Positions 1 to 64,000 of a stretch of DNA of 64,000 nucleotides are shown here, in pieces. The notes below the pieces were generated by a model. It was not told the origin of the DNA. It made no database searches and saw only the letters and a list, made by a program, of their open reading frames with translations. The translations under genes were made by a program, and so were the position numbers. This stretch comes from an uncultured Candidatus Micrarchaeota archaeon (GTDB taxonomy: Archaea > Micrarchaeota > Micrarchaeia > Anstonellales > Bilamarchaeaceae), in contig CAILMQ010000013.1 in the NCBI GenBank assembly GCA_903835385.1, forward strand, positions 2,687-66,686, written 5' to 3'. The stretch's first letter is position 1; the number at the start of each line of letters is the position of its first letter.

Positions 1-1221
1 TGCCGCGTATTTGGGCAGCTTCCTCTTGAACCAGAGCAGCGAGATGACGTCCCCCACGGAGTAGTCCTTTTCTATTATTTCCGCGAGCGGCACGCCTCCG
101 TAGAGCACGTCGTCCCCCCGGTCGTCGGAAATTGAGCACATGAAGTTCGCGCTCCTGCGGACGGTGCCGGATTTCAGCGCTGCCGCATAGTCCTGAGGGA
201 CCTTCGGAAGCTCGGGCTCCTTTATCTCCTTGATTTTGCCCTCCTTCCTTAGCCTCTCGAACTCGCCCTTTATCGCGGCTCCCAGCCCCTCAAACGACCT
301 GGGCACGATTATTCCCGCATCACGCATGGCCTTGTTCTTGGCATCCGCGGTCTCCTTTTCCTTGCCGGATTTCGCGCCAGCATGGCCGAATTGGACCTCG
401 GTAGGGAAGACCTTGGAGCAGGTCCCTATGCACCATCCTATGAGCGGCTTGGTTATCTTTCCGGATTTTTTCGCTTCGGCAATCCCGTATTCGCTCTGGC
501 CCCCCAACTCGCCCAGCACCACCATCATCTTGATGTCGGGGTTCGCCTCGAACCTGAGAATATGGTCCAGCAGCTCGGAGCCCGGATATGCATCGCCGCC
601 TATGGCGATTCCCTCGTTCACGCCGTCGCTGTTCTGGGCTATGACATTGTACATCTCGTTGGACATTCCGCCTGACTTGGAGACCAGCCCCACGCTCCCG
701 GCCCGATAAAGCCTGCAGTTCGTGATGTTCTCTATTGTTCCGGCGGTGTTCCCTATCCTGAAGCACCCGGATTTTATGCCTCCGACCGTGGCGGGCCCGA
801 TTATCCACTTGCCCTTCTTTTTCGCCATGGCGATGAGCTCCCGCGTTTCGCGCTCGGGCATGCCTTCGGCGATTATGGCCACTGTGCGTATGGTCCTGCT
901 TTCCAAAGCCTCTTTTGAGGAGCCGTAGGCAGAGCGAAAAGAGGCGAAATTCACCATCACGTCCGCATCCGGAACCGCCTTTGAGGCGTCAGCCACCGTG
1001 GAAAACACCGGAATGAGCATTTCGTTCTTCCCGAAGAACGCCTTGTGCCAGCCCGAGCTTCCGGGATTTATTATTCCGGCAACGCTCGGCGTCTCCCTGC
1101 AGCAGAGGAAGTCGAAGTCCAGCATCCTCTGTATCGGCCCTGCCTTGAGGTTGTACACGAACGCCTTGGTTTTTTTTGTGAACAGTTCGTTGTTCGCAGT
1201 GTTTGCAGTTGTTTTTTTCAT
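1..1221 (-). CDS. aclA: ATP-citrate lyase large subunit (CoA-binding / succinyl-CoA-synthetase-alpha-like part); C-terminus lies beyond the window edge
   Basis: Manual minus-strand translation from ATG near 1221 gives MKKTTANTANNELF...GPIQRMLDFDFLCCRETPSVAGIINPG...IIGPATVGGIKSGCFRIGNTAG...VSKSGGMSNEMYN...QFGHAGA...LPKYAA. This is colinear with the ACLY/AclA CoA-binding and phospho-His region. No stop codon occurs before position 1, so the ORF track omits it. Confidence 0.8.
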   Translation of the reverse strand, partial: MKKTTANTANNELFTKKTKAFVYNLKAGPIQRMLDFDFLCCRETPSVAGIINPGSSGWHKAFFGKNEMLIPVFSTVADASKAVPDADVMVNFASFRSAYGSSKEALESRTIRTVAIIAEGMPERETRELIAMAKKKGKWIIGPATVGGIKSGCFRIGNTAGTIENITNCRLYRAGSVGLVSKSGGMSNEMYNVIAQNSDGVNEGIAIGGDAYPGSELLDHILRFEANPDIKMMVVLGELGGQSEYGIAEAKKSGKITKPLIGWCIGTCSKVFPTEVQFGHAGAKSGKEKETADAKNKAMRDAGIIVPRSFEGLGAAIKGEFERLRKEGKIKEIKEPELPKVPQDYAAALKSGTVRRSANFMCSISDDRGDDVLYGGVPLAEIIEKDYSVGDVISLLWFKRKLPKYAA

Positions 1222-2496
1222 ACCGTCACCCGCTTAATTTTTTTATTGCGAGCGGCACAACGTAGGTCATGCTCGTCTCAGGCCCGTACACCTCTATTGG
1301 CACTCCGAGCTCGCTGCCAAGCTCGCGCATGAGTTTGAGGCCGGTCTGGTAATTCGGGCCGCCCCTTCTCACGAAAATGCTTATGTTCGCCTTCTTCAGC
1401 TTCTCCTTATGCTCGCGCAATGCGCGTACGATGCCCTTGAACGTGTTCGCGACGTCCGTGAAGTTCGCGATTCCGCCTCCGATGATGAGCACCTTGCCCT
1501 TCGGGTCGTTGTGCCTGGTCGCCAGGTCCAGCACGGTCTTCGCGTACTGGTAGGTCTCCTCCTCGTTCGGGTCTCCGCTGTACTCGCCGTAGTTCGCAAG
1601 CTCTTTCATGTAGCCCAGGTCCACCACCGTGTCCGCGTAAATCACGGACGCCCCTCCGCCCGCGACCATGGTCCATATCCTGCCCTCGGGGTTCAGGATG
1701 GTCAGCTTCAGCGATGCGCCTGTCTTGGCGTCCAGCTCCTTGACGAACTTCTCCTCTGGGTACGGTTTCCTTCCGAACGGCTCCGGGAACTCTATCGGAC
1801 CCCATTTCGCATCGTCCTTGAAACCTGCGCAGTCGTCTATCTCCATGCGCAGGTCGAGGGGGACCGGATTTCCCTCCCCATCAAAGGTGAACGGGTTCAT
1901 TTCCAGCAGCGAGAGGTCGAGCCCGGCGAAGACGCCGTGGCATTTCGCAAAAAATTCCGCTGCCCTGGCTTTCCTTTCAACAGGAATCTTCCCATCCAGC
2001 GCCTTTTCTATCGCCTTCCTGTCCGCAGCCTCTCCGACTGGCACTGCCACCTTGACAACCTTGTCCCAGTTCGCCTCAACGTCCATGCCGCCTGCAGGCG
2101 AAAATAGCAGGACGTCGCTATCCCGTTCCGGCATGATGGAGAAATAATACTCCTCCTTGTGCGCGACGAACGGCTCTATGATGAAATGGGTGAGCGCGCC
2201 CTTGACGCCTGGCATCTCCACCTCGTGATTCATGTTCTTTTTTATGAACTCCTTCGCGTGGCTCCAGTCCGCGTCAAGCAGTACCAGGTTGCCCTTCCCC
2301 CTCTTGCCGAAGAGCATGTCGGGCTTCACGACCAGCTTTTTCTGCAAAAGCCACGGGTTCTCCTTTGCCAGGCTGTCCAAATCAGTTTCCGGCTTTGCCT
2401 GGCAGCACATTATCGGCAGCCCCATCTGCCTTGCAAGCAGCTTCTTTCCGTCGTGTTCGCGCACCTTCCGCCTTGCCACTCCATCACCATCCGCGT

Positions 2497-3732
<1,236 letters not shown>

Positions 3733-3910
3733 CTGCCTCTCGCTTTGCGCATTAGGAATTGGGGAAGGTTCGCCAAAAGCCTTTATAAAGAATCGCCTGG
3801 CAGCGCGAAAAATTCGGCGATGGACGGAGATGCGGGTTCCGGCGAGGTCCTGGTGGCGGTTGCGGAAAACCTCTTATATATCGCCTTCGTTTCTTTTCCC
3901 GGTGACATGA

Positions 3911-4372
3911 ATGGTTGAATGCTGCCCGGAATTCAAGCCCGAGTCATTGGACAGGAAAACGCTGGAATACTCCGACAAGCTTTTTCTCAAGGAGCACTCC
4001 CTGGCGCTGTTCCACATCCCGCTCACCATAAACTCCGCCATGGCGCGCGCGATGAAGATGATAACCGGCGCAGGCGCAATCGTGCCGGACGGGGTCATGC
4101 TCTTCCATGAGAAATCCATGTGGGGCACGGACATCTACATAGAGGTGAAAAAGGACGTTCCGGGTGCCAGGATGGAGCGCATAAGCGGGACCTTCATGAC
4201 AAAGGTCTACGAGGGGGATTACAAGCAGATGATGGGATGGATGAAGGACATGCAGGCATATGTCACAAGCAAGGGCAGGACAATGAAGGACTTGTACGCG
4301 AACTACCGCTACTGCCCGGCGTGCGCGAAGAAGTTCGGGAAGAACTACGTCGTGCTGTTCGCGAAGGTGTGA
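3911..4372 (+). CDS. hypothetical protein with C-terminal CPAC zinc-ribbon-like motif
   Basis: 153-aa ORF in an intergenic-sized gap. No recognisable family. Confidence 0.45.
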   Translation: MVECCPEFKPESLDRKTLEYSDKLFLKEHSLALFHIPLTINSAMARAMKMITGAGAIVPDGVMLFHEKSMWGTDIYIEVKKDVPGARMERISGTFMTKVYEGDYKQMMGWMKDMQAYVTSKGRTMKDLYANYRYCPACAKKFGKNYVVLFAKV

Positions 4373-4518
4373 AGTGTAAACGCGGAAATCGCTCGATAGC
4401 CCTGTTTTTTAATTATCCGTGGCGAATGGATATCGGATGATCCAAGGCCCCGATGAGCAGATTAATATTACCCAAGCTGGTGAGGGGCTGCGGGGACTGG
4501 TATCTCCAGACGCCAAAA

Positions 4519-4884
4519 TTATCGTTTTTTATACCCGAACATCTTATCGTATGTCTGATGATCCACGAGGTAGAGGATGAACGCAACTATCTCGATTTGG
4601 TTGCCGTCCAGGGTATAAATCATTCTCCAATACCCGGTCAATTCGACGCGGAACAGATTCGAGACCCCGAGATTTTTCGGAATCAGATTATGCGGGACTT
4701 TATCTCCATAAGTAGGATTAATCTTCAGAAGTTCTGATTTCTGCTTAATAGATTTCAAGAGTTGCATCTCTTCCGAGTTGGTCATGCCCTTTGCCTGTTG
4801 CTCCCCGACAAGCCGGTTCAACTCTTCGAATTGGCCTTTTGCCTGGTCCAGCAGGATGACCTTGACCGGACGCTTGTCGCTCAT
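4519..4884 (-). CDS. putative RelE/ParE-like toxin of a type II toxin-antitoxin pair
   Basis: 121 aa. The C-terminal LFRVELTGYWRMIYTLDGNQIEIVAFILYLVDHQTYDKMFGY resembles the RelE/ParE core. Overlaps the upstream small gene by 4 nt (ATGA). The locus is AT-rich relative to the rest of the window. Confidence 0.45.
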   Translation of the reverse strand: MSDKRPVKVILLDQAKGQFEELNRLVGEQQAKGMTNSEEMQLLKSIKQKSELLKINPTYGDKVPHNLIPKNLGVSNLFRVELTGYWRMIYTLDGNQIEIVAFILYLVDHQTYDKMFGYKKR

Positions 4885-5150
4885 ATCTCCAATCCTCTTT
4901 GTTTAATCCGGTCCAGTTCAGCCGGTGGCCGATAAATCCAAACCACTCCTTTGGTGGTGATAAGGATTTTGCCGCTCTCTTGAAGGTAATCCAAAATCTG
5001 AATAAGCGTGGAGTGCATCACTTGTTTTGGTAACCTGCGTTTCAACTCCGAGATCTTGATTATTTCTCTGGCTTCCTGTAGCACTTGCTCGACCATTATC
5101 ACGGTATTCAGCGTAGGGGAATGCATCAATTGGACTTGTACTCCTTTCAT
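4881..5150 (-). CDS. putative antitoxin / winged-helix DNA-binding protein
   Basis: 89-aa ORF immediately upstream of the toxin-like gene and translationally coupled to it. Contains a wHTH-like segment, KISELKRRLPKQVMHSTLIQILDYLQESGKIL. Confidence 0.4.
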   Translation of the reverse strand: MKGVQVQLMHSPTLNTVIMVEQVLQEAREIIKISELKRRLPKQVMHSTLIQILDYLQESGKILITTKGVVWIYRPPAELDRIKQRGLEI

Positions 5151-5152
5151 GA

Positions 5153-5187
5153 ATATATTTATACTATAAAAGTATATAAATATACCT
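5153..5187 (-). promoter_or_regulatory. AT-rich inverted repeat (TATATTTATAC-TATAAAA-GTATAAATATA), candidate operator/TATA region of the toxin-antitoxin pair
   Basis: Near-perfect palindrome within a few nt upstream of the antitoxin start. Confidence 0.4.
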
Positions 5188-5297
5188 ATTTTGTATGAAT
5201 GTGCTCACTTTTTGCTCAGTTCCGGATATTCTTCGGGTATGTCCCGGAAGCCTCTTTCGAAGCGCCGTAGATACCGTAGCTGCGGGATGCGTATTCT

Positions 5298-7292
5298 TCA
5301 TTTCGCATGCTTCTTCGTGTAAGGTATCAGCCCGCCTTCAAGCAGGATTTCAATCGCCCTTGGAGTCAGTTCGCATTTCGCCTTTATCTCCGCTCCCTTG
5401 GCCTTCAGGGTCACTTCTTTTCCCGCCTTGAGCTCCTCCCTGAGATTCGGCATCTCCACCATGTCGCCCTGGCTTATCTTTTCGTAGTCAGCCGGGTTCG
5501 CGAACGTGAGCGGGACAATCCCCCAGTTCATGAGATTGTCCTTGTGGATTCTCGCCCAGCTCTTGGCAATCACCGCGCGGACGCCCAGGTAAAGCGGCGC
5601 GATGGCAGCGTGCTCCCTGCTGGAGCCCTGGCCGTAATTCTCGCCTCCGACAACTATGCCTCCGCCCTTTTCCTTGGCGCGCTTGGGGAACGTGGGGTCC
5701 AGCTTTGAGAACACGAACTCTGAAATCGCCGGCACGTTGGAGCGCAAAGGAAGGATCTTCGCTCCTGCGGGCATTATGTGGTCGGTCGTCACGTTGTCCC
5801 CGACCTTGAGCAGCACTTCCTTGGAAAGCGACGCCTCCAGCGGCTTCAGCTCAGGAAGCGGCCTTATGTTCGGCCCGCGGATGATTTCCACCGGCTCCGG
5901 GCTGTCCGGGTCCGGTGGCTGTATTATCATGGAATCGTCCACTTCGGTCTTCGCGTTCCTTATCTTCGGAAACCATGTCGCCTTTGGCGACAAGTTCCCC
6001 GGCTCCTTCGGAGCCGAGGATTCTCCGAGCTTCCTCGGGTCAGTGAACACCCCGCTCAGCGCGATTGCAGCCGCGGTCTCAGGGGAAACAAGGTATGCCT
6101 TGGCATCCGCGGTCCCGCACCTGCCCTCGAAGTTCCTGTTGAACGTTCGCACGGTAACCGCTCCGGAGCGCGGAGCGAGTCCCATGCCTATGCAGGGGCC
6201 GCATGCGGATTCCAGAATCCTTGCGCCGGATGCGATGAGGTCCGCCAAAGCGCCGTTCTTGGCTATCATCTCGTACACCTGCCTTGAGCCCGGCAGGATT
6301 GCGAACGAGACCTCGGGATGCACTGTCTTTCCCTTGACTATCGCGGCTGCAATCATCAGGTCCCGATAAGACGAGTTCGTGCAGCTTCCGATTATGACCT
6401 GGTTGACCTTCTGCCCTTCCAGTTCCGACACCTTGCCCACATTGCCCGGGCTGTGGGGCTTTGCCACCATGGGCTCGATGGTAGAAAGGTCTATTTCTAT
6501 TCTTTCTTTGTAATCGGAGAACGAATCCGGCGAGAGCTCCGCCCATTGGTCCGCCCTTCCCTCGCTCTCCAGATACTTCTTCGTGACGTTGTCGGACGGG
6601 AATATGGACGTGGTGGCGCCCAGCTCCGCGCCCATGTTGGTTATTGTCGCGCGCTCAGGAACTGAGAGTGTCCTCACGCCCGGCCCGAAATACTCGAACA
6701 CCTTGCCCACTCCGCCCTTGACATCCAGCCTTTTCAAGAGCTCCAGTATCACGTCCTTTGCAGACACCCATGGCTGCAGCTCTCCGGTGAGCTTCACGCC
6801 CACGATTTTCGGCATGTTCAGGTAGAACCTGCCTCCGCCCATGGCGAGCGCCACGTCCAGGCCTCCTGCGCCGATGGCCAGCGAGCCCGCGCCTCCTGCG
6901 GTCGGCGTATGGGAATCCGAGCCGAGCAGGGTTTTGCCCGGCCTTGCGAACCTTTCAAGATGGACCTGGTGGCATATGCCGTTTCCAGGCCTTGAGAAAA
7001 GTATTCCGTATTTGGCTGCCACGCTCCTCAGGTAGTCATGGTCGTCGGCATTCATGAAATCCGTCTGGAGCGTGTTGTGGTCAACATAGCTCACGGACAG
7101 CTCGGTTTTGACGCGCGGAAGGCCCAGCGCCTCCCATTCCAGGTATGCCATTGTGCCGGTGGCGTCCTGGGTGAGCGTCTGGTCCATCCTTATCGCGATT
7201 TCGCTTCCGGCTGCCGGAAGCTTGCCGTCCACGCCGCCCTCTGCCAGATGCGCCGATAAAATCTTCTCCGTGATGGTTGCCATGAGATACAC
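5298..7292 (-). CDS. acn: aconitate hydratase (aconitase, AcnA/mitochondrial-type, 664 aa)
   Basis: Contains the aconitase family Fe-S ligand and substrate motifs (GSCTNSS, ACGPC, SRQV..., R...SSR). Confidence 0.9.
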   Translation of the reverse strand: MYLMATITEKILSAHLAEGGVDGKLPAAGSEIAIRMDQTLTQDATGTMAYLEWEALGLPRVKTELSVSYVDHNTLQTDFMNADDHDYLRSVAAKYGILFSRPGNGICHQVHLERFARPGKTLLGSDSHTPTAGGAGSLAIGAGGLDVALAMGGGRFYLNMPKIVGVKLTGELQPWVSAKDVILELLKRLDVKGGVGKVFEYFGPGVRTLSVPERATITNMGAELGATTSIFPSDNVTKKYLESEGRADQWAELSPDSFSDYKERIEIDLSTIEPMVAKPHSPGNVGKVSELEGQKVNQVIIGSCTNSSYRDLMIAAAIVKGKTVHPEVSFAILPGSRQVYEMIAKNGALADLIASGARILESACGPCIGMGLAPRSGAVTVRTFNRNFEGRCGTADAKAYLVSPETAAAIALSGVFTDPRKLGESSAPKEPGNLSPKATWFPKIRNAKTEVDDSMIIQPPDPDSPEPVEIIRGPNIRPLPELKPLEASLSKEVLLKVGDNVTTDHIMPAGAKILPLRSNVPAISEFVFSKLDPTFPKRAKEKGGGIVVGGENYGQGSSREHAAIAPLYLGVRAVIAKSWARIHKDNLMNWGIVPLTFANPADYEKISQGDMVEMPNLREELKAGKEVTLKAKGAEIKAKCELTPRAIEILLEGGLIPYTKKHAK

Positions 7293-7442
7293 CCTCTATT
7301 TTTCCTCCTGATGACAAGAAATTTTAGCACTTAATCAGCGCGAGCATTTATAACCGTTTTCAGTTTCCGGTTCCGGGTTTCGGCAAAAAGCGAAAAAGCG
7401 ATTCGCAATATCATTTATATTCATAGCCGCAGAATACACCAT

Positions 7443-8510
7443 ATGCAGAAGTTCTTTGACGACACGCCGTCCGGTTCCTCCATAATAGCGCGCGAGGACG
7501 TGCTGCTTCCGCTTTACCAGCCCGACGAGCTCCGCTACCGCGGCAACGAGCTGCAGGTCATGGCCGACGCGGTGAAGCCGCTACTGCGCAAGCGCGAATG
7601 CATGAATCTTCTCATCCACGGCAAATCCGGCACGGGAAAAACCTCCTGCGCAAAGGCCATAATGAAGCAGCTTTCCGAGCATTCGCCGGTTGTGCTGCCT
7701 GTTTATGCAAACTGCTGGGAAAGCCCGACTCGGGCAGCGGTCTTCGGAAGGATAATAGAGGCAATGCAGCTTCCGGTCCCGAGACGGGGGCTTGCCGCGG
7801 ACGAGCTGTTCGACCGCGTGCTGCAATACGTGAAGAACTATTCGCGCCCGGTCCTGCTTGTCCTGGACGAGCTGGACGGCCTGGAAGAGCAGGAGCTCCT
7901 GTATTCGGTTGCGCGCGCGAACGAGAGGCCGGGCATCCTGTTCGGCATAACGGGCATAACGAACAATCCCGCATTCCTCGCCAAGCTCGACCCGCGTGTG
8001 CGGAGCTCGCTCCGCTTCTCCGAACTCCGGTTCTCCGAATACAGCGAGGAGCAGCTTTTCTGGATACTCAAGGACCGGGCTACCGCGGGCCTGGCTCCGG
8101 GCACCTGGGATGAAAAACTGCTCACGAAAATCGCAAGAGGCGTGGACGACGGCTCTGCGCGCATCGCGCTCGAAAAGCTGTGGAAGGCCGCGCGGCATGC
8201 CGAAGACCTTGCCAGGCCGAAAATCACGCTGCAGGATTTGGCGGATTCTGAAGCTGAAAACGAAGCCGCGGTCAGGCCCGGAGTTGCGCTCAGCGAAACC
8301 GAATCCAAAATAGTCGAGCATCTGCGCAACGGAAGCAGGACCACGGACGAGCTCTACGACCTGCTCAAATCCGGCAAGACAAAAAGGATGTTCATGAATT
8401 ACCTGGCCAGGCTGGAGGAGAAAAAGATAATCCAGATGGACGCGCAGCCGGAAACCGAAGCCAGCGGCAGGTTCGGGCCCAAGCTCTGCCGCCTATGCCC
8501 GAAGCTTTGA
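7443..8510 (+). CDS. orc1: Orc1/Cdc6 replication initiator
   Basis: Walker A (HGKSGTGKTSCAK), Walker B (LVLDELD) and a C-terminal winged helix. Typical archaeal Orc1/Cdc6 organisation. Confidence 0.9.
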   Translation: MQKFFDDTPSGSSIIAREDVLLPLYQPDELRYRGNELQVMADAVKPLLRKRECMNLLIHGKSGTGKTSCAKAIMKQLSEHSPVVLPVYANCWESPTRAAVFGRIIEAMQLPVPRRGLAADELFDRVLQYVKNYSRPVLLVLDELDGLEEQELLYSVARANERPGILFGITGITNNPAFLAKLDPRVRSSLRFSELRFSEYSEEQLFWILKDRATAGLAPGTWDEKLLTKIARGVDDGSARIALEKLWKAARHAEDLARPKITLQDLADSEAENEAAVRPGVALSETESKIVEHLRNGSRTTDELYDLLKSGKTKRMFMNYLARLEEKKIIQMDAQPETEASGRFGPKLCRLCPKL

Positions 8511-8873
8511 CTTTTTCGGCTTTGTTTTTGGCGTGGCCCGCGCAGCCGGTTTTTTCCGGTCTGATTTTTTCGAGCCTGTTTTTTTCGAATACTTAAGCAG
8601 CACCTTCTTGAGCTCTTCCACGTCCGGAACCTCGCCGTCGTAAATGACTTTTCCGTCTATGACGAGCCCGGGCATCCTGTGGATGTCATAGGCGGCCATT
8701 TCCCGGATTCCCGCGGCAACGCCTATGCTCACCCTGATGCCCAGCTCCCTTACCGCCTGGGCCAGCGTGTTCTCCATCTGGCGCGTCTCGGTGCCAAATC
8801 CGCCCACTATCACTATGTTCATGGATTGGTATTCGGGCTGCTCAGCAATAAAAAACTTTGCGAACGGAACCAT
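8493..8873 (-). CDS. thioredoxin-fold protein (Thioredoxin_3-like) lacking the CXXC pair, with a Lys-rich C-terminal tail
   Basis: MNIVIVGGFGTETRQMEN...LVIDGKVIYDGEVPDVEELKKVL parallels MTH895-type small redox proteins. The two Cys positions read G and T. The tail overlaps the orc1 3' end. Confidence 0.4.
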   Translation of the reverse strand: MVPFAKFFIAEQPEYQSMNIVIVGGFGTETRQMENTLAQAVRELGIRVSIGVAAGIREMAAYDIHRMPGLVIDGKVIYDGEVPDVEELKKVLLKYSKKTGSKKSDRKKPAARATPKTKPKKSKLRA

Positions 8874-8876
8874 TGC

Positions 8877-9584
8877 ATGGCAGAGATGAAACCTTACAGG
8901 ATAGCGGTATTCGCGCTCATCGCAATATTCCTCGTGGCGATCGCGCCCGTATTCGAGAACAACATCTCGTTCCTGCTGAACCCGATGGCGCTCTACGCGC
9001 TCGCGTCCGGCCAGTGGGCCGTGGTCGCCATATGGATATGCGTCTTCTCCGCGTTCTCGCTTTTTCTCGTGTTCCCCAGGAAGCGGGGCGAGTTCAGGAA
9101 ATACAAGGGCGCATACGTGGCGTACATAATCGCGCTTTTCACGGAGATGTTCGGCTTCCCGCTCACGCTTTATCTCCTCTCGGGCTTCCTTCCCGCGTCA
9201 TCGTCCCCGGTGCCGGTGCCCTACAAGGTTTTCTCCTTCACGTTCCTCGGCGTGGGCTACGACCTGCTGCTCACCTCGCTCATAGCCGGCATGGTCTCCA
9301 TAGTCGCGGGCGCAATCATCATCCTCGGATGGAAGAAGATATACAACAACGCGTCGCTCGTCACCGACGGGATATACAAATACTCGCGCCATCCGCAGTA
9401 TCTGGGCATGTCTATGGTAATCGTGGCATGGATGTTCGCATGGCCCACGATTCCGACCACGCTCATGGGCGCGGTCCTCGTAGGCGTCTATTACCGGCTC
9501 GCGCGCACCGAGGAAAAGGAGCTTGAGAAGGAGTTCGGCAAGGCATACGCGGAATACAAGGAGCGCACGCCGTTCTATCTGTGA
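8877..9584 (+). CDS. isoprenylcysteine carboxyl methyltransferase (ICMT/PEMT) family membrane protein
   Basis: Multi-TM protein with the C-terminal GIYKYSRHPQYLG...RTEEKELEKEFG..Y motif. Start chosen at MAEMKPY. The ORF-track extension to 8679 overlaps the previous gene. Confidence 0.75.
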   Translation: MAEMKPYRIAVFALIAIFLVAIAPVFENNISFLLNPMALYALASGQWAVVAIWICVFSAFSLFLVFPRKRGEFRKYKGAYVAYIIALFTEMFGFPLTLYLLSGFLPASSSPVPVPYKVFSFTFLGVGYDLLLTSLIAGMVSIVAGAIIILGWKKIYNNASLVTDGIYKYSRHPQYLGMSMVIVAWMFAWPTIPTTLMGAVLVGVYYRLARTEEKELEKEFGKAYAEYKERTPFYL

Positions 9585-9614
9585 GCGTATCCTTGTTTCA
9601 ATTTCATTCCTTTT

Positions 9615-10082
9615 TCAGTATGGTTTCCCGCCCATTTTTTTCCATGTCTTGAGCAGCTCGAGGTTCTCCTTCCGCATCACGCCGCCAATCACCTTGACAT
9701 GCAATTTTCCCTCGCGCCTGAGCCTTCTGTCGCTGAGGGGGATTTCAGAGAATCCGATTTTCTTCACGTCGCCTATTCTGGTTCCGAAGACTATCTCCCC
9801 TATCTTCGCCCAGTGTATGGCTGAGAAGCACATGGGGCACGGTTCGGTCGTCGAATATATGGTGCAGCCCGAGAGGTCGATGGTTTTCAGTTTCCTGCAT
9901 GAGAGCCTTATCGCATTTATTTCGGCATGGGCGGTGGAGTCGCAGTCGCCGCGTACGGTGTTGTGCGCCACCGCGACGAGCCTGTTGCCTTTGGCTATGC
10001 ACGCCCCGAATGGCGAGTTCTTTTTCCGGATGCCGGCCAGCGCCTTGCCAATCGCCAGCCTCATGAACCTCTTTTCGACCAT
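9615..10082 (-). CDS. CMP/dCMP-type nucleoside deaminase (TadA-like tRNA adenosine deaminase family)
   Basis: HAEINAI ... TEPCPMC zinc-binding deaminase signature. 155 aa. Confidence 0.8.
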   Translation of the reverse strand: MVEKRFMRLAIGKALAGIRKKNSPFGACIAKGNRLVAVAHNTVRGDCDSTAHAEINAIRLSCRKLKTIDLSGCTIYSTTEPCPMCFSAIHWAKIGEIVFGTRIGDVKKIGFSEIPLSDRRLRREGKLHVKVIGGVMRKENLELLKTWKKMGGKPY

Positions 10083-10167
10083 GGCTTGGGCTACCCAGTG
10101 AGCGCTTAAAAACCTTCATTGATGCAGAGGCGCTGGCCACGCTTGGAAAGAATTAGCTCATGGCGTT

Positions 10168-10788
10168 TCAGAGCCTTATCGCGTAGCTCACGCGGTAGAT
10201 GTTCTTCCCCTCTTTCCTTCCGAAGAGCTTCCTCGACCTGGCTGGCTTGAAGCCCAGGTCGTGGAGGACCGTGGAGACCGCCCTGGAGCTGCCCACGTAA
10301 AGGTCCAGCCCGCCGTGCATTTCCTCTATCTTGGAGACGAACGTCTTTTTCGCGAGCAGATTGCCCAGCCTCTCCGCCTCGGCCTCCACGCGGCCCATGT
10401 CCCCGCGCAGCTGTATTATGGCCTCGAAATAGCCGCCCGAAGACCTGCAGCAGTCCGGGCACATGGTGACCTGTTTCTCCAGGTCCACCTGGCGCTGCAG
10501 CGTGGCCCTTTTTCCGGCCTTCTCGAACGTGAAGGTGCAGGCGCCCGTGTCTATGTCGCAGTCGGCTCCGGTGAAATCCCCCTTGCATTTGCCGGCAACG
10601 TACTCGCTTATCTTCCTGCGGTTGAGCTGCTGCCATTCGCCCTGGAGGTTCATCCTGTTGCAGCGCTTGCACAGCACGACTTTGAGGCCCTTGGGCAGCC
10701 GGATGTTGAATTCGTAGCAGTCTATGCAGAAGGCCTCCACGAACTCCTTTTCTTCTGAGGTCCTGCCGCATCTTGGGCATATGAGCAT
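10168..10788 (-). CDS. NMD3-like zinc-ribbon protein (N-terminal domain only)
   Basis: MLICPRCG...CIDCY...CKRCNR...CPDC pattern of four CxxC pairs typical of the NMD3 N-domain. Shorter than the canonical archaeal NMD3. Confidence 0.5.
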   Translation of the reverse strand: MLICPRCGRTSEEKEFVEAFCIDCYEFNIRLPKGLKVVLCKRCNRMNLQGEWQQLNRRKISEYVAGKCKGDFTGADCDIDTGACTFTFEKAGKRATLQRQVDLEKQVTMCPDCCRSSGGYFEAIIQLRGDMGRVEAEAERLGNLLAKKTFVSKIEEMHGGLDLYVGSSRAVSTVLHDLGFKPARSRKLFGRKEGKNIYRVSYAIRL

Positions 10789-10822
10789 GGTTTAAATATG
10801 GCATTCCCGATATAAAAACCAT

Positions 10823-12607
10823 TTGGTGGGAACCACGATGAAAAACAACATAAAATCAGCGGTCGGGCTGACATCCTACTTCTTCTCATTGCCTCCCGCG
10901 CACGTGGTCGTGCTCGCCATGCTCGTCATCGCGTGCCTGTTCGGCCTGGCGCTCAATTTCTGGAAATACTCCGGAATCGACCTGCTACGGCAGGGCGCCA
11001 TGGACGGCGCCATTCTTCTCGCCATGCCCGCGCTCCTCACGTGCGCCGTGATAAAGCTCATGATACGCAAGATGCCGTTCCGCAGGATTGCGGCCGTTGC
11101 CCTGGCAGGGGAGGCGATATACGGGCTTGCCTACATGGGCAGCTTTCTGCTGGTCGGCGTGAACGCCCTGATGTCCGAGCTCATCCTGCTCCTGGGGGCG
11201 GCGCTGGTGTTCATACTCTGGTACGCCATAGCCAGGCTGGTATTCATACTCAAGTACCGCTCCGTCCTGTTCGCCATAATCCAGCTCCTGTTCTACCTGG
11301 TGTTCCTGGCCAACAGCCACATATTCGTGTTCGGAACCGACTCCCTCGCCTACGTCGCGAAATTCTACATGGCCTCCTTCGTGCTCTTCGGGGCGCTCTA
11401 CATATTCTTCCTCATCATCAACGCGCCCATGAAAAAAAGCTTCGGCTTCAGCTCCACGGACGCATTCACGTTCTTCATAAGCCAGTGGCTGTACCACAAC
11501 AAGGACCTGGAGAAAGCACTGGAAAGCGTGGGCGCCAGGGTAAGGACGCTCGTCACCGTGATGGGCTTCCAGAGGGAGAAGGGGAATGTCTACTTCGCCA
11601 CCCCCCTCGTGCACTTCGGGCCGTTCGGCAATCTGGGGGGGAGCGAATTCTCCTACCTCATAGCCGACGGGCTGGAGAAGAAGCACGGCGGGAAAGCGTT
11701 CGTCTTCCATGGCACCGTGACACACGACCTCAACCCGGTCTCCGCTTCCCAGCTGGACAGCATCCTTTCGGCATGCGACGGATGCATCGCGGAAACCCCC
11801 TTCCGCGACGCCCGGGTCTCGCTCCTGAAAGGGAAGGAAGCCGAATGCAGGGCCGAAGGGTTCAGGATCAACGACTCCGCGTTCATCGGGCTGAGCAGGG
11901 CGCCATACGTCACGGAGGACATAAACTTCGGCCTCGGGCTATCCCTGATGAAGGAGGCGGAGAAGAGGGCGGAGGTCGCCATGGTGGTGGACCAGCACAA
12001 CGCCGAGACCGGCGACATAACGAGCTTCGAGCCTGGCGACATTGTCGGCTACAACTACATGAAGGCGGTGGAGAACGCGCTTGCGAAGGACGCCAAAAAA
12101 GGGAACGCGCTGAAAATCGGGGTGTCCTGCCGCTCCTTCGATTCCAGCCACGTGGGAAAGGCCGGGATAAAAATCGCGGTCCTGTCCTCCTCCCCGGAAT
12201 ACGTCCTCGTGCTCATTGACTCCAACGGCGTCACGCCGGAATACCGCGATACTATAGAGGCTAAAGTCAAAGAGGTTGGCAGGAAGCTCGGCAGGGACTG
12301 GGAGGTGGGCATCTGCACCACTGACACGCACCAGACCAACGTGGTGCGCGGAGTGCTCAACCCCCTCAAGGAGGAGGACCACATGATGGCCGAGATAGCC
12401 TCCGGCGTGGAGGAGGCTGCAAAGGACATGGCTTCGGCGAAGTTCTTCGCAGCGAAGAGATGGTTCGACGTTGACGTCATCGGCGCGAAGCAGTCAATCG
12501 AGATAGTGTCCACAGTAAATTCAATCGTCGCGGTCGCCAAGATAACGCTTCCCCTCATCCTGATAGGCGCGATGCTGCTCCTGCTGGCGATACTGACGAA
12601 AATATGA
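10823..12607 (+). CDS. large polytopic membrane protein (DUF2070-like archaeal family)
   Basis: 594 aa. N-terminal multi-TM block, a soluble domain, and a terminal TM segment. The family assignment is from memory and not certain. Confidence 0.5.
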   Translation: MVGTTMKNNIKSAVGLTSYFFSLPPAHVVVLAMLVIACLFGLALNFWKYSGIDLLRQGAMDGAILLAMPALLTCAVIKLMIRKMPFRRIAAVALAGEAIYGLAYMGSFLLVGVNALMSELILLLGAALVFILWYAIARLVFILKYRSVLFAIIQLLFYLVFLANSHIFVFGTDSLAYVAKFYMASFVLFGALYIFFLIINAPMKKSFGFSSTDAFTFFISQWLYHNKDLEKALESVGARVRTLVTVMGFQREKGNVYFATPLVHFGPFGNLGGSEFSYLIADGLEKKHGGKAFVFHGTVTHDLNPVSASQLDSILSACDGCIAETPFRDARVSLLKGKEAECRAEGFRINDSAFIGLSRAPYVTEDINFGLGLSLMKEAEKRAEVAMVVDQHNAETGDITSFEPGDIVGYNYMKAVENALAKDAKKGNALKIGVSCRSFDSSHVGKAGIKIAVLSSSPEYVLVLIDSNGVTPEYRDTIEAKVKEVGRKLGRDWEVGICTTDTHQTNVVRGVLNPLKEEDHMMAEIASGVEEAAKDMASAKFFAAKRWFDVDVIGAKQSIEIVSTVNSIVAVAKITLPLILIGAMLLLLAILTKI

Positions 12608-12617
12608 CGATGGGGAA

Positions 12618-13337
12618 TCAGCGCTTTCCAGAACGTTTGGTTATTTTCCGATTGAAGTCCCAGTTCCCATTCAGATGGTACACTTCCTCTTCTATGCGTT
12701 CCCTGCATCTGCCGCAGAAATCCAGCATCGGCTTCACGACAAAGTCGGCGAGGTCGGCAATGCTGAAATATTCCTGCATCAGGCAGGCGCGGTCCGTGCA
12801 TTCCATGAAGCCCTTCCCGGGCCCGCGATAAGTGTCAATGAGCACATGCCCGATGGTGTTGCGGACGAGCATTTCCACGGTGCGCTCGGCAAGTTCCGCT
12901 TCCACGCGATACTCTCCCCCCACCATGTCGAATCCGAATGCCTCGCGCACCCCTGCCACGGTGACGATCGCGCCGCTCCGGAACCTGCTCCTGCCTGGTA
13001 TCTCCTGCTGCGCCCCGTTACCGGAATCGTCGAGTAAAAATATCCGTTTGCCAATCAGGACGATTCCGGCGACTCCGGCCCTTTCCTCTGCAAGACTGAC
13101 GCTCTCGTCAAACCTTGTTGATAAGAATCCGGGATTTACGTATGCCTGTCCGCTTGAGCCGAGCGCATCCCGGAGTTGCGCGGCCATCTTGACATTTTGA
13201 AACGCCTGCTCGCCCAGCGGCATGGCCTCGGTCCTGATGCCGTATTCCGCGAACCTGTTGATGGCCCTGGTCGCGGCAGCCAGCTCCCCCTTGCCCAGAT
13301 TTCCCTTGTGAATCAGCCTGAATGTGGGTGCAGTCAT
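12618..13337 (-). CDS. amzA: archaemetzincin-like zinc metallopeptidase, paralog 1
   Basis: HVLIDTYRG...C..RACLMQE...FCGRCRERI matches the archaemetzincin signature (HExxHxxxxxH, Cx4CxM, CxxC), here with HTIGHVLI. Parallels Archaeoglobus AmzA (...FCRECASKI). Confidence 0.75.
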   Translation of the reverse strand: MTAPTFRLIHKGNLGKGELAAATRAINRFAEYGIRTEAMPLGEQAFQNVKMAAQLRDALGSSGQAYVNPGFLSTRFDESVSLAEERAGVAGIVLIGKRIFLLDDSGNGAQQEIPGRSRFRSGAIVTVAGVREAFGFDMVGGEYRVEAELAERTVEMLVRNTIGHVLIDTYRGPGKGFMECTDRACLMQEYFSIADLADFVVKPMLDFCGRCRERIEEEVYHLNGNWDFNRKITKRSGKR

Positions 13338-13339
13338 GA

Positions 13340-13380
13340 ACCTATAGTGTTATAGAAATAATATTTAACTGTTTCGCTCG
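13340..13380 (-). promoter_or_regulatory. conserved promoter block upstream of amz paralog 1 (TATA-like TTAAATA about 26 nt from the ATG)
   Basis: cctatagtgttatagaaataatatttaactgtttcgctcgg. The same ~35-nt block precedes all three amz paralogs. Confidence 0.55.
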
Positions 13381-13384
13381 GATT

Positions 13385-14095
13385 TCAATCGTATTCCTCG
13401 GAGTCCCGCCTCAGCGTTTCCACTTCCATCCGTATGCGCCTTGCGCATTCCTTGCAGAAATTCAATCTGGCTTTCACGGCATGCTCCACGAAATGGGCAA
13501 TATCGGATGTCTCCTGCATCAAACACTGAGGGTGGTTGCAGTGCCATTCTTCCCTCAGATTCTCCATGCTCCTGCCATAGCTCTCGATGAGCACGTGCCC
13601 CACCTCGTGGCAGACCGCGAGTTCCACCGCGTCAATAGCGCTCTTCTGGTGCATGGCATATTCACCGGTATCCGGCCTGAAGCCGAAGAACTCGCGCAGC
13701 CCTGACACCGTGACGAACGCGCCGCCCCGGTACCTGCCGGCACCAATCACCTTTTGTTCAGCTTGGTCCCTGGGGCCGTGGACTGATAGGAGTATCGGCT
13801 CGTAGGTCAGGCCTATGCCTATGATGGGGCTGGTCTGCTGCATGACGTCTGCAAATTCGGTGCCGAGCCTCGGCATCAGGAAATTGGCGGAATTTATGCG
13901 CACCGGCCCGTCCGGGCCCAGGGTTTCCAGAAACTGCCTGCCCATCTTGACCTTCCGTACCGCACTCTCCCCCATTGCTATGGCGTCGCAGGTGACACCG
14001 TATCCGCGGAACCTGTTGATGGCGCTGCATGCGGCTTTCACCTCCGCGGGGCTCAGGCCAAGCCTGTGGATGAGCCTGAACATGGGTTCCTTCAT
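13385..14095 (-). CDS. amzA: archaemetzincin-like zinc metallopeptidase, paralog 2
   Basis: HEVGHVLIESYG ... HCNHPQCLMQE ... FCKECARRI. Confidence 0.8.
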   Translation of the reverse strand: MKEPMFRLIHRLGLSPAEVKAACSAINRFRGYGVTCDAIAMGESAVRKVKMGRQFLETLGPDGPVRINSANFLMPRLGTEFADVMQQTSPIIGIGLTYEPILLSVHGPRDQAEQKVIGAGRYRGGAFVTVSGLREFFGFRPDTGEYAMHQKSAIDAVELAVCHEVGHVLIESYGRSMENLREEWHCNHPQCLMQETSDIAHFVEHAVKARLNFCKECARRIRMEVETLRRDSEEYD

Positions 14096-14096
14096 G

Positions 14097-14135
14097 GGTA
14101 TATTGTTATAGAAAGGATATTTAACTGTTCTGCTG
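14097..14135 (-). promoter_or_regulatory. conserved promoter block upstream of amz paralog 2
   Basis: gggtatattgttatagaaaggatatttaactgttctg. Confidence 0.55.
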
Positions 14136-14155
14136 CCCGGAGGTTATGGAAGAAT

Positions 14156-14842
14156 TCAGAATTCCGCCAGCAATCCCAGTTCCGTCTCTATGCGCTGCGT
14201 GCATTCCCTGCAGAAACCCAATCCGGCCTTCACGATGCGCTCTATGAAATCGTCCAACCCGGAGTTCTCCTGCATCAAACAGGAGCGGTACGGGCAGTGC
14301 CCCTGCTCTTTCGGGCTGTCCACGCCCGGGCCATGGCTTTCTATGAGCACATGGCCGGCCTCGTGCAGGACCGCGAGCTCCACTGCAAGCAAGGCGGTTT
14401 GCTCGTCCTTCTCATAACGCATTGTCCTGCTGTTGAAATCGAAGGCCCTGCGCAGCCCTGACACCGTGACAATCGCGCCGCGCTGGAATCTGCTTGTGCC
14501 CAGCACCTCCTGCTGCTCCGTGCCATTTTTGATGACGAATGCCTGTTCATCGGTCAAACCGATGCCTATGGCGCCCAGCCTTTCCGCTATGAACTGGCGG
14601 AATTCCGTGCCTGGCACTACCCTTAGAAATCCAGTGGAATCCAGGCGCAACGGGCCGTTGGAACGCAGGGCATCCAGGAACTGCCCGCCCATCCTGACAT
14701 TTTGTATTGTTTCCTCGTCGATTGCCCGGACATCGTATCTGACCTTGTATCTCGCGAACCTGTCCATGGCACGGGATGCGGCTGCCATCTCCAAATGGGC
14801 GAGTCCTGGCCCGCAGAGAATCCTGAACATGGGTCCTTTCAT
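14156..14842 (-). CDS. amzA: archaemetzincin-like zinc metallopeptidase, paralog 3
   Basis: HEAGHVLIESHG ... HCPYRSCLMQE ... FCRECTQRI. The motif is HExxHx5H, Cx4CxM, then CxxC about 20 residues later. Confidence 0.8.
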   Translation of the reverse strand: MKGPMFRILCGPGLAHLEMAAASRAMDRFARYKVRYDVRAIDEETIQNVRMGGQFLDALRSNGPLRLDSTGFLRVVPGTEFRQFIAERLGAIGIGLTDEQAFVIKNGTEQQEVLGTSRFQRGAIVTVSGLRRAFDFNSRTMRYEKDEQTALLAVELAVLHEAGHVLIESHGPGVDSPKEQGHCPYRSCLMQENSGLDDFIERIVKAGLGFCRECTQRIETELGLLAEF

Positions 14843-14844
14843 AA

Positions 14845-14885
14845 GTATATTGTTATAGAAAGGGTATTTAACTGTTCCGTTACCG
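14845..14885 (-). promoter_or_regulatory. conserved promoter block upstream of amz paralog 3
   Basis: agtatattgttatagaaagggtatttaactgttccg. Confidence 0.55.
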
Positions 14886-14900
14886 GGCGCTTATGGGAGA

Positions 14901-15743
14901 TTACGCCCCGACCATCATCCTGAGCACGTCCCGCATTCCCGGGGCGAAGCCCATTATCATGAGGACGAGCGCGACGTATCGCTTGTCATCTGCGCTCATG
15001 TCCTCCTTCATGACGAAGTAGGCGGCCGCGAACGACACCAGCACCTTGACCAGGTAGAACGTGAAATACGTCCCTCCGAGCGTGCCGATGCCGGACGCGA
15101 GGACGTGCTGCTCCCCGTATTGTATGCCGCTTATCCTGGAGAATATGTCTATGACGAAGAACGTGGCAGCGCCGTCAAGGGCATGGCCGGCGACAATGCC
15201 GGTTATGACTTTGTCCTTGAAATAAACGTAGGCGATTGCTGCCGGAACGGCGGCCAGCAGGACGACCGGGACCGCATACAGGGCATACTGCATGAACGGG
15301 AGCAGCAGCAGGAAATGCGGGAGCCAGAGCGCTGCGCCCACAAGCCAGAGCCATTCCATTTTCTTCATGCTATAGAGCGCCGCCATGGAGATGAAGAGCA
15401 GCGCCGCGGTGACTATGTATATTCCGGGCGAGGCGGTGAGGAAGCCGTAATCGTAGATATGGGAATTGAGCACCAGCGAATGGAGGGGGCTTACCGGCTT
15501 GAACACCCCGCTGTCAATGGCATCCGTGACCACGCGCACGGTAGAGCCGAAAAGCACGAAGCTCAGGACGCCGCAAACGAAGCGCCCGTTGAACTCGATT
15601 TTCGTTTTCAGGTAGCGGTAGAGCAGATAGACCGCCGCTATTGCGATGATGGCGTAGGTTACGGTATTCACGACGTTGTATCCTTCGTGCGAGCGCAGCG
15701 GCTCGAGATAATAATCATTAATAAAGCTATCCAGTGTAGGCAT
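14901..15743 (-). CDS. polytopic membrane protein (DUF63-like archaeal family)
   Basis: Start chosen at MPTLDSFINDYYLEP. The ORF-track N-terminal extension to 16121 is Arg/Pro-rich and overlaps the rpr2 gene. Multi-TM protein. Confidence 0.5.
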   Translation of the reverse strand: MPTLDSFINDYYLEPLRSHEGYNVVNTVTYAIIAIAAVYLLYRYLKTKIEFNGRFVCGVLSFVLFGSTVRVVTDAIDSGVFKPVSPLHSLVLNSHIYDYGFLTASPGIYIVTAALLFISMAALYSMKKMEWLWLVGAALWLPHFLLLLPFMQYALYAVPVVLLAAVPAAIAYVYFKDKVITGIVAGHALDGAATFFVIDIFSRISGIQYGEQHVLASGIGTLGGTYFTFYLVKVLVSFAAAYFVMKEDMSADDKRYVALVLMIMGFAPGMRDVLRMMVGA

Positions 15744-15746
15744 CAC

Positions 15747-16049
15747 ATGGTTGATGGCCGGAAAAAGCTTATAAAATCCAGCGTCAGGCAGTCCATAGCG
15801 AAGCTGATGGGCGAGGCCGAGGCTGCCCGGGCCGCCGGCAGGCCGGAGCGCGCCAGACGATACGCGAAAATGATAATGGATCTCGTCAGGAAGCACAAGG
15901 TCCGCCTCACCGAGGAGCAGAAGCGCGGGTTCTGCAGGAAGTGCTTCACCTGGTGGGTGCCGGGTGACACCGTGAAGCTGGCCTTCGACAAGCGCCACAA
16001 CGTCATCCGCATGAAGTGCGCGAAATGCGGCTATACGAGACGGCTCTGA
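15747..16049 (+). CDS. rnp4: RNase P protein component 4 (Rpr2/Rpp21)
   Basis: About 100 aa: MVDGRKKLIKSSVRQSIAKLMGEAEAA...RLTEEQKRGFCRKCFTWWVPGDT...KCAKCGY. Basic helical N-terminus plus a CxxC...CxxC zinc ribbon typical of Rpr2. This is the C-terminal part of ORF 15105..16049. Confidence 0.7.
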   Translation: MVDGRKKLIKSSVRQSIAKLMGEAEAARAAGRPERARRYAKMIMDLVRKHKVRLTEEQKRGFCRKCFTWWVPGDTVKLAFDKRHNVIRMKCAKCGYTRRL

Positions 16050-16240
16050 GGCGCGCGAACGTCGCCTGTGAAAAAAAAAACAAAAACGGGCGCGCGGGCA
16101 TCGCCCGTGAAAAAAAACCACGACGAGCGCTCGAACGGGCCTCGAGGCCCGCGTTCGTTGTGAACATTCGAAATGTTTGTTCGCTGCAGTGGCGTGCCCG
16201 AACTAATCATTTTAATATCTTGCTCCGCAATCCCTTATTC

Positions 16241-17224
16241 ATGTTCTACGAGCTGGCAAAGCCAGATGTCTCCGAAGTCGAGAAGTACATAGCTTCGGTG
16301 CTGGAGCCCGAGCAGAAGGAGGTGTACGGCATGCTCCTTCCCTATATAATGCGGGGCGGGAAGCGCATGAGGCCCATGCTCGCAATCCTCTGCTGCCGGG
16401 CCGCCGGAGGGGACCCGAAGCTGGTGATCAAGCCGGCCGGCATAATAGAGATGTTCCACAACTTCAGCCTCATCCACGACGACATAGCGGACAGCTCGCA
16501 GTTCCGGCGCGGCGAGCCGGCGCTCCACATGAGCCACGGCACGCCCATAGCGCTGAATTCCGGGGACGCACTCTACACCCTGCTCCTCAAGGAGCTGGTC
16601 GGCCTGGACATGCCACGGGCGAAGCACGTCGAGCTCCAGAAGAGGTACATCGGGACGTTCAAGCAGGTGGTGGAGGGCCAGGGGGCCGAGCTCGCCTGGG
16701 AGCGGGCGGGCCGGTTCGACATAAGCGAGGGGGAGTATCTCGCCATGATCGATGGCAAGACGTCCGCGCTCATCGGGCTGTCCTGCGAAATGGGCGGGTA
16801 CCTGTGCGGCGCGCGCAGGCGGCTGTGCTCCCGCCTGGCCAGGTTCGGCCATAAAATCGGCGCCGCGTTCCAGATACACGACGACATCCTCAATGTCACG
16901 GGAACGTTCGAGAAATACCAGAAGGAAATAGGCGGAGACGTCACCGAGGGCAAGCGGACGCTTATGGTCATCCACTGCCTGAAGCATTGCGATGCGGGGG
17001 AAAGGGAGAGGGTCACGGGCATTCTCGGAAGCCACAGCACCAGGAAGGAGGACATAAGCTATGTCATCTCCGTGTTCCAGAAATACGGCTCGGTGAAATA
17101 CGCGCGTGAGCTGGCCGCGAAGCTCGTGGCGGAGGCCAGGGCAGAGGCATCGAAGCTGGACGACTCCGAAGCCAGGCGGGCCCTGCTGGCGCTCTGTGAC
17201 TACGTGATATCGAGGGAGACCTGA
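16241..17224 (+). CDS. idsA: geranylgeranyl diphosphate synthase (trans-polyprenyl synthetase)
   Basis: Two DDxxD motifs (LIHDDIAD, FQIHDDILN). Start at MFYELAKPD. The upstream ORF-track extension is spurious. Confidence 0.85.
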   Translation: MFYELAKPDVSEVEKYIASVLEPEQKEVYGMLLPYIMRGGKRMRPMLAILCCRAAGGDPKLVIKPAGIIEMFHNFSLIHDDIADSSQFRRGEPALHMSHGTPIALNSGDALYTLLLKELVGLDMPRAKHVELQKRYIGTFKQVVEGQGAELAWERAGRFDISEGEYLAMIDGKTSALIGLSCEMGGYLCGARRRLCSRLARFGHKIGAAFQIHDDILNVTGTFEKYQKEIGGDVTEGKRTLMVIHCLKHCDAGERERVTGILGSHSTRKEDISYVISVFQKYGSVKYARELAAKLVAEARAEASKLDDSEARRALLALCDYVISRET

Positions 17225-17261
17225 CCAAAGGTTTAAATATTTGCCCCGATAATTCCACCTC

Positions 17262-19382
17262 ATGAGATCCCCCGTGTATGTCGTCCTGCTTGTTTTGTTA
17301 GCCTCAGGGGCGGCCCTGTCCTTCCGGGCGGAGGACTACCTCTATGCGAACGAGAGCGGGGCGGGCGTCACCTACTCCAACTTCATGCAGGACGGGGGCA
17401 ACTATTCCCTGGTGAAGATAAACGGCAACGGGGCGTTCCTGCTGCTCAACGGAGCACCGCTCCAGGACCAGGCGAAGATGACCCAGGTCCTCCACGATTA
17501 CTACGTGCAGACGTACTTTCCGACCACGGCCGAGATAAGCCAGATCAGGGATTACCTGGTGAAATACAACGACAGCAAGAACAACGGGGAGATGGTCTCC
17601 ATGCGTGGCAAGGAGGACAACGCCTGCAGGTACAACACGTTCATAGACGGCCACATCAGGATAGGCAACGGCTCCGTGCATTGCTCGGATAATGCGAGCT
17701 GTAATATCGCCGCAGCCCTGCTCTACAGCGCGTATAATGAAGCTTTCGGATGGGGCTCCCCGACACAGGTGCTCGAGCCGATAAAGACCTACGCATTCGC
17801 GACCTACGGCTCGGAAGCGCTCATTGCCCAGGACTTCGCAGCATTGGATTCCATTAACGAGGATAACGTGTACAGCAACCTCAAATCAGTCCAGGATTCC
17901 ATAGCTCCGCTGCGCCAGGACGAATCCGACATAGAAACCAGCGTATTCCGCTTCCCGAGGCTCGACGACCCAGACGATGTGGAAGCATGCAGAGGGGTGT
18001 GCTACGGCCTGTGCCCCCCGTTAAACTTCGACTCCACGCAGCTTGACGGCCTGGATTCCAGCCTCGTTGCAATCATCTCCAAGGTCACCCCGCTGGCCTC
18101 CCAGGCCACGACCGGAGCCGCCATCTATGCCAGCACAGTTGCAAGGCTGGAAAAGCATGCCGAGGAAATGAACGCGTCCCACTACTCCGCCATATACAAC
18201 CCGCTGGCCACCAGCGCCGCGGCAACAATAGCATCCGCCGAATCCACCACCTCGCTCATAAAGAACAGTTCGCTCCAGGCGAACCTCTCCGCGCTCCAGG
18301 ACCTGCACAGCGGCATAAACGCCAGCATAAACAGCAGGAACTTCAACACCCTGGACAGGGACCTTGCCCTCTACAGGGCGCTCATCCCGGTGGTGAACAA
18401 CCTTTCCAATGCCACCTTTGCCGTGTACAATGCAAGCATGGACGCCAAGAACCGCGCAGATTCCATAGCCTTCATCCTGGATGCGACGGACCTGGACCCG
18501 CTCGCAAGGGCGGACGCCGACCGGCTGAAGAACAGGACCAGCATGCTCGACGCCAGGTTCTCGAAAGGGCTTGCGGAGCAGGCATACCTGAACCTGACCA
18601 GGAACTATACGGACATCTCCTCGCAGAGCGAGGCGCTCCTCAGGCAAACCCGCGAGAACCCCGGCTCCATGCTCCTGCTCAGCTTCAGGAGTTTCGCGCT
18701 CAAGATAAACCAGGGGCTCGCCGGCACCATAGAATCCGCCAAGCTCATGCCCCTCAACCAGGTGCCGCAGAACAAGATGCAGACGTTCGGCCTGTTTTCG
18801 CTGGCAACGTTCCTCTCGCTCGGCTCCATGTGCCTGCTGGTGTTCCTCTCAATCCTGGTCCTGAGGCAGTTCACCGCCAGGTCGTCGAGATACGCGCTGC
18901 TCGTGCTGTTCCTGCTATCCGTGCTTTCGGTGTCCACCTTCGCGGCCTTCATGTACATATACCTGGACAAGACGTCGAGCCACGCGGACGTGGGGGAATT
19001 CCTGGCGGATATGAAGGCGAGGAACAGCAGCGTGGTGCTGATAGACACCCAGAACGCGTCCCCGCTGGCCGCGGGGCCCATGGCGTCCTGCGGCGATTCC
19101 ATAGCCCGGACCCTGCTTGCGGAAAACAAGACCGTGACCCTGCTTTCGCTCGGGCCGTCCGGCTGCACCCGGCAGTCGGGCCCAGGCTCCGCCGCCTCCG
19201 TCAATGTGACCAAGGAATGGTGCATTGACAGCCTCAACAACGCGTCCAGCGCCATCCTGCTGAACTACTCGGCATATTCGGAAGTCTCGCGGTTCACGGT
19301 GATTTACCAGAACCGCGCGGACATAGAGGCTGGCGTCCCCTACTACAGCTCATGCCCGCTCCCCTCGCTGCTCGGCAAGTGA
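17262..19382 (+). CDS. large secreted/surface protein rich in N-glycosylation sequons, with two C-proximal TM segments
   Basis: Signal peptide MRSPVYVVLLVLLASGAALS, more than 25 N-x-S/T sequons, and a TM pair near residues 505-565. No known catalytic motif. Confidence 0.55.
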   Translation: MRSPVYVVLLVLLASGAALSFRAEDYLYANESGAGVTYSNFMQDGGNYSLVKINGNGAFLLLNGAPLQDQAKMTQVLHDYYVQTYFPTTAEISQIRDYLVKYNDSKNNGEMVSMRGKEDNACRYNTFIDGHIRIGNGSVHCSDNASCNIAAALLYSAYNEAFGWGSPTQVLEPIKTYAFATYGSEALIAQDFAALDSINEDNVYSNLKSVQDSIAPLRQDESDIETSVFRFPRLDDPDDVEACRGVCYGLCPPLNFDSTQLDGLDSSLVAIISKVTPLASQATTGAAIYASTVARLEKHAEEMNASHYSAIYNPLATSAAATIASAESTTSLIKNSSLQANLSALQDLHSGINASINSRNFNTLDRDLALYRALIPVVNNLSNATFAVYNASMDAKNRADSIAFILDATDLDPLARADADRLKNRTSMLDARFSKGLAEQAYLNLTRNYTDISSQSEALLRQTRENPGSMLLLSFRSFALKINQGLAGTIESAKLMPLNQVPQNKMQTFGLFSLATFLSLGSMCLLVFLSILVLRQFTARSSRYALLVLFLLSVLSVSTFAAFMYIYLDKTSSHADVGEFLADMKARNSSVVLIDTQNASPLAAGPMASCGDSIARTLLAENKTVTLLSLGPSGCTRQSGPGSAASVNVTKEWCIDSLNNASSAILLNYSAYSEVSRFTVIYQNRADIEAGVPYYSSCPLPSLLGK

Positions 19383-19387
19383 GTCCT

Positions 19388-19936
19388 ATGGCAAAACCCG
19401 CTGATAAAGGCAAAACCGCAGCCGCCGGGCCCGGACAGGGGCAGGGCCAAAAACAGGCGGCAATGCCCGTGGAGAAGATCAAAATCGCGGCAACAATAGT
19501 CATCGCGCTGGTTGCGCTCGCCATGGCGTACTATTTCCTCAACCCGCAGCAGGCCATTCCGTCCCCTGCACTCGGCAACCAAATCAACATGCAGACCTTC
19601 GCCTCCGTGCTTTCAAGCGCCCCGTCCGTTTACGTGGTCATGGATGTCCGGAACGCGGACGGGCCGGTCAAGCAGAACATCATCCGCTGCGGCGTGGATT
19701 TCGCGGGAAGCATGGGCCTCGGGAACAAGAACAAGACATTCTATTCGCTGGACAAGGGGGAGAGCTGCATCACCGAGAACGGCACCTATTCCAGTTCCTG
19801 GTGCTTCGGCCAGATGGAAAACGGCGTGAGCATAATAATCCAGCCGGGCGATTCCAGCGGCTATTACGCGAATGCCATGGTGGTGGGCATGGGCGAGAAC
19901 TATACTGAAGGGGAATGTTCTGTCAATCTGAAATAG
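19388..19936 (+). CDS. small membrane-anchored protein co-transcribed with the surface protein
   Basis: Start at MAKPADKGK directly after the upstream stop. Single N-terminal TM (IAATIVIALVALAMAYYF), then an extracytoplasmic domain with Cys pairs. Confidence 0.45.
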   Translation: MAKPADKGKTAAAGPGQGQGQKQAAMPVEKIKIAATIVIALVALAMAYYFLNPQQAIPSPALGNQINMQTFASVLSSAPSVYVVMDVRNADGPVKQNIIRCGVDFAGSMGLGNKNKTFYSLDKGESCITENGTYSSSWCFGQMENGVSIIIQPGDSSGYYANAMVVGMGENYTEGECSVNLK

Positions 19937-19966
19937 CAACGGCCTTTTTTCCAGCCGCCCCTCCCC

Positions 19967-21175
19967 TCACCTGGTTTTATACCTTAGGAACGCCCCGATT
20001 CCGCCGAACCCGGCCAGGAATTGCGCGCCTTCGGTGGTGTTCGTGGACACTATCTCTACCGGGATGTTGTTCCCCTTGGCAAGGTCCGCGAGCTCGTCCA
20101 CGAGCGACTCCTCTCCTTTCAGGCGCATGGAGGCGTTGCATTTCGGGCACGGGATGCGCTCCTCAGGCTTGTCGCGCGTCACGCGGAAATCCTCGCTTGC
20201 GCAGCTCGGGCACAGGTAGCTCGCCTTCTTGTGGGGCAGGCCTTCGGAAAGCAGCACCTTTTCCGCCTGCTTTGACATTATGGCCTCTCGCACCGGCTTC
20301 TCGCCGTAGGTGGCGAGGCCTTCGGACACTACCTCCTTCATGAACGAGTCCACGAGCTTCTTCTCCTTTATGGCCTCCTGCTCCTCCAGCAGCGATTCGC
20401 TCTTGGCGAGCACCTCGCGTATGCCGTACTCGTCGGTGTAGCCCGTGTCCACGGGGCCGAGTATCTTGTGCTGGTAGTTGAACGGCGACATCTTCAGGAA
20501 GTTGTCCTTGGTAGGGCCCGGCCCCCCTACGAGGATGGCCTTGGTCCTGCCGAGGAAGTGATTGTCCATGGCCTCGCCCACGCGGACGTAATACTTCTCT
20601 ATGGACTCCTCTATGAGCCGCTGGTAGCGCCTCGCCGACTGCCCTCCCTTCCTGATTTTCTGGTGCGCCGTGGAGTTCATCTTCTTGACTATGTGTATCT
20701 CCGTGCCCCGTATCAGGGCCAGTGTCGCCTCCCTGCCGTCCATCACCACCACGCCGTAGGAGTCCGTGACCTCCACCATGCGCTGTAGCGGCTCCAGGAA
20801 GAAACGGGAATCGCACCTGTAGATTCCGACCTGTAGCTGCTGCGGCGGTTCCAGTGAGAATATCTCTATGTCCGTCTTGGCCGGGTTGTCGGATATGTTG
20901 CCGCAGAACACCGCGATGCCGTTGGCAGGCGCCTTCTTGAAAAGCTTCAGGTGGCCCATTATCCTCTCGAGCGCGCCCATGACGTTCGTGCGCGTGGATT
21001 TTGATTTGATGTTGGACGCCTGGGACAATTCCTCGCGGAGCTTGTTGCCCATCTCGTGCACCGGCGAGCCCGCGGGTATGTACACCGATATGAGCTCGGT
21101 GCCGCTGCCCTTGTACTCGCCCAGCTTCCTTAGCGTCTTCTTGAGGGTATAGACCCTTTCGCTGTCAATCGCCAT
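19967..21175 (-). CDS. prf1: peptide chain release factor aRF1
   Basis: NIKS motif (NIKSKSTR), GGQ motif (KIRKGGQSARRYQR), and a Zn-ribbon insertion in domain 3 (CPSC...CPKC). Confidence 0.9.
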   Translation of the reverse strand: MAIDSERVYTLKKTLRKLGEYKGSGTELISVYIPAGSPVHEMGNKLREELSQASNIKSKSTRTNVMGALERIMGHLKLFKKAPANGIAVFCGNISDNPAKTDIEIFSLEPPQQLQVGIYRCDSRFFLEPLQRMVEVTDSYGVVVMDGREATLALIRGTEIHIVKKMNSTAHQKIRKGGQSARRYQRLIEESIEKYYVRVGEAMDNHFLGRTKAILVGGPGPTKDNFLKMSPFNYQHKILGPVDTGYTDEYGIREVLAKSESLLEEQEAIKEKKLVDSFMKEVVSEGLATYGEKPVREAIMSKQAEKVLLSEGLPHKKASYLCPSCASEDFRVTRDKPEERIPCPKCNASMRLKGEESLVDELADLAKGNNIPVEIVSTNTTEGAQFLAGFGGIGAFLRYKTR

Positions 21176-21179
21176 GTGT

Positions 21180-21740
21180 TCAGCCCACTACCTCTACCCT
21201 GCCGTCAGCGAGGAAATATTTCATGCCCACTATTTTCAGCTTCCCCTCGGACTCCAGGCGCTTCACGATTTCGCTTTTCCTTCTTATCTCCCTTATTACC
21301 GCCTTTATGTTCGCAGTGGCGGACTTTTCTATGTCCCCTGCGCCCCGCTTCACCGGGCCGCGCAGCTTTTTCATTATGGCTGCGATGTTCGGCGGGCACT
21401 CGCCTCCCTTGCAGGCGGCCGTAACCGCCCCGCACTTTTCATGGCCCATGACGACAAGCAGGGGCGTGTGGAGGTGTTCTGTGCCGTATTCTATGCTGCC
21501 AAGGGTTATTTTGTCCATGACGTTGCCTGCGTTCCTGACCACGAAAACGTCGCCTATGCCCTGGTCGAAGATGAACTCCGGAGACACCCGCGAGTCCGAG
21601 CAGGTGACGACGCTCACGAACGGCGCCTGGCTGTCCCTGGTCTCGTTGCGCCTGGCCTTCACGTCCTTAGGGGCCAGGGTCCCTTCGGTGAATCTCTTGT
21701 TGCCCTCCATCAATCTTTCTAGCTCTCCCATCCGTTTCAC
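21180..21740 (-). CDS. beta-class carbonic anhydrase
   Basis: CSDSRV ... HEKCG zinc-ligand pattern. 186 aa. Confidence 0.8.
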   Translation of the reverse strand: MKRMGELERLMEGNKRFTEGTLAPKDVKARRNETRDSQAPFVSVVTCSDSRVSPEFIFDQGIGDVFVVRNAGNVMDKITLGSIEYGTEHLHTPLLVVMGHEKCGAVTAACKGGECPPNIAAIMKKLRGPVKRGAGDIEKSATANIKAVIREIRRKSEIVKRLESEGKLKIVGMKYFLADGRVEVVG

Positions 21741-21854
21741 CTTATGAATATTGGAGCGTCAATTCGCATCTTTCTATTGACCCGCCACCTTTTATTAATA
21801 TTATGCCGGATAAGCTTATCCGTCATAAAGTATCTTTCTTCAAGGTAAACCATC

Positions 21855-23609
21855 ATGTGCGGCATCATCGGCTATGTAGGCAGCAGGAAGGCGTCCGAGG
21901 TCATAACCGAAGGTCTCAAAAGGCTCGAGTACCGCGGCTACGATTCGGTTGGCATAGCCGTAGCGCAGGGCAATTCCATAGACCTGCGCAAGGACAAGGG
22001 CATGGTCAACCCAGTCGCCGAGTCCATGCGGTTTCTGGACGTCTCGGGTACGCTCGCCTTAGGTCATGTTCGATGGGCAACTCATGGGGTCCCGTGCAAG
22101 GAGAATGCCCATCCGTTCATTGACTGCACCAGGACAATCGTCCTCGCCCACAACGGCGTAATAGAGAACTATTCGGAGCTTAAGGACGAGCTGAAGAAAG
22201 CCGGCCACAGGTTCAGCTCGGAAACCGATTCCGAAGTCGTGGTCCACCTGGTCGAGGAGGAGCGGAAGAAGATGCCTCCGCTGAAGGCGTTCATGGCCGC
22301 GGTCAGGAAGCTCAAAGGCTCGTACGCGCTGCTCTGCACCGTTGCCGATGGCGCGGAAACGCTTTACTGCGCGAGACGCAACAGCCCCCTGGTTCTCGGT
22401 GTCGGGAAGGGGGAAATGTTCGCCGCCTCGGACATCCCGGCAATGCTCGCATATACGAAAACGTTCGTGCCGCTCGAGGAGGGCGATATCGCGGTCCTGT
22501 CCAGGAACGGCTACAAGGTCTACGACGCCAACGGAAAGGAGGCGGTCCGCAAATCCATCACCGTGGAATGGAGCCTGGACATGGCCGAGAAGGGCGGTTA
22601 TCCGCATTTCATGCTCAAGGAGATAAACGACCAGAAGCACTTTGTCCACGAGAGCCTTGCCGCGGACGTCACGAACGCCCGGGCGATGGTCGCGGGCCAC
22701 GAAGCCATCGACATCATCGCCTGCGGCACGTCCTACCACGCCGGCACGATTCTCAAGATACTGCTTTCACGCGAGCTCGGGAAGCGGGCCGAGGCGTTCA
22801 TCGCGTCCGAATATCCGTTCGTCGCGAACCCCGGCAAAAAAACCCTTGTCATCGCCATATCGCAATCCGGCGAGACCGCGGACACCATGCAGGCGGTGAA
22901 GTTCGCCAAAAGCAGGGGCTCGAAGGTCCTGAGCCTCACCAACGTGGTGGATTCGTCCATCACCCGCATATCGGACGAGGTCGTCTACCTGAACGCCGGG
23001 CCGGAAATCTCGGTCGCGGCGACGAAAACATTCACCTCCCAGGCGGCCGTGATATACAAGCTCGTTTCCAATCCAGGCCCTGGCCAGGAGAGGCTCGCGG
23101 CCATCCCATCGCTCATAGAAAAGGCCATGGCCCAGGAGAGCGCCATCCGCGCGGTTGCCGCGAAAATCGCGGACAAAAAGGACATATTCTTCATCGGGCG
23201 CGGCCTGAATTATCCTGTTGCCATGGAGGGCGCGCTCAAGCTCAAGGAGATATCATACCTCCACGCCGAGGCATACGCGGGCGGCGAGCTCAAGCACGGC
23301 CCGCTGAGCCTGATTGAGAAGGGAGTCCCGGTCATCGCCGTCGCGCCAAAGGACGAGTCCCTGCCCAAGCTCTTCGGCAACATCAAGGAGGTCAAGGCAA
23401 GGGGCGCATACGTGGTGGCGCTCACGGATGACGAGGCGGTGCGCAACGAGGCGGACGTCTCCATCCCGCTCCCGCCCGCGGCGGACGCAACGCTCTATCC
23501 GTTCCCGGAGATAATCATTCTCCAGCTGCTCGCTTATCATGTTTCGGTGCTCCGCGGCATAAACCCGGACAGGCCGAGGAACCTGGCCAAGAGCGTTACC
23601 GTGGAATAA
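21855..23609 (+). CDS. glmS: glutamine--fructose-6-phosphate aminotransferase
   Basis: N-terminal MCGIIGYVG (Ntn Cys) and two SIS domains. 584 aa. Confidence 0.9.
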   Translation: MCGIIGYVGSRKASEVITEGLKRLEYRGYDSVGIAVAQGNSIDLRKDKGMVNPVAESMRFLDVSGTLALGHVRWATHGVPCKENAHPFIDCTRTIVLAHNGVIENYSELKDELKKAGHRFSSETDSEVVVHLVEEERKKMPPLKAFMAAVRKLKGSYALLCTVADGAETLYCARRNSPLVLGVGKGEMFAASDIPAMLAYTKTFVPLEEGDIAVLSRNGYKVYDANGKEAVRKSITVEWSLDMAEKGGYPHFMLKEINDQKHFVHESLAADVTNARAMVAGHEAIDIIACGTSYHAGTILKILLSRELGKRAEAFIASEYPFVANPGKKTLVIAISQSGETADTMQAVKFAKSRGSKVLSLTNVVDSSITRISDEVVYLNAGPEISVAATKTFTSQAAVIYKLVSNPGPGQERLAAIPSLIEKAMAQESAIRAVAAKIADKKDIFFIGRGLNYPVAMEGALKLKEISYLHAEAYAGGELKHGPLSLIEKGVPVIAVAPKDESLPKLFGNIKEVKARGAYVVALTDDEAVRNEADVSIPLPPAADATLYPFPEIIILQLLAYHVSVLRGINPDRPRNLAKSVTVE

Positions 23610-24641
23610 TCAGGCTGCGGCTTTCAGAAATCCCTTTACATCCAATGTTCCGGCGCTGAGCATCATGGAAAGCTGCGTTTCGGCGCCTCTCTCGTCCCCG
23701 AGCGCCTCTTTCAGCCCATCGAGAGCATCTGCAGCCCCTTTTGCAAGCCTGTCCGCAAGCTTCAGGTTCCCATAACGCAGCGCGGCGCAAATAATGGCCT
23801 CCGCATTATCCCTGGCGGCCTTGTCAGCATGGCTTTGGAGCGCGTCCAGCTTTACCCTGGCTCCTTTTGCGAGCACGCCCGCAAGCTCCAGATCCCCGGA
23901 ACGCAGCGCGGCGCAAACAATGGTTTTCGCATACTTCCTGACGATTTCGTCGGCATGGCTTTCGAGCATGCCCAGTTTTGCCTTCGCCCCTTCTGCAAGC
24001 GCGTCCGCGAGCTCCAGATTCCCGGCATGCAGCGCGGCATAAACGATTGTCCTTGCATGGTCCCTGACGACCTTGTCAGCATGGCTTTCAAGCGTGCCCA
24101 GCTTGGTCTGGATGTCGAAAACCGAGACCTTGCACAGGTTGTTCGCCGGCCGCGCGAATTTCGCTTCCATGTGCAATTCCAGCTCGGCCATCAGGTGCCC
24201 GGCGAGATGGGGCAGGGTCGTCCTGAGCTCCCTGTCCACCCGTTCGGGCTGCCTGCCGCGCCCGTCCCGGTAGTGCACCGCGATGAGGCGGGAAAAACTG
24301 AGCGCCAGCTCGTCGAACCTCTCCCAGTGTCCGGCGTCCTTCGCTTTAACGCCGTCGCAGAGCATCCTCTTCACTTCATCAGCGAAAAACGCCCTCCCTG
24401 CCTCCAGGCCCCCTTTCGCTATCGGCTTCCCCCTGAGGCGCAGGAGGGATTCCGCGCATATCAGCCGGGCATTGGCCCTGCCGCCGCTCTTCCGGTAGGC
24501 AGCAACCTCCTCTACAGCGGGCTCGTGCAGCCTGAGCACGCGGTGCGCCCTCATTGCGGACTGGGCGTGCCTGTCCCCGGACGCCGCGTGCAATGCCGTG
24601 ACCAGTGACGCTCGTGCCTTTGCAAGTGCCATTTCTTTCAT
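23610..24641 (-). CDS. HEAT (PBS-lyase-type) repeat protein, paralog A
   Basis: Repeated ...KYAKTIVCAALRSGDLELAGVLAKGA... units. The N-terminal ~190-aa domain is shared with the adjacent paralog. Confidence 0.7.
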   Translation of the reverse strand: MKEMALAKARASLVTALHAASGDRHAQSAMRAHRVLRLHEPAVEEVAAYRKSGGRANARLICAESLLRLRGKPIAKGGLEAGRAFFADEVKRMLCDGVKAKDAGHWERFDELALSFSRLIAVHYRDGRGRQPERVDRELRTTLPHLAGHLMAELELHMEAKFARPANNLCKVSVFDIQTKLGTLESHADKVVRDHARTIVYAALHAGNLELADALAEGAKAKLGMLESHADEIVRKYAKTIVCAALRSGDLELAGVLAKGARVKLDALQSHADKAARDNAEAIICAALRYGNLKLADRLAKGAADALDGLKEALGDERGAETQLSMMLSAGTLDVKGFLKAAA

Positions 24642-24645
24642 CCTC

Positions 24646-25926
24646 TCATGCGGCCTTTTTCAGGCGCGCGTCGACATCCAAGGTCCCGGCCGCGAGCATC
24701 TCGGAAAGGATTTTTTTGGCGCCCGGGCGCTTTCCCAGCCGCATTTTTATTTCATCAAAAACGTTTGCGGCTCCTTTTGCAAGCCTGTCCGCCAGCTTCA
24801 GGTTCCCCTTGTCCAGCGCGGTACAAACAATCGTCCTCGCATTCTTCCTCACGACCGCGTCGGCATGCCCCCTGAGCATCTCCAGCTTGGCGTTCGCCCC
24901 GTCTGCAAGCCTGTCCGCAACCCCCAGGTTGCCCTTGTTCAGCGCGGCATTGATGATTGTCCTCGCATACTTCCTGACGACCGCATCGGCATGTTTCCGG
25001 AGCGTTTCCAGCTTTTCATTCGCACCTGCAGCGAGCCTGTCCACGAGCGCCAGGTTCCCGGAACGCAGCCCGGTACTGGCAATGGTCCTCGCATTCTTCC
25101 TCACAATTGCGTCGCGATGCCTCTTGAGCATCCTCAGCTTTGCATCCGCGCCGGCAGCCAGCCTGTCCGCAAGTTCCAGGTTTCCCCTTAGCAGTGCGGT
25201 ATGAACAATGGTCCTCGCATTCTTCCTCACAATTGCGTCGCGATGCCTCTTGAGCATCCTCAGCTTTGCATCCGCGCCGCCAGCCAGCCCGTCCACAAGC
25301 CCCAGGTTCCCGCAATGCACCGCGGCATTGATGATTGTCTTCACATTGGCTTTCACGACTTTGTCGGCATGGTTCCTGAGCGCTTGCAGCTTGGCGCTGA
25401 TTTCGAAAACCGAAAATTTGCATACGATTTTTGCCGGTTTTGCGAATTTCGCCTCCATGCACAGTTCCAGCTCGGCCAGCAGGTGACTGGCCAGGCGAGG
25501 CAGAATCATTTCAAGACTTTCCCCTATCCTGTCCGGCTGCATGCCCTTCCCATCAACGTAATATACGGCAACGAGGCGGGAAAAATTCGATGCGATCTCG
25601 TCGAATTCTTTACTTTGCCTTTCGCCCTTCAGGCTGACGCTGCCGCAAAGCCGCGCCTTCACTTTCTCCTGGAAATCCGCCCTGCTTGTTTCCAGGGTAC
25701 CTCTCGGCATCAGTTTCCCCCTAAGGCGCATGAGGGATTCTGCGGATTTCAGGGCAGCCTGTGCCATGACGCTGCCGCCGTTCCTCCTGTAGGCGCTCGC
25801 CTCCTCAACCGTCGGTTCGTGGAGCCTGAGCCAGCGATGCGCCCCTTTCGCGGCTAGCGCGGCCCTGTCTCCTGACGCCGTGCGCAGTGTTGCGAGCAAT
25901 GATGTTCGTGCCTCTACAAGTGCCAT
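24646..25926 (-). CDS. HEAT (PBS-lyase-type) repeat protein, paralog B (expanded repeat array)
   Basis: Homologous N-domain followed by at least five 42-aa repeat units. Two of them are nearly identical at the DNA level. Confidence 0.7.
   Translation of the reverse strand: MALVEARTSLLATLRTASGDRAALAAKGAHRWLRLHEPTVEEASAYRRNGGSVMAQAALKSAESLMRLRGKLMPRGTLETSRADFQEKVKARLCGSVSLKGERQSKEFDEIASNFSRLVAVYYVDGKGMQPDRIGESLEMILPRLASHLLAELELCMEAKFAKPAKIVCKFSVFEISAKLQALRNHADKVVKANVKTIINAAVHCGNLGLVDGLAGGADAKLRMLKRHRDAIVRKNARTIVHTALLRGNLELADRLAAGADAKLRMLKRHRDAIVRKNARTIASTGLRSGNLALVDRLAAGANEKLETLRKHADAVVRKYARTIINAALNKGNLGVADRLADGANAKLEMLRGHADAVVRKNARTIVCTALDKGNLKLADRLAKGAANVFDEIKMRLGKRPGAKKILSEMLAAGTLDVDARLKKAA
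25080..25340. repeat. two near-identical 126-bp tandem coding repeats inside HEAT paralog B
   Basis: ggtcctcgcattcttcctcacaattgcgtcgcgatgcctcttgagcatcctcagctttgcatccgcgcc... recurs with a 126-bp period. Confidence 0.7.
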
Positions 25927-25973
25927 GCAGTATTCACACTAATATACTAATTAAAACAATTTAAAAACAAGCA

Positions 25974-27650
25974 TTATTTCTTCTTTCCCAGCACTTTCGT
26001 GAACAGGAGCCACACTGCCGCGAGCAGCACGATCGCCCCGCCTGCGAGCACGAGAGGGCTGGTGCCCTTGGAGCTGATATTAAAGGTCATGGAGTAGTCA
26101 TTGTATCCCATTTTTTTGATTGCCAGCGTGTGGGTGCCTGCCTGGGCCATGGTGACATTCACCGACTCCCCTGCCGCGAAATAGCTCTTCCCGTCAACAA
26201 CCGCCGTGAAGCGCTTCACCGGAGAGCCGTCAATGCCGTCATAAGCCTGTATGGCGAGAACGTCCCCCTCGAGGCCGGTGCCGGATGTAACGGGCACGAA
26301 GTCCGACAGGTTCGTGGTGGGGTCGCGGGACACCGCGATCTCGGTGAACTTGCCGCTTTCCTGCCCCCCGGAGTCGGACACCATGCACGATATGGTGTTC
26401 AGCCCGGAGGCCATATTGACCGCAGGGTTGAGATAATATGCCCAGGAACCGTCCTGGGTGACATTCGCGGACTGCCAGTCGCCTTCGTTCACGCGCACGA
26501 GCACGGTCGGCGCGCCGGCCAGGGAAACCGAGTTCCCTGCGATTTCGACCTCCTTGTAGCCCACCACCCCCCCTTCCACGGGCGAGGTTATGGAGCACGC
26601 TCTTTCAGTCGAAAATGAATATATTCCCTTGTCGGCAGAGCCGAAAATCACATGGTCCTGGTAGTACAGGGGGTCGGCGACCCACCCCTCCACGGTGCCC
26701 ATCCAGATGACATCCCCGGTCTGGGTCTCTATGGCGTATATGCTGTTTGCGATGCTGCCCACGAAAATGACATCCTCGCCGCCCATTTTCCCGGCCTCGG
26801 GCCGCGTTTCGATTGCGAGGGGGGTCTTCGTCTTCCACAGCACGCTTCCGTCCGTCTGGTCCAATGCGTAGACGTTGCCGTCATTGCTTCCGAAGTACAC
26901 CGTGCCGCCGTTTACGAGCGGAGTGGACAATACCCAGTTGCCGGTATCCAATGTCCACTTGTCTATGCCTCCGGTGAAAGTGAGCGCGTGCATATGGTTG
27001 TCCAGGCCGCCCACATAAACCGTTTGCCCGTCCACCACGGGCCTGGAGTTCCACACCCCGCCGAACGGGTGTTTCCATTCGACCGCGCCGGCCTCGCTTG
27101 CCTTCACCAAGTTGCTTCCCTCGTTGAATATTACTGTGTTGCCAGAAGCGGCTGGAGAGCCGCTGACCTGGGACGACGGGTAGATGTTGGTGACATTTCC
27201 GGCCGAGCCTATGGCAAACACGCCCCTGTCCGTTGTCAGGAAAATCTTGGTTGCCGTGGCGTCGATGCCGTATATGTAGGTCACGTTCTGCGTGGCGGCG
27301 AGGTCGAACTGCTTCTCGGCCACGCCGGTCGTTCCGAGCATGACGACCTTGCCGTTGGTGGTCGCGGCCACGAGCTTGTTCTGGGACAGGACGGGCTGGA
27401 GCGGCACGCCTGCAATGGCCGCACGCCAGGTGACGACCCCGGTGTCCGGCTTAAGCAGGAAAATCTCGCCGGCGGAAGTTGCTACCGCCACGCCGCTGGA
27501 GAATACGACCGGCTTGGCCGTGATCTCCCCGCTGGTGGCGACGCGCCATACCTGCGATGCGGAAACGAGCGATGAGAAAACGAGGAGGAAAGCCAGCAGG
27601 CAGAGTGACGGTCTCATGCTTCTACACCCTGAGCAGCGAGTCATGCGCAC
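25974..27650 (-). CDS. secreted PQQ-like beta-propeller repeat protein with C-terminal TM anchor
   Basis: Signal peptide, repeated ...G.VYAL/VYFGS.DG.. blades, and a C-terminal hydrophobic segment followed by KKK. The true start is probably MRPSLCLLAF. Confidence 0.7.
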   Translation of the reverse strand: MRMTRCSGCRSMRPSLCLLAFLLVFSSLVSASQVWRVATSGEITAKPVVFSSGVAVATSAGEIFLLKPDTGVVTWRAAIAGVPLQPVLSQNKLVAATTNGKVVMLGTTGVAEKQFDLAATQNVTYIYGIDATATKIFLTTDRGVFAIGSAGNVTNIYPSSQVSGSPAASGNTVIFNEGSNLVKASEAGAVEWKHPFGGVWNSRPVVDGQTVYVGGLDNHMHALTFTGGIDKWTLDTGNWVLSTPLVNGGTVYFGSNDGNVYALDQTDGSVLWKTKTPLAIETRPEAGKMGGEDVIFVGSIANSIYAIETQTGDVIWMGTVEGWVADPLYYQDHVIFGSADKGIYSFSTERACSITSPVEGGVVGYKEVEIAGNSVSLAGAPTVLVRVNEGDWQSANVTQDGSWAYYLNPAVNMASGLNTISCMVSDSGGQESGKFTEIAVSRDPTTNLSDFVPVTSGTGLEGDVLAIQAYDGIDGSPVKRFTAVVDGKSYFAAGESVNVTMAQAGTHTLAIKKMGYNDYSMTFNISSKGTSPLVLAGGAIVLLAAVWLLFTKVLGKKK

Positions 27651-28101
27651 CGGAATTTATCTCGCGCAGCACTATCTTGGGGGGTTTGCCTTCTATCGTG
27701 ACTCCAAGGCTCTGGCAGCTTCCCACCACTTCCTTGAGCGTGTCCTTGAGCGACTTTCCCAGCGAATTGCTCTTTGCCTTAGATATCCTGATGAGCTTTT
27801 CCAGGCTGATGTTGCCGGCCGGGGCCTCCCTGGTGCCTGCGCCCTTCTCTATGCCGGCCTCCTTCTTTATCAGTTCGGCCGTGGGCGGGGTTCCGACCTC
27901 CACCCTGTATTCCTTCTTCACGGTGTCCACCACGACCTTCACCGGGACCTTCATGCCGGAGAAGTCCTTTGTGGCGTTGTTTATGTCCGCCACCACCTTG
28001 CCCGCGTTTATCCCGAGGGGGCCCAGCGCCGGCCCGAGCGGCGGGCCCGCGGTCGCCTTGCCGCCGTCCACTATGACATCTATTGTTTTTTCCATGAGCA
28101 T
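27622..28101 (-). CDS. rpl11: 50S ribosomal protein L11 (uL11)
   Basis: GPPLGPALGPLGIN signature. 159 aa. Confidence 0.9.
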   Translation of the reverse strand: MLMEKTIDVIVDGGKATAGPPLGPALGPLGINAGKVVADINNATKDFSGMKVPVKVVVDTVKKEYRVEVGTPPTAELIKKEAGIEKGAGTREAPAGNISLEKLIRISKAKSNSLGKSLKDTLKEVVGSCQSLGVTIEGKPPKIVLREINSGAHDSLLRV

Positions 28102-28114
28102 ACGCCTCCTTTCT

Positions 28115-28441
28115 TCACTGGCTCAGCATCTTGCCGAGCTCCTCCAGCTGCTTTTCCGCGACTTCCCTGTTGAACTCCACCATCTCGAGCTTGAGCCTCT
28201 CGCCCTCGATTATGGCATCCATCTCCGCAAGCCGCGCCTTCAGGACGTTCTTCCTGTATTCGTTCTTCTCGTCCTTGAGCTCCACTTTCTCCACAACGTC
28301 GCGGTCCGCCTTTATCCTTTCCACGGTGCGCTCCACTAGCTTCTTGTTCACGGCGAGCTGCCTGAGCATGATTTTCGCCTGCTTCTCCCTGAACTCGAGC
28401 TGTTCCCTCATCGTCTTTTTCTGTTCGTCGGTCTGTTCCAT
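28115..28441 (-). CDS. small coiled-coil protein (charged, K/E-rich)
   Basis: 108-aa ORF immediately upstream of rpl11. Not an Spt5/NusG. Composition suggests a coiled coil. Confidence 0.4.
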   Translation of the reverse strand: MEQTDEQKKTMREQLEFREKQAKIMLRQLAVNKKLVERTVERIKADRDVVEKVELKDEKNEYRKNVLKARLAEMDAIIEGERLKLEMVEFNREVAEKQLEELGKMLSQ

Positions 28442-28519
28442 CGGTATCTACCCTGTACGTCAGTGATGGGATATTCATCAGAAAAAGTTATAAACATGCT
28501 GCGCGAGCGCCGCCAGTCC

Positions 28520-29212
28520 CTAGCCCCACCCTTCTAGGTACACCCTCTTCTGGTCGGCCCCCAGGCCTATCACGCACTCCCTCAGTGCGGTTGCCATTGC
28601 CATAGGGCCGCAGATGAACCAGTCGTAGTCCTCCGGGGCGGCCACGAACTCGTGCAGCAGCGCGTCTCCGATGCGGCCGCATCTGCCCGCCCATCCGGCC
28701 GGTTCCTCCCTGGTGAGCGTGAAGACCACCCTAAGGCAGGGGTTCCTTTTGGCGAGCCGCAGCAGCTCGTCATGGTAAAGCAGGGATTTCCTGTCCCTGG
28801 CGGAATAGAAGACCAGAAAGCTGCCCTTCCTGTTCTTTTGCGCGATGTCCCGCACCAGGGACATCACCGGCGCTATGCCCGTGCCTCCGCACACGAACGC
28901 CCATTTGCCACCTTCATGGGGAATCACGCCCATGGGCCCTTCTATGCCGACCACGGCGCCCTTTTTCAGCAGCGCGAGCCCGGATGTGAACCTTCCGCCC
29001 ACCATTTTTATGCAGAACTCCAGCTGCGGCGAATCCGGCGCGGATGCGATGGAGTAGGGCCGCTTGTCCAGGGATTCGCCCTTTTCGTCCAGCAGGTGCA
29101 TCATGGCGAACTGGCCCGGCCTGTGGACGAGTTTCCCGCCCAGGGGCTCCATGGCGAATATCCATATGCCGTTCGCAGCCTCGCTGATATCGGCTATCCT
29201 GTATTTCAGCAT
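28520..29212 (-). CDS. FAD/NAD(P)-binding oxidoreductase of the ferredoxin-NADP reductase family (no Fe-S domain)
   Basis: RPYSIAS (FAD), GGTGIAP (NAD) and CGP motifs. Confidence 0.7.
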   Translation of the reverse strand: MLKYRIADISEAANGIWIFAMEPLGGKLVHRPGQFAMMHLLDEKGESLDKRPYSIASAPDSPQLEFCIKMVGGRFTSGLALLKKGAVVGIEGPMGVIPHEGGKWAFVCGGTGIAPVMSLVRDIAQKNRKGSFLVFYSARDRKSLLYHDELLRLAKRNPCLRVVFTLTREEPAGWAGRCGRIGDALLHEFVAAPEDYDWFICGPMAMATALRECVIGLGADQKRVYLEGWG

Positions 29213-29223
29213 CGCAGCATACT

Positions 29224-30000
29224 TTGCTCAATAAATTTATAAACCGGAACTCCGATATGCGTAACATGACAGAGCTTTCGCGCGCGATACAATACTCATT
29301 CGAGTTCTACACCAAGCGCCTCGGAATCATCGTGCTTTTTTCCATACCGTTCCTGCTCGCGTTCGTGATGCTCTCGCTCGTTTCCGCTCCGACCTACCAG
29401 GCGCTGGGCGGGCTTTTCAGCAGGACCGGCTCCATCCCGGAACTCACGCCCCTTGACATCGCCATCATAGCAATCGCCTACATCGTCTCGTTCTTCATAA
29501 TCGCGGACGCGGTGACGAACGTCAACCTCATAATCCGTTCCCAGCGCACGCTCACCATAGCGTCCAGGGAAGTGGTTGCGGCGGCGGGCAAGTATGCGAT
29601 ACGCATATTCTACATATACACAATCATGCTGCTCCTGATATTCATCGCGCAGCTGCTGCTGTATGGCAACCCGCTCAGCGCCTGGCTGTTCCCGCTCTTC
29701 CTGCTTGTCCTCTCCTCGTTGCTGTTCTTCATAGCGCCGGCGATCGTGATAGACGAGGAGGACAGCGCAGGGGCGATTCGCAAGTCCGTGGCAATGGCCA
29801 TGCGGAAGCCGGTGTTCATCCTGGCATGGGCGATAATCGGGCTCGTGGCGCTCTCTGTCCCGAAAATTGTTTTCGACATCATCCTGCCCCACTGGCTCTC
29901 GCCATACCTGGTTTTCCTGGTGAATTCGCTGTTCGTGCTTCCCTTCCTCCTTGTCCTCCAGACGCAGATGTACATGGAGAAGTACCCGCTGGCGAAGTAA
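29224..30000 (+). CDS. polytopic membrane protein, unknown function
   Basis: At least six hydrophobic helices. Start possibly at MRNMTEL (about 29257). Confidence 0.5.
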   Translation: MLNKFINRNSDMRNMTELSRAIQYSFEFYTKRLGIIVLFSIPFLLAFVMLSLVSAPTYQALGGLFSRTGSIPELTPLDIAIIAIAYIVSFFIIADAVTNVNLIIRSQRTLTIASREVVAAAGKYAIRIFYIYTIMLLLIFIAQLLLYGNPLSAWLFPLFLLVLSSLLFFIAPAIVIDEEDSAGAIRKSVAMAMRKPVFILAWAIIGLVALSVPKIVFDIILPHWLSPYLVFLVNSLFVLPFLLVLQTQMYMEKYPLAK

Positions 30001-30045
30001 TCTCTTTTGCTGGCACGAACGATATTATTAACTTAACGTTAAGTA

Positions 30046-31398
30046 TTATAAACTATTATTAGTTTGTAATACCTTGACGTAATATGCCCCCCGCGTTCTA
30101 CCGACTCTCCTTAGCAGTCCCCTTTTTATGAGGTCGTTCAGGTCTGAAACTGCCATTGGATGTGAAACTGCAGCCATTTTCTCGTATGTTTTTGAAGTTA
30201 GAGAAGGATTCTTTTCTAGGTATGATATAGCTCGTTTTTGCCGCTCATTAAGGTCTGCTCTAGCTATGTGCGATTTGTTGCATAGTGTCACTCTGAAGAA
30301 GCTTCCCAGCTCTTCAAAAATGGGTTCCGGCAAGCCCGTCTCTTTCATTGCTGAACGCATTCTTGGTATGCCTGTTGCAAACCCTTCAATCAGTTTAAGG
30401 TCGCGCAAGAGTCGGTAAGTTAAATGATTTCTAGGAACTGAAATACTGCCCAAAATCTGAAGGCTCAAACCCGTTGGCAGCGTGCCAGGGTTTATGAACT
30501 CAATTCTGTCATCAAAAATATTTATTTGAACTGCATCCCGACTTAGATAATCTCGATGAGTTAGGGCGTTTATCAGGGCTTCGCGTATAACTGGGAACGG
30601 ATATTCTGGTTGTTCCTCCCGCTCCAACTTTTCTATTTTTACGGCAACACGCGTATTCTTCTTTATGAACTCTTCAGCTTCCTTTAGGTTTTCCAAAATA
30701 GTAGCCTTGACAATCCTTGAATCGATTATGTCGACTGGCTGATCACCCCTAAATCTCACGAGCTTAATTTCATTTTGGGGTAAAAATCTGGCCGGTTCTT
30801 TTGCGAAGAATAGAATGGCTGTGTTTTTTATCCATGAGTCGCCATTTTTACCTAGCAACCCTAAGTTGAATAGGTATTCTTGAACTTTGGTCTCGTCGAA
30901 CACGAGTTCTGGCGACCGTTTCTTTACAAATTCTTGTATCTTGTTTATATTCAAATCTTCGAGCTTTGCTTGTGAGCGTGACTCGTCAAAAGAGAGGATG
31001 TGCCGGTTAATCAGATAATCCTGAAGCGTTCGCCCTTCCAGTTTGGTATTGCTACTGCCAGCGCGGTAATATACTATGCCCCCGAAGGTGCAAAACGCTC
31101 CTTGGCCAATTTGATAGATTTCGCATACTACTGTTTTCTTTCCTTCTTTCTCCTCAACAAAGATTTTGTGGAATGGAACTGGAGAAACTTGTTGTATCGC
31201 TCCTTCAAGGCGCTGTTGCAGCGAATCGATCTCTTTCGCTGGAACGCCTATTGTTTTACCATCATCTGCAATTCCAATAACTATCTTACCGCCGGAGGCG
31301 TTGGCGAAAGCGCAGGTAGTCTTGCTTATCTCTTTGAAATTTTCTACGCTGTGCTTGAATTCCAAGCCTTGGCTTTCCGTGTTCATAGAATCCACCAT
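30046..31398 (-). CDS. AlbA_2 (Schlafen-like) DNA-binding domain plus HATPase_c_4 ATPase protein
   Basis: N-terminal ...ESQGLEFKHSVENFKEISKTTCAFANASGGKIVIGIADDG...; the C-terminal winged helix resembles the RecG-C-terminal/AlbA_2 family (weaker call). Lies in a low-GC segment. The ORF-track N-terminal extension to 31899 is spurious. Confidence 0.6.
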   Translation of the reverse strand: MVDSMNTESQGLEFKHSVENFKEISKTTCAFANASGGKIVIGIADDGKTIGVPAKEIDSLQQRLEGAIQQVSPVPFHKIFVEEKEGKKTVVCEIYQIGQGAFCTFGGIVYYRAGSSNTKLEGRTLQDYLINRHILSFDESRSQAKLEDLNINKIQEFVKKRSPELVFDETKVQEYLFNLGLLGKNGDSWIKNTAILFFAKEPARFLPQNEIKLVRFRGDQPVDIIDSRIVKATILENLKEAEEFIKKNTRVAVKIEKLEREEQPEYPFPVIREALINALTHRDYLSRDAVQINIFDDRIEFINPGTLPTGLSLQILGSISVPRNHLTYRLLRDLKLIEGFATGIPRMRSAMKETGLPEPIFEELGSFFRVTLCNKSHIARADLNERQKRAISYLEKNPSLTSKTYEKMAAVSHPMAVSDLNDLIKRGLLRRVGRTRGAYYVKVLQTNNSL

Positions 31399-31436
31399 AT
31401 CGTTAAGTATCTGTAAATAATAATACTTAACAATAT

Positions 31437-31733
31437 TTAAAGATATGCACGTATGGCAAGCACCCACCCGATGCAGAAGGACAGTGTTTCCCTGTCGAAT
31501 GCCTTTTTCGTATAATTGTATTCCGCAGCCTCCTTGGGGAACATGCTTGAGAGTTCGGCATAGCTTAGGGCCGTGAATATGGCGATGGCTGCCGAGATGA
31601 GGAATGCGAGCCAGAGCATGTCCCCGGCGAGCCCGGCTCCGATGGCTATGAGCGCGTATATGCCCGCGCCCAGTATCACGCCTATGCCGTACATCGTTGT
31701 GCTGAATAGCCCGAGCCCGCGTTTGAGCGCCAC
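31437..31733 (-). pseudogene. N-terminal remnant (TM1-2) of an APC-family amino-acid permease, truncated after ~98 codons
   Basis: MALKRGLGLFSTTMYGIGVILGAGIYALIAIGAGLAGD...SYAELSSMFPKEAAEYNY is a canonical APC N-terminus. The reading frame stops exactly where the low-GC island begins. Confidence 0.55.
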
Positions 31734-31785
31734 GATTCATGCTGTGAAATCCCATTTTTAAAAATCTTCCTTCCGAAAGCCCCCT

Positions 31786-32784
31786 ATGGCCAAAAAACCA
31801 CAGACTGAAAGCCGCAAGAGGGACCATATCCAGATAGCCCTGGAAAAGGACGTGCAATACTGCCGCACCACCGGCCTGGAGCGGGCGGAGCTTCTCCACA
31901 ACGCGCTTCCTGAAGTGGATTTCGATTCCATTGACCTTTCCATGAAATTCCTCGGGAAGAAGATATCATGCCCCCTGCTCATCTCGGCCATGACCGGCGG
32001 CTATCCTGAAGCGAAAAAGATAAACGAGGAGCTTGCCGCCGCCGCGCAAAAGCACAACATCGCCTTCGCGCTCGGCTCCCAGCGCGCCATGCTCGAGAAC
32101 CCCGCGCTCAGGGAAACCTATTGCGTGAGGAGCGTCGCACCGGACATCCCGGTAATAGGCAACATCGGGGCAATGCAGCTCAAGAGCTGCCCGGTGGACA
32201 AGGTGCTCGGGCTCGTGTCCGCAGTGGAGGCGGACGCTCTCGCAGTGCATCTCAATCCGTTGCAGGAGGTAATCCAGCCAGAAGGCGACCGTGATTTCTC
32301 AGGCGTGCTTGCCGCAATCGCGAAGCTGTGCGAGAAATCCGGCGTGCCAATAATAGCCAAGGAGACCGGGACAGGAATCTCCCAGGACGTTGCGCTGAAG
32401 CTCAAGGAGGCGGGCGTGGCCTGGATTGACGTCGCAGGCGCGGGCGGTACATCCTGGTCAAAGGTGGAGTACGTGCGCAACGGCGCGACACCCGGCTTCG
32501 GGGAGTGGGGGATACCTACGCTGGATGCGCTCATAGAGTGCAGGGGCGTGCTTCCCATGATAGCCAGCGGCGGCATCAGGAGCGGCATTGACGCGGCGAA
32601 GTGCGTCGCGCTGGGCGCGGACTTGGCAGGTGCCGCCTATCCGTTCCTCAAGGCCCTGGGCCGCAGCCAGGCGAAGCTCGACGAGACGCTCACGCTCTGG
32701 GAGGCGCAGATGAAAAAGGCGGCTTTCCTCACCGGGTGCAGGACGAGGGACGAGCTCAAGAAGGCGAAGATGGTTTTCCGCTGA
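31786..32784 (+). CDS. fni: isopentenyl-diphosphate delta-isomerase, type 2 (FMN-dependent)
   Basis: TIM-barrel IDI-2 motifs (SAMTGG, ...GAGGTSW..VE...), 332 aa. Confidence 0.85.
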   Translation: MAKKPQTESRKRDHIQIALEKDVQYCRTTGLERAELLHNALPEVDFDSIDLSMKFLGKKISCPLLISAMTGGYPEAKKINEELAAAAQKHNIAFALGSQRAMLENPALRETYCVRSVAPDIPVIGNIGAMQLKSCPVDKVLGLVSAVEADALAVHLNPLQEVIQPEGDRDFSGVLAAIAKLCEKSGVPIIAKETGTGISQDVALKLKEAGVAWIDVAGAGGTSWSKVEYVRNGATPGFGEWGIPTLDALIECRGVLPMIASGGIRSGIDAAKCVALGADLAGAAYPFLKALGRSQAKLDETLTLWEAQMKKAAFLTGCRTRDELKKAKMVFR

Positions 32785-32954
32785 CCTATTGCAGTCCACA
32801 AAAGTTTTGCAACTTTTGTGTCCTGCGTAATAGCAAACCGCGTCTCGGTCTTATCCGGCAACTACTGTTGCAAGACTTTCGCGGTTCGCTATAATCTTGT
32901 GTCAAATCATGGCTGAAGATATAATTAAATACCGGTCGCGGCATATCTGTTTCC

Positions 32955-34607
32955 ATGAATATGAATAGGCACGCCGCACCGCCAGCCGGCACGCGCATAT
33001 ATCCGCCCAAAATGCAGAGGGACGTCGAGACGATGCGCCGCCTGTACCAGAAGCTGAACGCGGGGCCGCTCTTCGAGCAGCACGTGCTCAGGGTGCTTGA
33101 CTACGCCATGCAGGAGAACATAGTCACCGCGTCCGAGGTCGAAGCAGGGGAGAGGCTCAACCGCAGGGTCGAGCTGCTGATACTCTGCCATCACGTGCGC
33201 GACATGCCGTCCCTTCCATGGCGCGGCCTCATAGCCAGGGACATGGCGGATTATCTCGCGCTGCACAGGCTGGACCTGGGCCCGCACCGCGACTGGTCCG
33301 CTTATGCGGCGCTGCTGCGGAAGCCCGACGGCGCGCTGCCGCCGGCCGTTCTCGCGGTGCTGGCCGAGAAGGCGCTCTACAGCGAGACCTCGCTGCCGTC
33401 GTTCTACGGGGTGACGGAAAGGTCGGCTCCAGGCATACGCATCCCGCGGGACTGGGAGGCGGACAGGAAGGCCATGGCCGAGCCGGACCTTGTCGTTTAC
33501 CGGAAGCTGGCGAACCTGCTCGGCTACCATGACACATACAACAGGATAGGGGCGCACGCGCTCGGCTCGCTCCCGGACTTCGAGGCCCTGCTGCATGAGG
33601 TAAGGATGGAAAAGGCGCGCCTGGCCCAGGCGCTAAGGCGCACCGGAGAGGCGGTTTCGAAGCTCGTGGCACGCGTATGCGACGAGCTCACCCGCCTGGG
33701 AGTACCCTACGTGGTGCAGGGCAGGGGCGAGAAGAGCGAGGCCAGCCAGGCGCTCAAGCTCAGGGAGCGGCGTTCCAAGGGCGAGGAGCTCACGGTCGCG
33801 GGGACCCACGACAGCGTCGCGCTCAGGCTCATAATATGCCGCGCAAAGGGCGCGATGACCGAGAACCTCGGAGGCGTGCGCATTGCCGAGAACGTGCTGT
33901 TCAGGAAGGCTGGCACGCTCAGGCAGGCCGGGCTCTTCCCTTACATAGACGTGAAGCCGGAGATGTTCATCGCCAGGCCCAAGCCCAACGGCTACCGCAG
34001 CGACCACTACGACTTCCAGCTCGTGGCGGACGGCGAGCGGAACCCGAACTACGTCAACGTGGAGGTCCAGGTGCTCACGCAGGAGATGTACGAGTTCAAC
34101 ATGCACGGCGGCGCCGCGCACATCGCGTACAAGGACGCGAAGGACTACGAGGCAGTGGCCGGCATGGGCGACATACGCGCGGTCCTGCTGCGGAACTACC
34201 AAAGGCTGCTCGACGACCTCCAGACCATGCGGGGCAGGCGGAGGAACGGGGACGACCGGTACTCGAAGTTCCCTGCGGCTGCGGCCGGGTCCGAGGCCGT
34301 CGTGCGCATCAGCGTCAGGAGGTTCGACGGGAACACCGCCGGCCTGGAGGTCATGCACCAGGAGGGCGACCTGGCCCTGGACGTCCTGGCCAGGAGCGGG
34401 CTGGACCTGCGCAGCCACGCGGTGGACGGCCGCTGCTCGGACAAGGCCGTGCCGGGGCAGACCGTGGCGGTGGTGCAGAAGCCGGATGCCATGGGCGCAC
34501 AGCTGGCCCGGGCATTGCACCAGTCGTCGGCCCACTTCAACGCGTTCACCATGAACAAGCTGGCCGAGATTTTCCGGGAAGATGCCGGTAAAAAGCAGAG
34601 ACACTAA
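32955..34607 (+). CDS. RelA/SpoT-homolog (RSH) protein: (p)ppGpp-synthetase-like nucleotidyltransferase domain with a long N-terminal extension
   Basis: HDSVALRLIICRA...FRKAG.LR...IARPKPNGYRSDHY...VEVQVLTQEMYEFNMHGGAAHIAYK parallels the RelA_SpoT synthetase core (D..A.R.I, PK.NGYQS.H, E.Q.RT..M, AAH..YK). Confidence 0.65.
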   Translation: MNMNRHAAPPAGTRIYPPKMQRDVETMRRLYQKLNAGPLFEQHVLRVLDYAMQENIVTASEVEAGERLNRRVELLILCHHVRDMPSLPWRGLIARDMADYLALHRLDLGPHRDWSAYAALLRKPDGALPPAVLAVLAEKALYSETSLPSFYGVTERSAPGIRIPRDWEADRKAMAEPDLVVYRKLANLLGYHDTYNRIGAHALGSLPDFEALLHEVRMEKARLAQALRRTGEAVSKLVARVCDELTRLGVPYVVQGRGEKSEASQALKLRERRSKGEELTVAGTHDSVALRLIICRAKGAMTENLGGVRIAENVLFRKAGTLRQAGLFPYIDVKPEMFIARPKPNGYRSDHYDFQLVADGERNPNYVNVEVQVLTQEMYEFNMHGGAAHIAYKDAKDYEAVAGMGDIRAVLLRNYQRLLDDLQTMRGRRRNGDDRYSKFPAAAAGSEAVVRISVRRFDGNTAGLEVMHQEGDLALDVLARSGLDLRSHAVDGRCSDKAVPGQTVAVVQKPDAMGAQLARALHQSSAHFNAFTMNKLAEIFREDAGKKQRH

Positions 34608-34747
34608 TAGTTTGAAATTTCCCGGCTTGCAAGGCCTCCAGCGACCGAAGTGGCACGTGTCTATACGAAGTCCGCTTCTTCTTTGAATAATGGCGAACGG
34701 CAACGAATTGCAGAATAATGGGAAAACCGGGGTGCTGGCAGGAGCCG

Positions 34748-35206
34748 CTAGACTCCTTTGAACTCGTCCGTCTCCTTCACCACGTTGAGCACCATGTTGG
34801 TGTTCGTCTTTTCCACGTGCGCTATGGCCAGTATGCGCTTAATGAGCCCGCTGAGTTCCGACCTCGACCTGCACATCAGGATGGCGATGGAGTCGTACTG
34901 GCCCGTCACGTCGTAGACCGCCGCGACGCCGGGAAGTTTCGCTATCCTCTCCTGCACGTCCAGCAGCGAGCCGTGGGATATGGATATCTGCACTATGGCC
35001 ATGAACTCGTAGCCGAGCCTGAGGAAGTCCAGCCTCGCGGAGTAGCCCTTCACGTAGCCGTTCTTCTCCAGCTTTCTCACCCTCTCCATGAGGGAGGCAG
35101 GGCTCAGCCCCACGGCCTGCGCCAGCTGGCGGTAGGAGCGCCTGCAGTCCGACCGCATCTCCTCTATGATTCTCCTGTCCACGGCATCCAATTGTTCGGA
35201 TTTCAT
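34748..35206 (-). CDS. lrp: Lrp/AsnC family transcriptional regulator
   Basis: MKSEQLDAVDRRIIEEMRSDCRRSYRQLAQAVGLSPASLMERVRKLEKNGYV (HTH) plus a RAM domain. Divergent from glnA. Start at M14 of the track ORF. Confidence 0.8.
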   Translation of the reverse strand: MKSEQLDAVDRRIIEEMRSDCRRSYRQLAQAVGLSPASLMERVRKLEKNGYVKGYSARLDFLRLGYEFMAIVQISISHGSLLDVQERIAKLPGVAAVYDVTGQYDSIAILMCRSRSELSGLIKRILAIAHVEKTNTNMVLNVVKETDEFKGV

Positions 35207-35339
35207 CGGTTTCGCCCCTTTATTGCGAAACGTTTGTTCATTCATTTTTTAAACAATGCTGTCAAATGAAAGGCAAAATCATGAAAAATATTATATACGG
35301 CACGCAACGAATCAGCGTAACGATAAAAACGGTGGGAAC

Positions 35340-36674
35340 ATGGCGCAAGCGAAAAATGAAATCTTCGAGAGGGTGGAAAAGGACGGGGTGAAATTCGTGA
35401 ACCTGCAGTTCACGGACCTGCTGGGAATGGTGAAGAGCATAACCCTTCCTGCAAGGCATTTGGACAACGCGTTCCAGAACGGCGCATGGTTCGACGGCTC
35501 CTCGGTGGAAGGGTTCGCGAGAATCCACGAGTCGGACATGTACCTGAAGCCAGACGCGTCCACATACGCGGTGATACCATGGCTCGATTCGGACAAGGGG
35601 CAGACCGCGAGGTTCATCTGCGACGTCTACAGCCCCGACGGCAAGCCGTTTGCCGGTGACCCGAGGCACATACTGAAAAGGACATTGGCCGAAGCCGAAT
35701 CAATGGGCTTCGAGTACAAGACCGGGCCGGAAATCGAGTTCTTCCTGTTCAGGAGGGAGAACGGCGCCCTGAAGCCCCTGCCGCACGACACCGGCGGCTA
35801 TTTCGATTTCACCTCCGACAAGGCATACGACGTGCGCAGGGACATGAACGTGGCGGTGGAGGCTTTCGGCATCAACGTGGAGGCCTCGCATCACGAGGTC
35901 GCCCTGGGCCAGCACGAGATAGACTTCCGCTACGACAACGCGCTCCGCTCCGCGGACGCGACCTCGACCGTGCGCTTCGTGCTCAAGGCAATCGCCCAGC
36001 GCCACGACCTGCACGCGACCTTCATGGCAAAGCCCATCGCAGGCATAAACGGGAGCGGCATGCACGTGCACCAGAGCCTGTTCAGGGGGGCGGACAACGC
36101 CTTCTACGACGCGTCGGACAAATACGGGCTGTCCAAGGAAGCGTATTCCTTCATCGCGGGCCAGCTCGCCCATGCGAAATCCATGGCAGGCATACTTTCG
36201 CCCACCGTTAACTCGTTCAAGCGCCTGGTGCCCGGCTACGAGGCGCCGGTCTATATCTCCTGGGCGAGGATAAACCGCTCGGCCCTCATACGCATACCGA
36301 AAATCTCCGCCGGAAAGCCGGGCAGCACGCGCATAGAACTGCGGTGCCCTGACTCGACCTGCAACATCTATCTCGCCTTCGCCGTGATGCTGAGAGCCGG
36401 GCTTGCGGGCATAAAACAGGGGCTGGTTCCGCCTGAGCCGGTGGAGGAGAACCTGTTCCATTTCGACGACAAGAAGCTGGAGGCCATGAAAATCGCCACT
36501 TTGCCGCATTCCCTCTGGGACGCGCTCAAGGAGATGAAGGCCGACCCGGTGATACGGGAAACGCTCGGCGACTCGACGTTCGCGAAATACGTGGAGGCCA
36601 AGACCGAGGAATGGGACTCCTTCCGGCTCCATGTCACGCAGTGGGAGCTGGACCAGTACCTTGAGAAGTATTGA
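35340..36674 (+). CDS. glnA: glutamine synthetase type I
   Basis: GS beta-grasp and catalytic motifs (KPIAGINGSGMHVHQS, NSFKRLVPGYEAP). Start at MAQAKNE. Confidence 0.9.
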   Translation: MAQAKNEIFERVEKDGVKFVNLQFTDLLGMVKSITLPARHLDNAFQNGAWFDGSSVEGFARIHESDMYLKPDASTYAVIPWLDSDKGQTARFICDVYSPDGKPFAGDPRHILKRTLAEAESMGFEYKTGPEIEFFLFRRENGALKPLPHDTGGYFDFTSDKAYDVRRDMNVAVEAFGINVEASHHEVALGQHEIDFRYDNALRSADATSTVRFVLKAIAQRHDLHATFMAKPIAGINGSGMHVHQSLFRGADNAFYDASDKYGLSKEAYSFIAGQLAHAKSMAGILSPTVNSFKRLVPGYEAPVYISWARINRSALIRIPKISAGKPGSTRIELRCPDSTCNIYLAFAVMLRAGLAGIKQGLVPPEPVEENLFHFDDKKLEAMKIATLPHSLWDALKEMKADPVIRETLGDSTFAKYVEAKTEEWDSFRLHVTQWELDQYLEKY

Positions 36675-36696
36675 TTCGATTGGGGAAGGCCGGGCC

Positions 36697-37158
36697 TCAC
36701 TGTATCCTGACTTTGGCCATTCCCGGGTTCGGGGTTCTCTCCACGCTTATGCCCCCGAGCGCCCAAGGCCGGTTCTCCGCGCTTCCATCGAAATTGACGC
36801 GGAACTGCCCTTGAGACGTCCCGGACACACGCGAAACGTCCGTGTTGAAAACGACCCCTTGCCCGTCCACGCCAGCCATACGGATGCTGCTCTTGCCATT
36901 ATTTCTCCCGGATTCGACGCTTGCGACGTTCGCGCGCCAGATGGTGTCGCCTGCCTTGGCAAGGACCTCGCAGGTCGGTAGCCGCTTGCACGGTGCCGCC
37001 AATCCCGTGATCTCGACGCTGTCCGAAGGCTTTATTGCTCTCTTTGCCGCGCATACGCCGAGGCATCCCAGCGCTCCGGTGACGAGTACCATGGCTGTGA
37101 GCCTCTTGGCTCTCGCGGTTACGCTCGCTTTTGGTTTCTGAGTTTGAATAGCCTCCAT
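36697..37158 (-). CDS. small secreted/membrane-anchored protein
   Basis: N-terminal hydrophobic segment (LTAMVLVTGALGCLGVCAA). No known domain. Confidence 0.4.
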   Translation of the reverse strand: MEAIQTQKPKASVTARAKRLTAMVLVTGALGCLGVCAAKRAIKPSDSVEITGLAAPCKRLPTCEVLAKAGDTIWRANVASVESGRNNGKSSIRMAGVDGQGVVFNTDVSRVSGTSQGQFRVNFDGSAENRPWALGGISVERTPNPGMAKVRIQ

Positions 37159-37276
37159 GGTATCATCCTGTCGGGTATTGAACAGAAGTTATTATAAAAT
37201 GCCTTTTTTACCACACTATCCTTCAATCCTGAATAAACCGGAATAAAAATAAGAGGAATAATAAAAAATAAGAAAT

Positions 37277-37981
37277 TCACTCCTTCCGGCCGTCGAGCGC
37301 AAACGCGTACCTTTTCTCGAGGTTCACGTCCCTGCTTATTTCCACAACCTTGTCCACCGCGTTCAGAACGCTGGTGAAAACCCAGTACGTGGCGCTGATG
37401 CCCAGCGCGAACACGGACCTCTCCAGCGCCACTATTGGGATGAGCGCAATCCACAGCGCGGGCACTGTAGGCACGGTGTAAAGGAACAGCACGCTTCCGA
37501 TTGCGTGCGCGGTGAACGTCGCCCCGTAGCTCCGCAGGAGCAGCCGCTCAGGCAGGAACTTCACGATGATGGGTATGGTCCAGTAGAGCGCGTATATCCA
37601 TGCCTGCTGCCCGATTGGGTTCAGCCAGAACGCGAGCATGGCGAGCGCCGGAACCACCAGGCTGAGCCTGTCCGAGAACGCCCTTGCCCCGTTCTTCCAG
37701 AAATAATAAGCCGCGAACATCATGGGCGTGAGCCCGGCGGCGTCCCAGAACGTGAAAGGAGCGCCTCCGATCACGAAAGACGCAGCCTTTGCCACGAACA
37801 CCGCAGCAACTCCTGCCATGCCGAGGAATCCGCCGGCAACCGGACCGAAAAGCTCGAACAGCGTGAACGATTTGCCGGTCACGCCCTGGAGCGCGAACAC
37901 GCTTGTGTTCAGGCCGACGAACGCAAGAACCGCGAAAAAAGCCAGGAATGCCAGTCCCCGTATCGAAAATAGTTTTTCCAT
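37277..37981 (-). CDS. polytopic membrane protein (possible ECF-transporter S-component-like)
   Basis: Six predicted TM helices, 234 aa. The functional guess is weak. Confidence 0.45.
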   Translation of the reverse strand: MEKLFSIRGLAFLAFFAVLAFVGLNTSVFALQGVTGKSFTLFELFGPVAGGFLGMAGVAAVFVAKAASFVIGGAPFTFWDAAGLTPMMFAAYYFWKNGARAFSDRLSLVVPALAMLAFWLNPIGQQAWIYALYWTIPIIVKFLPERLLLRSYGATFTAHAIGSVLFLYTVPTVPALWIALIPIVALERSVFALGISATYWVFTSVLNAVDKVVEISRDVNLEKRYAFALDGRKE

Positions 37982-38095
37982 GGTTCCACTCCCGCAATTT
38001 AATACTGGTTATGGATATCCGGTTATGTTTATTAATTTACCCCATCCCAGCGCGGTTGCGCGTGTTTAAAATACCTTTGTTACATAAATTATAAC

Positions 38096-39592
38096 ATGTC
38101 AAGAAGGCAGACCCCGGGCCCTACAGTGGCTCCCACGTGCGCGGAGCGGCCCCCCAGGCAGAAACCGAAATTCCCAGAACCTGTGCCAGAGCCCCGCAGC
38201 CAGCCGGAGGGCGGCGAAAGCCTGCTCGGGAAAGTGCTCGATGGCAAATACCTCATTATCAAGAAACTCGGTTCAGGCGGCATGGGACAGGTATATCTCG
38301 CCGAGGAACAAGAGGGAGGCAGGCAGTTCGCCATAAAAGTGCTGGACTCATCGGGCCGCCCCGGCCTTTTCCAGAAGGAGGTCATGGCTCCGATAGACAT
38401 CGGGCACGAGAACGTGGTCAACATGTTCGGCTATGGCAGGACGTCCAAGGGGCCCGACGGCTACCCGTTCATAGTGATGGAATACCTTAAGGGCATGGAC
38501 TTGGGCAAGCTGCTTGAAAGCAAGACGCGGCTCGACTGGCCCAGGGCCAGGGACATAATACTGCAGGTCTGCGACGCGCTCCAGGCAGCCCACCAGCAGG
38601 GGGTGGTCCATTTGGACATGAAGCCCATGAACGTATTCCTGGTGGACCGTCCCGGGAAGCCTTTTGTGAAGGTCCTGGATTTCGGCATCTCCAAGCTTTC
38701 CGAAGAAATGGCCGGCGCAGAGGCTTCCTCGGGCAGGGGTTTTATCGGCACTCCGGCATACGCGCCGCCGGAGCAGGCACACGGGTCCAAGGAGTGCGAC
38801 CATCGCTCCGACATATATAGCGTTGGCGTCATGCTCTATGAGATGCTTTGCGGCAGCCTGCCCTTTGTCAGCGATGCTCCGCCCGGCGAACGCGTCAAGG
38901 ATATCATGCGCATGCACGCGGAGTGCGAGCCGCCGCCTTTCTCCACCCACGGTCCTACGACCGGCATACTGGACGGCGTCGAGGCCGCGGTCATGCGCTG
39001 CCTTGCGAAGAAAAAAGAGGGCAGGTTCCAGTCCATGACCGAACTGGCACGGGCGCTGCCCGCCGTAGGAAGGCCGTCGCAACCGGCCCGGGCGCTGGAG
39101 CTGCCGGAGGGGGACCTTGAAACGAGGCCGCGGCTCAGGACGCAGAAGTCTTCGCCCCTGGCCGCAATAATCACAGCCGCGCTCATCACGTTCGGGGCGG
39201 CCGGAGCATGGCTCTACTACACCCGCCACGACAAGGGCGCGGTTCCTGCGGAACAGGACGCGCAGCCAGTTGCCGTTGCCGGGCCAGACGCCTCAGCCGA
39301 GCATCCTGCTGAAAAAAAGAAACATGCTTCTAAGGGCGCGTCCAACGCCGGGCCCGTTTCGCCTGCGAATGCCGGGGAGGCGAAGAAGCAGGCTCCTAAG
39401 AAGCCCCGTGGCCGGGCACACGGAACCGGCACGTCCGAAGCCGAGAGTGCCGCGCCTGCCGAAGATTCCGAACACGGGCAGCAACCCGACAAGGAAGCGT
39501 CCGAAAACGATCCGAATAATAACATTGGCGAGCAGTCCGGTCCGGACGAAGAGGAGCCTTCGAACGAAAGCGAGGCTGAAGAATCAAAATAA
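38096..39592 (+). CDS. Hanks-type (eukaryotic-like) Ser/Thr protein kinase with TM segment and acidic low-complexity tail
   Basis: GSGGMGQVY (G-loop), AIKVL (VAIK), HLDMKPMNV (catalytic loop; non-RD, HLD in place of HRD), DFGISK, GTPAYAPPE. TM segment LAAIITAALITFGAAGAWLYY. Confidence 0.85.
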   Translation: MSRRQTPGPTVAPTCAERPPRQKPKFPEPVPEPRSQPEGGESLLGKVLDGKYLIIKKLGSGGMGQVYLAEEQEGGRQFAIKVLDSSGRPGLFQKEVMAPIDIGHENVVNMFGYGRTSKGPDGYPFIVMEYLKGMDLGKLLESKTRLDWPRARDIILQVCDALQAAHQQGVVHLDMKPMNVFLVDRPGKPFVKVLDFGISKLSEEMAGAEASSGRGFIGTPAYAPPEQAHGSKECDHRSDIYSVGVMLYEMLCGSLPFVSDAPPGERVKDIMRMHAECEPPPFSTHGPTTGILDGVEAAVMRCLAKKKEGRFQSMTELARALPAVGRPSQPARALELPEGDLETRPRLRTQKSSPLAAIITAALITFGAAGAWLYYTRHDKGAVPAEQDAQPVAVAGPDASAEHPAEKKKHASKGASNAGPVSPANAGEAKKQAPKKPRGRAHGTGTSEAESAAPAEDSEHGQQPDKEASENDPNNNIGEQSGPDEEEPSNESEAEESK

Positions 39593-39593
39593 A

Positions 39594-39822
39594 AAAAACG
39601 GGCCTCTGATTGCCCTGTGGGGCAATTCGGTCCGAATTTCCTGAGGCAAAACTCAAGCCTGGAAACTGATTACAAACGAAATTCGGGCCTCTGATTGCCC
39701 TGTGGGGCAATTCGGCCCGTTTTTCCGGAGTCAAGGCTCAGGCTGGCACCTTTCAAAAGAAGAAAAAACGGGCCTCTTAGTGACCTCACTTCGTTCGGTC
39801 ACTTCGCCCCGTTTTCCTTGAG
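39594..39822. repeat. three tandem palindromic hairpin elements sharing aaaacgggcc...ggcccgtttt arms (two with an identical 33-nt core)
   Basis: 39594-39645 and 39673-39728 share cgggcctctgattgccctgtggggcaattcgg. 39763-39822 has the same arms with a different inner hairpin. On the minus strand each is followed by a T-run (candidate terminators). Confidence 0.6.
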
Positions 39823-39860
39823 CCGGCGCTAATGCCGATATCGATAAAAAGAAGGGAAAA

Positions 39861-40007
39861 CGGGCCTGGAGGGATTGTCAGTCTGGCGGACAACGCCCGC
39901 CTCGACATTTGAACCCTCGGCCTGCGGATTAAAAGTCCGACGCTCTACCATTTCAGGCCTTGCCTGAAAAACTTGCCATCAGGCAAGGCTAGCTGAGCTA
40001 CAGGCCC
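39861..40007 (-). tRNA. candidate tRNA-Lys (anticodon UUU) with insertions (putative introns) in the D-loop (~40 nt) and between the T-loop and T-stem (~33 nt)
   Basis: Minus strand: GGGCCTG-TA-GCTC-AG[...]TGGTA-GAGC-G-TCGGA-CTTTTAA-TCCGC-AGGCC-GAGGG-TTCAAAT-[33 nt]-CCCTC-CAGGCCC-G. Acceptor 7/7, D-stem and T-stem are perfect. The anticodon stem has one mismatch. Confidence 0.45.
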
Positions 40008-40575
40008 GTCTGTGCTTGACTTATGCATTGCCGCGCTCGACGCATCGAGCACGCTCGCGGTCGAATCTCGACCGCGACATCTCATTATCCAGTCTTTCGT
40101 TGTTTTACTTCTATGTTCCATGAATACGTGGGCTCCAATATTCTCAAGGCCACGTAAGTCGTTTTCGCGTTTTCACTTTAACGAACGCGCGAAGTAAAGT
40201 TCTACTGAAACTATTTAAAAACATGCACGGCAATAAGAAACGTCCGATGGGAGGTACAAACCAAACACCGAGCGACTGACGGAGCGCGAGTCGAATTGAA
40301 GACGACGTCTCTAAAGAAAACAGTAAGAATGAGAGAACAGAAAGAAAACAAGAGCCAGGTTGGCAGATCGGCTATGCGGCCGCCTGCAGTCGCCCGCTTT
40401 CTTGCGGGCGGCACAAAGCGGCACAGGGTGGTTCAACTCCTCCACCTGGCTTTTTTAGCGTCAGGGACGCGGGCAATCGCCCGGTCCTCGCACGCGAAGG
40501 AACCCGGCGTTTCCCCGGATGGCGAGCCCGGGCGAAGACATCTTTTTAAAAACTTCCACACATCCACTGCCGTAG

Positions 40576-41574
40576 GTGTGCGTCATGCAGCTTCACAAAA
40601 ATAGGATTTACGGAACCGTATCGGACAACCCGCAGAAGCATCCGCTGGAAAGGCATCCTCTTATCGAGCGGATTGGACGCAGAACGAAGCTCGCATTTGC
40701 AGGCGCGGCAGTGGCGGGCCTTGCATTCATAGCCTCGCCACAGAAAGTGAGCGGGCAGGACGATATGCGGTCCATCGCATCTGTTCTGAGCGGTCGTAGC
40801 AATGTGAACGCAAAGAACATCAATGGCAAGACCGCGCTCATGGATGCTGCAGGGGCCGGGCGCATGGGAGCAGTCGTTCTGCTCCTGGAAAACGGCGCCG
40901 ACGTGAATGCGAGGGACAAGAATGACGAGACGGCGCTCACGTACGCCGTAAAGGGCGGATACGCCAAAACAGCCGCTCTGCTCCTGGAAAAGGGCGCTTT
41001 TGTGGATGCGAAGTGCGGATTCACCCGGGTCGTACTCATGTGCGCTGCATCGTCCGGGTACACCGAAATCGTCAAGTTGCTCGTGGAACACGGTGCCTAT
41101 GTCAATAGGAGCGACCTCAGTGGTAAGACCGCGCTCATGCTCGCTGCAAAGGGCGGATACGCCGAAATCGCCGAGCTGCTGCTGAAAGGGCCTGGTGTGA
41201 ATGCAAAGGACGTATCAGGTTGGACCGCGCTCATGTACGCTGCATCTGCCGGGAGCGCAGAAACAGTCTGGCTGCTTCTGGAACATGACGCTAATGCGGA
41301 CGCGAAGGCCAAAGACGGCAAGACCGCGCTCATGAATGCCGCATCGGCTGGAAACCTAATTGCGGTCGGGCTGCTGCTGAAAAAGGGCGCCGATGCGAAT
41401 GCAAAGGACATCCACGGTACGACCGTGCTCATGTATGCTGCTAAGGATGGGCGCATAGAAATAGCCAGACTGCTCCTTAAATGCGGTGCTGATGCGAATG
41501 CAGAGGACTTATTTGGCCACACTGTGAGTGATTACGCCGAAAACCCAAAAATCTACGAGCGCCTGCATGAATAG
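40576..41574 (+). CDS. secreted ankyrin-repeat protein (about 8 ANK repeats) with N-terminal signal/anchor
   Basis: Repeated G.TALM.AA..G...V..LLE.GADVNA units. Hydrophobic LAFAGAAVAGLAFIASP near the N-terminus. Confidence 0.85.
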   Translation: MCVMQLHKNRIYGTVSDNPQKHPLERHPLIERIGRRTKLAFAGAAVAGLAFIASPQKVSGQDDMRSIASVLSGRSNVNAKNINGKTALMDAAGAGRMGAVVLLLENGADVNARDKNDETALTYAVKGGYAKTAALLLEKGAFVDAKCGFTRVVLMCAASSGYTEIVKLLVEHGAYVNRSDLSGKTALMLAAKGGYAEIAELLLKGPGVNAKDVSGWTALMYAASAGSAETVWLLLEHDANADAKAKDGKTALMNAASAGNLIAVGLLLKKGADANAKDIHGTTVLMYAAKDGRIEIARLLLKCGADANAEDLFGHTVSDYAENPKIYERLHE

Positions 41575-41600
41575 CGCCGATTCTCGGTGAAAACTGTTTT

Positions 41601-41632
41601 ATTTGGGCGGGCGGCAGCCCGGTTTTTTCTCT
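41601..41632 (+). terminator. GC hairpin (cgggcggcagcccg) followed by T6-7, candidate terminator of the ankyrin gene
   Basis: gggcgggcggcagcccggttttttctc lies about 30 nt after the stop codon. Confidence 0.4.
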
Positions 41633-41968
41633 TTCCAACACGCCATTTCCGCTGCACGCGTTTTTAACCAAAAAACCTGCGATTCGGGTTTTCGCCATGT
41701 GCCAGCAGCCGTTTTATATGATTTAAAACATGTTTTAAGCTGTTTTCCTGTGCAAAGTCATTGTTTCCGGCTTTTAAAAGCGCTCCGGCGTGAAAATGCT
41801 GCTTTATATGCTGGTCCGCGCTAAAGGGGGTATGCAGGTCCGATGGTTGCACCGAATCTGGGCATCTCTTTTTTCGCTCGTTTCAGGCTACGATGAATCT
41901 TTTTTGAGGCTGAATTGCAGGCCCCATGTCCTTCCGGTGAAGGAAGACGAGTGAAAAACGCTGACTTT

Positions 41969-42631
41969 TTATTTTAATCCATCATCAGCGGCAGCGTTTG
42001 GCGGTCCCAGCGTGTGCCCGTTCTGCCTGAGCCACTTTCTTTTCTCCCTGTAATCCGGCACAATCCGCTCCACAACGCCCCAGAACCTTGGCCCGTGGCC
42101 GCGGTATTTGCTGTGCGCCAGCTCGTGGACTATCACGTACTCCAGTATTTCAGGGGGCGCGAACAGAAGCCTGAAATTCAGGTTCACGGTCCCCTTCGGG
42201 GAATAGCTGCCCCATCGGGTGCTGTTGTCGCGGAGCGACACGCGCCCTATCCGCGCATAGAAATGCGATTCGTTTATCCTCCTTATCTTCGCCTCCAGGT
42301 CAGGCAGCACGCGCCTTGCTATGCCCTTCCGTATTCTCTCAGGCCCGGAATACCGGGTTATCCTGAACCTGCGCCCGAGAATCTCGAATTCCTGGCCTTG
42401 TCTGAATTCCAGCCCTTTCATCCTGCGCGCCCCCCACCTTCCTTCGGATATGCTTTTTATGGCGCGCGATTCCAGCCTTTCCGCGATTTCGTCCGCCTCT
42501 TTTTTCGGCCACCTGTGCGGAATGCTGATTATTATGCGGTCGTCCCTGAGCCTGGCAATGGCATTCCTGTTGTTGGACGTGATGCGTATGACCGAGTAGG
42601 TCTTCCCTGATATGTCAATCAGCCTTTCCAT
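41969..42631 (-). CDS. YgjP/DUF45-family (M48-like, WLM) zinc metallopeptidase
   Basis: YVIVHELAHSKYRGHGPRFW (HExxH...H) near the C-terminus. The layout is typical of DUF45. Confidence 0.7.
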   Translation of the reverse strand: MERLIDISGKTYSVIRITSNNRNAIARLRDDRIIISIPHRWPKKEADEIAERLESRAIKSISEGRWGARRMKGLEFRQGQEFEILGRRFRITRYSGPERIRKGIARRVLPDLEAKIRRINESHFYARIGRVSLRDNSTRWGSYSPKGTVNLNFRLLFAPPEILEYVIVHELAHSKYRGHGPRFWGVVERIVPDYREKRKWLRQNGHTLGPPNAAADDGLK

Positions 42632-43013
42632 CTGCCATCAGCCCTGCAATCGCCTTCCCAACCTGCCTCAGCGCGTTCCTCTCGTTTCCGGTTCCCGGCA
42701 CGCCTATTATCGTGACCTTCTTCACAATCCCCATCTTGCCGAGCAATTTCAGGTAAATCGGCAAGTCGAAATCGTGCATGCCCAGGCGCGGGCTTTCGGA
42801 AAAGGAGCCGATGCCATGGAAAACCCGCACGCTTTTTATCCCATGCACGGTGTCCAGCAGCGTTATCTCCTTTCCGGCCTTCTCCAGGTCCTCCACAGCA
42901 TCGAATTCCACGAACTCGATTTCGGGGAATGCTTTTCTTAGCTTCGGGAGCATGCGCAATGGCAAAGAATCCATATCCACGAGCGGATTCCCGAGCACGA
43001 GTATTTTTTTCAT
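42615..43013 (-). CDS. hydrogenase maturation endopeptidase (HycI/HoxW/FrhD family)
   Basis: MKKILVLGNPLVDMDSLPLRMLPKL... has the family's small size and Asp-containing N-terminal motif. Divergent from the hydrogenase structural genes. Confidence 0.6.
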   Translation of the reverse strand: MKKILVLGNPLVDMDSLPLRMLPKLRKAFPEIEFVEFDAVEDLEKAGKEITLLDTVHGIKSVRVFHGIGSFSESPRLGMHDFDLPIYLKLLGKMGIVKKVTIIGVPGTGNERNALRQVGKAIAGLMADGKAD

Positions 43014-43064
43014 TGCATAATCGAATGCAGAAACCTATTTTAAATTCATGTTAGATAAGGACGC

Positions 43065-43547
43065 ATGCCAAAGAAGAAGCTCGCCATGGGCTGGTTCACG
43101 TTCACCTGTTCCGAGGACAACACCATACTTTTCGTGGAGCTGCTCAACCAGTACTATTTCCAGTGGAAGGAGCTGGTGGAGTTCAGGCACTGCAAGGTGC
43201 TGAAAACGGACAACAGGCACGGCAGGTTCGATGTCGCGTTCGTCGAGGGCGCGATATCCACGAAAAAAGAGGAGGACAAGCTGAGGGAGATACGGAAGAA
43301 ATCGAAAAAGCTCGTTGCCGTGGGGGCGTGCGCATGCACCGGCCTCCCGGCAGGCCAGCGCAATTCCTTCACGCCGGAGATGCTAAGCAGGATAACGCCG
43401 TTCCTTGAGGCGTACCAGCTGCGCGACAAGATAGTGCCTCTGGGCGCCATAGTGAAGGTGGACGATTCGCTGCCCGGCTGCCCCATGGTTCCGGGGCAGT
43501 TTGTCCAGCTTCTCGAGAAATACCTTGCCGAGTTCGGAGTGAAATGA
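43065..43547 (+). CDS. [NiFe]-hydrogenase small subunit, minimal (sulfhydrogenase-delta / MvhG-like, proximal cluster only)
   Basis: TCSEDN ... GACACTG ... GCPMVPGQF Cys motifs of the NuoB-like small-subunit fold. 160 aa. Confidence 0.7.
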   Translation: MPKKKLAMGWFTFTCSEDNTILFVELLNQYYFQWKELVEFRHCKVLKTDNRHGRFDVAFVEGAISTKKEEDKLREIRKKSKKLVAVGACACTGLPAGQRNSFTPEMLSRITPFLEAYQLRDKIVPLGAIVKVDDSLPGCPMVPGQFVQLLEKYLAEFGVK

Positions 43548-43548
43548 C

Positions 43549-44844
43549 ATGCATGCTGAAGACTTCGATATAAACATAGAGGACATGAGCAAGATAGAGG
43601 GCCATGCCTCGCTCGAGCTCAAGGTGAGGAAAGGCGAGGTCCAGGACGTGAAGCTGAAGGTATTCGAGAACAGGCGCTTCTTCGAGTTCGCGGTCCGCGG
43701 CAAGAACTACGCCGCAGTGCCGCAGCTGGTGTCGAGGATATGCGGCACCTGCTCGGCCGCGCACCTCATGTGCTCCATAAAATGCATAGAGCACGCGTTC
43801 GGCTTCCAGCCCACGGAGCAGACCAAACTATTGCGCGACCTCACATTGTACGGCGTCAACATCCGCGACCATGCCATGCATCTTTTCCTTTTCGTGCTGC
43901 CGGACCTGTTCGGAAAGGACTCGGTGCTCCAGTTCGCGGATTCCGGGCTGGAGCACAGGCTGCTTCATCGGGCGCTTGCCATAAAGCAGGCGGGCAACAC
44001 GCTTTCGGCCGAAGTCGCCGGCAGGACGGTCCATCCCCCGTTCCCGGCAGTGGGCAATTTCCTCCACGTGCCCTCGAAGGAAAAGGCCAAAAGCCTGATT
44101 GTAGAGCTCAAAGGCGTGCGGGAGAGCGCCATAGAGTTCGTGCATTTGTTCGCTGAAAAGGATTTCGTCTTCGAGATGCCGGACATAGATTTCGTGGCGA
44201 ACGTGAACGAGAACTACAGCTACATCGGGGACGGCATATGCACCCATTCCAAGGGCTTCTGCATCCCGGAGCACGGGTTCGAGAGGTTCTTCAAGGAGAG
44301 CGTGGTGCCCTATTCCCAGGCATCGGGCTTCAGCTTCCAGGGCACGCCCTACATGGTCGGGGCGCTGGCCAGGATGAACATCAACTGCACCAGCCTTAAT
44401 CGGCGCACGCGCGAGGACCTGACCGAGGACAACCTATTCCCCTCGTTCAACATTTATCATAATAATCTGGCCCAGGCGATAGAAATCGTGCATTGCATAG
44501 ACTCGTCCATAGACCTGTTGGAGAACTGCGATTTCAGGCAGGAGCCGATACTGAAAGTCGAGCCCAAGGAATCCGAAGGCGTGGGCGTCATGGAGGCGCC
44601 CAGGGGAACCTTGTATTACCATGGGAAGCTGGACGCCAAGGGGAACTTCACTTATGCGAATCTGGTGATTCCCACGGCCCAGAACCAGGTGCTCATGGAG
44701 AAGGCGGTCGGCAGGCTGGTCCAGCAGCGCGTTACCGAGGACAAGAAACCGAAGCAGATACAGAAGGAGGTTGAGACCCTCATCCGGGCGTTCGACCCCT
44801 GCATGTCCTGCGCCACGCATTTCCTGAAGGTGAAATGGAAATGA
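43549..44844 (+). CDS. [NiFe]-hydrogenase large subunit (group 3-like)
   Basis: N-terminal RICGTCSAAH and C-terminal DPCMSCATH Ni-Fe ligand motifs. Confidence 0.85.
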   Translation: MHAEDFDINIEDMSKIEGHASLELKVRKGEVQDVKLKVFENRRFFEFAVRGKNYAAVPQLVSRICGTCSAAHLMCSIKCIEHAFGFQPTEQTKLLRDLTLYGVNIRDHAMHLFLFVLPDLFGKDSVLQFADSGLEHRLLHRALAIKQAGNTLSAEVAGRTVHPPFPAVGNFLHVPSKEKAKSLIVELKGVRESAIEFVHLFAEKDFVFEMPDIDFVANVNENYSYIGDGICTHSKGFCIPEHGFERFFKESVVPYSQASGFSFQGTPYMVGALARMNINCTSLNRRTREDLTEDNLFPSFNIYHNNLAQAIEIVHCIDSSIDLLENCDFRQEPILKVEPKESEGVGVMEAPRGTLYYHGKLDAKGNFTYANLVIPTAQNQVLMEKAVGRLVQQRVTEDKKPKQIQKEVETLIRAFDPCMSCATHFLKVKWK

Positions 44845-45125
44845 AGGCCAGGGCGGAGGAGAGGCTGCATAGCGGAAAGCTCGTGCGCGTGAAGGTGGAG
44901 CACCACGACTTCATAGAGAAAATAGAGATAAGCGGCGACTTCTCGCTGCATCCTTCCGAGGCCTTGCGCGAGGTGGAGAAAAACCTCGTGGGCGTGGAGG
45001 CGGACAGCGCCGAGCAGGGCATCGCTGACCTGATTCTTGAGACTTTATTGGAGCACCACGCGGTCCTGGAAGGCGCGAGCGCGTCGGACATCGCGCGGGT
45101 CGTGAAGAAGGCAGTAACGGACTGA
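44841..45125 (+). CDS. small protein resembling the lipoate-protein-ligase C-terminal domain fold
   Basis: KLVRVKVEHHDFIEKIEISGDFSLHPSEALREVEKNLVGVE matches the G.I.D.KI.GDFF.HP pattern. ATGA-coupled to the hydrogenase large subunit. Confidence 0.4.
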   Translation: MKARAEERLHSGKLVRVKVEHHDFIEKIEISGDFSLHPSEALREVEKNLVGVEADSAEQGIADLILETLLEHHAVLEGASASDIARVVKKAVTD

Positions 45126-45326
45126 TACGGACCGGGCCAGTTAGAATACCTTGAATTACTTCGCGAGCCTAAGAATGGCCTAAGACGAAGCGACCGGAGC
45201 GAACGAAGTTCGCGAGGTCCCTTGTTCGCTTCGAACAAGTGGATGATAAGAATACTGGAGAGAAGCGCGGCAATGCAGTAAGATGTTCAACCCGTACTTT
45301 GTGCAGAAACAGAAACATTTATATAC

Positions 45327-46748
45327 ATGTTCTGCCATATATTAGCATCGGTCTATCCCATGGACCGAAGCGAGAACATGAAACACGAAAAATCATACAA
45401 GCGAAGCTCAACGCTTCCCATTCGGACAGACGCCATGAACCCGCCAGTGCCAGGCAGGTCGGCGCCAGTCATGGGCAGGCCGCCGTTCGCAGGCCAGGAA
45501 CTGCAGCCCAGTCCACCGCAGCAGCTTGAGGGAGATGCCAGGCAGGCAGTGAAAAGCCGGATAATTCATGATTTTGTCGCAGAGGCGGCCGGAGCCAGGA
45601 CGAACCATCAGAACTACGTCGCTGCGCTTGTCAGGCTGGCAGAGGAACTGGCTGAGAAAAAAAGCAAAATCGAACAACCCGCACCCGAGCAGAAGCCCCG
45701 TCCGGTGACCAAGCAGGAGGTCCTGTCCATGGCGTTGTACAACCTGGGCATGGCTGCCGAGATAGGCGAACCCACCTGGATCCAGATTCCGGAAAGGGGA
45801 AAGTTATTCATTTTCACGATAAAATTCAGGGGGAACACCATAAAGGTGGCGCTCCCGGAGTCCATACTGGAATCGGACGACCCCGTGTCGCTGGCCGAGG
45901 CTGCAATAAAGATGCACGGCAGCAGGATTGTGGAGCCGCCTGAGCTTGACCAACCTGACCCCCATACCGCGCTTGGCATAGGGGAGCCTGACCTGGAAAA
46001 AAGGAATCTTTTATATGACGGCGTTGACACGGACGGGTCCAACAGGTTCGTCTACATGACCGAGGGCTGCGAGACGATATTCAGGGTGCCGGCAGGGCTG
46101 GCAGGGGACGGCCTGGCGGATTGCCTTGAAGAGAAGGTTCTCGGATGGCACATGACTCAGGCCACGGAAGGCCGGCCTGTGGTGATTCCATTTAAGGTTC
46201 TCGAAGCCCATGCCGAGAGGATAGCGCAGCAGGTTTATCCTGAGGGCACTCCGCCCCAGGTTGAGGAGACAGCGACGGTCCTTGATTACCTGATGCGCAT
46301 TTCGCCCCTTCCTGTGCCGGAACTGGTTCCGGAAGAATGCCGGGCCGCGTTCCTGGAGCTGCAGGGACTGCCCTCATGCTACGTCGTGAAAGTGACCGGG
46401 GCGCAGATGCGCGAGTTTGTGGAAGCGCTAGATGAGTTGGACGACCCCATGCTGGTACGTGCAAGAAAGGCCCATGAAATACGTGTCAGGGAAGGCGGCG
46501 CGCCTCTTGCGGATGAGACGATAGTGGAGCTTGTACGTGAGCACCTGGAGACGCCTGTTCCGGACATACCCGTATGCGACGGGGCGCTGGATAACCTCAA
46601 AAAGGCATACGCCCTGCTGAGTGGCAATCAGTATTACGAGTCCGCGCCAACGAACGTGCTCATAAAGAACCACGCGCTTTTCGTGCTGACCATACGCACG
46701 GAAATCCAGAAGATGATTAGCCTCAACTATCTTGTTATCGAGGAATAG
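45327..46748 (+). CDS. hypothetical protein (473 aa, no recognisable domain)
   Basis: Long ORF whose codon periodicity matches neighbouring genes. The start is uncertain (alternative M at MDRSENMKH). Confidence 0.5.
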   Translation: MFCHILASVYPMDRSENMKHEKSYKRSSTLPIRTDAMNPPVPGRSAPVMGRPPFAGQELQPSPPQQLEGDARQAVKSRIIHDFVAEAAGARTNHQNYVAALVRLAEELAEKKSKIEQPAPEQKPRPVTKQEVLSMALYNLGMAAEIGEPTWIQIPERGKLFIFTIKFRGNTIKVALPESILESDDPVSLAEAAIKMHGSRIVEPPELDQPDPHTALGIGEPDLEKRNLLYDGVDTDGSNRFVYMTEGCETIFRVPAGLAGDGLADCLEEKVLGWHMTQATEGRPVVIPFKVLEAHAERIAQQVYPEGTPPQVEETATVLDYLMRISPLPVPELVPEECRAAFLELQGLPSCYVVKVTGAQMREFVEALDELDDPMLVRARKAHEIRVREGGAPLADETIVELVREHLETPVPDIPVCDGALDNLKKAYALLSGNQYYESAPTNVLIKNHALFVLTIRTEIQKMISLNYLVIEE

Positions 46749-46839
46749 GCTTTTGGCCCGGTTCCTGGTTTCAGGCGCGGACCGAAGCAATCCCATTTTC
46801 ATTTAAATATCCGTTGGGTAATAGCCCTTCGGAGATTAA

Positions 46840-47835
46840 ATGGCTGAAAATCCGATGCTCGTAGTGGGAATCATTGCGCTTGTTCTTCTGACCGCAGGGC
46901 TTACGTATTACATGGTGAAAGCCGAGACCCCGGCCGTCATTCCGCCTGTCAATCAAACGAACATCAGCGGGCAGCCGGCGACAATAACAGTCACAGGCGA
47001 GGCGTCTAGGACCGTGACTCCTGACACCGTTGCCGTGGGGCTGACAATAAGCAGCATCGGGCCGGATACCGCTGTTTCGCAATCCAGGAACGCGGCAGAG
47101 ACCGGCGGCGTCAAGGCGGCCTTGCTCGCAGCAGGAGTGAACGAATCCGAAATCCAGACGGTTTCATACTACACCAATCCGGTTTACAACGAATCCTGCT
47201 CCAGATGCTATTCGCAGACGTACTATTACCCGCAGGCCGCTCCGGGCGGAGTAACAGCCCCGGCAAACAATCCGGCTTCAGCTCCGGTACCTGACGCGGG
47301 CGTTGGCTCGGCTTCCTCCGGAGTTGCCTCTGGCGGAGATGCGTCTTCCGGCGTGGCCGTTTCTCCCGGCTATCCGTCCCCGGTTCCGCCCTATCCCTGC
47401 AACTACGCTGACAATTGCACGATTGTCGGCTACACTACCGTCCATTCAATCACGATACAGAGCAATAAAACGGCCGATGGCGGCAAGTATCTTGAAGCCG
47501 CGCTCAACGCCTCAAACACGACCTCGGTGGATTACGTGTATTTCTCGGTGAGCAACGCGATGGGCATCAAAGTGGATTCCGAGCTCCAGGCAGAGGCCGC
47601 GGCGGCCGCCAAGACAAAGGCCAAGAACATCGCCACTGGCCTGGGCGCGAGCCTGGGAAAAATCGTTTCCGTGAACCCGAACTATTACCCTATTTACCCT
47701 GTTTACGCGTACCAGAACGGGGCGGCTGGAACCACCGCGCCCTCGGTTCCGCCTGTCGCCCCTCCAACCGAGATTTTCCCGACCACCACGCAGATGAGCA
47801 GTTCCATCACCGTGGTGTATGAGCTCGTGCAATAA
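46840..47835 (+). CDS. SIMPL (DUF541) domain protein with N-terminal TM anchor and Pro/Ser/Gly-rich linker
   Basis: ATITVTGEASRTVTPDTVAVGLTI ... pattern typical of SIMPL. TM helix VVGIIALVLLTAGLTYYM. Confidence 0.6.
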   Translation: MAENPMLVVGIIALVLLTAGLTYYMVKAETPAVIPPVNQTNISGQPATITVTGEASRTVTPDTVAVGLTISSIGPDTAVSQSRNAAETGGVKAALLAAGVNESEIQTVSYYTNPVYNESCSRCYSQTYYYPQAAPGGVTAPANNPASAPVPDAGVGSASSGVASGGDASSGVAVSPGYPSPVPPYPCNYADNCTIVGYTTVHSITIQSNKTADGGKYLEAALNASNTTSVDYVYFSVSNAMGIKVDSELQAEAAAAAKTKAKNIATGLGASLGKIVSVNPNYYPIYPVYAYQNGAAGTTAPSVPPVAPPTEIFPTTTQMSSSITVVYELVQ

Positions 47836-47955
47836 GGGAAGCTGAAGAGACGCCCGGCGAGTTCCCCGCAAGGGGAGGCCGGTATTCCTGCTATTTTAAA
47901 AATACTACTACACATTTATTTACTATAAAACACTATATTCCATAGGTGCAGCCAG

Positions 47956-48951
47956 ATGGCCATTCTACAAAGACTACCCGCTCCGGATCCTAAGGCCCTG
48001 GAAGCGAGAGGACGGGCGATCTCAGACCACTTTGTGACGCGGATGGAGCCGATCATCAACATCCTCGAGGCAAAACAGATTCCAGGCGTTCGGGAGAACA
48101 CTAATGACAAGACGTGGCTTACTGATAGGAACGCCAAGGCCGAGGACAGCGAGTTCTTATCAGACGCGATGAAGGGCCGCCCGTCCTTCCTCGCACGCAT
48201 AGACGATGATTTCCGCGCCCTGGGCCGTGTCATCTGGGATGAAAGGGCGGTGAGTGCGGCAGCCGACCTCCTGCTTCCGCTTCTGGACGTATCGGAGAGG
48301 ACGTGCTTCGGCTATTACGGCCATCAGTACCGCACCATGCAATACGCCGAGATACTGCTGAATAAGCGGTCCATGTCTAATCGGTCCATGACGGATGCGG
48401 AACAGGCCGCGCAGCTGCTCGGAGCCCTGATGCACGACATAGGCAAGGCCGCAGTGCCAGGGGAGGTCCTGCGCATAAAGGGGAAACTTAGCGATCCGGA
48501 AAAGGAACTCGTCAATCTGCATCCAAGTCATGGCAAGTCCATCCTGCTTGCTGCATTCGCTTCGCTTGCCGAAGCCGGAACCCATATAGCGTATGGGGAT
48601 GTGATAATCGATATCGCATTCAGCCATCATGAAAGATACGGCGATACCGGGGGATACCCGCTGGGCATCCGTGGAACCGAGATATCGGTCGGCGCCAGGA
48701 TTACCGGCTTTTGCGATGCGATGGATAGCATGACAACCAATCGGATATACGACCGCCACCCGAAAACCTTCAAGCAGGCCAAGATCGAAGCGGTGAGGAA
48801 ACTGAACAAGCATTTCAACGGAACAATAGTCGTGGATTTCCTACGTGCTGCGAAAACTAACGAAGTTACGAAAATAATCCTCGATATCATAAAGAGTGCC
48901 GGCGCCATGCCGGAACAGGCGCCTCAGCGGGACCTTATCCAGTCAAAATAG
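47956..48951 (+). CDS. HD-GYP domain protein (cyclic-dinucleotide phosphodiesterase family)
   Basis: LMHDIGK (HD) and HHERYGDTGGYP (HHExxDGxGYP) signatures. Confidence 0.75.
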   Translation: MAILQRLPAPDPKALEARGRAISDHFVTRMEPIINILEAKQIPGVRENTNDKTWLTDRNAKAEDSEFLSDAMKGRPSFLARIDDDFRALGRVIWDERAVSAAADLLLPLLDVSERTCFGYYGHQYRTMQYAEILLNKRSMSNRSMTDAEQAAQLLGALMHDIGKAAVPGEVLRIKGKLSDPEKELVNLHPSHGKSILLAAFASLAEAGTHIAYGDVIIDIAFSHHERYGDTGGYPLGIRGTEISVGARITGFCDAMDSMTTNRIYDRHPKTFKQAKIEAVRKLNKHFNGTIVVDFLRAAKTNEVTKIILDIIKSAGAMPEQAPQRDLIQSK

Positions 48952-49520
48952 AGATTGACTGCAGCACCGTCAGTCGCCCTGTATTTTTCCGCATCGGGAC
49001 CACCTTTGGCTGCAGCACTTCTCGCCGCCTCCTTGACTTCGTCCAGGTCCTGAATCGCGTCTCCCATGATGGAAACCGTCCATCCCGACGCCTCCAGGGC
49101 GGCTCTCACAAGCCCGGCGTCATCCAGATGCGCCATGCTGAACCTCTTGAGCGGCTCACGCCCGATTTCGAGCTTTGGGTTGCGGCAGTGGTCGGAACCG
49201 ACATTGTCAAGGGCTTCGAGTATGGCGGCCTTCACCGCCCGGTCTCCGAAGCCGGGCTCGCTCTCGCGGGCGAGGGCATCAAGGAGGGGCTTGAAAGTAT
49301 GGAGATAACGCAGGTCTCCGAGAGTGGTTGCGGCAGCCGTTCGTTTCCCCGCTGATTCGCTTTCCAGTCCATTCACTGCTTCGGTGCATTGGCGCACCGT
49401 GCCAGGCTGGCTGCGCCGTACCCCCCGTTCGTGCTCCTGGCGCAAAATCGCCTGTACACGCTCCAAACCTATCGGTGGCGGCGTTCTGGATTCGTGACGT
49501 CTGACTGTTGCCGATTTCAT
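48924..49520 (-). CDS. short HEAT/PBS-lyase-repeat protein, paralog 1
   Basis: TLGDLRYLHTFKPLLDALARESEPGFGDRAVKAAILEALDNVGSD repeat units. Confidence 0.65.
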   Translation of the reverse strand: MKSATVRRHESRTPPPIGLERVQAILRQEHERGVRRSQPGTVRQCTEAVNGLESESAGKRTAAATTLGDLRYLHTFKPLLDALARESEPGFGDRAVKAAILEALDNVGSDHCRNPKLEIGREPLKRFSMAHLDDAGLVRAALEASGWTVSIMGDAIQDLDEVKEAARSAAAKGGPDAEKYRATDGAAVNLYFDWIRSR

Positions 49521-49532
49521 TTTGATTCCCGT

Positions 49533-49562
49533 ATTTTATTATGGATTTTGATGTTTAAATAC
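49533..49562 (-). promoter_or_regulatory. conserved promoter block (ATTATGGnTTTTGATGTTTAAA; TATA TTTAAAC in gene orientation) of HEAT paralog 1
   Basis: The same block lies about 30 nt upstream of both short HEAT paralogs. Confidence 0.5.
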
Positions 49563-49621
49563 CTTGTGTTAAGGATACAGGCCCGGCTCCGGACCACGAA
49601 TCCGGCAGGAACACGATTATC

Positions 49622-50200
49622 TCAAGAGCCTCTGACGGCGTTGAGCCAGAGGCCGCTTGCCGCCAAGTCGGTATCCTTATATCCAGCCTCGGCCGCCGCC
49701 TTCATGACATTTTCCATGTCCTCAATCGCTTCGCATCTCAGGCAGGTGTATTCCAGCGCCTTCAGGGCGCTCCTCACCAGCCCGGCGTCATCCAGATGCG
49801 CCATGCTGAACTTCTTGAGCGGCTCACGCCCTGCCGCGAGCGCCACCTGGCCGCAGTGGTCGGAACCGATGTTCCTGAGGGCTTTGAGCATGGCTGCCTT
49901 CACCGCCCGTCCTTCGTCGCCGGGCTCGCTCTCGCGGGCAAGGGCATGGAGGAGCGGCTCGAAAGAATAAATGGAACGCAGGCGCCCGAGTGTCTTCGCG
50001 GCGCTTTTGCGTTCTGCCGCCACCGCGCTTCCGAGCTGGTTCTGTGCCAGCGTGCATTCAAGCTGCGTACTGCCGTGGAGGCGCCGCAGCTCGCGCTTCT
50101 GCCGCGCGAGCACTATCGCGTATACATCCTCCAATCCCTTGGGCGCTACGGGCCAGTGGCGCCTGGCGGCTAGTTTGTCATTCCGGCTCATGTATGCCAT
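49622..50200 (-). CDS. short HEAT/PBS-lyase-repeat protein, paralog 2
   Basis: TLGRLRSIYSFEPLLHALARESEPGDEGRAVKAAMLKALRNIGSD. About 60% identical to paralog 1. Confidence 0.65.
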   Translation of the reverse strand: MAYMSRNDKLAARRHWPVAPKGLEDVYAIVLARQKRELRRLHGSTQLECTLAQNQLGSAVAAERKSAAKTLGRLRSIYSFEPLLHALARESEPGDEGRAVKAAMLKALRNIGSDHCGQVALAAGREPLKKFSMAHLDDAGLVRSALKALEYTCLRCEAIEDMENVMKAAAEAGYKDTDLAASGLWLNAVRGS

Positions 50201-50225
50201 TATGGCTTTTGATGTTTAAAATGGT
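50196..50225 (-). promoter_or_regulatory. conserved promoter block of HEAT paralog 2
   Basis: attatggcttttgatgtttaaaatgg. Confidence 0.5.
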
Positions 50226-50340
50226 TTGTAAGGCGGAGGGGGGAGGCCGGGATAGACGAAATATAGACGAGAGGTTAAGATAAGTCGGCAGGTCATCGCC
50301 TCCCGATAGGTCTAAAATCTTTGGGAAAGAAGTAGAATTC

Positions 50341-51381
50341 ATGAAAAGATTTGTGATACTGTTTCTGATTCTAGGGTTGTTTATTGCTGGCTGTACTCAA
50401 CAAGCCGAAACAAAAAATATAGGTTCAAACAAAACCATCTCGAACGAGACTCAAACCCAGCCGAATCGAACCGTTCCGCCTCAACAAGCACCCATACAAA
50501 CATACGCCTGCCCGGACGGAACGATTGTCACAAACTTGACAAATTGCCCAGCACAAACAGCTAATAACAGTCAAACAACTTCAGAAAACACCAGCATAAC
50601 AACATATGTATGCTTCGATAATTCGACAGTGGACGACTCAACAAAGTGTCCTCCGGCTCCGACCATCAATGTTTCTAAAGATTATTGCAGTGATGGAACC
50701 AAAAAGCTCGCTTGTTCTATAACAAAGCCCATTTTTTGTGACGTCAGTCTCGAACTCGTAGAGAAAGCCAGCAGATGCGGGTGTCCGGCGAATTCGGATC
50801 CTTATCAGGATACATGCTTACCGAGATGTTCCGACGGCACACATTCTGGTTCGTGCAGTTCTACTAAACCCGAAAAATGTTATAACGGAACATTGACAGA
50901 TGTTCCTGCGAGTTGCGGTTGCCCGGTAGGGTATAAATATGATGGTTCAACTTGTGTTGTTCATGTTATGTCACCCGAGGAACTTTTCGTGAATACCTCG
51001 GTCTTACAAAACAGGTATGCTGGATTGACTAACTTCGATGTAACTGTTGTTCGAGCCGGTTATTATGAAGAAACATCATTTTTAACTACGGAGCGATATA
51101 TTCGACTTGATATAAACATTAAGAATCGTGGAGACAAACCAGAATATCTATTTGCTTCTCATATGTCGCTTGTCGATAGTAATAACCACCAATATTCGGA
51201 AACTTATGGCGGCACTTTTGAAGGTGGGGAATTTCAATCGGGAGTAGAAAGTAGTGGGTCGGTTTTATTCGATTTAGGAAGTTCTACGATGCCGGATGAA
51301 GTAACCTTGCACATCGATGATGGGTACGATAATAACTTCAAAATAATCGTTAAAACAGTTATAATTACATTAAAGAACTAG
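50341..51381 (+). CDS. Cys-rich secreted lipoprotein (lipobox IAGC) with repeated CPDGT modules
   Basis: MKRFVILFLILGLFIAGCTQQ signal/lipobox, at least five CP(D/A)GT/CGCP repeats. Low-GC gene. Confidence 0.6.
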   Translation: MKRFVILFLILGLFIAGCTQQAETKNIGSNKTISNETQTQPNRTVPPQQAPIQTYACPDGTIVTNLTNCPAQTANNSQTTSENTSITTYVCFDNSTVDDSTKCPPAPTINVSKDYCSDGTKKLACSITKPIFCDVSLELVEKASRCGCPANSDPYQDTCLPRCSDGTHSGSCSSTKPEKCYNGTLTDVPASCGCPVGYKYDGSTCVVHVMSPEELFVNTSVLQNRYAGLTNFDVTVVRAGYYEETSFLTTERYIRLDINIKNRGDKPEYLFASHMSLVDSNNHQYSETYGGTFEGGEFQSGVESSGSVLFDLGSSTMPDEVTLHIDDGYDNNFKIIVKTVIITLKN

Positions 51382-51426
51382 TTCGCCTCTCGACATGTCT
51401 AAAAATCTTGGGAAAGTAACAAATAC

Positions 51427-51804
51427 ATGGAAAAAGTCGTGATGCTGATTCTGATTTTTGGTTTACTCTTTTATGGTTGCACAAATCAAATCACCGGAAA
51501 TGTTTTGAATCAACATGCTGCAGTTGGTTGTTGGGTTTCAAACAGTTTGGCTATTGCAAAGATTGAGATAAACTCTGACGATACATTCGCAGCGTATACG
51601 CAAAATCCTCAGACTGGAGCATATTCAGTGGCATATAAGGGCAAATGGGTTGCAGAAAACGAAACGACGATTATAATGTCATATCAACTAAATAACGATA
51701 TTGTGAATCAAACAGCGACATATGTAGAAAGTACCGATTCCGTAGTAACATCAATATTAATCCCAATGGTTGGTCAGTTCCCAGAAACATTGTATAGATG
51801 TTGA
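51427..51804 (+). CDS. small lipoprotein (YGC lipobox), paralogous signal peptide
   Basis: MEKVVMLILIFGLLFYGCTNQ. Its upstream block is nearly identical to that of the 50341 gene. Confidence 0.45.
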   Translation: MEKVVMLILIFGLLFYGCTNQITGNVLNQHAAVGCWVSNSLAIAKIEINSDDTFAAYTQNPQTGAYSVAYKGKWVAENETTIIMSYQLNNDIVNQTATYVESTDSVVTSILIPMVGQFPETLYRC

Positions 51805-51901
51805 ACATGTATGAAAGTTATACCCAGAGCGCGCTCTGGCTCCGTTTTGGAGGGGAACGAGACGCCCTTACATTTAAATCGCTTGACGTTGTAGTGAAAT
51901 T

Positions 51902-53164
51902 ATGAAATTTGGATTCGTTGTATTACTTATTTTCGGACTTTTTATTGCTGGTTGCACCCAACCGACTACTCCACAACCAAAACAGACATATTTATGCCCT
52001 GATGGAAGCATTGTAACCCAGATTTCAGATTGCCCCAAAGCAATACAAACATATTCCTGTCCAGATGGTTCAGTAGTCACAGACATGTCTTCTTGCCCGA
52101 AGCAGACCTGTCCAGATGGAACCGATTACGGTTCTTGTTCTAATCTAAAGCCAATGTTCTGTCAAAATGGTCAGTGGATACCTAATGCCTCCGCGTGTGG
52201 TTGTTCCAGCGGATACGATATATCCGGGGACAATTGCGTTCCGCATGTAAATACCTGTAGTGATGGTACGATGTACGATGCCTGCTCTTTAACGAAACCC
52301 AAATATTGCTCTAATCTAGGACTTCTAATTGATGATGCCTCCACATGCGGTTGCCCTAGTGATTACGATACCTCTGGCAATGGCTGTACTCTCCACATAA
52401 GTTCCAACACGAATAGTTATAGTTTTACATCATATGAAAACACAGAGCCGTATTATAGCGCGTTTTGTGATAAAATTGACCCATATGATTTGAGTGTTCG
52501 TAAAGCTGCTGCAGATGCTATTAGAACCGATCCAGGGTCTTATAGCGTCAGTCAGCTTTTTGATATTTATGATTGGGTAATACAAAAGATATTTTATCAA
52601 AATTCTCCTTTAGCGGGTACTCCTTTCCCCCCATCAGAAACTTTAACGACTGCCTCCGGGGATTGCAAAAATCAGGCAGTTCTGATAGCATCCATGGTTC
52701 AAGCAATAGGTGGAACAGCCGAAGTTGTTGCAGATCCGACTTGCTCTCATGCGTATGCTGTAGTGTATTATGGTCCGTCTGGAAGCGATATGAGCTCCTT
52801 TACGCAAGCAGTTGCTAATCATTACGGTTCAAGTGTTAACGTACACTACTTTACCCATAACAATGGCTTCTGGATCATCTTTGATCCGGTTGGTGGAGCA
52901 TATCCTGGAGATACAATGCCCGAATGCAGCGGAAGCGAAGATCGTTATTTTATCAAAAGTTGCTTGGAATGTGTCCACCAATTTTCCAATGAGCCATACA
53001 CGTATGGTGATAGATGCTACTCTCAATGTCCATCTGGAACAATTACAGCGAACAAATATGCCTGCCAGCCTTGTTCAAAAGGCTCTTATAGCTGTAATGA
53101 TCAGTGTCTAACCTGTCCTTCCGGGTATTATATGGCCACCAATTGCAGGTGCTACAAATCTTAA
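51902..53164 (+). CDS. Cys-rich lipoprotein with transglutaminase-like cysteine-protease core
   Basis: MKFGFVVLLIFGLFIAGCTQP signal. CPDGS repeats. SGDCKNQAVLIASMVQAIGG...H...D matches the transglutaminase-like C-H-D pattern. Confidence 0.6.
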   Translation: MKFGFVVLLIFGLFIAGCTQPTTPQPKQTYLCPDGSIVTQISDCPKAIQTYSCPDGSVVTDMSSCPKQTCPDGTDYGSCSNLKPMFCQNGQWIPNASACGCSSGYDISGDNCVPHVNTCSDGTMYDACSLTKPKYCSNLGLLIDDASTCGCPSDYDTSGNGCTLHISSNTNSYSFTSYENTEPYYSAFCDKIDPYDLSVRKAAADAIRTDPGSYSVSQLFDIYDWVIQKIFYQNSPLAGTPFPPSETLTTASGDCKNQAVLIASMVQAIGGTAEVVADPTCSHAYAVVYYGPSGSDMSSFTQAVANHYGSSVNVHYFTHNNGFWIIFDPVGGAYPGDTMPECSGSEDRYFIKSCLECVHQFSNEPYTYGDRCYSQCPSGTITANKYACQPCSKGSYSCNDQCLTCPSGYYMATNCRCYKS

Positions 53165-53246
53165 TTATTAAAAATTTTCAATATAAAGCTTCTAATGGCG
53201 CTAAAATACCTAAAGTTTAACTTAGAAAATATAAAGGCCACGCCCA

Positions 53247-53295
53247 GATTGAACTCGTGACCTCGTCCTCTTCGGAGACAAAAAGCCTTACCTTC
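53247..53295 (-). other. partial duplicate of tRNA-Thr (anticodon, intron-start and 3'-exon segments), candidate attachment-site remnant
   Basis: GGTAAGGCTTTTTG...GGACGAGGTCACGAGTTCAA(A)TCT is shared with the intact tRNA-Thr at 54494-54643. It lacks the 5' exon and the acceptor 3' end. Confidence 0.4.
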
Positions 53296-53845
53296 CTTCC
53301 CTGAACCTTCTCCTGTCCTTTTTTATCTGGGATTTCAGGGCGAATCTTCCATACGGGGTTTCCTTGAACTTCGCGCCTTCTATGCTTTTTACCTTGTGGA
53401 AGACGATTTTATTGCCGTAATACGACAGTATGGCGGCTATCTTCTTCGCCCTGAACGATTTTTTCCTTTCGTTCCTACGGATTCTCTCGGCAAGGTCGAT
53501 TCTGCCGCTGCGTTTTGTATTTACAACGTGAATTTCACCCGAAGGAGTCCATTTCAGGCCAAAAAATTCTTCGGCGGTAGTGCAACTAAAGTAAAAGTCT
53601 CCTGTGGCGAGGTAAAGCTGTAATGCTTTTTTGAGGGCCAGGCTAGGCCTATCGATGAACCATGCTTTTTTTTCTTCCGGTGATGGCACGTAATAAATCC
53701 CTTTAAACGGGGTGGGGAAGAGGTTCAGCGACGCGCTTAAGTTTTTTATCTGGGGTCCGCTCAAACCGTCTTTGATCAACTGACCGAACTGTATGGCCTG
53801 CTTAGGAAGCATTTTCAACGACCTCGTTAAAGAATTTGTAATCAT
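53288..53845 (-). CDS. hypothetical protein, partner of the AbiEii-like gene (possible antitoxin-like component)
   Basis: 185-aa basic protein. Overlaps the upstream nucleotidyltransferase gene by 44 nt. Low-GC. Confidence 0.4.
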   Translation of the reverse strand: MITNSLTRSLKMLPKQAIQFGQLIKDGLSGPQIKNLSASLNLFPTPFKGIYYVPSPEEKKAWFIDRPSLALKKALQLYLATGDFYFSCTTAEEFFGLKWTPSGEIHVVNTKRSGRIDLAERIRRNERKKSFRAKKIAAILSYYGNKIVFHKVKSIEGAKFKETPYGRFALKSQIKKDRRRFREGR

Positions 53846-54392
53846 CTTCGCTTGTAATATACTCCTTTATCCCCTCTAGGTTATCCGGCCGGCCATATTT
53901 GGCAAGTAATTCTTTTACCAGGTCGAATCCCCTGTCCATCTTTTTTAAGATGAAAACGATGTCAAACAGGTCGCGGGCGGCTTTCCTGTTTGCGTATGCT
54001 TCCAGTTTCATCACAAGAAGATCATCCAATGACGCAACGGATAAAGGCACGCCTGAAACTTCGAAAGTCTCTATCTTTTTTATTTTTGCGGTCGGATAAA
54101 AAATCTCTATTTTTATGCTTGTATCCTCAAACTGGACCACAAACTGATTCGTATGGCTGGCAACAGATGTTCTATACCCCTTTTTGGTAAGACAACCCTT
54201 CATCATCTCCTTTAATTTGACTTCATCTCCTTCCAAAGGAACAAAGTCCAAATCAACGCTTACTCTGTGGTTAAGATAGAAAATGGCGAGCGCAGTCCCT
54301 CCAACCAGGATGAGCCGGTTTTGTGCGCATGCGGCAGTGTCGCTGAGGATTTCGAAAACCCGTTTGTATTTGAGGGCGAACTTCTGATTCAT
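53802..54392 (-). CDS. AbiEii/DUF1814-family nucleotidyltransferase (type IV toxin-antitoxin/abortive-infection toxin-like)
   Basis: LILVGGTALAIFYLNHRVSVDLDF matches the GGTAL...R.S.D.DF signature. Confidence 0.6.
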   Translation of the reverse strand: MNQKFALKYKRVFEILSDTAACAQNRLILVGGTALAIFYLNHRVSVDLDFVPLEGDEVKLKEMMKGCLTKKGYRTSVASHTNQFVVQFEDTSIKIEIFYPTAKIKKIETFEVSGVPLSVASLDDLLVMKLEAYANRKAARDLFDIVFILKKMDRGFDLVKELLAKYGRPDNLEGIKEYITSEDDYKFFNEVVENAS

Positions 54393-54493
54393 GAAACCAT
54401 ATCGAAAAGCAGGTTTATATGTGTTTCTGCTAGGTTAGATAAAGTTTAACCTAGATAAAACAGCTACGAGAGCCTATTTTTAATGGAAAATTA

Positions 54494-54643
54494 AGCCCTC
54501 GACGAGATTTGAACTCGTGACCTCGTCCTTTTTGCGGCGTTTGACTTGCTTACCTCAGGGCTTTTTCCAGGGTTTTTGCCCGTATAAGGGCGTAAGTCAA
54601 AAAGCCTTACCAAGGACGCGCGCTACCACTGCGCTACGAGGGC
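54494..54643 (-). tRNA. tRNA-Thr (anticodon GGU) with a canonical-position (37/38) intron of about 85 nt
   Basis: Minus strand: GCCCTCG-TA-GCGC-AGTGGTA-GCGC-G-CGTCC-TTGGTA[intron]A-GGACG-AGGTC-ACGAG-TTCAAAT-CTCGT-CGAGGGC-T. All four stems are perfect. Confidence 0.75.
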
Positions 54644-54843
54644 GAACTGCATATTCTTACTGTTCTCTCATTCTTTCTGTTTTCGTCGTTTTCCTACTTT
54701 TTTCCTAGAGGACGTCGTCCCCAATTTCTCTAATGCTCCGTCAGTCGCTGGACGGAATTCTCCTGCAACTGTGACAGGCAATTTTAGCATTTGCCGATAT
54801 AACATTTAAAACCTACGCCCGACATCCATAATCCGGTGAATTC

Positions 54844-55641
54844 GTGGAAGGAGAAGACGAAATAATCATATCCGGAGCGTACAAGGATTTCAAAAAGGAG
54901 CTGCGCTACGGCCTGGCATCAGCCGACGACGCGGAAGTGGCGAAAGTCCTGGGCGCGGTGTGCGACGCGATAGAACCGTATGCGTTCGCGTTCTCAGGCA
55001 TAAACGTCCCTGGAATAAAGGCATACGCCAAGCCCTCCGGCACCGGGCTGAAGGCAGTGGCGGATTTCCTGAAGAACAACCCCCAGGCCGGGATAAAGGA
55101 AAAATTGAAATCGTTCTGCCCCGTGCCCGAACTCATGCCGGCAGCAGAAAGCTGCTTCTTCAATCTCCTCATGTCAGAAGCCAAAGTGAGCTTCCGCATG
55201 GGCGATTCCATAGCAAAGCCGTCAATCGCCCCAAGCAAGGAAGAAGCAGGCGACGTTATCTTTTTCGTGGGCAAGTACAAGAGCTGGATAAGCATCAAGA
55301 AGCTCGGCCTGGAAGGCGCAAAGGAATACGAGGTCTCCGCAGTGCTCGCAGGCATCACGCACACAGCCACGAACAAGGCTTTTGACCTGAGCGGAGTGCA
55401 AAAGGACGACGCCCTGGTCTCAAAGGCGACGTCAGGCAAAAGGCGCGCCTACGGCAATCTTTCCGACGCCTTGAACATAATATTACCCGAACTTAAGAAC
55501 GACCGGCTGGCTGACGCCTACGTCATCTGCAAGACGTTCGAGGCCATAGGGTTCAAGCCCTACGCGAGCCCCGAGATGCTCTCAAGCGCCCATCCGGACA
55601 TCAAGCCCCCGAAAGTCAGGGGAAGAAAACCAAAGGCATAG
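54844..55641 (+). CDS. hypothetical protein with basic C-terminal tail (KPPKVRGRKPKA)
   Basis: 265-aa ORF upstream of and in the same orientation as mvk. No known domain. Confidence 0.5.
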   Translation: MEGEDEIIISGAYKDFKKELRYGLASADDAEVAKVLGAVCDAIEPYAFAFSGINVPGIKAYAKPSGTGLKAVADFLKNNPQAGIKEKLKSFCPVPELMPAAESCFFNLLMSEAKVSFRMGDSIAKPSIAPSKEEAGDVIFFVGKYKSWISIKKLGLEGAKEYEVSAVLAGITHTATNKAFDLSGVQKDDALVSKATSGKRRAYGNLSDALNIILPELKNDRLADAYVICKTFEAIGFKPYASPEMLSSAHPDIKPPKVRGRKPKA

Positions 55642-55652
55642 GAGTTGATTCA

Positions 55653-56552
55653 ATGGTGAAAGGCATAGGCTTTGGAAAGGTCATACTTTGCGGAGAGCAT
55701 TTCGTGGTACACGGCAGCCCTGCAATTGCCGCGGGAATATCCAACAGCGCCGTGGTCTGGGCAGAAGAGGCGCAGGCCAACGAAATATCCACAGACGTTC
55801 GCGTGGTCCCCGAAATGAGCATCCGCGCCATAACCGCGATTCTGGACGCCATGGGCATAAAACAGAAATACAAGGTGTTCATGGAGAGCGATTTGCCGAC
55901 CTTCGGCGGATTGGGCTCTTCCGCCGCGTTCTCCGTGGCCCTGGTGCGCTACATGTCCTATGTCCACAGGCTGAGCCTGAACGACGCACAGGTCAACCGC
56001 TTCGCATACGAGGGCGAAAAGGTGTTCCACGGCAATCCCAGCGGCATAGACAACGCCATGGCGACCTACGGCGGAGTGCTGATGTTCACCAAGGGAAAGT
56101 CCTATTCCGACAACGTCATAGACCGGTTCCAGCTCGGTTTGCCGCTGCATTTGGCCGTGGGCATGACCGGCAAGTTCGGCGCAACTGCGAAAATGGTCGC
56201 AGCGGTCAAGGAGTTCAAGGAAAAGGACGAGGAGAACTTCGGCCAGCTGCTGGACGAGGCGCGGGAGCTCTGCCACAACGCAAAGGCGGCTTTGGAAAGG
56301 GGGAAGCTGGACGTGTTCGGCCAGATAATGAACCAGAACCAGTCCCTGCTCTCGGAGATGGGCGTTTCCATAGAGGAGAACGATAAAATAAACAAGGTCG
56401 CGCTGGATGCCGGGGCCATGGGCGCAAAGCTCACGGGCGGCGGAGGCGGCGGGTGCTGCATCGCGCTGGCAAAGGACCAGGAACACGCGGAGCAGATAAT
56501 CAGGGCGATAAAGAAGGCCGGCTACGACGCGTTCTATACCACGGTGCGCTGA
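55653..56552 (+). CDS. mvk: mevalonate kinase (GHMP kinase)
   Basis: N-terminal GKVILCGEHFVVHG and GHMP motif GGLGSSAAFSVALV. Confidence 0.85.
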   Translation: MVKGIGFGKVILCGEHFVVHGSPAIAAGISNSAVVWAEEAQANEISTDVRVVPEMSIRAITAILDAMGIKQKYKVFMESDLPTFGGLGSSAAFSVALVRYMSYVHRLSLNDAQVNRFAYEGEKVFHGNPSGIDNAMATYGGVLMFTKGKSYSDNVIDRFQLGLPLHLAVGMTGKFGATAKMVAAVKEFKEKDEENFGQLLDEARELCHNAKAALERGKLDVFGQIMNQNQSLLSEMGVSIEENDKINKVALDAGAMGAKLTGGGGGGCCIALAKDQEHAEQIIRAIKKAGYDAFYTTVR

Positions 56553-56743
56553 AAACCGGCCGCATCCGTTTTTCTATGGCTCAGGGCTTTCGTTTCCTGT
56601 TGCCGTGCTTGTTCACTTCCCTTTTAGTTTCAAGATACGCCTTGCTTTCATTGAACATTTTTTTGTTTTTGAGATGCCTTATGTGGCTCGCAGGTACCTT
56701 CATCTTGTCCACCCGTTGACATGGTCAATATCGGCATAGGCGA

Positions 56744-57412
56744 TTATATACCGGAGCGTTTTACTCCGATCCTCCAGCATATCCTGTTCAGTCTGCACTC
56801 CCTGCATTTGGGGCCCCTGGGCAGGCATACGGTCTGGCCATAGGACACGAAGGCGTGGTTAAGCGGCTTCCAGAACCTGCGCGGAACGATTGCCATGAGC
56901 GCCTTCTCGGTCTTTTCCGGAGTCTTTGTTTTCACGATTCCGAGCCTGTTGCTTATGCGATGGACGTGGGTGTCCACAGGAATCGCGTCCTTTCCAAAGG
57001 AGTATGCGAGCAGGATGTTCGCGGTCTTCCTCCCCACGCCGGGCAAAAGAAGCAGCTTTTCCATTGATGCGGGGACGTTTCCGTCAAAATCGCCAAGAAG
57101 CATCTGCGCCATGGCTTTGAGGTTCTTCGCCTTCATCCTGTAGAATCCCGACGAGCGGACGAGTTTTTCAATTTTTTTTATACGCATTCGCGCGAGCGCT
57201 CGCGGATCCGGGGCCTCGGCAAGCAGCTTTCCTGCAGCGAGCATCGTGTTCGCATCCTTTGTTCTTGCCGAAAGAATGGTGAAAACGAGCGAGCGGAACG
57301 GGTCGCTTTTCGTTATTTTTTCTATTTTGTTCACTGGAGGATTCCTTTTTCCGGCTTCAATCCGCATGGTGCGGATTATCCGGCCCATGGAGGAGAGCGC
57401 CTTGAGGTTCAT
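56744..57412 (-). CDS. nth: endonuclease III (HhH-GPD glycosylase with 4Fe-4S cluster)
   Basis: HhH-GPD region and C-terminal C..C..C..C (CLPRGPKCRECRLNRIC). Confidence 0.85.
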   Translation of the reverse strand: MNLKALSSMGRIIRTMRIEAGKRNPPVNKIEKITKSDPFRSLVFTILSARTKDANTMLAAGKLLAEAPDPRALARMRIKKIEKLVRSSGFYRMKAKNLKAMAQMLLGDFDGNVPASMEKLLLLPGVGRKTANILLAYSFGKDAIPVDTHVHRISNRLGIVKTKTPEKTEKALMAIVPRRFWKPLNHAFVSYGQTVCLPRGPKCRECRLNRICWRIGVKRSGI

Positions 57413-57449
57413 GACGCTTTATCGGACCGGTGCTATTTATGGTTTTGGT

Positions 57450-58463
57450 TCAGGCTGCTTCGAGCGCTTCCTCGATAAGCCCGGAGAACTTATGTTCACG
57501 GTACATCCCATCCAGGCCATTGCTTCTGACATCCCTGGAAGTCAGGTTTTCAACCGGCTTATGGAGCTTCCATGCAACCCATCTCACTGCCGCTATCCTG
57601 TGCCTTTCATCCTGGAAAAACAAATTCGGGGTCTGCCTTAATTCCCACGGGTAAATCTTCTTGTCCTCAAAGCTGCGCGAATGGCTTTGCGCTATCATCT
57701 CCTGCGAGCTGTAAGCCAATCCCGCCTCTGCCAGGGCGACATATATGGAATGGTGATATTTGGCCTCGATGAGCACTGCCAGGCCATTTTTCATGAAATC
57801 GTCTATGCCAATCTCAAGGGGCCCCTTGGACGTTTTCCAAAGCAGCCATTTCACGGCAGCAGCCCTGTGTTCGGCCTTGTCAAACAGGTTCGCCGGAGTC
57901 GTTTTCATTTCCCACGGGTAGATTTTCCCTGTTTCGAATCCGGTTTCCGCATGCTTCAAAAATTCAGTTTCCGGATAAGCGATGCACATGTCCACAAAAG
58001 CCCGATAAGGGGTGTTTTCGTAATACCTGCCTAAAATGCCGCTCAATCCGGCAACGCAAAATTCCGCCCATTCCATCTTTTTCGGGTCCTCGAAACCTTC
58101 AACGAATTTTTTCAGGACCGCCACTCTCGCCGGATGGTCGCTCCAGTCCGCATGCCACCTGCGGGTCGCATGCCCCTTGTCAAAAAGTTCTGAAGCCTTT
58201 CCTTCCCGAATCAGCGCGTTCACTTTTTCAACAACCACCGCCCTTGCGCTTTTTTTGCTCATGCCGCGTTCCGGAGCCAGTTCATCATATCCACTCTTGG
58301 TGATTTTGTACTGCCCATGCTCCATGAGGAAAATGCTGAGCCATCTCCTGAATTCCGCTGTCTTGTCGAGCTTGCCCGGGTCGCTTAGGTATTTTTGAAG
58401 CCTGGGCGAACTGGTGAAATCCGCCGCAGTGTGCTTTCTTGCCCCTAATTGCCATGATTGCAT
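57450..58463 (-). CDS. hypothetical protein with two internal ~60-aa repeats (KIYPWE..TP.NLF...HR.AAV.W..WK)
   Basis: 337 aa, with its own TATA-like TTTTTATA about 22 nt upstream. Lies immediately downstream of the sigma-like pair on the same strand. Confidence 0.5.
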   Translation of the reverse strand: MQSWQLGARKHTAADFTSSPRLQKYLSDPGKLDKTAEFRRWLSIFLMEHGQYKITKSGYDELAPERGMSKKSARAVVVEKVNALIREGKASELFDKGHATRRWHADWSDHPARVAVLKKFVEGFEDPKKMEWAEFCVAGLSGILGRYYENTPYRAFVDMCIAYPETEFLKHAETGFETGKIYPWEMKTTPANLFDKAEHRAAAVKWLLWKTSKGPLEIGIDDFMKNGLAVLIEAKYHHSIYVALAEAGLAYSSQEMIAQSHSRSFEDKKIYPWELRQTPNLFFQDERHRIAAVRWVAWKLHKPVENLTSRDVRSNGLDGMYREHKFSGLIEEALEAA

Positions 58464-58540
58464 GGTTATACTGTGTCAAATAGGGTATAAAAAGGTTAGC
58501 GGGCAGCTATGAACGGCTATTTTTCTCCGGATGCCTGCTT

Positions 58541-59591
58541 TCAGGTTGCCGGCCCTTCCTCGCGCGGCGCCTCATATCCCCATTCGGCCCGATGCCTCAG
58601 GAGCGTCTCGCGCATTTTCTTCTTGCCTTCGCTTATTATCTGCATCACCCGTTGCCTTGAGACGTGGTTATCCATCCCGATCTCAAGTGGCGTGCGCGGC
58701 TGGCAGCCGCCCACTCCGAACTGGCTCCGTATCATGCCCGCTTCCCTTGGTTTCAGCGTGGCAAGCAGCCTTTCCGCAATCTCCCTTTGCGAAAGCATCT
58801 CCTCAGGCGTCCCGGCGCGCCTGTCCGGAATCATTTCTATGCGCCTCGGCCCGTCCCTCGGGAGCTTTTGGTGCATGCTGATTATCCTGGGCACCGAGGA
58901 GGAATTGATTATGGCGCTCCTTCTGAGCCCGGTCCCATCCGCTATCTCGTCAATGTCCGGGTACCTGCCGGTGAGGCAGAAGCGGGCATTTGAGAATTTT
59001 TCCACCCTGTTGGTCACAAGATGCAGATAGGGCGGCTTCCTGATTTCATTTCCTTCCTCATATACCAGGAGCCACATGGCCCGCTTTGCCCAGTCCATCG
59101 CATAGCTGTAGAACCTGGTGCCCCTTTCCAGGTCGAATTTGGGCATCGCGTATTTCACGATGGCCGCCTCGCCGACCTGGACAAGGTCCTCGACCTTGAC
59201 GCCTGCGGGGCGCCTTATTCCCCTGGCTTTTTTCCAAACCAGCCTGCCAAGCCCCCGCGTGACTATGGTTTCAGCAAGCCCTTTCGCCTCCTCAAGCCGC
59301 TTAAGCTCCTGGCTTATGGCCGCAGAATCCTCGTTTGCCTTGCTGCCCAGCGTTTTCGCCAGTTCTTCCATGCGCGCAAGCGCCTGCCCGTAAATCGCAA
59401 ATAACCTGCGCTCATCCGGTTTGGATATGCGCTCCTTCTTCTCCGCTGCGAGTTGCTGCAGGAACTGCATATCCGGAGTTTTCACAACCGGCCTGTGGGC
59501 ATCGGTCCTGCATTGGACCAGCCGCAGGGCCGGGCGGTTGCATTCAAAAGCAGTGCGAACGATCATTCTTGCTGTGCGCATGGGAAAATAA
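58541..59591 (-). CDS. sigma-70-family protein homolog 1 (regions 1.2/2/3/4)
   Basis: DLVQVGEAAIVKYAMPKFDLERGTRFYSYAMDWAKRAMW...IRKPPYL parallels RpoD region 2 ([44 protein letters not shown]). Region 4-like REAGMIRSQFGVGGCQPRTPLEIGMDNHVSRQRVMQI. Start placed at MRTARMIV downstream of the conserved promoter block (the track ORF starts at 59638). Confidence 0.8.
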
Positions 59592-59593
59592 TT

Positions 59594-59637
59594 TGATAAG
59601 ATTCGCGTATAAACCATCGCATTTTGTGACTGCCACA
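59594..59637 (-). promoter_or_regulatory. conserved promoter block (TATA TTTATACG about 26 nt from the ATG) of sigma homolog 1
   Basis: aataatttgataagattcgcgtataaaccatcgcattttgtg. A near-identical block lies upstream of sigma homolog 2. Confidence 0.55.
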
Positions 59638-59647
59638 ACTCTTCCTG

Positions 59648-61144
59648 CTATGCAGCTTCCTCAGCGCCGATCAGTCGGAGCAGTTTTTCCAGGCTAATCC
59701 GGGAATGTTCCTGATAACAGGGCGGCTCGCCTCCGTAATACTCGCACAAACGTTTCCGGCACCACCTGCGCAGGTTTGATATGGCCTTTGTTTGTATCTG
59801 CCTTGCCCTTTCCCTTGTGAAATCCATCAAATCCCCTACTTCTTCGAGCGTATGCTCTTTACAGCCCACGCCGAATCTCATGCGCAGCACATTCGCATGC
59901 CGCGGGTCCAATCCCGAAAGCAGCTCGTTTACCAATCGTCCCGCTTCTTTGCCGAGAACAGCGTCAAAGGGGCTCGTACTCCTGGTATCCGGAATCAGGT
60001 TTACTCTCTCCGACCCATCCCCATGATTCAGTTTCATGTTCATGCTGACTGTCTGGGGCAATGACAGGCATCTTTCAACCGCGTGCCTGGTGAGCCCGGT
60101 AGAATCCACTAGCTCGTCAATGGTCGGTTCCCTGTTAAACTCAATACGGTATGACCTTGAAACGTTCTCTACCCGGGCAGCCGCCTCATGTATATGGACC
60201 GGCCGCCTGATGTCCCTTCCCTGATCCACTATGTAGCGGCCCATTGCCTGGCGTACCCACCACATGCCGTATGTGGAGAGCCTGTAGCCCATGGCAGGAT
60301 TGAATTTGGGCATCGCTCCCTCAATAAGGGCCATCTCGCCTTCCTGGACCAGGTCTGATTTTGATATGGACGGGGGGTGCCTCATTTTCCTGGCATACTT
60401 CCAGACCATCTCATGCAGTCCCTGGACTACTATGCATTCAGCAAACTTTTTAGGCACTGAAAGCCGCCTGATTTCCAGTTCTAGCAGCCCCGGATTCCGG
60501 TTTGCCGCGCCATCCGCCTCTGCGGGCCCGGATTTCTCTTTTTCCGCATCCCTGATTTCCATAAGATTCATGATACGGGGATGCAGGCGCCGGTAAATGG
60601 TGCAGACAGCGCATTCCAGTTCCCGGGTAAGCACATTCCCCCTCTCGGCAGCGCATTCCCGGAGGTACTTCGCCTCCCAGGCGTTCACAACCATGCCTTC
60701 AATAAGCCCCTTGGCTTTGGAAAGCCGTGCGAGCTCGCTTTTTATGGCTTTGCTCTCTCCGTTTGCCCGGGCTTTCAGCTTCGCATCAAGCTCCTCCATG
60801 CTCCGGATAACCCGAATATATATCGCAAATGTCTCGGCCTCATCTTTTTCTGAAAGTATTCCCCTTCCCTTGCTCGCGAGTCCTTCTAGGTACTCCGTTT
60901 CCTTGGCGCCCAAGGCATGCCTCGGGGTTCCGGTCATATTGCCGTTCGCAGGCTGCCCCATGATGGTCTCAATCTCGCATTTGAATAGCCGGAGCAGTTT
61001 TTCGCGTTCAGAACTAAGTTCAGCGCTGGGCTTTGGGGTATGGATCCGCTTGTCCCCGTGGGCATGAGTATGGCTGGCCCTGGGAGCATAGGTGTGGCTG
61101 GCTTTAGGAGCAATAGTGTGCATGAGTCTTCTTGCTGCAAGCAT
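59648..61144 (-). CDS. sigma-70-family protein homolog 2 (regions 1.2/2/3/4, duplicated 2.1-like helix, Cys/His C-terminal tail)
   Basis: DLVQEGEMALIEGAMPKFNPAMGYRLSTYGMWWVRQAMGRYIVDQGRDIRRPVHIHE (regions 2.1-2.4). LRMRFGVGCKEHTLEEVGDLMDFTRERARQIQTKAISNLRR (region 4.2 HTH). C-terminal WCRKRLCEYYGGEPPCYQEH. Confidence 0.85.
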   Translation of the reverse strand: MLAARRLMHTIAPKASHTYAPRASHTHAHGDKRIHTPKPSAELSSEREKLLRLFKCEIETIMGQPANGNMTGTPRHALGAKETEYLEGLASKGRGILSEKDEAETFAIYIRVIRSMEELDAKLKARANGESKAIKSELARLSKAKGLIEGMVVNAWEAKYLRECAAERGNVLTRELECAVCTIYRRLHPRIMNLMEIRDAEKEKSGPAEADGAANRNPGLLELEIRRLSVPKKFAECIVVQGLHEMVWKYARKMRHPPSISKSDLVQEGEMALIEGAMPKFNPAMGYRLSTYGMWWVRQAMGRYIVDQGRDIRRPVHIHEAAARVENVSRSYRIEFNREPTIDELVDSTGLTRHAVERCLSLPQTVSMNMKLNHGDGSERVNLIPDTRSTSPFDAVLGKEAGRLVNELLSGLDPRHANVLRMRFGVGCKEHTLEEVGDLMDFTRERARQIQTKAISNLRRWCRKRLCEYYGGEPPCYQEHSRISLEKLLRLIGAEEAA

Positions 61145-61145
61145 G

Positions 61146-61190
61146 AATAATAATCTGTTAAGATTCGCTTATAAACAATCGCACTTTGTG
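61146..61190 (-). promoter_or_regulatory. conserved promoter block (TATA TTTATAAG about 24 nt from the ATG) of sigma homolog 2
   Basis: aataatctgttaagattcgcttataaacaatcgcactttgtg. Confidence 0.55.
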
Positions 61191-61194
61191 TTTA

Positions 61195-61953
61195 TTATTT
61201 CCTTATTTCAGTGCAAACCGCCTTTCCGCCGAGCATGAGCGCTTCCACTCTTTCGGGCTTAAGCCCGTTCACGACATAGGACGGCGTGTCCAGCTCCAGC
61301 AGTTCCTTTATCTTGCCTGCCATCGCCCCTGTCACGTCCTTGCCTTCAGCAGCCCTGAAATGCCGCGATATGTCAACAAAGTTCCTGCTCGTTATGCTCT
61401 CTATCACTTTACCCTTGTCGTCAAGCACTCCGTCCACGTTTGTAGCGAGGAGTATGCGCTCCGCCCCCTTGCCGAGATAGGATATTATCTGGTCTCCGGA
61501 GCACACCGAACCGCCCAGCTCCACGTCCGGGACCATGTCCCCGAAAAGCACCGGGATATAGCCGGATTTCAGGTAATCGTCCACTACTTTGGTGTCAAAG
61601 GAGTATATGCGCCTGTTTTTGGATACGATGGCCATGGCAGGCGGAATTGACACCGCAGGCGCGCCCGCACTATTAAGCGCGCTTGTGACCAGAACCGACA
61701 GCTCGGAACACGCCTCGTGTGTAATAGCAAACCCCAGCTTCTGCGCAGTGTTCTTCACGCCGTCGTTGATGCCGTATTTCACGACCAGCGGGTGGCCGAA
61801 GGAGCCTGCGCCGTGCACAATCACCCAGTCGCGCTCGGACTTTTTCCAGGCAGAGGCAACGACTTTTGCCAGCGCCTCTATTGCCTTGAGGTCCGCCTCG
61901 CGCCAGCCCGCCTTCCGGGTTATCACCGAGCCTCCCAGCTTGAGCAGTTTCAT
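61195..61953 (-). CDS. ipk: isopentenyl phosphate kinase (amino-acid-kinase fold)
   Basis: MKLLKLGGSVIT ... VHGAGSFGH ... motifs. Start at M18 of the track ORF. Confidence 0.8.
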   Translation of the reverse strand: MKLLKLGGSVITRKAGWREADLKAIEALAKVVASAWKKSERDWVIVHGAGSFGHPLVVKYGINDGVKNTAQKLGFAITHEACSELSVLVTSALNSAGAPAVSIPPAMAIVSKNRRIYSFDTKVVDDYLKSGYIPVLFGDMVPDVELGGSVCSGDQIISYLGKGAERILLATNVDGVLDDKGKVIESITSRNFVDISRHFRAAEGKDVTGAMAGKIKELLELDTPSYVVNGLKPERVEALMLGGKAVCTEIRK

Positions 61954-62007
61954 GGAATAGACATGCGGTAGGGGTTTTTTTAAGCCTTCCGAGGCAAAAA
62001 ACACTTC

Positions 62008-62541
62008 ATGAAGGTTCTTCTTGCCATCACGGGAGCGTCAGGCCTAGCCTATGGCACGATGCTTCTCGAATCGCTCAGGGCGCTGAAACAGGATGTTTCG
62101 GTCGTGATAAGCTCAGGGGCGAAGGAGGTGGCAAAAGCAGAAGGCACGAAGCTGCCGAAAGCCGATTATGGCGAGTACGATTTCAATTGTCCCTATGCCT
62201 CAGGCTCCAACCCGCCCGATGCCGTAGTGGTGTGCCCGTGCTCGCTCAAGACGCTCGGCGAAATCGCGAACGGGGTCGGAAACTCGCTCATAACGCGCGC
62301 GGCTGAAGTCGCGCTCAAGGAGCGGAAAAAGCTCATACTCGTGGTCAGGGACACCCCCTACTCGCTCATAACCATAAGGAACATGGAAACCGTGACGCTC
62401 GCCGGTGGTGTCATAATGCCGGCATCCCCGGGCTTCTATGGAAAGCCGAAAAAAATTGACGACCTTCTGGAATTCATGGTGGCGCGCGTGCTGGACCAGC
62501 TCGGAATAAAACACAGCCTAAGCAAGAGGTGGAAAGCATGA
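62008..62541 (+). CDS. ubiX: UbiX-family flavin prenyltransferase (prFMN synthase; partner of the archaeal anhydromevalonate-phosphate decarboxylase)
   Basis: MKVLLAITGASG ... VVCPCSLKTLGEIANG ... flavoprotein motifs. Confidence 0.85.
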   Translation: MKVLLAITGASGLAYGTMLLESLRALKQDVSVVISSGAKEVAKAEGTKLPKADYGEYDFNCPYASGSNPPDAVVVCPCSLKTLGEIANGVGNSLITRAAEVALKERKKLILVVRDTPYSLITIRNMETVTLAGGVIMPASPGFYGKPKKIDDLLEFMVARVLDQLGIKHSLSKRWKA

Positions 62542-63842
62542 AACCGATGTCATTCCGTGATTTTATCGAATTGCTCAGGAAAGAAAAAACCCTTGTCGAG
62601 CTCAAAAAGCCGGTTTCAAAGAATCTCGAGCTCGCAGGCGTGCTGAAGGCGCTTGACGGCAAGCCAGTTTACACCGACAAGATAGCCGAGAACCCGGGCG
62701 CGAGGGTCGCTGGAAACGTCTTCTCAACACGCGAACTGGTGTGCAGGTATCTGGGCATAAAGAACGGGGAGCTGATGCCGAAGCTCGCGCAGGCGATAAA
62801 CAATCCCACGAAACCAAAATCTGTTTCCACGGGCCCGGTGCTCGAGGTTACGGAGAAAGATGTCGACCTCAACGGGCTTCCAATCCCGTTCCACGCTGAA
62901 AAGGACGGCGGCCCGTATTTCGCCTCCGCGGTGGTGATTGCCAATGACAAGGAGCTGGGAAGGAACTGCTCATTCCACAGGATGATGGTGATAGGGAAGG
63001 ACAGGGTCGTTATGAGAATCCTGCCCAGGCATCTTGCCGAATTCATAAAACGCGCGGGCGGGGAGCTGGACGTGGCGTTCGTGGTCGGAGCGCCCATAAA
63101 CGTGCTTCTCGCAGGAGCCACTTCGGTACAGCTCGGGACAGACGAACTTCAGATAGCGAACTCGCTCGCACCTGTGGAGACCGTGCGCCTGGGCAATGGC
63201 ATTGAAGTGCCTGCGGATGCCGAATTCGCGTTTGAAGGAAGAATCACTGCCGAGTTGGCCGACGAGGGGCCGTTCATAGACCTCACTGAGACCTACGACA
63301 TAGTGCGCAAGCAGCAGGTCATGAAGATAACGAAAATCCACCATAGGAAGGACCCCATATTCCATGCGCTCCTGCCCGGTGCGCTGGAGCACAAGCTCCT
63401 CATGGGCATGCCAAGGGAGCCGACAATATTCAACGAGGTAAGCAAGGTCTGCGGCTGTGTTGGCGTGAACATCACTCCGGGCGGATGTTCCTGGCTGCAC
63501 GCGGTGGTGGCGATAAAGAAGAAGGGCGAGGACGACGGGAAGAAGGCCATTGACGCGGCGTTCCGCGGCCACAAGTCCCTAAAGCACGTTGTAATCGTTG
63601 ACCATGACATAGACATCTACGACCCAGCGTCCGTGGAATGGGCGATTGCGACAAGGGTGCAGGCTGACAAGAGCATGGTTGTGAAGACCAAACAGGCCGG
63701 TTCTTCCCTTGACCCGAGCGCTGACCCGCACACCTATGCCACTGCGAAACTGGGAGTGGACGCCACGAAGCCGCTGGCCGCCCACGGCAAGAATTTCGAG
63801 AAGGCAAAGTGGATGGCCGTTGATGCCAGCAGGTATGTCTGA
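62529..63842 (+). CDS. ubiD: UbiD-family decarboxylase (candidate trans-anhydromevalonate-5-phosphate decarboxylase)
   Basis: UbiD-fold N-terminus (FRDFIELLRKE..LVELKKPVS) and 437 aa. Overlaps ubiX by 13 nt. Confidence 0.85.
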   Translation: MESMKPMSFRDFIELLRKEKTLVELKKPVSKNLELAGVLKALDGKPVYTDKIAENPGARVAGNVFSTRELVCRYLGIKNGELMPKLAQAINNPTKPKSVSTGPVLEVTEKDVDLNGLPIPFHAEKDGGPYFASAVVIANDKELGRNCSFHRMMVIGKDRVVMRILPRHLAEFIKRAGGELDVAFVVGAPINVLLAGATSVQLGTDELQIANSLAPVETVRLGNGIEVPADAEFAFEGRITAELADEGPFIDLTETYDIVRKQQVMKITKIHHRKDPIFHALLPGALEHKLLMGMPREPTIFNEVSKVCGCVGVNITPGGCSWLHAVVAIKKKGEDDGKKAIDAAFRGHKSLKHVVIVDHDIDIYDPASVEWAIATRVQADKSMVVKTKQAGSSLDPSADPHTYATAKLGVDATKPLAAHGKNFEKAKWMAVDASRYV

Positions 63843-63856
63843 TATTTGGTAGATTG

Positions 63857-64000
63857 GATGTTCCTCACAAAACAAGAGCAGAAAATGTATGACGGCGAAC
63901 TAGGCGAGGCTGCACGCCAGTCCATGGAAATCCTCGTCGCCCTGGGCAGGATTTACAACGCGGAAAAAATGATTCCCATAACCAGCGCCCAGGTCGCCGG
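63857..64000 (+). CDS. AcnX-type (DUF521) dehydratase large subunit, N-terminal fragment (candidate phosphomevalonate dehydratase); continues beyond the window
   Basis: [48 protein letters not shown] matches the conserved AcnX N-terminus (M.LT.EE..ML.GE.GEA...AMEILV..G.....ERLIPI.SAH). Confidence 0.6.

Follow-up and report, generated by a model that had tools for sequence, protein, structure and literature searches.

Archaemetzincins have a wide distribution that extends from archaea to the human AMZ1 and AMZ2, and we know of no physiological substrate for them. What, then, is to be made of a locus in a DPANN archaeon of the Micrarchaeota at which three neighboring genes of archaemetzincin-like appearance stand in tandem, each behind its own copy of one promoter block: are they three ordinary AmzA proteases, as a preliminary description held, or something else? 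The answer reached here is that these are not ordinary AmzA genes but an unannotated variant of the archaemetzincin family. More fully, and with a probability that we put at roughly two in three, it can be seen as a lineage-specific tandem array of zinc proteins from a far-diverged M54 branch, with a family-specific promoter and fast evolution.

The gene array and its chromosomal slot

The window, i.e., the whole 64-kb stretch of DNA analysed, carries three co-oriented minus-strand ORFs, namely A (14156–14842, 228 aa), B (13385–14095, 236 aa) and C (12618–13337, 239 aa), in agreement with the tandem genes of 228–239 aa first described. Their GC content by codon position (GC3 0.70–0.75, GC2 ~0.43) is that usual for coding sequence in this DNA, and promoter plus ORF form a unit of ~750 bp per gene, with the promoter block taking up most of each spacer (60 nt between A and B, 47 nt between B and C). 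The three proteins are only 37–44% identical to each other in amino acid sequence and are hence old paralogues and did not arise from a repeat that assembly had collapsed or expanded; this disposes of an assembly duplication, which had been named at the outset as a possible source of the promoter-block identity. At the DNA level, even the best-conserved 89-nt coding stretch is at most 66–78% identical between the window copies.

On its upstream side, the array is flanked by a minus-strand gene for a DUF63/AliA_AliB membrane protein (14901–15743; Pfam PF01889, E=2.4e-44) and, on its downstream side, by a convergent plus-strand gene for a DUF2070 membrane protein (10838–12607; Pfam PF09843, E=1.9e-100). 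The former adjoins family genes also in L001, L002, L079 and L086, the latter is syntenic in related genomes, and the two are the conserved boundaries of the array slot. AliA_AliB proteins function in archaeal lipoprotein lipidation (PMC12462473), and adjacency to a gene of this family recurs in five loci; those loci share their overall synteny, and other archaemetzincin-like family members sit elsewhere. For these reasons, and because the array proteins have no membrane segments, a functional tie to this neighbor was treated as weak. A Kyte–Doolittle scan made neither a signal peptide nor a transmembrane segment apparent in them, and by sequence they are probably soluble and cytoplasmic. Pfam searches of the flanks returned membrane and housekeeping genes and no candidate regulator next to the array, and PADLOC gave no anti-phage defence match for it.

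Distant kinship with archaemetzincins and the predicted zinc site

Scanned singly, the three proteins fall below the curated cut-offs: against Pfam M54 (PF07998, 24.4 bits) A scores 14.0 and B 15.8, against NCBIfam archmetzin (NF033823, 145 bits) they score 20.4 and 16.1, and C is matched by neither model. Direct PDB searches aligned the Cys4 segment alone (to 2X7M, E ~0.02), and HMMER, given only the window clade, could not align the N-terminal subdomain to AmzA. The picture widens with the family to which A, B and C belong, which was recovered by exhaustive profile search (word-indexed homologue searches gave just 3–7 proteins, and a locus search with a narrower alignment had OY970229.1 as its sole match). 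It comprises 104 cluster representatives, for which every source name retrieved was "hypothetical protein, Candidatus Micrarchaeota". A profile of 10 paralogues (A3) aligned to one of 50 more distant family members (A7) over 205 columns with an hhalign probability of 100% (E=8e-45); A7 in turn matched the PDB archaemetzincins 3ZVS, 4AXQ and 2X7M (E 2.7e-14 to 1e-12), and a 94-member profile (A6) matched 2X7M (E=3.1e-13). Six of ten family members scanned individually passed the Pfam M54 cut-off, at 27–32 bits.

The AF2 model of A (pLDDT 73.5, pTM 0.79) has one significant fold match in the PDB by Foldseek, again 2X7M AmzA (E=1.5e-7, TM 0.55/0.68); its pLDDT drops below 50 at residues 170–180, in the insertion by which the supposed third His would reach the site. 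The model of C (pLDDT 79.1) has its secondary-structure elements in the same order as A and no significant PDB match by Foldseek. Support for the homology of A, B and C to archaemetzincin thus comes solely by way of the family, in transitive steps, and from the predicted fold of A. Of the archaemetzincin identity originally proposed, kinship therefore stands, through the A7 profile and the predicted fold of A, whereas membership in AmzA proper does not; likewise, the suggested alignment to AmzA structures was obtained by these routes, the direct search yielding the Cys4 segment alone. On profile comparison, the family of A, B and C is a separate one and forms a far-diverged branch within the archaemetzincin (M54) metzincins, and the locus ties this unannotated "hypothetical protein" family of Micrarchaeota to that branch.

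At the level of the predicted active site, the published archaemetzincin fingerprint is HEXXHXXGXXHCX4CXMX17CXXC (PMC3427221). In A, the corresponding residues are H160-E161-xx-H164 ... H182-C183x4C188xM190 ... C211xxC214, and B, with HEVGH ... WHCx4CLM ... CKEC, likewise has a complete predicted site. Both depart from the fingerprint in lacking the Gly, in having 17 residues between the second and third His as against 5 and in a spacer of ~20 residues as against 17 before the distal CxxC; the longer His spacing corresponds to ~11 residues inserted, by comparison with other family members, after HExxH and ahead of the His-Cys pair. C departs further: with NTIGH in place of HExxH, neither the first His nor the catalytic Glu is left, and the third His is gone as well, Glu replacing the His before the first Cys. 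The metzincin clan signature HExxHxxGxxH/D, with its invariant Gly and Met-turn, is found in part only: A, B and C all have the CxM Met and carry Ile at the Gly position (HVLI), whereas the wider family consensus keeps Gly there (HELGHVFG).

The preliminary description had all three proteins retaining HExxHx5H and took its last His for the third zinc ligand. This was mistaken on both counts: the strings at this site are HEAGHVLIESH in A, HEVGHVLIESY in B and NTIGHVLIDTY in C, so that the x5 position is His in A and Tyr in B, and an x5 His confined to A among 94 family members is out as the ligand. The third ligand is likely to be, as in AmzA, the His directly before the first Cys, because it is lost and kept together with HExxH across these members: it is present in 59 of 59 with HExxH and lost in 23 of the 35 with degenerate catalytic residues (Fisher p=1.7e-13). 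C lacks this His and is therefore a predicted pseudoenzyme retaining the structural Cys4 site. The other motif claims fared better, in that Cx4CxM ... CxxC is indeed in all three proteins and the likeness of FCRECTQRI to FCRECASKI of A. fulgidus is borne out by alignment.

How far the array differs from its best-known relatives can be gauged by direct comparison. AmzA (MEROPS M54; PF07998; 2X7M, 3ZVS, 4AXQ, 3LMC) is, like the array proteins, a single domain of ~200 aa, and it has in common with A and B the HExxH active-site helix, the third His adjoining the first Cys on its N-terminal side, the Cx4CxM Met-turn and the distal CxxC that completes Cys4. In contrast, the array genes come in several copies, evolve fast and often have a degenerate catalytic site. 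It might still be supposed that A, B and C are ordinary AmzA paralogues, each able to catalyse, whose duplication served to diversify substrates and which are regulated together; the weak M54 matches of A and B, the Cys4 alignment to 2X7M, the predicted fold of A and the promoter block common to all three would fit this. Against it are the scores below curated thresholds, the dismantled site of C, the missing metzincin Gly, the inserted residues and the separate family with Micrarchaeota labels only, which together make such a reading highly improbable. The annotation is corrected to this extent: A, B and C are not three equivalent AmzA proteases.

A parallel may be drawn with Thermococcus kodakarensis, in which AMZ-tk (TK0512) and TK1178 are two archaemetzincin-family genes in one archaeon, one of them from a lineage-specific subfamily of low identity for which zinc-dependent activity has been demonstrated; unlike A, B and C, they keep the full HExxHxxGx3Cx4CxMx17CxxC, and the portions of the source drawn on here do not describe them as a tandem array or as sharing promoters (PMC4681839).

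For C, a closer counterpart is CarG of Myxococcus xanthus, an inactive archaemetzincin homologue that acts in transcriptional regulation (PMC3427221). As in CarG, catalytic residues of C are substituted (N-T-x-x-H ... E-C) and all four cysteines are kept; in CarG, though, the sole change is Glu to Gln, as against three site residues out of four lost in C, and CarG is bacterial and single-copy, whereas the array is archaeal and multi-copy. By analogy, CarG offers a precedent for a possible non-proteolytic role of C and the 35 degenerate members. No CarD/HMGA-type or other DNA-binding partner for C was identified among the neighbors of the array. The analogy can be extended to the supposition that no family member is proteolytic, all being zinc-ribbon scaffold or regulatory proteins like CarG that perhaps bind or control their own promoter block. 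To this speak the degeneracy of the catalytic residues in 35 of 94 representatives with Cys4 nearly invariant (complete in 89 of 94), the full site in just one of the five copies of OY970229.1 (where the C orthologue, L1_5C, is also degenerate, with NAAGH) and the persistence of a promoter element with the gene family across distant genomes, as well as the little or no protease activity of archaeal AmzA in some assays, with no detectable proteolysis by MkAmzA (PMC3427221). However, H-E-H-H is kept perfectly in 59 of 94 representatives and the third His covaries with HExxH, which indicates that selection has maintained a functional metal site in most lineages. Further, Pfam and NCBIfam found no DNA-binding domain in A, B or C. 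CarG itself is not known to bind DNA. A wholly non-proteolytic family is thus unlikely.

The promoter block

The promoter blocks all lie on the minus strand: that of A at 14846–14881 (TATA element TTAAATA 14865–14871, TCTATAACA 14851–14859, 3 nt to the ATG), that of B at 14099–14134 (TATA 14118–14124, TCTATAACA 14104–14112) and that of C at 13343–13378 (TATA 13362–13368, TCTATAACA 13348–13356, 5 nt to the ATG). The 31-nt block AACAGTTAAATAnnnTTTCTATAACAnTATA (repeat family D2 in the repeat analysis of the window) occurs exactly three times in the 64 kb even when 3 mismatches are allowed, whereas shuffled sequence would give 0.00 copies. The TTAAATA element begins 31 nt before the ATG in C and 29 nt before it in A and B, and is centered at ~26 nt. 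Thus, both the separate block copy of each gene and the TTAAATA some 26 nt from the ATG are as the preliminary description had them.

Its conserved promoter has to be divided into two components. One, the TATA box with the AT-rich stretch that precedes the ATG, is generic for the organism, most window genes having a TATA 26–32 nt before the ATG, a position which implies leaderless mRNAs; only the flanking AACAG and TTTCTATAACA are specific to the family, being absent from the other window promoters. The array accordingly follows the archaeal core promoter (BRE, TATA, AT-rich proximal element, leaderless start) in its TTAAATA and succeeding AT-rich stretch but adds these two conserved parts to it. 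The mean pairwise identity of 10 block copies from three genomes is 81%, as against ~60–70% for the coding DNA of the paralogues, and other leaderless window promoters are at most 50% identical to the block consensus. Promoter variants follow orthology (e.g., the C-type ...TATTnTTTCTATAACAC), which points to vertical descent under selection; promoter-limited gene conversion is unlikely, the variants being common to orthologues and not to copies within one genome.

Beyond these genomes, family genes of the distant L078, L079, L085 and L086 have T[CT]TAnnACA upstream in the same register, at 7–10 nt from the ATG, where no other gene of those loci was found to have it. TCTAnnACA, positioned between TATA and ATG, is kept upstream of family members with ~30% protein identity in genomes whose GC ranges from 43 to 62%, so that the gene family has retained a promoter element of its own across distant Micrarchaeota. 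This family specificity and recurrence suggest a dedicated regulator for the element, and co-regulation of A, B and C is likewise what we infer.

Other forms of control were considered. For a palindromic operator, the best dyad in the block, of 7/16 pairs, is not convincing; an RNA element in the spacers was rejected, the three folding no better than shuffles (z 0.1 to 0.8). A regulon scan of metagenome contigs with CAKTTAAAYNNNNTTTYTATAACA gave 74 stretches, among which L024 alone encodes family members; L024 is the same organism as L002, and the remaining stretches are taken as chance matches.

Copy number, rates of evolution and a proposed explanation

The relatives, for which a check of copy number had been proposed, have several copies: 2, 3 and 5 in the same chromosomal slot of three related genomes, and the corresponding slot of the more distant L079 and L086 has two each. 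Clades A, B and C are older than the split of those related genomes (e.g., L1_4B and L2_2B are orthologues of B). Array orthologues are 46–59% identical with dN/dS of 0.40–0.72, as against 79–90% and 0.10–0.33 for flanking orthologues at comparable dS; the array proteins thus evolve several-fold faster than their neighbors. The divergent N-terminal ~130 aa of the preliminary description is seen between orthologues, whose dN/dS is highest in the N-terminal 140 residues, but not between the paralogues A, B and C, for which identity is 40–42% in the N-terminal part and 37–48% in the C-terminal part. All array copies are intact ORFs. The family, in sum, repeatedly splits into catalytically intact and dead copies and expands or contracts at one slot.

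Fast evolution, copy-number change and repeated loss of the catalytic site fit either diversification or relaxed constraint. The raised dN/dS, still <1 overall, can be explained by relaxed constraint alone, and a diversification of substrates is something we infer. On an account of relaxed constraint, the block could be just a particular strong core promoter, generic in kind and copied with each unit without any regulator, while redundant copies drift under relaxed constraint to become pseudogenes. The prevalence of TATA and AT-rich stretches in window promoters, the lack of dyad symmetry or RNA structure in the block and the good conservation of the orthologous promoters of other genes between these genomes would all accord with this account. 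It is rendered somewhat doubtful by the paralogues predating the species split with promoters that nevertheless exceed their coding DNA in identity, by the persistence of TCTAnnACA over great protein and GC divergence, and by every copy having an intact ORF and Cys4.

In the favored explanation, that of a fast-evolving array of far-diverged M54 zinc proteins with its own promoter, A and B, with HExxH, third His and Met kept, would probably bind zinc and act as zinc-dependent hydrolases, whereas C may be a conserved non-catalytic paralogue, possibly a partner or regulator. Each gene would be a self-contained unit of promoter and leaderless ORF, in which a generic TATA and AT-rich stretch is combined with the family-specific AACAG and TTTCTATAACA. 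A dedicated transcription factor might recognize the latter part, whose place between TATA and start would suit a repressor. The array keeps to one slot, where copy number would shift as whole units duplicate and recombine, and the encoded proteins change several-fold faster than neighboring genes, mostly in the N-terminal subdomain.

A bolder version would have the array as an enzyme/pseudoenzyme module in an evolutionary arms race of a DPANN symbiont, A and B cleaving fast-changing host, viral or self proteins and the inactive copies (C) serving as inhibitors or decoys, or else, in the manner of CarG, as transcriptional co-factors with feedback on the deeply conserved promoter element of the family. 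This is quite unlikely; if true, it would provide the first physiological handle on archaemetzincin function.

As a separate observation, in a rough NJ tree the inactive second-copy proteins L079_2 and L086_2 (= P0038) may form one ancient clade.

The tandem array and its archaemetzincin kinship

As the preliminary description had it, the array of three co-oriented archaemetzincin-like genes is a real feature of the window: paralogues A (14156-14842; 228 aa), B (13385-14095; 236 aa) and C (12618-13337; 239 aa) are all minus-strand ORFs with the coding-like codon-position GC of confident neighbouring genes (GC3 0.70-0.75, GC2 ~0.43). Their pairwise amino-acid identity of only 37-44% marks them as old paralogues and rules out an assembly repeat as their origin. 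The plus-strand ORFs overlapping the array are by-products of high GC content.

Individually, these proteins score poorly against archaemetzincin models: A and B reach 14.0 and 15.8 bits with Pfam M54 (cut-off 24.4) and 20.4 and 16.1 bits with NCBIfam archmetzin (cut-off 145), C has no hit to either, and direct PDB searches aligned 2X7M over the Cys4 segment only (E ~0.02). When 1.84 billion cluster representatives were searched exhaustively with a profile, 104 relatives came up at E <= 1e-3, the majority full-length (~200-220 aa); every source name retrieved for them is 'hypothetical protein, Candidatus Micrarchaeota archaeon'. Over its whole length the window clade matches 50 distant family members (hhalign probability 100%, E=8e-45), these 50 match the archaemetzincin structures 3ZVS, 4AXQ and 2X7M (E 2.7e-14 to 1e-12), and a 94-member family profile matches 2X7M at E = 3.1e-13. 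This chain of profiles, the passing of the M54 cut-off by 6 of 10 members scanned one by one, and the AlphaFold model of A (pLDDT 73.5, pTM 0.79), whose single significant PDB neighbour is AmzA 2X7M (E=1.5e-7, TM 0.55/0.68), together support archaemetzincin kinship; the model of C had no significant Foldseek match in the PDB. The initial identification thus stands as homology via the wider family but not as AmzA proper, an ordinary AmzA triplet being contradicted by the sub-threshold scores, the motifs and paralogue C. We conclude that A, B and C belong to a far-diverged, lineage-specific archaemetzincin branch, unannotated hitherto and, where source names exist, always labelled Micrarchaeota.

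The predicted metal site and pseudoenzymes

All three proteins were thought to retain both HExxHx5H and the Cys motifs; Cx4CxM and CxxC are indeed kept throughout, but the full HExxHx5H string occurs in A alone (HEAGHVLIESH, against HEVGHVLIESY in B and NTIGHVLIDTY in C). The His at the end of that string, formerly proposed as the third zinc ligand, is found in A only among 94 family representatives. The archaemetzincin fingerprint is HEXXHXXGXXHCX4CXMX17CXXC (PMC3427221), and the likely third ligand in the family is the His before the first Cys, since it is present in 59/59 HExxH proteins and missing from 23/35 degenerate ones (Fisher p=1.7e-13). The window clade lacks the metzincin Gly and has ~11 residues inserted after HExxH and ahead of the His-Cys pair; this insertion is poorly modelled in A.

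It is possible that the family is entirely non-proteolytic, 35/94 representatives being degenerate and 89/94 retaining all four Cys; against this, the full site (H-E-H plus the His before the first Cys) in 59/94, covarying with the third His, points to a working metal site in most lineages. The catalytic residue set is complete in A and B. In C the first His, the Glu and the third His are gone, and its orthologue in OY970229.1 is likewise degenerate (NAAGH), a shared loss that makes C a conserved predicted pseudoenzyme; the inactive archaemetzincin homologue CarG of Myxococcus is a known precedent (PMC3427221). Judged from residues, the branch shows recurrent enzyme/pseudoenzyme pairs. At two loci with more distant members, L086 (4624-5939) and L079 (4632-6448), a catalytically intact copy is followed in the same slot by a degenerate one (RDIGR...GGDC and RELGH...GNC, respectively). 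A rough neighbour-joining tree places both second copies in a basal clade of mostly degenerate members, which hints at an ancient active/inactive pair.

Copy number and evolutionary rate

The array is of interest for its unusually fast protein evolution and for a copy number that shifts between related genomes. The slot between the DUF63/AliA_AliB gene (14901-15743, minus strand, in the window) and DUF2070 holds three family copies in the window, five in the 1.57-Mb Micrarchaeota MAG chromosome OY970229.1 (L001), two in a JGI contig (L002), and two each in L079 and L086; L078, L084 and L085 have one copy each in a different genomic context. Each of the A, B and C clades of the neighbour-joining tree draws its orthologues from more than one genome, and the genes keep the A-B-C order, so the paralogues are older than the species split. 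In L001 the 52-nt 3' end of the DUF63/AliA_AliB gene is repeated at 100% identity (4307-4358 and 5160-5211) between the first array gene, the most divergent paralogue X, and the next; the repeat resembles a trace left by recent insertion or recombination remodelling the array rather than by an old duplication. In five loci (window, L001, L002, L079, L086) the array adjoins, or lies within two genes of, DUF63/AliA_AliB, a family recently linked to archaeal lipoprotein lipidation (PMC12462473). A functional tie to the array is unproven, and a hydropathy scan of the array proteins found no signal peptide or membrane segment.

The array protein sequences evolve several-fold faster than the flanking genes: between the window and L001/L002, amino-acid identity is 46-59% for array orthologues vs 79-90% for flanking ones, and over all pairs among the three genomes dN/dS is 0.40-0.72 vs 0.10-0.33 (dS 0.32-0.85 and 0.21-0.65). 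The excess lies mainly in the N-terminal 140 residues, where windows of the L001-L002 A pair reach ~1.0-1.4, the HExxH-Cys4 part being more constrained. Overall dN/dS is <1, so that relaxed constraint and diversifying selection are inseparable on present data. A 706-aa plus-strand ORF (17262-19382) with no Pfam or PADLOC match is ~67% identical in L001 and L002, below other flanking genes.

The promoter block

The 60-nt A-B and 47-nt B-C spacers are each nearly filled by one copy of AACAGTTAAATAnnnTTTCTATAACAnTATA, the best-conserved DNA repeat in the array (repeat family D2). Even with <=3 mismatches allowed, the 64-kb window has exactly three copies of it vs 0.00 expected, which bears out the claim that each gene has its own copy. 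The specificity of this promoter to the array holds only in part. A TATA-like box stands 26-32 nt ahead of the ATG in most window genes with recognisable promoters, which makes the TATA box and the AT-rich stretch next to the start generic; this organism seems to make mostly leaderless transcripts. On the regulatory side, the main rival reading is a generic strong promoter ahead of drifting redundant copies. The upstream AACAG and the TTTCTATAACA between TATA and start are, however, family-specific: ten block copies in three genomes average 81% identity over 34 nt, vs 35-50% to the block consensus, at best register, for 13 other window promoters. The C-type copies have ...TATTnTTTCTATAACAC in common and the B-type copies of L001 and L002 TTTAAAC; this tracking of orthology argues for vertical descent under selection, against gene conversion.

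Just after the TATA box, 7-10 nt before the ATG, T[CT]TAnnACA also stands upstream of family genes in L078, L079, L085 and L086, whose family proteins are ~30% identical to A and whose genome GC is 43-62%; it was not found in that register ahead of other genes of these loci. Because it lies upstream of the predicted start, the element would work at the DNA level; the spacers showed no significant RNA fold, and the block no clear dyad symmetry. We infer a dedicated DNA-binding regulator that would act between TATA and start, and this conserved, family-linked element offers a direct experimental handle. The second copies in L079 and L086, in the latter closely behind the first, are without it, so that one promoter per gene looks like a derived trait of the window clade.

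Elsewhere in the window, an Orc1/Cdc6-type AAA+ protein (AAA_22, Cdc6_lid; 7443-8510, plus strand) is encoded ~4 kb from the array, near which a replication origin may therefore lie. A minus-strand Rfam tRNA match (54494-54643; 55 bits, 150 nt against a 71-position model), in which ARAGORN found no tRNA, is probably an intron-containing archaeal tRNA. The very short spacer of the divergent NMD3 and DUF2070 genes (10789-10837), with two opposed TATA boxes, is nearly identical in the window, L001 and L002.

Follow-up and report, generated by a model that had tools for sequence, protein, structure and literature searches.

A highly divergent, truncated long RelA/SpoT homolog of Micrarchaeota with a complete-looking synthetase site

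It has long been asked whether archaea have an alarmone system resembling the stringent response. Relevant to this question is a RelA/SpoT-homolog (RSH) gene at 32955..34607 on the forward strand of a 64,000-nucleotide stretch of DNA (hereafter the window) from an uncultured Candidatus Micrarchaeota archaeon. In the reference survey of this superfamily, archaea had only sporadic RSHs of the single-domain kind and none of the long kind (Atkinson et al. 2011, PMC3153485), and RelA/SpoT homologs have been reported by annotation in Diapherotrites, Woesearchaeota, Pacearchaeota and Nanoarchaeota (Li et al. 2021, PMC8407392). Micrarchaeota are not listed in the latter DPANN survey. An earlier note on this DNA had described the gene as an archaeal RSH gene whose synthetase core lies behind a possibly novel N-terminal domain, and had suggested that it was acquired as part of a bacterial-style signalling toolkit. 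The archaeal setting is borne out by the presence of aRF1, Orc1/Cdc6 and an intron-containing tRNA (Rfam) in the window and by the closest genome, which belongs to Micrarchaeota. ARAGORN reported no tRNA in the window, and the intron-containing tRNA was found by Rfam.

The open reading frame begins with ATG and encodes 550 amino acids followed by a stop codon, and its translation includes the stretches DSVALRLII, PKPNGYRSDHY, VEVQVLTQEMY and GGAAHIAYK that had drawn attention to the gene. A search with the Pfam model PF04607 (RelA_SpoT), as the earlier note had proposed, confirmed the assignment with a match to residues 261-396 (39.6 bits vs a gathering cut-off of 27, E = 7e-10), and all 28 members of the family defined below matched this model as well. 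The AF2 model of the protein (mean pLDDT 89.9, pTM 0.89) had long RSHs as its top Foldseek matches, among them B. subtilis Rel (6yxa, E = 1.5e-10 over 585 columns); the TM score was 0.68 for the N-terminal region of S. aureus Rel and ranged from 0.55 to 0.68 when the full-length model was laid over Rel structures comprising the HD and SYNTH domains. From N- to C-terminus the protein comprises pseudo-HD, linker, SYNTH and TGS regions and ends in a short helical tail (Table 1), and is a truncated long RSH rather than a small alarmone synthetase (SAS). The synthetase core is thus present as claimed, but it lies in the middle of the protein and not strictly in its C-terminal half. The stretch upstream of it that carries no Pfam assignment measures ~250 aa instead of the ~330 aa given before, and a further folded domain of ~100 aa follows the core; the C-terminal TGS homolog had been overlooked. 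An A/T-rich TATAATTAAATA box ~30 bp upstream of the ATG could possibly drive a leaderless transcript.

Table 1. Features of the RSH gene, its product and its surroundings in the window
Feature	Position	Strand	Basis or remark
A/T-rich TATAATTAAATA box, putative archaeal TATA box	32920..32931	+	Read by eye
Pseudo-HD domain, ~residues 18-165, all-helical	33006..33449	+	Foldseek, hhalign, column counts
Last HD helices and helical linker to SYNTH, ~residues 166-250	33450..33704	+	Profile vs PDB, hhalign, NCBIfam SpoT
SYNTH (nucleotidyltransferase) domain, ~residues 251-400	33705..34154	+	PF04607, profile vs PDB, column counts
TGS-like beta-grasp domain, ~residues 449-510	34299..34484	+	hhalign, AF2 beta strands at 449-508
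C-terminal helices, residues 515-549, short basic tail	34497..34604	+	AF2 model, hhalign
Type-2 isopentenyl-diphosphate isomerase (IDI2), upstream neighbour	31786..32784	+	TIGR02151, 389 bits vs cut-off 281
Lrp/AsnC-family regulator, downstream neighbour	34748..35245	-	Conserved in close subfamily
Type I glutamine synthetase (GlnA), divergent from Lrp gene	35256..36674	+	TIGR00653, 522 bits
Hanks-type kinase	38096-39592		3.5 kb from RSH gene, unrelated context
HD_5 protein	47956-48951		13 kb from RSH gene, unrelated context

Comparison of the family profile with PDB sequences matched B. subtilis Rel at E = 1.2e-25 and the Rel, RelA and SpoT structures at 1e-25 to 1e-18, whereas SAS proteins were matched at 4e-11 or weaker, 14 orders of magnitude below the long RSHs. 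Chance similarity is thereby far exceeded. In these alignments, D286 (nt 33810-33812) falls on B. subtilis Rel D264 and E370 (nt 34062-34064) on Rel E324 (RelSeq E323). These carboxylates are essential in the characterized enzymes, where D264G and E323Q abolish synthesis (PMC13299517; PMC7797070). Both acidic residues, which the earlier note had singled out for alignment, are present and invariant in 28/28 sequences that are overall only ~20% identical. The ATP-phosphate motif R-x-K-x3-S-x3-K was found with R257, K260 and K268 each conserved in 27/28 sequences, with either Ser or Lys in the S264 column and with one additional residue between R257 and K260. The acceptor motif [YF]-I-x-x-P-K-x-N-G-Y-x-S-x-H was recognized as F338-IARPKPNGYRSDH and the motif A-A-H-x-x-Y-K within GGAAHIAYK. 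Among the acceptor-site residues, K343, N345, G346, Y347, H351, H389 and Y392 are conserved in 23 to 28 of the 28 sequences, while position 338 is occupied by Tyr, Phe or His in 20/28 and by Met in 4/28. A388 and H389 are invariant like D286 and E370, and K343, Y347, H351, G385 and Y392, as well as R257, K260 and K268, reach at least 90% conservation.

Other canonical positions have changed. The Arg of 'EVQIRT' is replaced by Leu374 in the window protein, and Gln372 is Ile in 10/28 relatives. EXDD is the charge motif of monofunctional RelA and RXKD that of bifunctional Rel. We take this motif to be placed directly before [YF]-I-x-x-P-K, following Sajish et al. and as read off RelA/Rel alignments. 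The alignment that had been suggested for it revealed neither version at the expected position, which reads K334-P-E-M337 in the window protein and varies in its relatives (KLKD, KITD, ESED and others); the final Asp of the motif is retained in 16/28 sequences, the window protein not being one of them. Because of Leu374, K-P-E-M and the variable Gln372, the acceptor or the kinetics may differ from those of the known enzymes.

The N-terminal region, for which a novel regulatory domain had been suggested, is a homologous, motif-degenerate HD hydrolase domain followed by the helical linker of long RSHs. When the model of this region alone was submitted to Foldseek, N-terminal regions of Rel were the sole matches with TM scores above 0.5 (0.51-0.54), and hhalign against an intact-HD profile gave a colinear alignment with 92% probability and E = 5e-7. 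This profile, built from PDB-derived Rel sequences, provides the register quoted here; an earlier profile with only two intact-HD sequences had yielded 86% probability and an unreliable register. The hhalign alignment with RelA-type proteins left the first 170 residues of the 550-aa protein uncovered. With both the full-length and the N-terminal model in Foldseek as well as hhalign matching the HD domain of Rel, we rejected a novel domain. H43, C78-H79 and E138 sit at the positions of RelSeq H53, H77-D78 and D144, and H43 (27/28), H79 (25/28) and an acidic residue at 138 (27/28) are the best-conserved positions of the domain. The HD dyad itself reads C78-H79 in the window protein and Y-H in the majority of the family; a single sequence (1/28) has Asp behind the conserved His79, and His79 is lost in two relatives (P0003 and P0004, 54% and 51% identity). 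The 'ED' and 'RLHN' residues of HD domains showed no conservation ('LADRLHN' reads 'LAEKALY' here), and the Pfam model HD_4 matched 0/28 family members. As [Y/C]-H replaces the 'HD' dyad, we consider this a RelA-like pseudo-HD domain and infer that its hydrolase activity has been lost. In the linker, 'VYRKLANLLGY' corresponds to 'IFAPLAHRLGI' of long RSHs; the alignment of the family profile with PDB sequences begins at Rel residue 157 (E = 1e-25), and the NCBIfam SpoT model aligned from residue 171 of the window protein. HD helices followed by such a linker are typical of long RSHs and absent from SAS proteins.

From the linker onwards, hhalign against long RSHs produced a colinear alignment running through SYNTH and TGS into the next helix (99.8% probability, E = 1e-27). 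The Pfam TGS model itself was not matched, and the TGS assignment derives from hhalign together with the beta-rich fold of the AF2 model. In bacterial enzymes a histidine of this domain (Bsu H420, Eco H432) stacks on the 3'-CCA end of tRNA (PMC7797070). The corresponding residue of the window protein is G482, and in the TGS-bearing members this column contains Gly, Asn, Ser, Asp or Gln but in no case His. The ZFD/CC and RRM/ACT domains are absent, the 550-aa protein ending ~40 residues past TGS; the C-terminal helices align with the beginning of the post-TGS helical domain of long RSHs, and the basic tail is short in this protein, whereas several relatives have a much longer, Lys-rich one.

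The same colinear order of HD-type domain, linker, SYNTH, TGS and start of the helical domain is found in the long RSHs (B. subtilis Rel 6yxa, E. coli RelA 5kpv and SpoT 7qpr), which also share the catalytic Asp and Glu and the ATP- and acceptor-binding motifs with the window protein; RelA likewise has an HD domain without the catalytic dyad. Long RSHs differ in their length (~730-750 aa vs 550 aa), in possessing the ZFD/CC and RRM/ACT domains for ribosome docking, in the CCA-stacking His of TGS and the Arg of 'QIRT' (vs Gly482 and Leu here) and in the EXDD/RXKD charge motif, which the window protein has not kept. Overall identity to them is 13-18%, and it is below 20% to any characterized RSH. 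With SAS proteins (RelQ/SAS1 and RelP/SAS2) the window protein has the nucleotidyltransferase fold of SYNTH and its motifs in common, but these are single-domain proteins of ~200-230 aa, whereas long-RSH-type N- and C-terminal domains are added here, and their match is far weaker than that of long RSHs (profile E = 4e-11 or worse, Foldseek ~1e-4). A SAS identity was rejected on account of the three further long-RSH-homologous regions and the much closer profile match to long RSHs.

Plant and algal RSHs are also non-bacterial descendants of long RSHs, with degenerate HD motifs and a TGS-like C-terminus; they are, however, much longer and, besides having targeting or N-terminal extensions, retain 'EVQIRT' and 'AAHWxYK' in canonical form. 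Eukaryote- or plastid-type sequences, judged by eye only, were among the best non-family matches of the family profile, a ranking by HMM score that is not a phylogeny and hence establishes no specific relationship to plant or algal RSHs. The RelA/SpoT homologs of other DPANN phyla are likewise RSH genes in DPANN, a likeness by annotation and not by sequence comparison. The toxSAS/CapRel tRNA pyrophosphokinases also have SYNTH fused to additional domains, but structural similarity to CapRel was weak (Foldseek E = 8e-4, TM 0.17, compared with E = 1e-10 for Rel, SpoT and RelA), and the gene in the window has neither an antitoxin-like neighbour nor a defence-island context. For lack of a partner gene, a toxSAS or toxin-antitoxin module was rejected.

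All family members with a source name come from Micrarchaeota or Bilamarchaeaceae. Most members of the family are annotated as hypothetical proteins, and the average column identity across the family is 28%. The closest genome is OY970229.1, a closed 1.57-Mb 'Candidatus Micrarchaeota' chromosome; it was the one species representative retrieved when the genome collection was scanned with the family alignment, the scan with the single protein having returned no match. Searching the index of 5.8 billion proteins with a broad alignment (A2) added no new members and recovered only ordinary bacterial RelA proteins. Distant members were recovered solely by exhaustive HMMER search, in which no close bacterial relative appeared and the next matches beyond the family were at E ~1e-10. 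The family formed one clade with a bootstrap of 55/100 for the wide and 100/100 for the close clade in a neighbour-joining tree with Poisson correction, which, being computed on hits pre-selected for similarity to the family, does not identify a donor lineage. The family is clearly derived from long RSHs, and we regard the gene as a highly divergent offshoot of such a homolog that is specific to this lineage.

The surroundings of the gene are conserved as well. IDI2 is adjacent to the RSH gene also in L001, L005, L006/L007 and the P0014 contig, and the Lrp and GlnA neighbours are conserved in the close subfamily, where the Lrp gene converges on the RSH gene from the downstream side. Synteny is retained in relatives down to 21-27% identity. 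Nine contexts read for a conserved small partner gene of the toxSAS antitoxin type contained none, and no mobile elements flank the RSH gene. An assembly chimera or bacterial contamination was rejected, since the gene order recurs in several metagenomes of independent origin as well as in the closed chromosome of an archaeon. The affiliation of the named members with Micrarchaeota, together with the conserved synteny, argues for long residence in the lineage and against recent acquisition.

The HD-domain protein and the Hanks-type kinase mentioned in the earlier note do exist in the window, yet recent transfer from bacteria of a signalling toolkit comprising them and the RSH gene seems very unlikely. 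RSHs are overwhelmingly bacterial, the RelA/SpoT genes of other DPANN phyla have been predicted to be of bacterial origin (PMC8407392), sigma-70 homologs also occur within the 64-kb window, and the 32-34 kb block has a GC content of 0.63 compared with ~0.52-0.60 in most 2-kb blocks (low-GC blocks aside), all of which would fit such a transfer. Joint acquisition finds no support in view of the depth of the Micrarchaeota family, with neighbours that stay constant at ~20% identity and without flanking mobile elements, and the exhaustive search yielded no close bacterial relative. The single clade with its exclusively micrarchaeal named members and the synteny preserved at 21-27% identity likewise speak against it, neither the kinase gene nor the HD_5 gene lies next to the RSH gene, and Hanks-type kinases recur in the syntenic region of relatives.

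As for its function, the protein is probably monofunctional, a nucleotide 3'-pyrophosphokinase that most likely makes (p)ppGpp and is regulated unlike bacterial RelA; we infer its catalytic activity, acceptor nucleotide and mode of regulation from sequence and predicted structure. In the proposed reaction, GDP or GTP would receive the beta,gamma-pyrophosphate of ATP at its 3'-OH to give (p)ppGpp, with the catalytic Mg2+ held by D286 and E370, the ATP phosphates bound by R257, K260 and K268, and the acceptor pocket formed by F338...PKPNGYRSDH...H389...Y392. Regulation would be intramolecular as in RelA, exerted by the pseudo-HD and TGS domains. Since the ZFD, RRM/ACT and CCA-stacking His are missing, activation probably does not proceed via deacylated tRNA on the starved ribosome, and the trigger would be a cue or partner other than the bacterial ribosome route.

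A less likely alternative is that the pyrophosphate is passed to ATP/ADP, yielding (pp)pApp, or, in the manner of toxSAS/CapRel/FaRel2-type enzymes, to the 3'-CCA end of tRNA, and that the protein is an effector of growth arrest or defence. The altered guanosine-type motifs (Leu374 in place of the QIRT Arg, no EXDD/RXKD, variable Gln372) would be in keeping with another acceptor, RNA binding is suggested by the TGS domain and helices, which bind tRNA CCA in Rel (PMC7797070), and by the Lys-rich tails of relatives, and CapRel structures were among the Foldseek matches. These matches are, however, far below those of Rel, SpoT and RelA; the CCA-stacking His is missing from all members, the gene is surrounded by housekeeping genes that the lineage has conserved and has no bicistronic toxin-antitoxin-like partner, and the protein descends from long RSHs and not from SAS proteins.

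The favoured reading as a monofunctional synthetase also has to accommodate alarmone turnover, as bacteria are usually poisoned by a synthetase whose product is not degraded (Atkinson 2011, PMC3153485) and no stand-alone alarmone hydrolase (HD_4/Mesh1-like SAH or Nudix) was detected among the scanned ORFs of at least 150 aa in the 64-kb window. The lack of a separate hydrolase nearby would be explained by a bifunctional enzyme that still hydrolyses the alarmone at a non-canonical metal site (H43, H79 and D/E138), as Rel and SpoT do. Of the four metal-ligand positions of Rel, three are matched by these residues, the most conserved ones of the N-terminal domain, so some metal binding or hydrolase function may persist; but the dyad is [Y/C]-H instead of H-D with Asp after His in one of 28 sequences, neither the 'ED' nor the 'RLHN' residues are kept, HD_4 matches no member and His79 is missing even from the two relatives with 54% and 51% identity, which makes bifunctionality improbable. 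A pseudo-enzyme with scaffolding or regulatory duties, in which only the fold of RSHs and not their catalysis survives, might account for the extreme divergence from every characterized RSH and for the substitution of some canonical residues, but we regard it as highly improbable, because the conserved positions in a family with a mean column identity of 28% are exactly the catalytic and substrate-binding ones, including the invariant D286, E370, A388 and H389 and the eight further residues with at least 90% conservation.

With regard to the old question, this Micrarchaeota RSH family has retained a complete-looking synthetase site and has shed the parts that tether bacterial enzymes to the bacterial ribosome. 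The gene therefore provides a defined candidate protein for asking whether any archaeon makes (p)ppGpp, and the catalytic mutants D286G and E370Q can be designed directly from the alignment. As a tentative and rather doubtful extension, Micrarchaeota, including lineages with larger genomes that are possibly less host-dependent, may have vertically kept an ancient descendant of long RSHs that runs a genuine archaeal alarmone response. Its product would then be (p)ppGpp or a related nucleotide, and its trigger would not be the bacterial ribosome/deacyl-tRNA signal; the conservation of IDI2 and Lrp-GlnA next to the gene hints at lipid-precursor (isoprenoid) or nitrogen status as candidate triggers, possibly sensed via the altered TGS and pseudo-HD domains. 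If true, an archaeal lineage would for the first time be credited with an alarmone system of its own. If the protein is active, it would show how the chassis of the stringent factor was adapted to the archaeal cell, and perhaps to life as a symbiont, and if its product differs, the chemistry of the RSH family would be extended.

The gene which the earlier note had described as a RelA/SpoT homolog (RSH) proved to be a real open reading frame, and all four quoted motifs were present in its translation. The RelA_SpoT model PF04607 matched residues 261-396 (39.6 bits vs the gathering cut-off of 27, E = 7e-10), while the NCBIfam models SpoT, RelA and spoT_relA gave partial, sub-threshold matches, one of them starting at residue 171, N-terminal to the PF04607 domain. 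Comparison of the single sequence with PDB chains recovered Rel as well as RelA around the 'PKPNGYxSxH ... EVQ..T ... AAH..YK' block.

Features of the window with positions, strand and supporting evidence
Feature	Position	Strand	Evidence or remark
ATP-citrate lyase beta-type subunit, isocitrate dehydrogenase and aconitase genes	1226-7292	-	close together
aRF1	19967-21175		402 aa
GlmS	21855-23609		584 aa
Schlafen-type gene	30046-31899	-	Schlafen/AlbA_2 and HATPase_c_4 domains, low GC
Type-2 IPP isomerase (IDI2) gene	directly upstream of RSH gene		TIGR02151, 389 bits vs cut-off 281
RSH gene	32955-34607	+	ORF listing, 550 aa, ATG start
Hanks-type Ser/Thr kinase	38096-39592	+	
NiFe-hydrogenase large and small subunit pair	43065-44844		
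HD-domain protein	47956-48951	+	Pfam HD_5 and HD
Low-GC block	50001-54000		GC 0.43
Transglutaminase-like gene	51902-53164		within low-GC block
tRNA with intron	54494-54643	-	Rfam, 150 nt span
Sigma-70 homolog, 365 aa	58541-59638	-	RpoD C-terminal model, E = 7e-22
Sigma-70 homolog, 498 aa	59648-61144	-	Pfam Sigma70 regions 2, 3, 4 above cut-offs; RpoD C-terminal model, E = 5e-48

The AlphaFold2 model, built on an alignment of 28 divergent RSH sequences (the family), was confident (mean pLDDT 89.9, pTM 0.89). Its N-terminal part is entirely helical and is followed by an alpha/beta core, a long helix, a linker of poor order, a small domain rich in beta structure and, at the end, further helices. 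In the Foldseek comparison with the PDB, long RSHs ranked highest, including B. subtilis Rel (6yxa, E = 1.5e-10, 585 columns), full-length SpoT and ribosome-bound RelA, and crystal structures of hydrolase (HD) plus synthetase (SYNTH) domains were covered at TM 0.55-0.68; RelP/RelQ reached only E ~1e-4 and CapRel 8e-4. Similarly, the family profile matched PDB sequences of Rel, RelA and SpoT at E = 1e-25 to 1e-18, whereas the best SAS reached only 4e-11. Alignment to the long RSHs starts at Rel residue 157 and covers the final HD helices together with the helical linker, a stretch lacking in SAS proteins. Profile-profile comparison with RelA-type proteins (99.8% probability, E = 1e-27) was colinear over residues 172-544, spanning SYNTH and TGS as well as the helix after TGS. 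This match identifies the C-terminal domain as a TGS homolog, although no family member was matched by Pfam TGS. The protein stops ~40 residues past TGS and is without the ZFD/CC and RRM/ACT domains of long RSHs.

The N-terminal region, previously proposed as a novel domain, is instead homologous by fold and profile to the (p)ppGpp hydrolase domain of Rel, but without its canonical catalytic motif, a condition also found in RelA. Modelled alone (residues 1-215, pLDDT 89), it exceeded TM 0.5 only with Rel N-terminal catalytic regions (T. thermophilus, TM 0.53-0.54, probability 0.92-0.99; S. aureus, TM 0.51), and the other HD-superfamily proteins YpgQ, PDE5 and SE1688 ranked lower. An intact-HD profile, assembled from Rel sequences retrieved in the PDB comparison, aligned to it in colinear register with hhalign (92% probability, E = 5e-7). 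This register set C78-H79 opposite the H77-D78 dyad, D83 opposite D82 and E138 opposite the Asp of 'LADRLHN', while the pairing of H43 with RelSeq H53, the first metal-binding His, appeared only at a relaxed threshold (mact 0.1). Column counts revealed that H43 is conserved in 27/28 sequences and H79 in 25/28, with Asn in P0003 (54% identity) and Asp in P0004 (51% identity); the following residue is Asp in only one of the 28, and position 138 holds Asp 20 times and Glu seven times. The domain may have residual metal binding.

Alignment to B. subtilis Rel equated D286 with D264 and E370 with E324. In RelSeq, Asp264 and Glu323 are essential carboxylates, and synthesis is abolished by D264G and E323Q (PMC13299517); D264G is the standard synthesis-dead variant of Rel (PMC7797070). 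D286 and E370 are kept throughout the family, as are A388 and H389. R257, K260, K268 and G385 are kept in 27/28 sequences, K343, Y347, H351 and Y392 in 26/28, G346 in 24/28 and N345 in 23/28. Set against the mean column identity of 28% for the whole alignment, this pattern is the one expected from purifying selection on catalysis. Canonical motifs are altered at three places: Leu374 replaces the Arg of 'EVQIRT' in the close subfamily (the nearest family members), Ile replaces Gln372 in ten relatives, and the EXDD/RXKD position reads K-P-E-M in the window protein. Sequence and models best support a monofunctional nucleotide 3'-pyrophosphokinase of long-RSH descent, which would most likely synthesise (p)ppGpp. 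The heaviest of four rival explanations is that the acceptor differs, giving (pp)pApp or a modified tRNA, to be read beside the K-P-E-M motif and the changes at 372 and 374. Retained non-canonical hydrolase activity carries the second weight, with H43 nearly invariant and the Asp of the dyad almost always missing, followed by a pseudo-enzyme, which has the altered motif on its side and the conservation of the site against it.

Recent bacterial transfer was given the least weight of the four. The window is archaeal, since it encodes aRF1 and Orc1/Cdc6 and carries a tRNA with a long intron. Only six close relatives (45-100% identity) were found among 5.8 billion clustered proteins, one of them encoded on the closed 1.57-Mb Candidatus Micrarchaeota chromosome OY970229.1. 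When 1.84 billion representatives were searched exhaustively by HMMER, the family profile gave 366 matches at E <= 1e-3 and only 25 at E <= 1e-10, and ~20 further proteins of 410-580 aa matched over most or all of their length. All source-named family members belong to Candidatus Micrarchaeota or Candidatus Bilamarchaeaceae (Micrarchaeia, Anstonellales). The deepest split of a neighbour-joining tree (linker and SYNTH region, 229 columns, 167 sequences) set the family and 31 further proteins apart (bootstrap 55/100; close subfamily 100/100); because the sequences were hits pre-selected by similarity, the tree speaks for family coherence, not origin. Archaeal RSHs were described as sporadic and single-domain only, long RSHs lacking (Atkinson et al. 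2011), and a 2019 preprint updating the RSH classification mentions archaea in its methods only. RelA/SpoT annotations, predicted to be bacterial acquisitions, were reported in four other DPANN phyla, Micrarchaeota not among them (Li et al. 2021), and alarmones go unmentioned in a 2025 study of 163 Micrarchaeota genomes.

Several other features of the window were observed. The adjacent, bacterial-type sigma-70 homologs stand out in otherwise archaeal DNA; a chimera was rejected because the pair recurs in independent assemblies amid archaeal mevalonate-pathway genes (AcnX, UbiD/UbiX, GHMP kinase and an amino-acid-kinase-family gene that may be IP kinase). Sigma-70 genes are known in DPANN, mainly Woesearchaeota (Castelle et al. 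2021). The span of the tRNA implies an intron of ~79 nt; ARAGORN reported no tRNA over the whole window. The adjoining low-GC block, in which several ORFs match no family, is a possible integrated element. The central metabolism encoded here is unusually rich by DPANN standards, as would fit the large-genome Micrarchaeota lineages of PMC12892359. Inteins occur in relatives, in GlmS of the closed genome (L001, 149-3370) and aRF1 of L006/L007 (L006 3360-6092), while both window proteins are short enough to be intein-free. The supposed HD-GYP protein of the earlier note matched Pfam HD_5 and HD and, weakly, the NCBIfam c-di-GMP phosphodiesterase response-regulator family (46 bits vs cut-off 400); it is not an HD_4/Mesh1-type alarmone hydrolase. 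The Hanks-type kinase is conserved in the syntenic region of relatives (L001 11702-13120 and 16622-18010; L003 16196-17593), with a second kinase gene inserted directly between the RSH and Lrp genes of the closed genome.

The adjacency of IPP isomerase and RSH genes was also observed in the closed genome, L005 and the contigs of P0008 (27% identical) and P0014 (21% identical). Five genes separate the two in L003, the adjacency is absent from the P0015 and P0021 contexts, and the genes upstream in the P0006 contig had no Pfam hit. On the 3' side, the close subfamily has a convergent Lrp/AsnC gene, then a divergent type I glutamine synthetase. An A/T-rich TATAATTAAATA box ~30 bp upstream of the RSH ATG fits, by eye, a putative archaeal promoter of its own and a leaderless transcript. 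Neither a toxin-antitoxin-like partner nor a mobile-element flank was found at the RSH locus. The Schlafen-type gene lies upstream of IDI2, next to a 258-aa protein gene, within a 30-32 kb block of GC 0.455 (0.52-0.63 in most other 2-kb blocks); its position holds no gene in L005/L006 and an unrelated 220-aa gene in L001, and it looks like a recent, possibly defence-related insertion relative to these loci.

The TGS histidine stacking on the tRNA 3'-CCA end (H420 in B. subtilis Rel, H432 in E. coli RelA; PMC7797070) corresponds to G482 and is His in no family member. Because this residue as well as ZFD/CC and RRM/ACT are missing, the bacterial mode of activation, in which a deacylated tRNA occupies the A site of a stalled ribosome, probably does not operate here in unaltered form. 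Long Lys-rich C-terminal tails in several relatives hint at nucleic-acid binding; the tail of the window protein is short. The conserved neighbours invite speculation that the protein is tied to isoprenoid-lipid or nitrogen status, no more than that since gene order could persist through shared ancestry alone; bacterial SpoT reportedly senses fatty-acid synthesis via its TGS domain (Battesti and Bouveret 2006). The protein is a recognisable RSH but of a distinct subfamily in which every named member is micrarchaeal; its long-RSH architecture is truncated and its sensor features are altered, and the pseudo-HD and TGS domains would serve to regulate the synthetase.

Follow-up and report, generated by a model that had tools for sequence, protein, structure and literature searches.

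On the minus strand of a contig assigned to an uncultured Candidatus Micrarchaeota archaeon, the segment 39861..40007 holds the parts of a tRNA-Lys(UUU) together with two inserts, one located in the D-loop and the other in the T-loop. Is this a functional gene whose transcript is spliced at two non-canonical positions, or is it a tRNA pseudogene that has been disrupted by insertions? Both possibilities had been raised by a first-pass annotation of the window, by which we mean the whole 64-kb stretch of DNA that was analysed. We conclude that the locus is, in all likelihood, a functional archaeal tRNA-Lys(UUU) gene that possesses two protein-spliced introns of the bulge-helix-bulge (BHB) type.

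The gene content of the window fits an archaeal host. It encodes Orc1/Cdc6 (7443-8510) and aRF1 (19967-21175), along with membrane proteins of the DUF63 and DUF2070 families, and the best named homologues of its glutamine synthetase GlnA are proteins from Candidatus Micrarchaeota metagenome-assembled genomes (MAGs). The host has a GC content of about 57% and is a sediment-type archaeon of the Micrarchaeota, a lineage listed in the current NCBI taxonomy as Microcaldota within the kingdom Nanobdellati (DPANN). The first-pass annotation had remarked that multi-intron tRNAs are known from a few archaeal lineages, and the host indeed belongs to one in which such genes have been described (PMC3239211). 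Two further intron-containing tRNA genes are present in the window: a tRNA-Cys(GCA) gene (40353-40452) with a 27-nt intron at the canonical position 37/38, and a tRNA-Thr(GGU) gene (54494-54643) with an intron of about 78 nt. Scans of the 36 window ORFs with Pfam and NCBIfam models revealed no splicing endonuclease EndA.

The tRNA-Lys gene spans 147 nt and consists of three exons and two introns, with G1 at position 40007 and the discriminator G73 at 39861; the terminal CCA is not encoded. Read on the minus strand, its 5' part is GGGCCTG TA GCTC AGCT[AGCCTTGCCTGATGGCAAGTTTTTCAGGCAAGGCCTGAAA]TGGTA GAGC G TCGGA CTTTTAA TCCGC AGGCC and its 3' part is GAGGG TTCAAA[TGTCGAGGCGGGCGTTGTCCGCCAGACTGACAA]T CCCTC CAGGCCC G, where the outer brackets enclose intron 1 and intron 2, respectively. 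Exon 1 (nt 1-17; 39991..40007) provides the 5' strand of the acceptor stem, U8 and A9, the 5' strand of the D-stem, and the D-loop from A14 to U17. It is followed by intron 1 (39951..39990), which according to the BHB parse lies between U17 and U17a of the D-loop, and by exon 2 (U17a-A59; 39908..39950), which comprises the rest of the D-arm, the anticodon arm with the anticodon UUU (39931..39933), the variable loop, the 5' strand of the T-stem, and positions 54-59 of the T-loop. Intron 2 (39875..39907) is placed by the same parse between A59 and U60 of the T-loop, so that exon 3 (39861..39874) contributes U60, the 3' strands of the T-stem and of the acceptor stem, and G73.

Every stem of the minus-strand tRNA-Lys(UUU) that had been listed beforehand, i.e., the acceptor, the D-stem, the anticodon arm and the T-arm, can be found in the sequence. 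The acceptor stem (GGGCCUG/CAGGCCC) is formed by seven perfect base pairs, the D-stem is GCUC/GAGC, the variable loop is AGGCC, and the T-arm is GAGGG-UUCAAAU-CCCUC. The anticodon arm (UCGGA-CUUUUAA-UCCGC) has four base pairs and a U27.C43 mismatch that is common to all orthologues. Once the introns are removed, the D-loop reads AGCUUGGUA, with A14, G18G19 and A21 in place, and the T-loop reads UUCAAAU; together with U33 and U54U55C56, all of these conserved tRNA bases are kept in the exons. The predicted exon-exon joins of the spliced RNA are ...GCUCAGCU|UGGUAGAGC... and ...GGGUUCAAA|UCCCUCC....

Once both inserts are removed in silico, the remaining 74-mer is identified by ARAGORN as a tRNA-Lys(ttt) that folds into a normal cloverleaf. 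This 74-mer is identical at 74 of 74 positions to the intronless tRNA-Lys gene on the 1.57-Mb complete chromosome of another member of the Micrarchaeota (OY970229.1; L010), a gene that scores 74.5 bits against the Rfam tRNA model RF00005 (gathering score 29). Since the spliced sequence equals a gene that is contiguous elsewhere, the two inserts interrupt an otherwise perfectly conserved tRNA. A second intronless gene, present at the syntenic position in a relative (L001/L002), matches the 74-mer at 73 of 74 positions, with a single variable-loop base differing, and reaches 72.5 bits on the Rfam tRNA model. The identity of all 74 exon positions with a functional-looking orthologue speaks against the proposal of a disrupted pseudogene: there is not one exon substitution relative to the intronless orthologue.

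In its unspliced form, the locus escapes standard tRNA detection. ARAGORN finds no match, neither with its default settings nor with the option -i, and a search with all Rfam models gives no match at the gathering threshold or at E<=10. When intron 2 alone is removed, ARAGORN mis-calls the remaining sequence as a tRNA-Phe with an intron, and the orthologue with a D-loop intron only (L005) receives the same mis-call; a double-intron orthologue (L011) is likewise missed by ARAGORN and by Rfam/Infernal. Failure of the standard finders is what one would also expect of a pseudogene, and a second tRNA-Lys(UUU) copy could lie outside the 64-kb window, but none is present within it. The practical consequence is that a MAG annotated with ARAGORN or Rfam/Infernal tRNA scans would seem to be devoid of tRNA-Lys(UUU), and a missed gene of this kind distorts inferences on completeness and codon usage for DPANN genomes.

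Group I and group II introns are self-splicing ribozymes of several hundred nucleotides that usually reside in the anticodon loop of tRNA genes. We can rule them out for the tRNA-Lys locus: the inserts measure 40 and 33 nt, are situated in the D-loop and the T-loop, and have no match to any intron model in Rfam. A split or permuted tRNA gene is ruled out as well, as the three exons are collinear within 147 nt.

To locate the splice signals, we enumerated all junction placements that are compatible with the mature sequence and scored each of them for the geometry of the archaeal BHB, in which each strand contributes 4 nt to the central helix and continues into a 3-nt bulge, with the cut after its second base. 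For intron 1 a single placement is possible (...GCUCAGCU | A...GAAA | UGGUA...), and it sets the junction at U17/U17a. All four base pairs of its central helix can form between exonic UCAG (U12-G15; 39993-39996) and intronic CUGA (39953-39956), flanked by the bulges CU|A (39990-39992) and AA|U (39950-39952). The intron folds into a perfect 11-bp helix B (39979-39989/39957-39967), and the outer exon helix is weak, with a C11-G18 pair followed by mismatches. The insert is thus exactly of the size given in the first-pass annotation, which had put it at about 40 nt, and its hairpin is one base pair longer than the 10 bp noted there. In the modelled structure, the BHB of intron 1 is a relaxed (hBH/BHL-like) motif, the formation of which would require the D-stem to open.

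The ends of intron 2 are compatible with four sequence-equivalent junction registers, and a BHB can be formed in only one of them, at 59/60 (TTCAAA|T...CAA|T); the registers 57/58, 58/59 and 60/61 do not allow a BHB and were rejected. The length of 33 nt reported previously for this insert is correct, while its site, described as following TTCAAAT at the junction of loop and stem, has to be moved to 59/60, within the T-loop. The central helix pairs UUCA (U54-A57; 39910-39913) with intronic UGAC (39877-39880) through three base pairs and a U.C mismatch, both bulges read AA|U, and the 5-bp T-stem serves as outer exon helix. On the intron side, a GUC/GAC helix is followed by a 7-bp GC hairpin, so that the predicted motif is a nearly strict hBHBh'.

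Both introns therefore share the 3-4-3 layout and an identical 3' bulge, AA|U. The same type of 3' bulge (AA|N) recurs in most other tRNA-Lys introns of the relatives (at 15/16 and 37/38) and in the tRNA-Cys intron of the window, with AG|C in one case. When both BHBs are enforced, the precursor folds with -67.7 kcal/mol, compared to -70.3 kcal/mol for the unconstrained minimum free energy (MFE) structure, a gap of 2.6 kcal/mol. The MFE structure retains the D-stem, which competes with the BHB of intron 1, and the precursor folds far more stably than shuffled sequences do (z = -4.9). The first-pass annotation had let its proposal depend on BHB motifs at the two junctions; register scoring and the constrained fold place one at each. 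The exact coincidence of both insert ends with sites of possible BHB formation, each with AA|U as its 3' bulge, is a further argument against a pseudogene: neither degraded exons nor inserts lacking splice signals, the hallmarks of such a relic, are found at this locus.

We searched for relatives via the GlnA gene (35256-36674), which is situated about 3 kb from the tRNA-Lys gene. In addition, we scanned contigs from one genome per species with the exon 2 sequence, which had to be contiguous in a match, and screened metagenomes for tRNA-Lys copies, for which a T-loop insert was required. The exon 2 scan recovered six DPANN MAGs, five of them labelled Micrarchaeota and one 'Candidatus ainarchaeum sp.'; the genome of L010 is among these six. 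The two intronless contigs L001 (Ga0315275_10000866) and L002 (an ENA contig) come from a relative with an 82%-identical GlnA and keep the upstream gene order of the window: glmS, a PQQ-repeat protein, L11, a RelA/SpoT-like protein, AsnC, and GlnA. The contigs of the closest relatives (L013, L014 and L015) end short of any tRNA-Lys gene.

Across 11 loci, as delimited by the exon 2 and T-loop filters of the scans, the exons of tRNA-Lys are identical or differ by 1 nt, and six intron configurations are found: no intron, 15/16, 17/17a, 37/38, 15/16 plus 59/60, and 17/17a plus 59/60. The last of these is the arrangement of the window. A 40-nt intron at 17/17a that is homologous to intron 1 of the window is present in JAQTME010000031 (L005). 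Four other MAGs (L006, L007, L008 and L009) carry an intron of 35-53 nt at 15/16 (GCUCAG|...|CUUGG), where the D-stem strand GCUC pairs with intronic GAGC, GAGA or GCGC to form the central helix and the 3' bulge is AA|C. The locus L012, which falls into the same 90% GlnA cluster as the window, has a 71-nt intron at 37/38. Finally, Ga0315268_10004939 (L011), the sole match in the metagenome scan for T-loop-interrupted copies, combines a 36-nt intron at 15/16 with a 46-nt intron at 59/60. The D-loop introns of the clade thus occupy two sites that are 2 nt apart (15/16 and 17/17a). A locus with six states constitutes a clean natural series for the gain, loss or shift of BHB introns; it also informs on the substrates that the Micrarchaeota endonuclease must accept, including a D-loop intron that requires melting of the D-stem.

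Two comparisons within this series bear directly on the introns of the window. The L005 intron occupies the same site as intron 1 and is identical to it at 34 of 40 positions. Five of the six differences fall into helix B, where pairing is always preserved: two double compensatory changes (U-A to C-G and C-G to U-A) are accompanied by one G-C to G-U change, which is tolerated on the tRNA strand only, and the central helix and the bulges are unchanged. These substitutions, although drawn from a comparison of just two sequences, provide modest support for the notion that intron 1 has been maintained under selection at the RNA level for some time. The 59/60 intron of L011 is unrelated in sequence to intron 2 of the window and uses the identical junction; in its BHB, the central helix is UUCA/UGGC, the bulges read AA|A and AA|U, and the intron helix comprises 6 bp. 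The reading as a tRNA with two introns at non-canonical sites is hence borne out by the BHB motifs, by the exon identity with L010, by the compensatory changes in L005, and by the reuse of position 59/60 in L011.

Upstream of the gene, an alignment with L012 and L001 revealed a conserved TATA-like box, GGATAATGAG (40081-40090, minus strand). It is positioned about 25-31 nt 5' of G1 in L012 and L001, and at about -75 to -84 in the window. A 51-nt GC-rich insertion with two hairpins (40030-40080, minus strand), absent from L012 and L001, lies between the box and the 5' end of the tRNA and accounts for this displacement. We considered whether the insertion represents a third intron, located in the leader, and rejected this idea, as no BHB above noise can be formed at its ends; it is probably included in a long 5' leader. 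Displacement of the TATA-like box could impair transcription of the tRNA-Lys gene if no new start site were used.

These features allow the competing explanations to be weighed. According to the first, the inserts are recent mobile or duplicated DNA that is tolerated since it can be spliced out, perhaps only partially (e.g., with efficient removal of the T-loop intron only), and the locus offers a snapshot of intron gain. Six configurations with identical exons imply fast gain and loss, L012, the locus closest to the window by GlnA, has neither of these introns but one at 37/38, synteny breaks off in the 3' flank of the gene, and intron transposition or gain linked to mobile elements has been proposed (PMC4090602; PMC3293823). 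We queried the window and 15 loci (roughly 150 kb) by blastn with both introns, the leader insert, the introns of tRNA-Cys and tRNA-Thr, and one repeat unit of the array described below. Over the roughly 210 kb covered by this short-word search, no further copies of any of these queries were found except for the homologous L005 intron, so that we rejected the idea that the introns are dispersed mobile-element copies; the leader insert, too, has no other copy in the window and the 15 loci. Given this absence of further copies and the compensatory changes that separate intron 1 of the window from its counterpart in L005, we regard a recent origin of partially spliced inserts as improbable. It should be noted that this explanation concerns the origin of the inserts and is compatible with a functional two-intron gene.

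According to the second explanation, the tRNA-Lys sequence is a pseudogene that was inactivated by two small GC-rich hairpin insertions, or three when the one in the leader is counted, and another copy supplies the function. The third insertion between the TATA-like box and the tRNA would suit such a history. Beyond the intact exons and the precise BHBs, however, the D-loop insert is conserved in L005 with compensatory changes, the two-intron layout recurs in L011 with introns of different sequence, and we are dealing with the syntenic tRNA-Lys/tRNA-Cys locus, apparently the only one of the clade. Inactivation of the gene consequently appears to us just as improbable as the preceding scenario. 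An assembly or binning artefact, in which tRNA fragments were joined into a chimera, deserves a thought since metagenome assemblies (ENA ERZ1426835 and others) are the source of the window, but is exceedingly improbable: an independently assembled contig has the neighbouring genes in the same order, in agreement with the ORF map of the window, the D-loop intron (L005) or the two-intron layout (L011) recurs in independent assemblies of other samples, and chimeric joining would yield neither two precise BHB registers nor a perfect tRNA upon removal of the inserts.

For the functional two-intron gene, we infer the following route to a mature tRNA. The minus-strand precursor would probably be transcribed from the conserved TATA-like box, to which we ascribe a promoter role, and would carry a leader of roughly 50 nt to be removed by RNase P. 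The 3' end of each intron is predicted to pair with the exon just upstream of the 5' splice site, creating a 4-bp central helix and two 3-nt bulges, each of which would be cut after its second nucleotide. The expected cuts fall after U17 and after intronic ...GAAA for intron 1, and after A59 and after intronic ...ACAA for intron 2. At 59/60 the outer helix would be supplied by the T-stem, while at 17/17a the central helix would borrow U12-G15 and the D-stem would have to open first. Such a relaxed, BHL-like substrate calls for a splicing endonuclease of broad specificity; by analogy with ARMAN-2, the enzyme to be expected in Micrarchaeota would be an EndA of the epsilon2 type. About 80 nt separate the two introns, and neither BHB motif intrudes on the other, so that we do not expect them to be removed in a fixed order. 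The exons would then be joined by an RtcB-type ligase, and maturation to the 74-nt tRNA would be completed by RNase P, RNase Z and the CCA-adding enzyme, with trimming of the 3' end followed by CCA addition, a step included here because CCA is not encoded by the gene.

The closest known system is that of Candidatus Micrarchaeum acidiphilum (ARMAN-2), with its disrupted tRNAs and its epsilon2 endonuclease (Fujishima et al. 2011, PMC3239211; Hirata et al. 2012, PMC3488258). In ARMAN-2, 56% of the tRNA genes are disrupted, with introns at various non-canonical positions; the pre-tRNA-Cys(GCA) has a relaxed-BHB intron at 59/60, the pre-tRNA-Pro(GGG) has two T-loop introns at 53/54 and 59/60, and the three-unit epsilon2 endonuclease cleaves strict as well as relaxed BHBs (PMC3239211). 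ARMAN-1 and ARMAN-2 are both counted among the lineages with multiple-intron tRNAs (PMC4033280), and efficient removal of relaxed-BHB introns is restricted to the (alpha-beta)2 and epsilon2 enzymes (PMC6379350). The tRNA-Lys gene shares with the ARMAN-2 genes the phylum, short BHB or relaxed-BHB introns outside of 37/38, an intron at 59/60, two introns per tRNA, and a central helix built from the 3' end of the intron and the exon. Unlike them, it concerns tRNA-Lys with the anticodon UUU and a sediment-type host of neutral GC content (about 57%), as opposed to the acid-mine organism ARMAN-2, and it has one of its introns in the D-loop at 17/17a. Introns in the D-arm and the T-arm of tRNAs are known in Archaea (PMC12397907; PMC4090602), and neither 17/17a nor 15/16 appears among the intron positions listed in PMC4090602 (20/21, 22/23, 25/26 and others).

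Multi-intron tRNAs are also found in Thermoproteales and other Crenarchaeota, which possess an (alpha-beta)2 EndA (PMC4090602 and PMC4033280, summarising Sugahara 2008 and Fujishima 2010). Common to these genes and the present one are BHB introns at many positions including the T-loop, there with up to three per tRNA, relaxed hBH/HBh' motifs, and a rapid turnover of introns between close relatives; the phylum and the architecture of the endonuclease differ. In Thermoproteales, near-identical introns recur across tRNAs, which is evidence for transposition, whereas no second copy exists here in the DNA searched. A third point of reference is the tRNA-Thr(GGU) of Caldiarchaeum subterraneum, the introns of which are heterogeneous within a population (Sugahara et al. 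2012, PMC3293823). There, too, the number of introns at one orthologous locus varies among closely related genomes and tRNA fragments occur near the gene. A 1.8-kb element that encodes a recombinase separates the tRNA fragment and the gene in Caldiarchaeum; in our case, the nearby copies comprise 7-13 nt of the tRNA 3' end and are embedded in an array of 85-92-nt hairpin repeats, and there is no recombinase among the flanking ORFs scanned. The tRNA-Lys gene is accordingly of a kind already known from Micrarchaeota through ARMAN-2, and it extends, without changing, the picture drawn from ARMAN-2 and Thermoproteales.

This array lies immediately downstream of the tRNA-Lys gene (39594..39860, minus strand) and consists of three units of 85-92 nt, each composed of a direct arm (AGGCCCG, a T/A run and CC), a spacer of about 37 nt, an inverted arm (GG, an A/T run and CGGGCC), and a small hairpin of 20-30 nt. 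Direct copies (AGGCCCG-TTTT) and inverted ones (AAAA-CGGGCC) thereby take turns, and the tRNA itself provides the first direct arm with its 3' acceptor strand, discriminator and trailer. The GGCCCGTTTT motif that the first-pass annotation had seen in both the tRNA 3' end and the adjacent hairpin repeats is thus real, the end of the tRNA being the first arm of the array. The tRNA-Lys genes of L001, L011 and L012 are likewise followed by one or two of these units, unlike those of the more distant L005-L010.

When seven units are aligned, pairing between direct and inverted arms is kept in 84.6% of the cells, and four pairs change on both sides (e.g., UUUUCC/GGAAAA, AAAUCC/GGAUUU and AAUUUC/GAAAUU). 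The observed covariation score was reached by none of 500 shuffles, and the signal was lost when the partners were slid against each other. Judged from these seven related sequences, the covariation of the arms is suggestive. Several identities for the hairpins can be set aside. AGGCCCG-TTTT is not a genome-wide terminator or repeat, as it is confined in the window to 39594-39867 except for a match with one mismatch at 62909. An ACA triplet follows the downstream hairpin in L001, L011 and L012, but an assignment to H/ACA-like sRNAs was rejected because the ACA is enclosed in the outer stem and the copies in the window lack it; a search of the array against Rfam gave no match.

On the far side of the array, the window, L012 and L001 have different genes. 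The array may represent a structured trailer or terminator module, fragments of the tRNA end duplicated in tandem, or recombination scars at a tRNA-linked synteny breakpoint. One may go further and speculate that the tRNA-Lys(UUU) locus is a hotspot of intron gain, loss and sliding, the turnover of which is linked to the downstream array. We consider this doubtful; if it were true, and if the array made use of the tRNA end for recombination or processing, the array would amount to a new tRNA-linked element and provide a handle on the acquisition of BHB introns. Among the other tRNA genes of the window, tRNA-Cys has no clear hairpin of its 3' end and trailer, and for tRNA-Thr a 14-bp hairpin is predicted, in which the 3' acceptor strand and the trailer pair with a downstream copy that resembles the 5' end of this tRNA.

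The divergent arrangement of the tRNA-Lys(UUU) gene (39861-40007, minus strand) and a tRNA-Cys(GCA) gene (40353-40452, plus strand) is kept in two contigs of relatives, L001 and L012, which carry intronless and 37/38-intron-containing tRNA-Lys orthologues, respectively. Both tRNA genes are also present, near each other, in the metagenome-assembled locus L009. In the window, the pair is bracketed by the plus-strand genes for a eukaryote-like Ser/Thr protein kinase (38096-39592), which occupies the 3' flank of tRNA-Lys, and for a multi-ankyrin-repeat protein (40576-41574). Synteny breaks at this 3' flank, as revealed by comparing window positions 37982-39860 with L012 3403-4228 and L001 12867-15492; the corresponding flank contains an ORF of 188 aa in L012, and ORFs of 147 aa and 623 aa (beta-helix) in L001.

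Comparison of the upstream regions showed that the window possesses a GC-rich insertion of 51 nt with two hairpins (40030-40080, minus strand), located between a conserved TATA-like box (40081-40090) and the 5' end of tRNA-Lys, and that this insertion is absent from both L012 and L001. When we searched the ends of the insertion for bulge-helix-bulge (BHB) motifs and looked for further copies of it in the window and 15 loci, neither was found. Downstream of tRNA-Lys lies a minus-strand repeat array with units of 85-92 nt (39594-39860), and a motif search of the window found the array motif exclusively at this site, apart from one hit with 1 mismatch at 62909. The same type of array is present in L001 (about 15300-15490), L012 (about 4100-4227) and L011 (1305-1400), a metagenome contig with a two-intron tRNA-Lys. 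Comparison of seven units suggested that the pairing of the array arms covaries. In the array downstream of tRNA-Lys, the 3' end of the tRNA together with a T/A run (AGGCCCG-TTTT) recurs as direct copies, which alternate with inverted ones and with small hairpins.

The tRNA-Cys(GCA) gene of the window was found by ARAGORN with the -i option and was not detected in an Rfam search of the window at E<=10; it contains an intron of 27 nt at position 37/38 (40390-40416). Its counterparts in the metagenome-assembled loci L005 and L009 (at about 290-440 on the minus strand and at 1347-1479 on the plus strand, respectively) appear to contain two introns each, one in the anticodon loop and one of about 22 nt in the T-loop. 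Parsed by hand, the T-loop intron is positioned at 58/59 with the central helix GUUC/GAAC, and the mature T-loop reads UUCAACU, as in the tRNA-Cys of the window. A similar T-loop intron has been reported for the pre-tRNA-Cys of ARMAN-2 (PMC3239211).

Another intron-containing tRNA gene of the window, tRNA-Thr(GGU) (54494-54643, minus strand), is interrupted in the anticodon loop by an intron of about 78 nt. Downstream of it lies a sequence similar to the 5' end of this tRNA gene, with which its 3' acceptor strand and trailer are predicted to be able to pair in a 14-bp hairpin. In GCA_040758595.1, a more distant micrarchaeotal relative, a tRNA gene of 198 nt, about 122 nt of which are intron, is found directly downstream of the glutamine synthetase gene (L003 11640-11837; L004 4449-4646); it scored 52 bits on Rfam and was assigned as Leu(aag) by ARAGORN.

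Unexpectedly for an archaeon, and with the rest of the contig being archaeal, two tandem minus-strand ORFs (58541-59638 and 59648-61144) contain bacterial sigma-70 regions 2, 3 and 4, with a match to the RpoD C-terminus at E=5e-48. Two islands of low GC content (30001-32000 and 50001-54000; 0.43-0.455, compared to about 0.57-0.60 elsewhere) contain ORFs that, in a family scan, had either no family match or DUF4352 or transglutaminase-like domains; these islands may be horizontally acquired segments.
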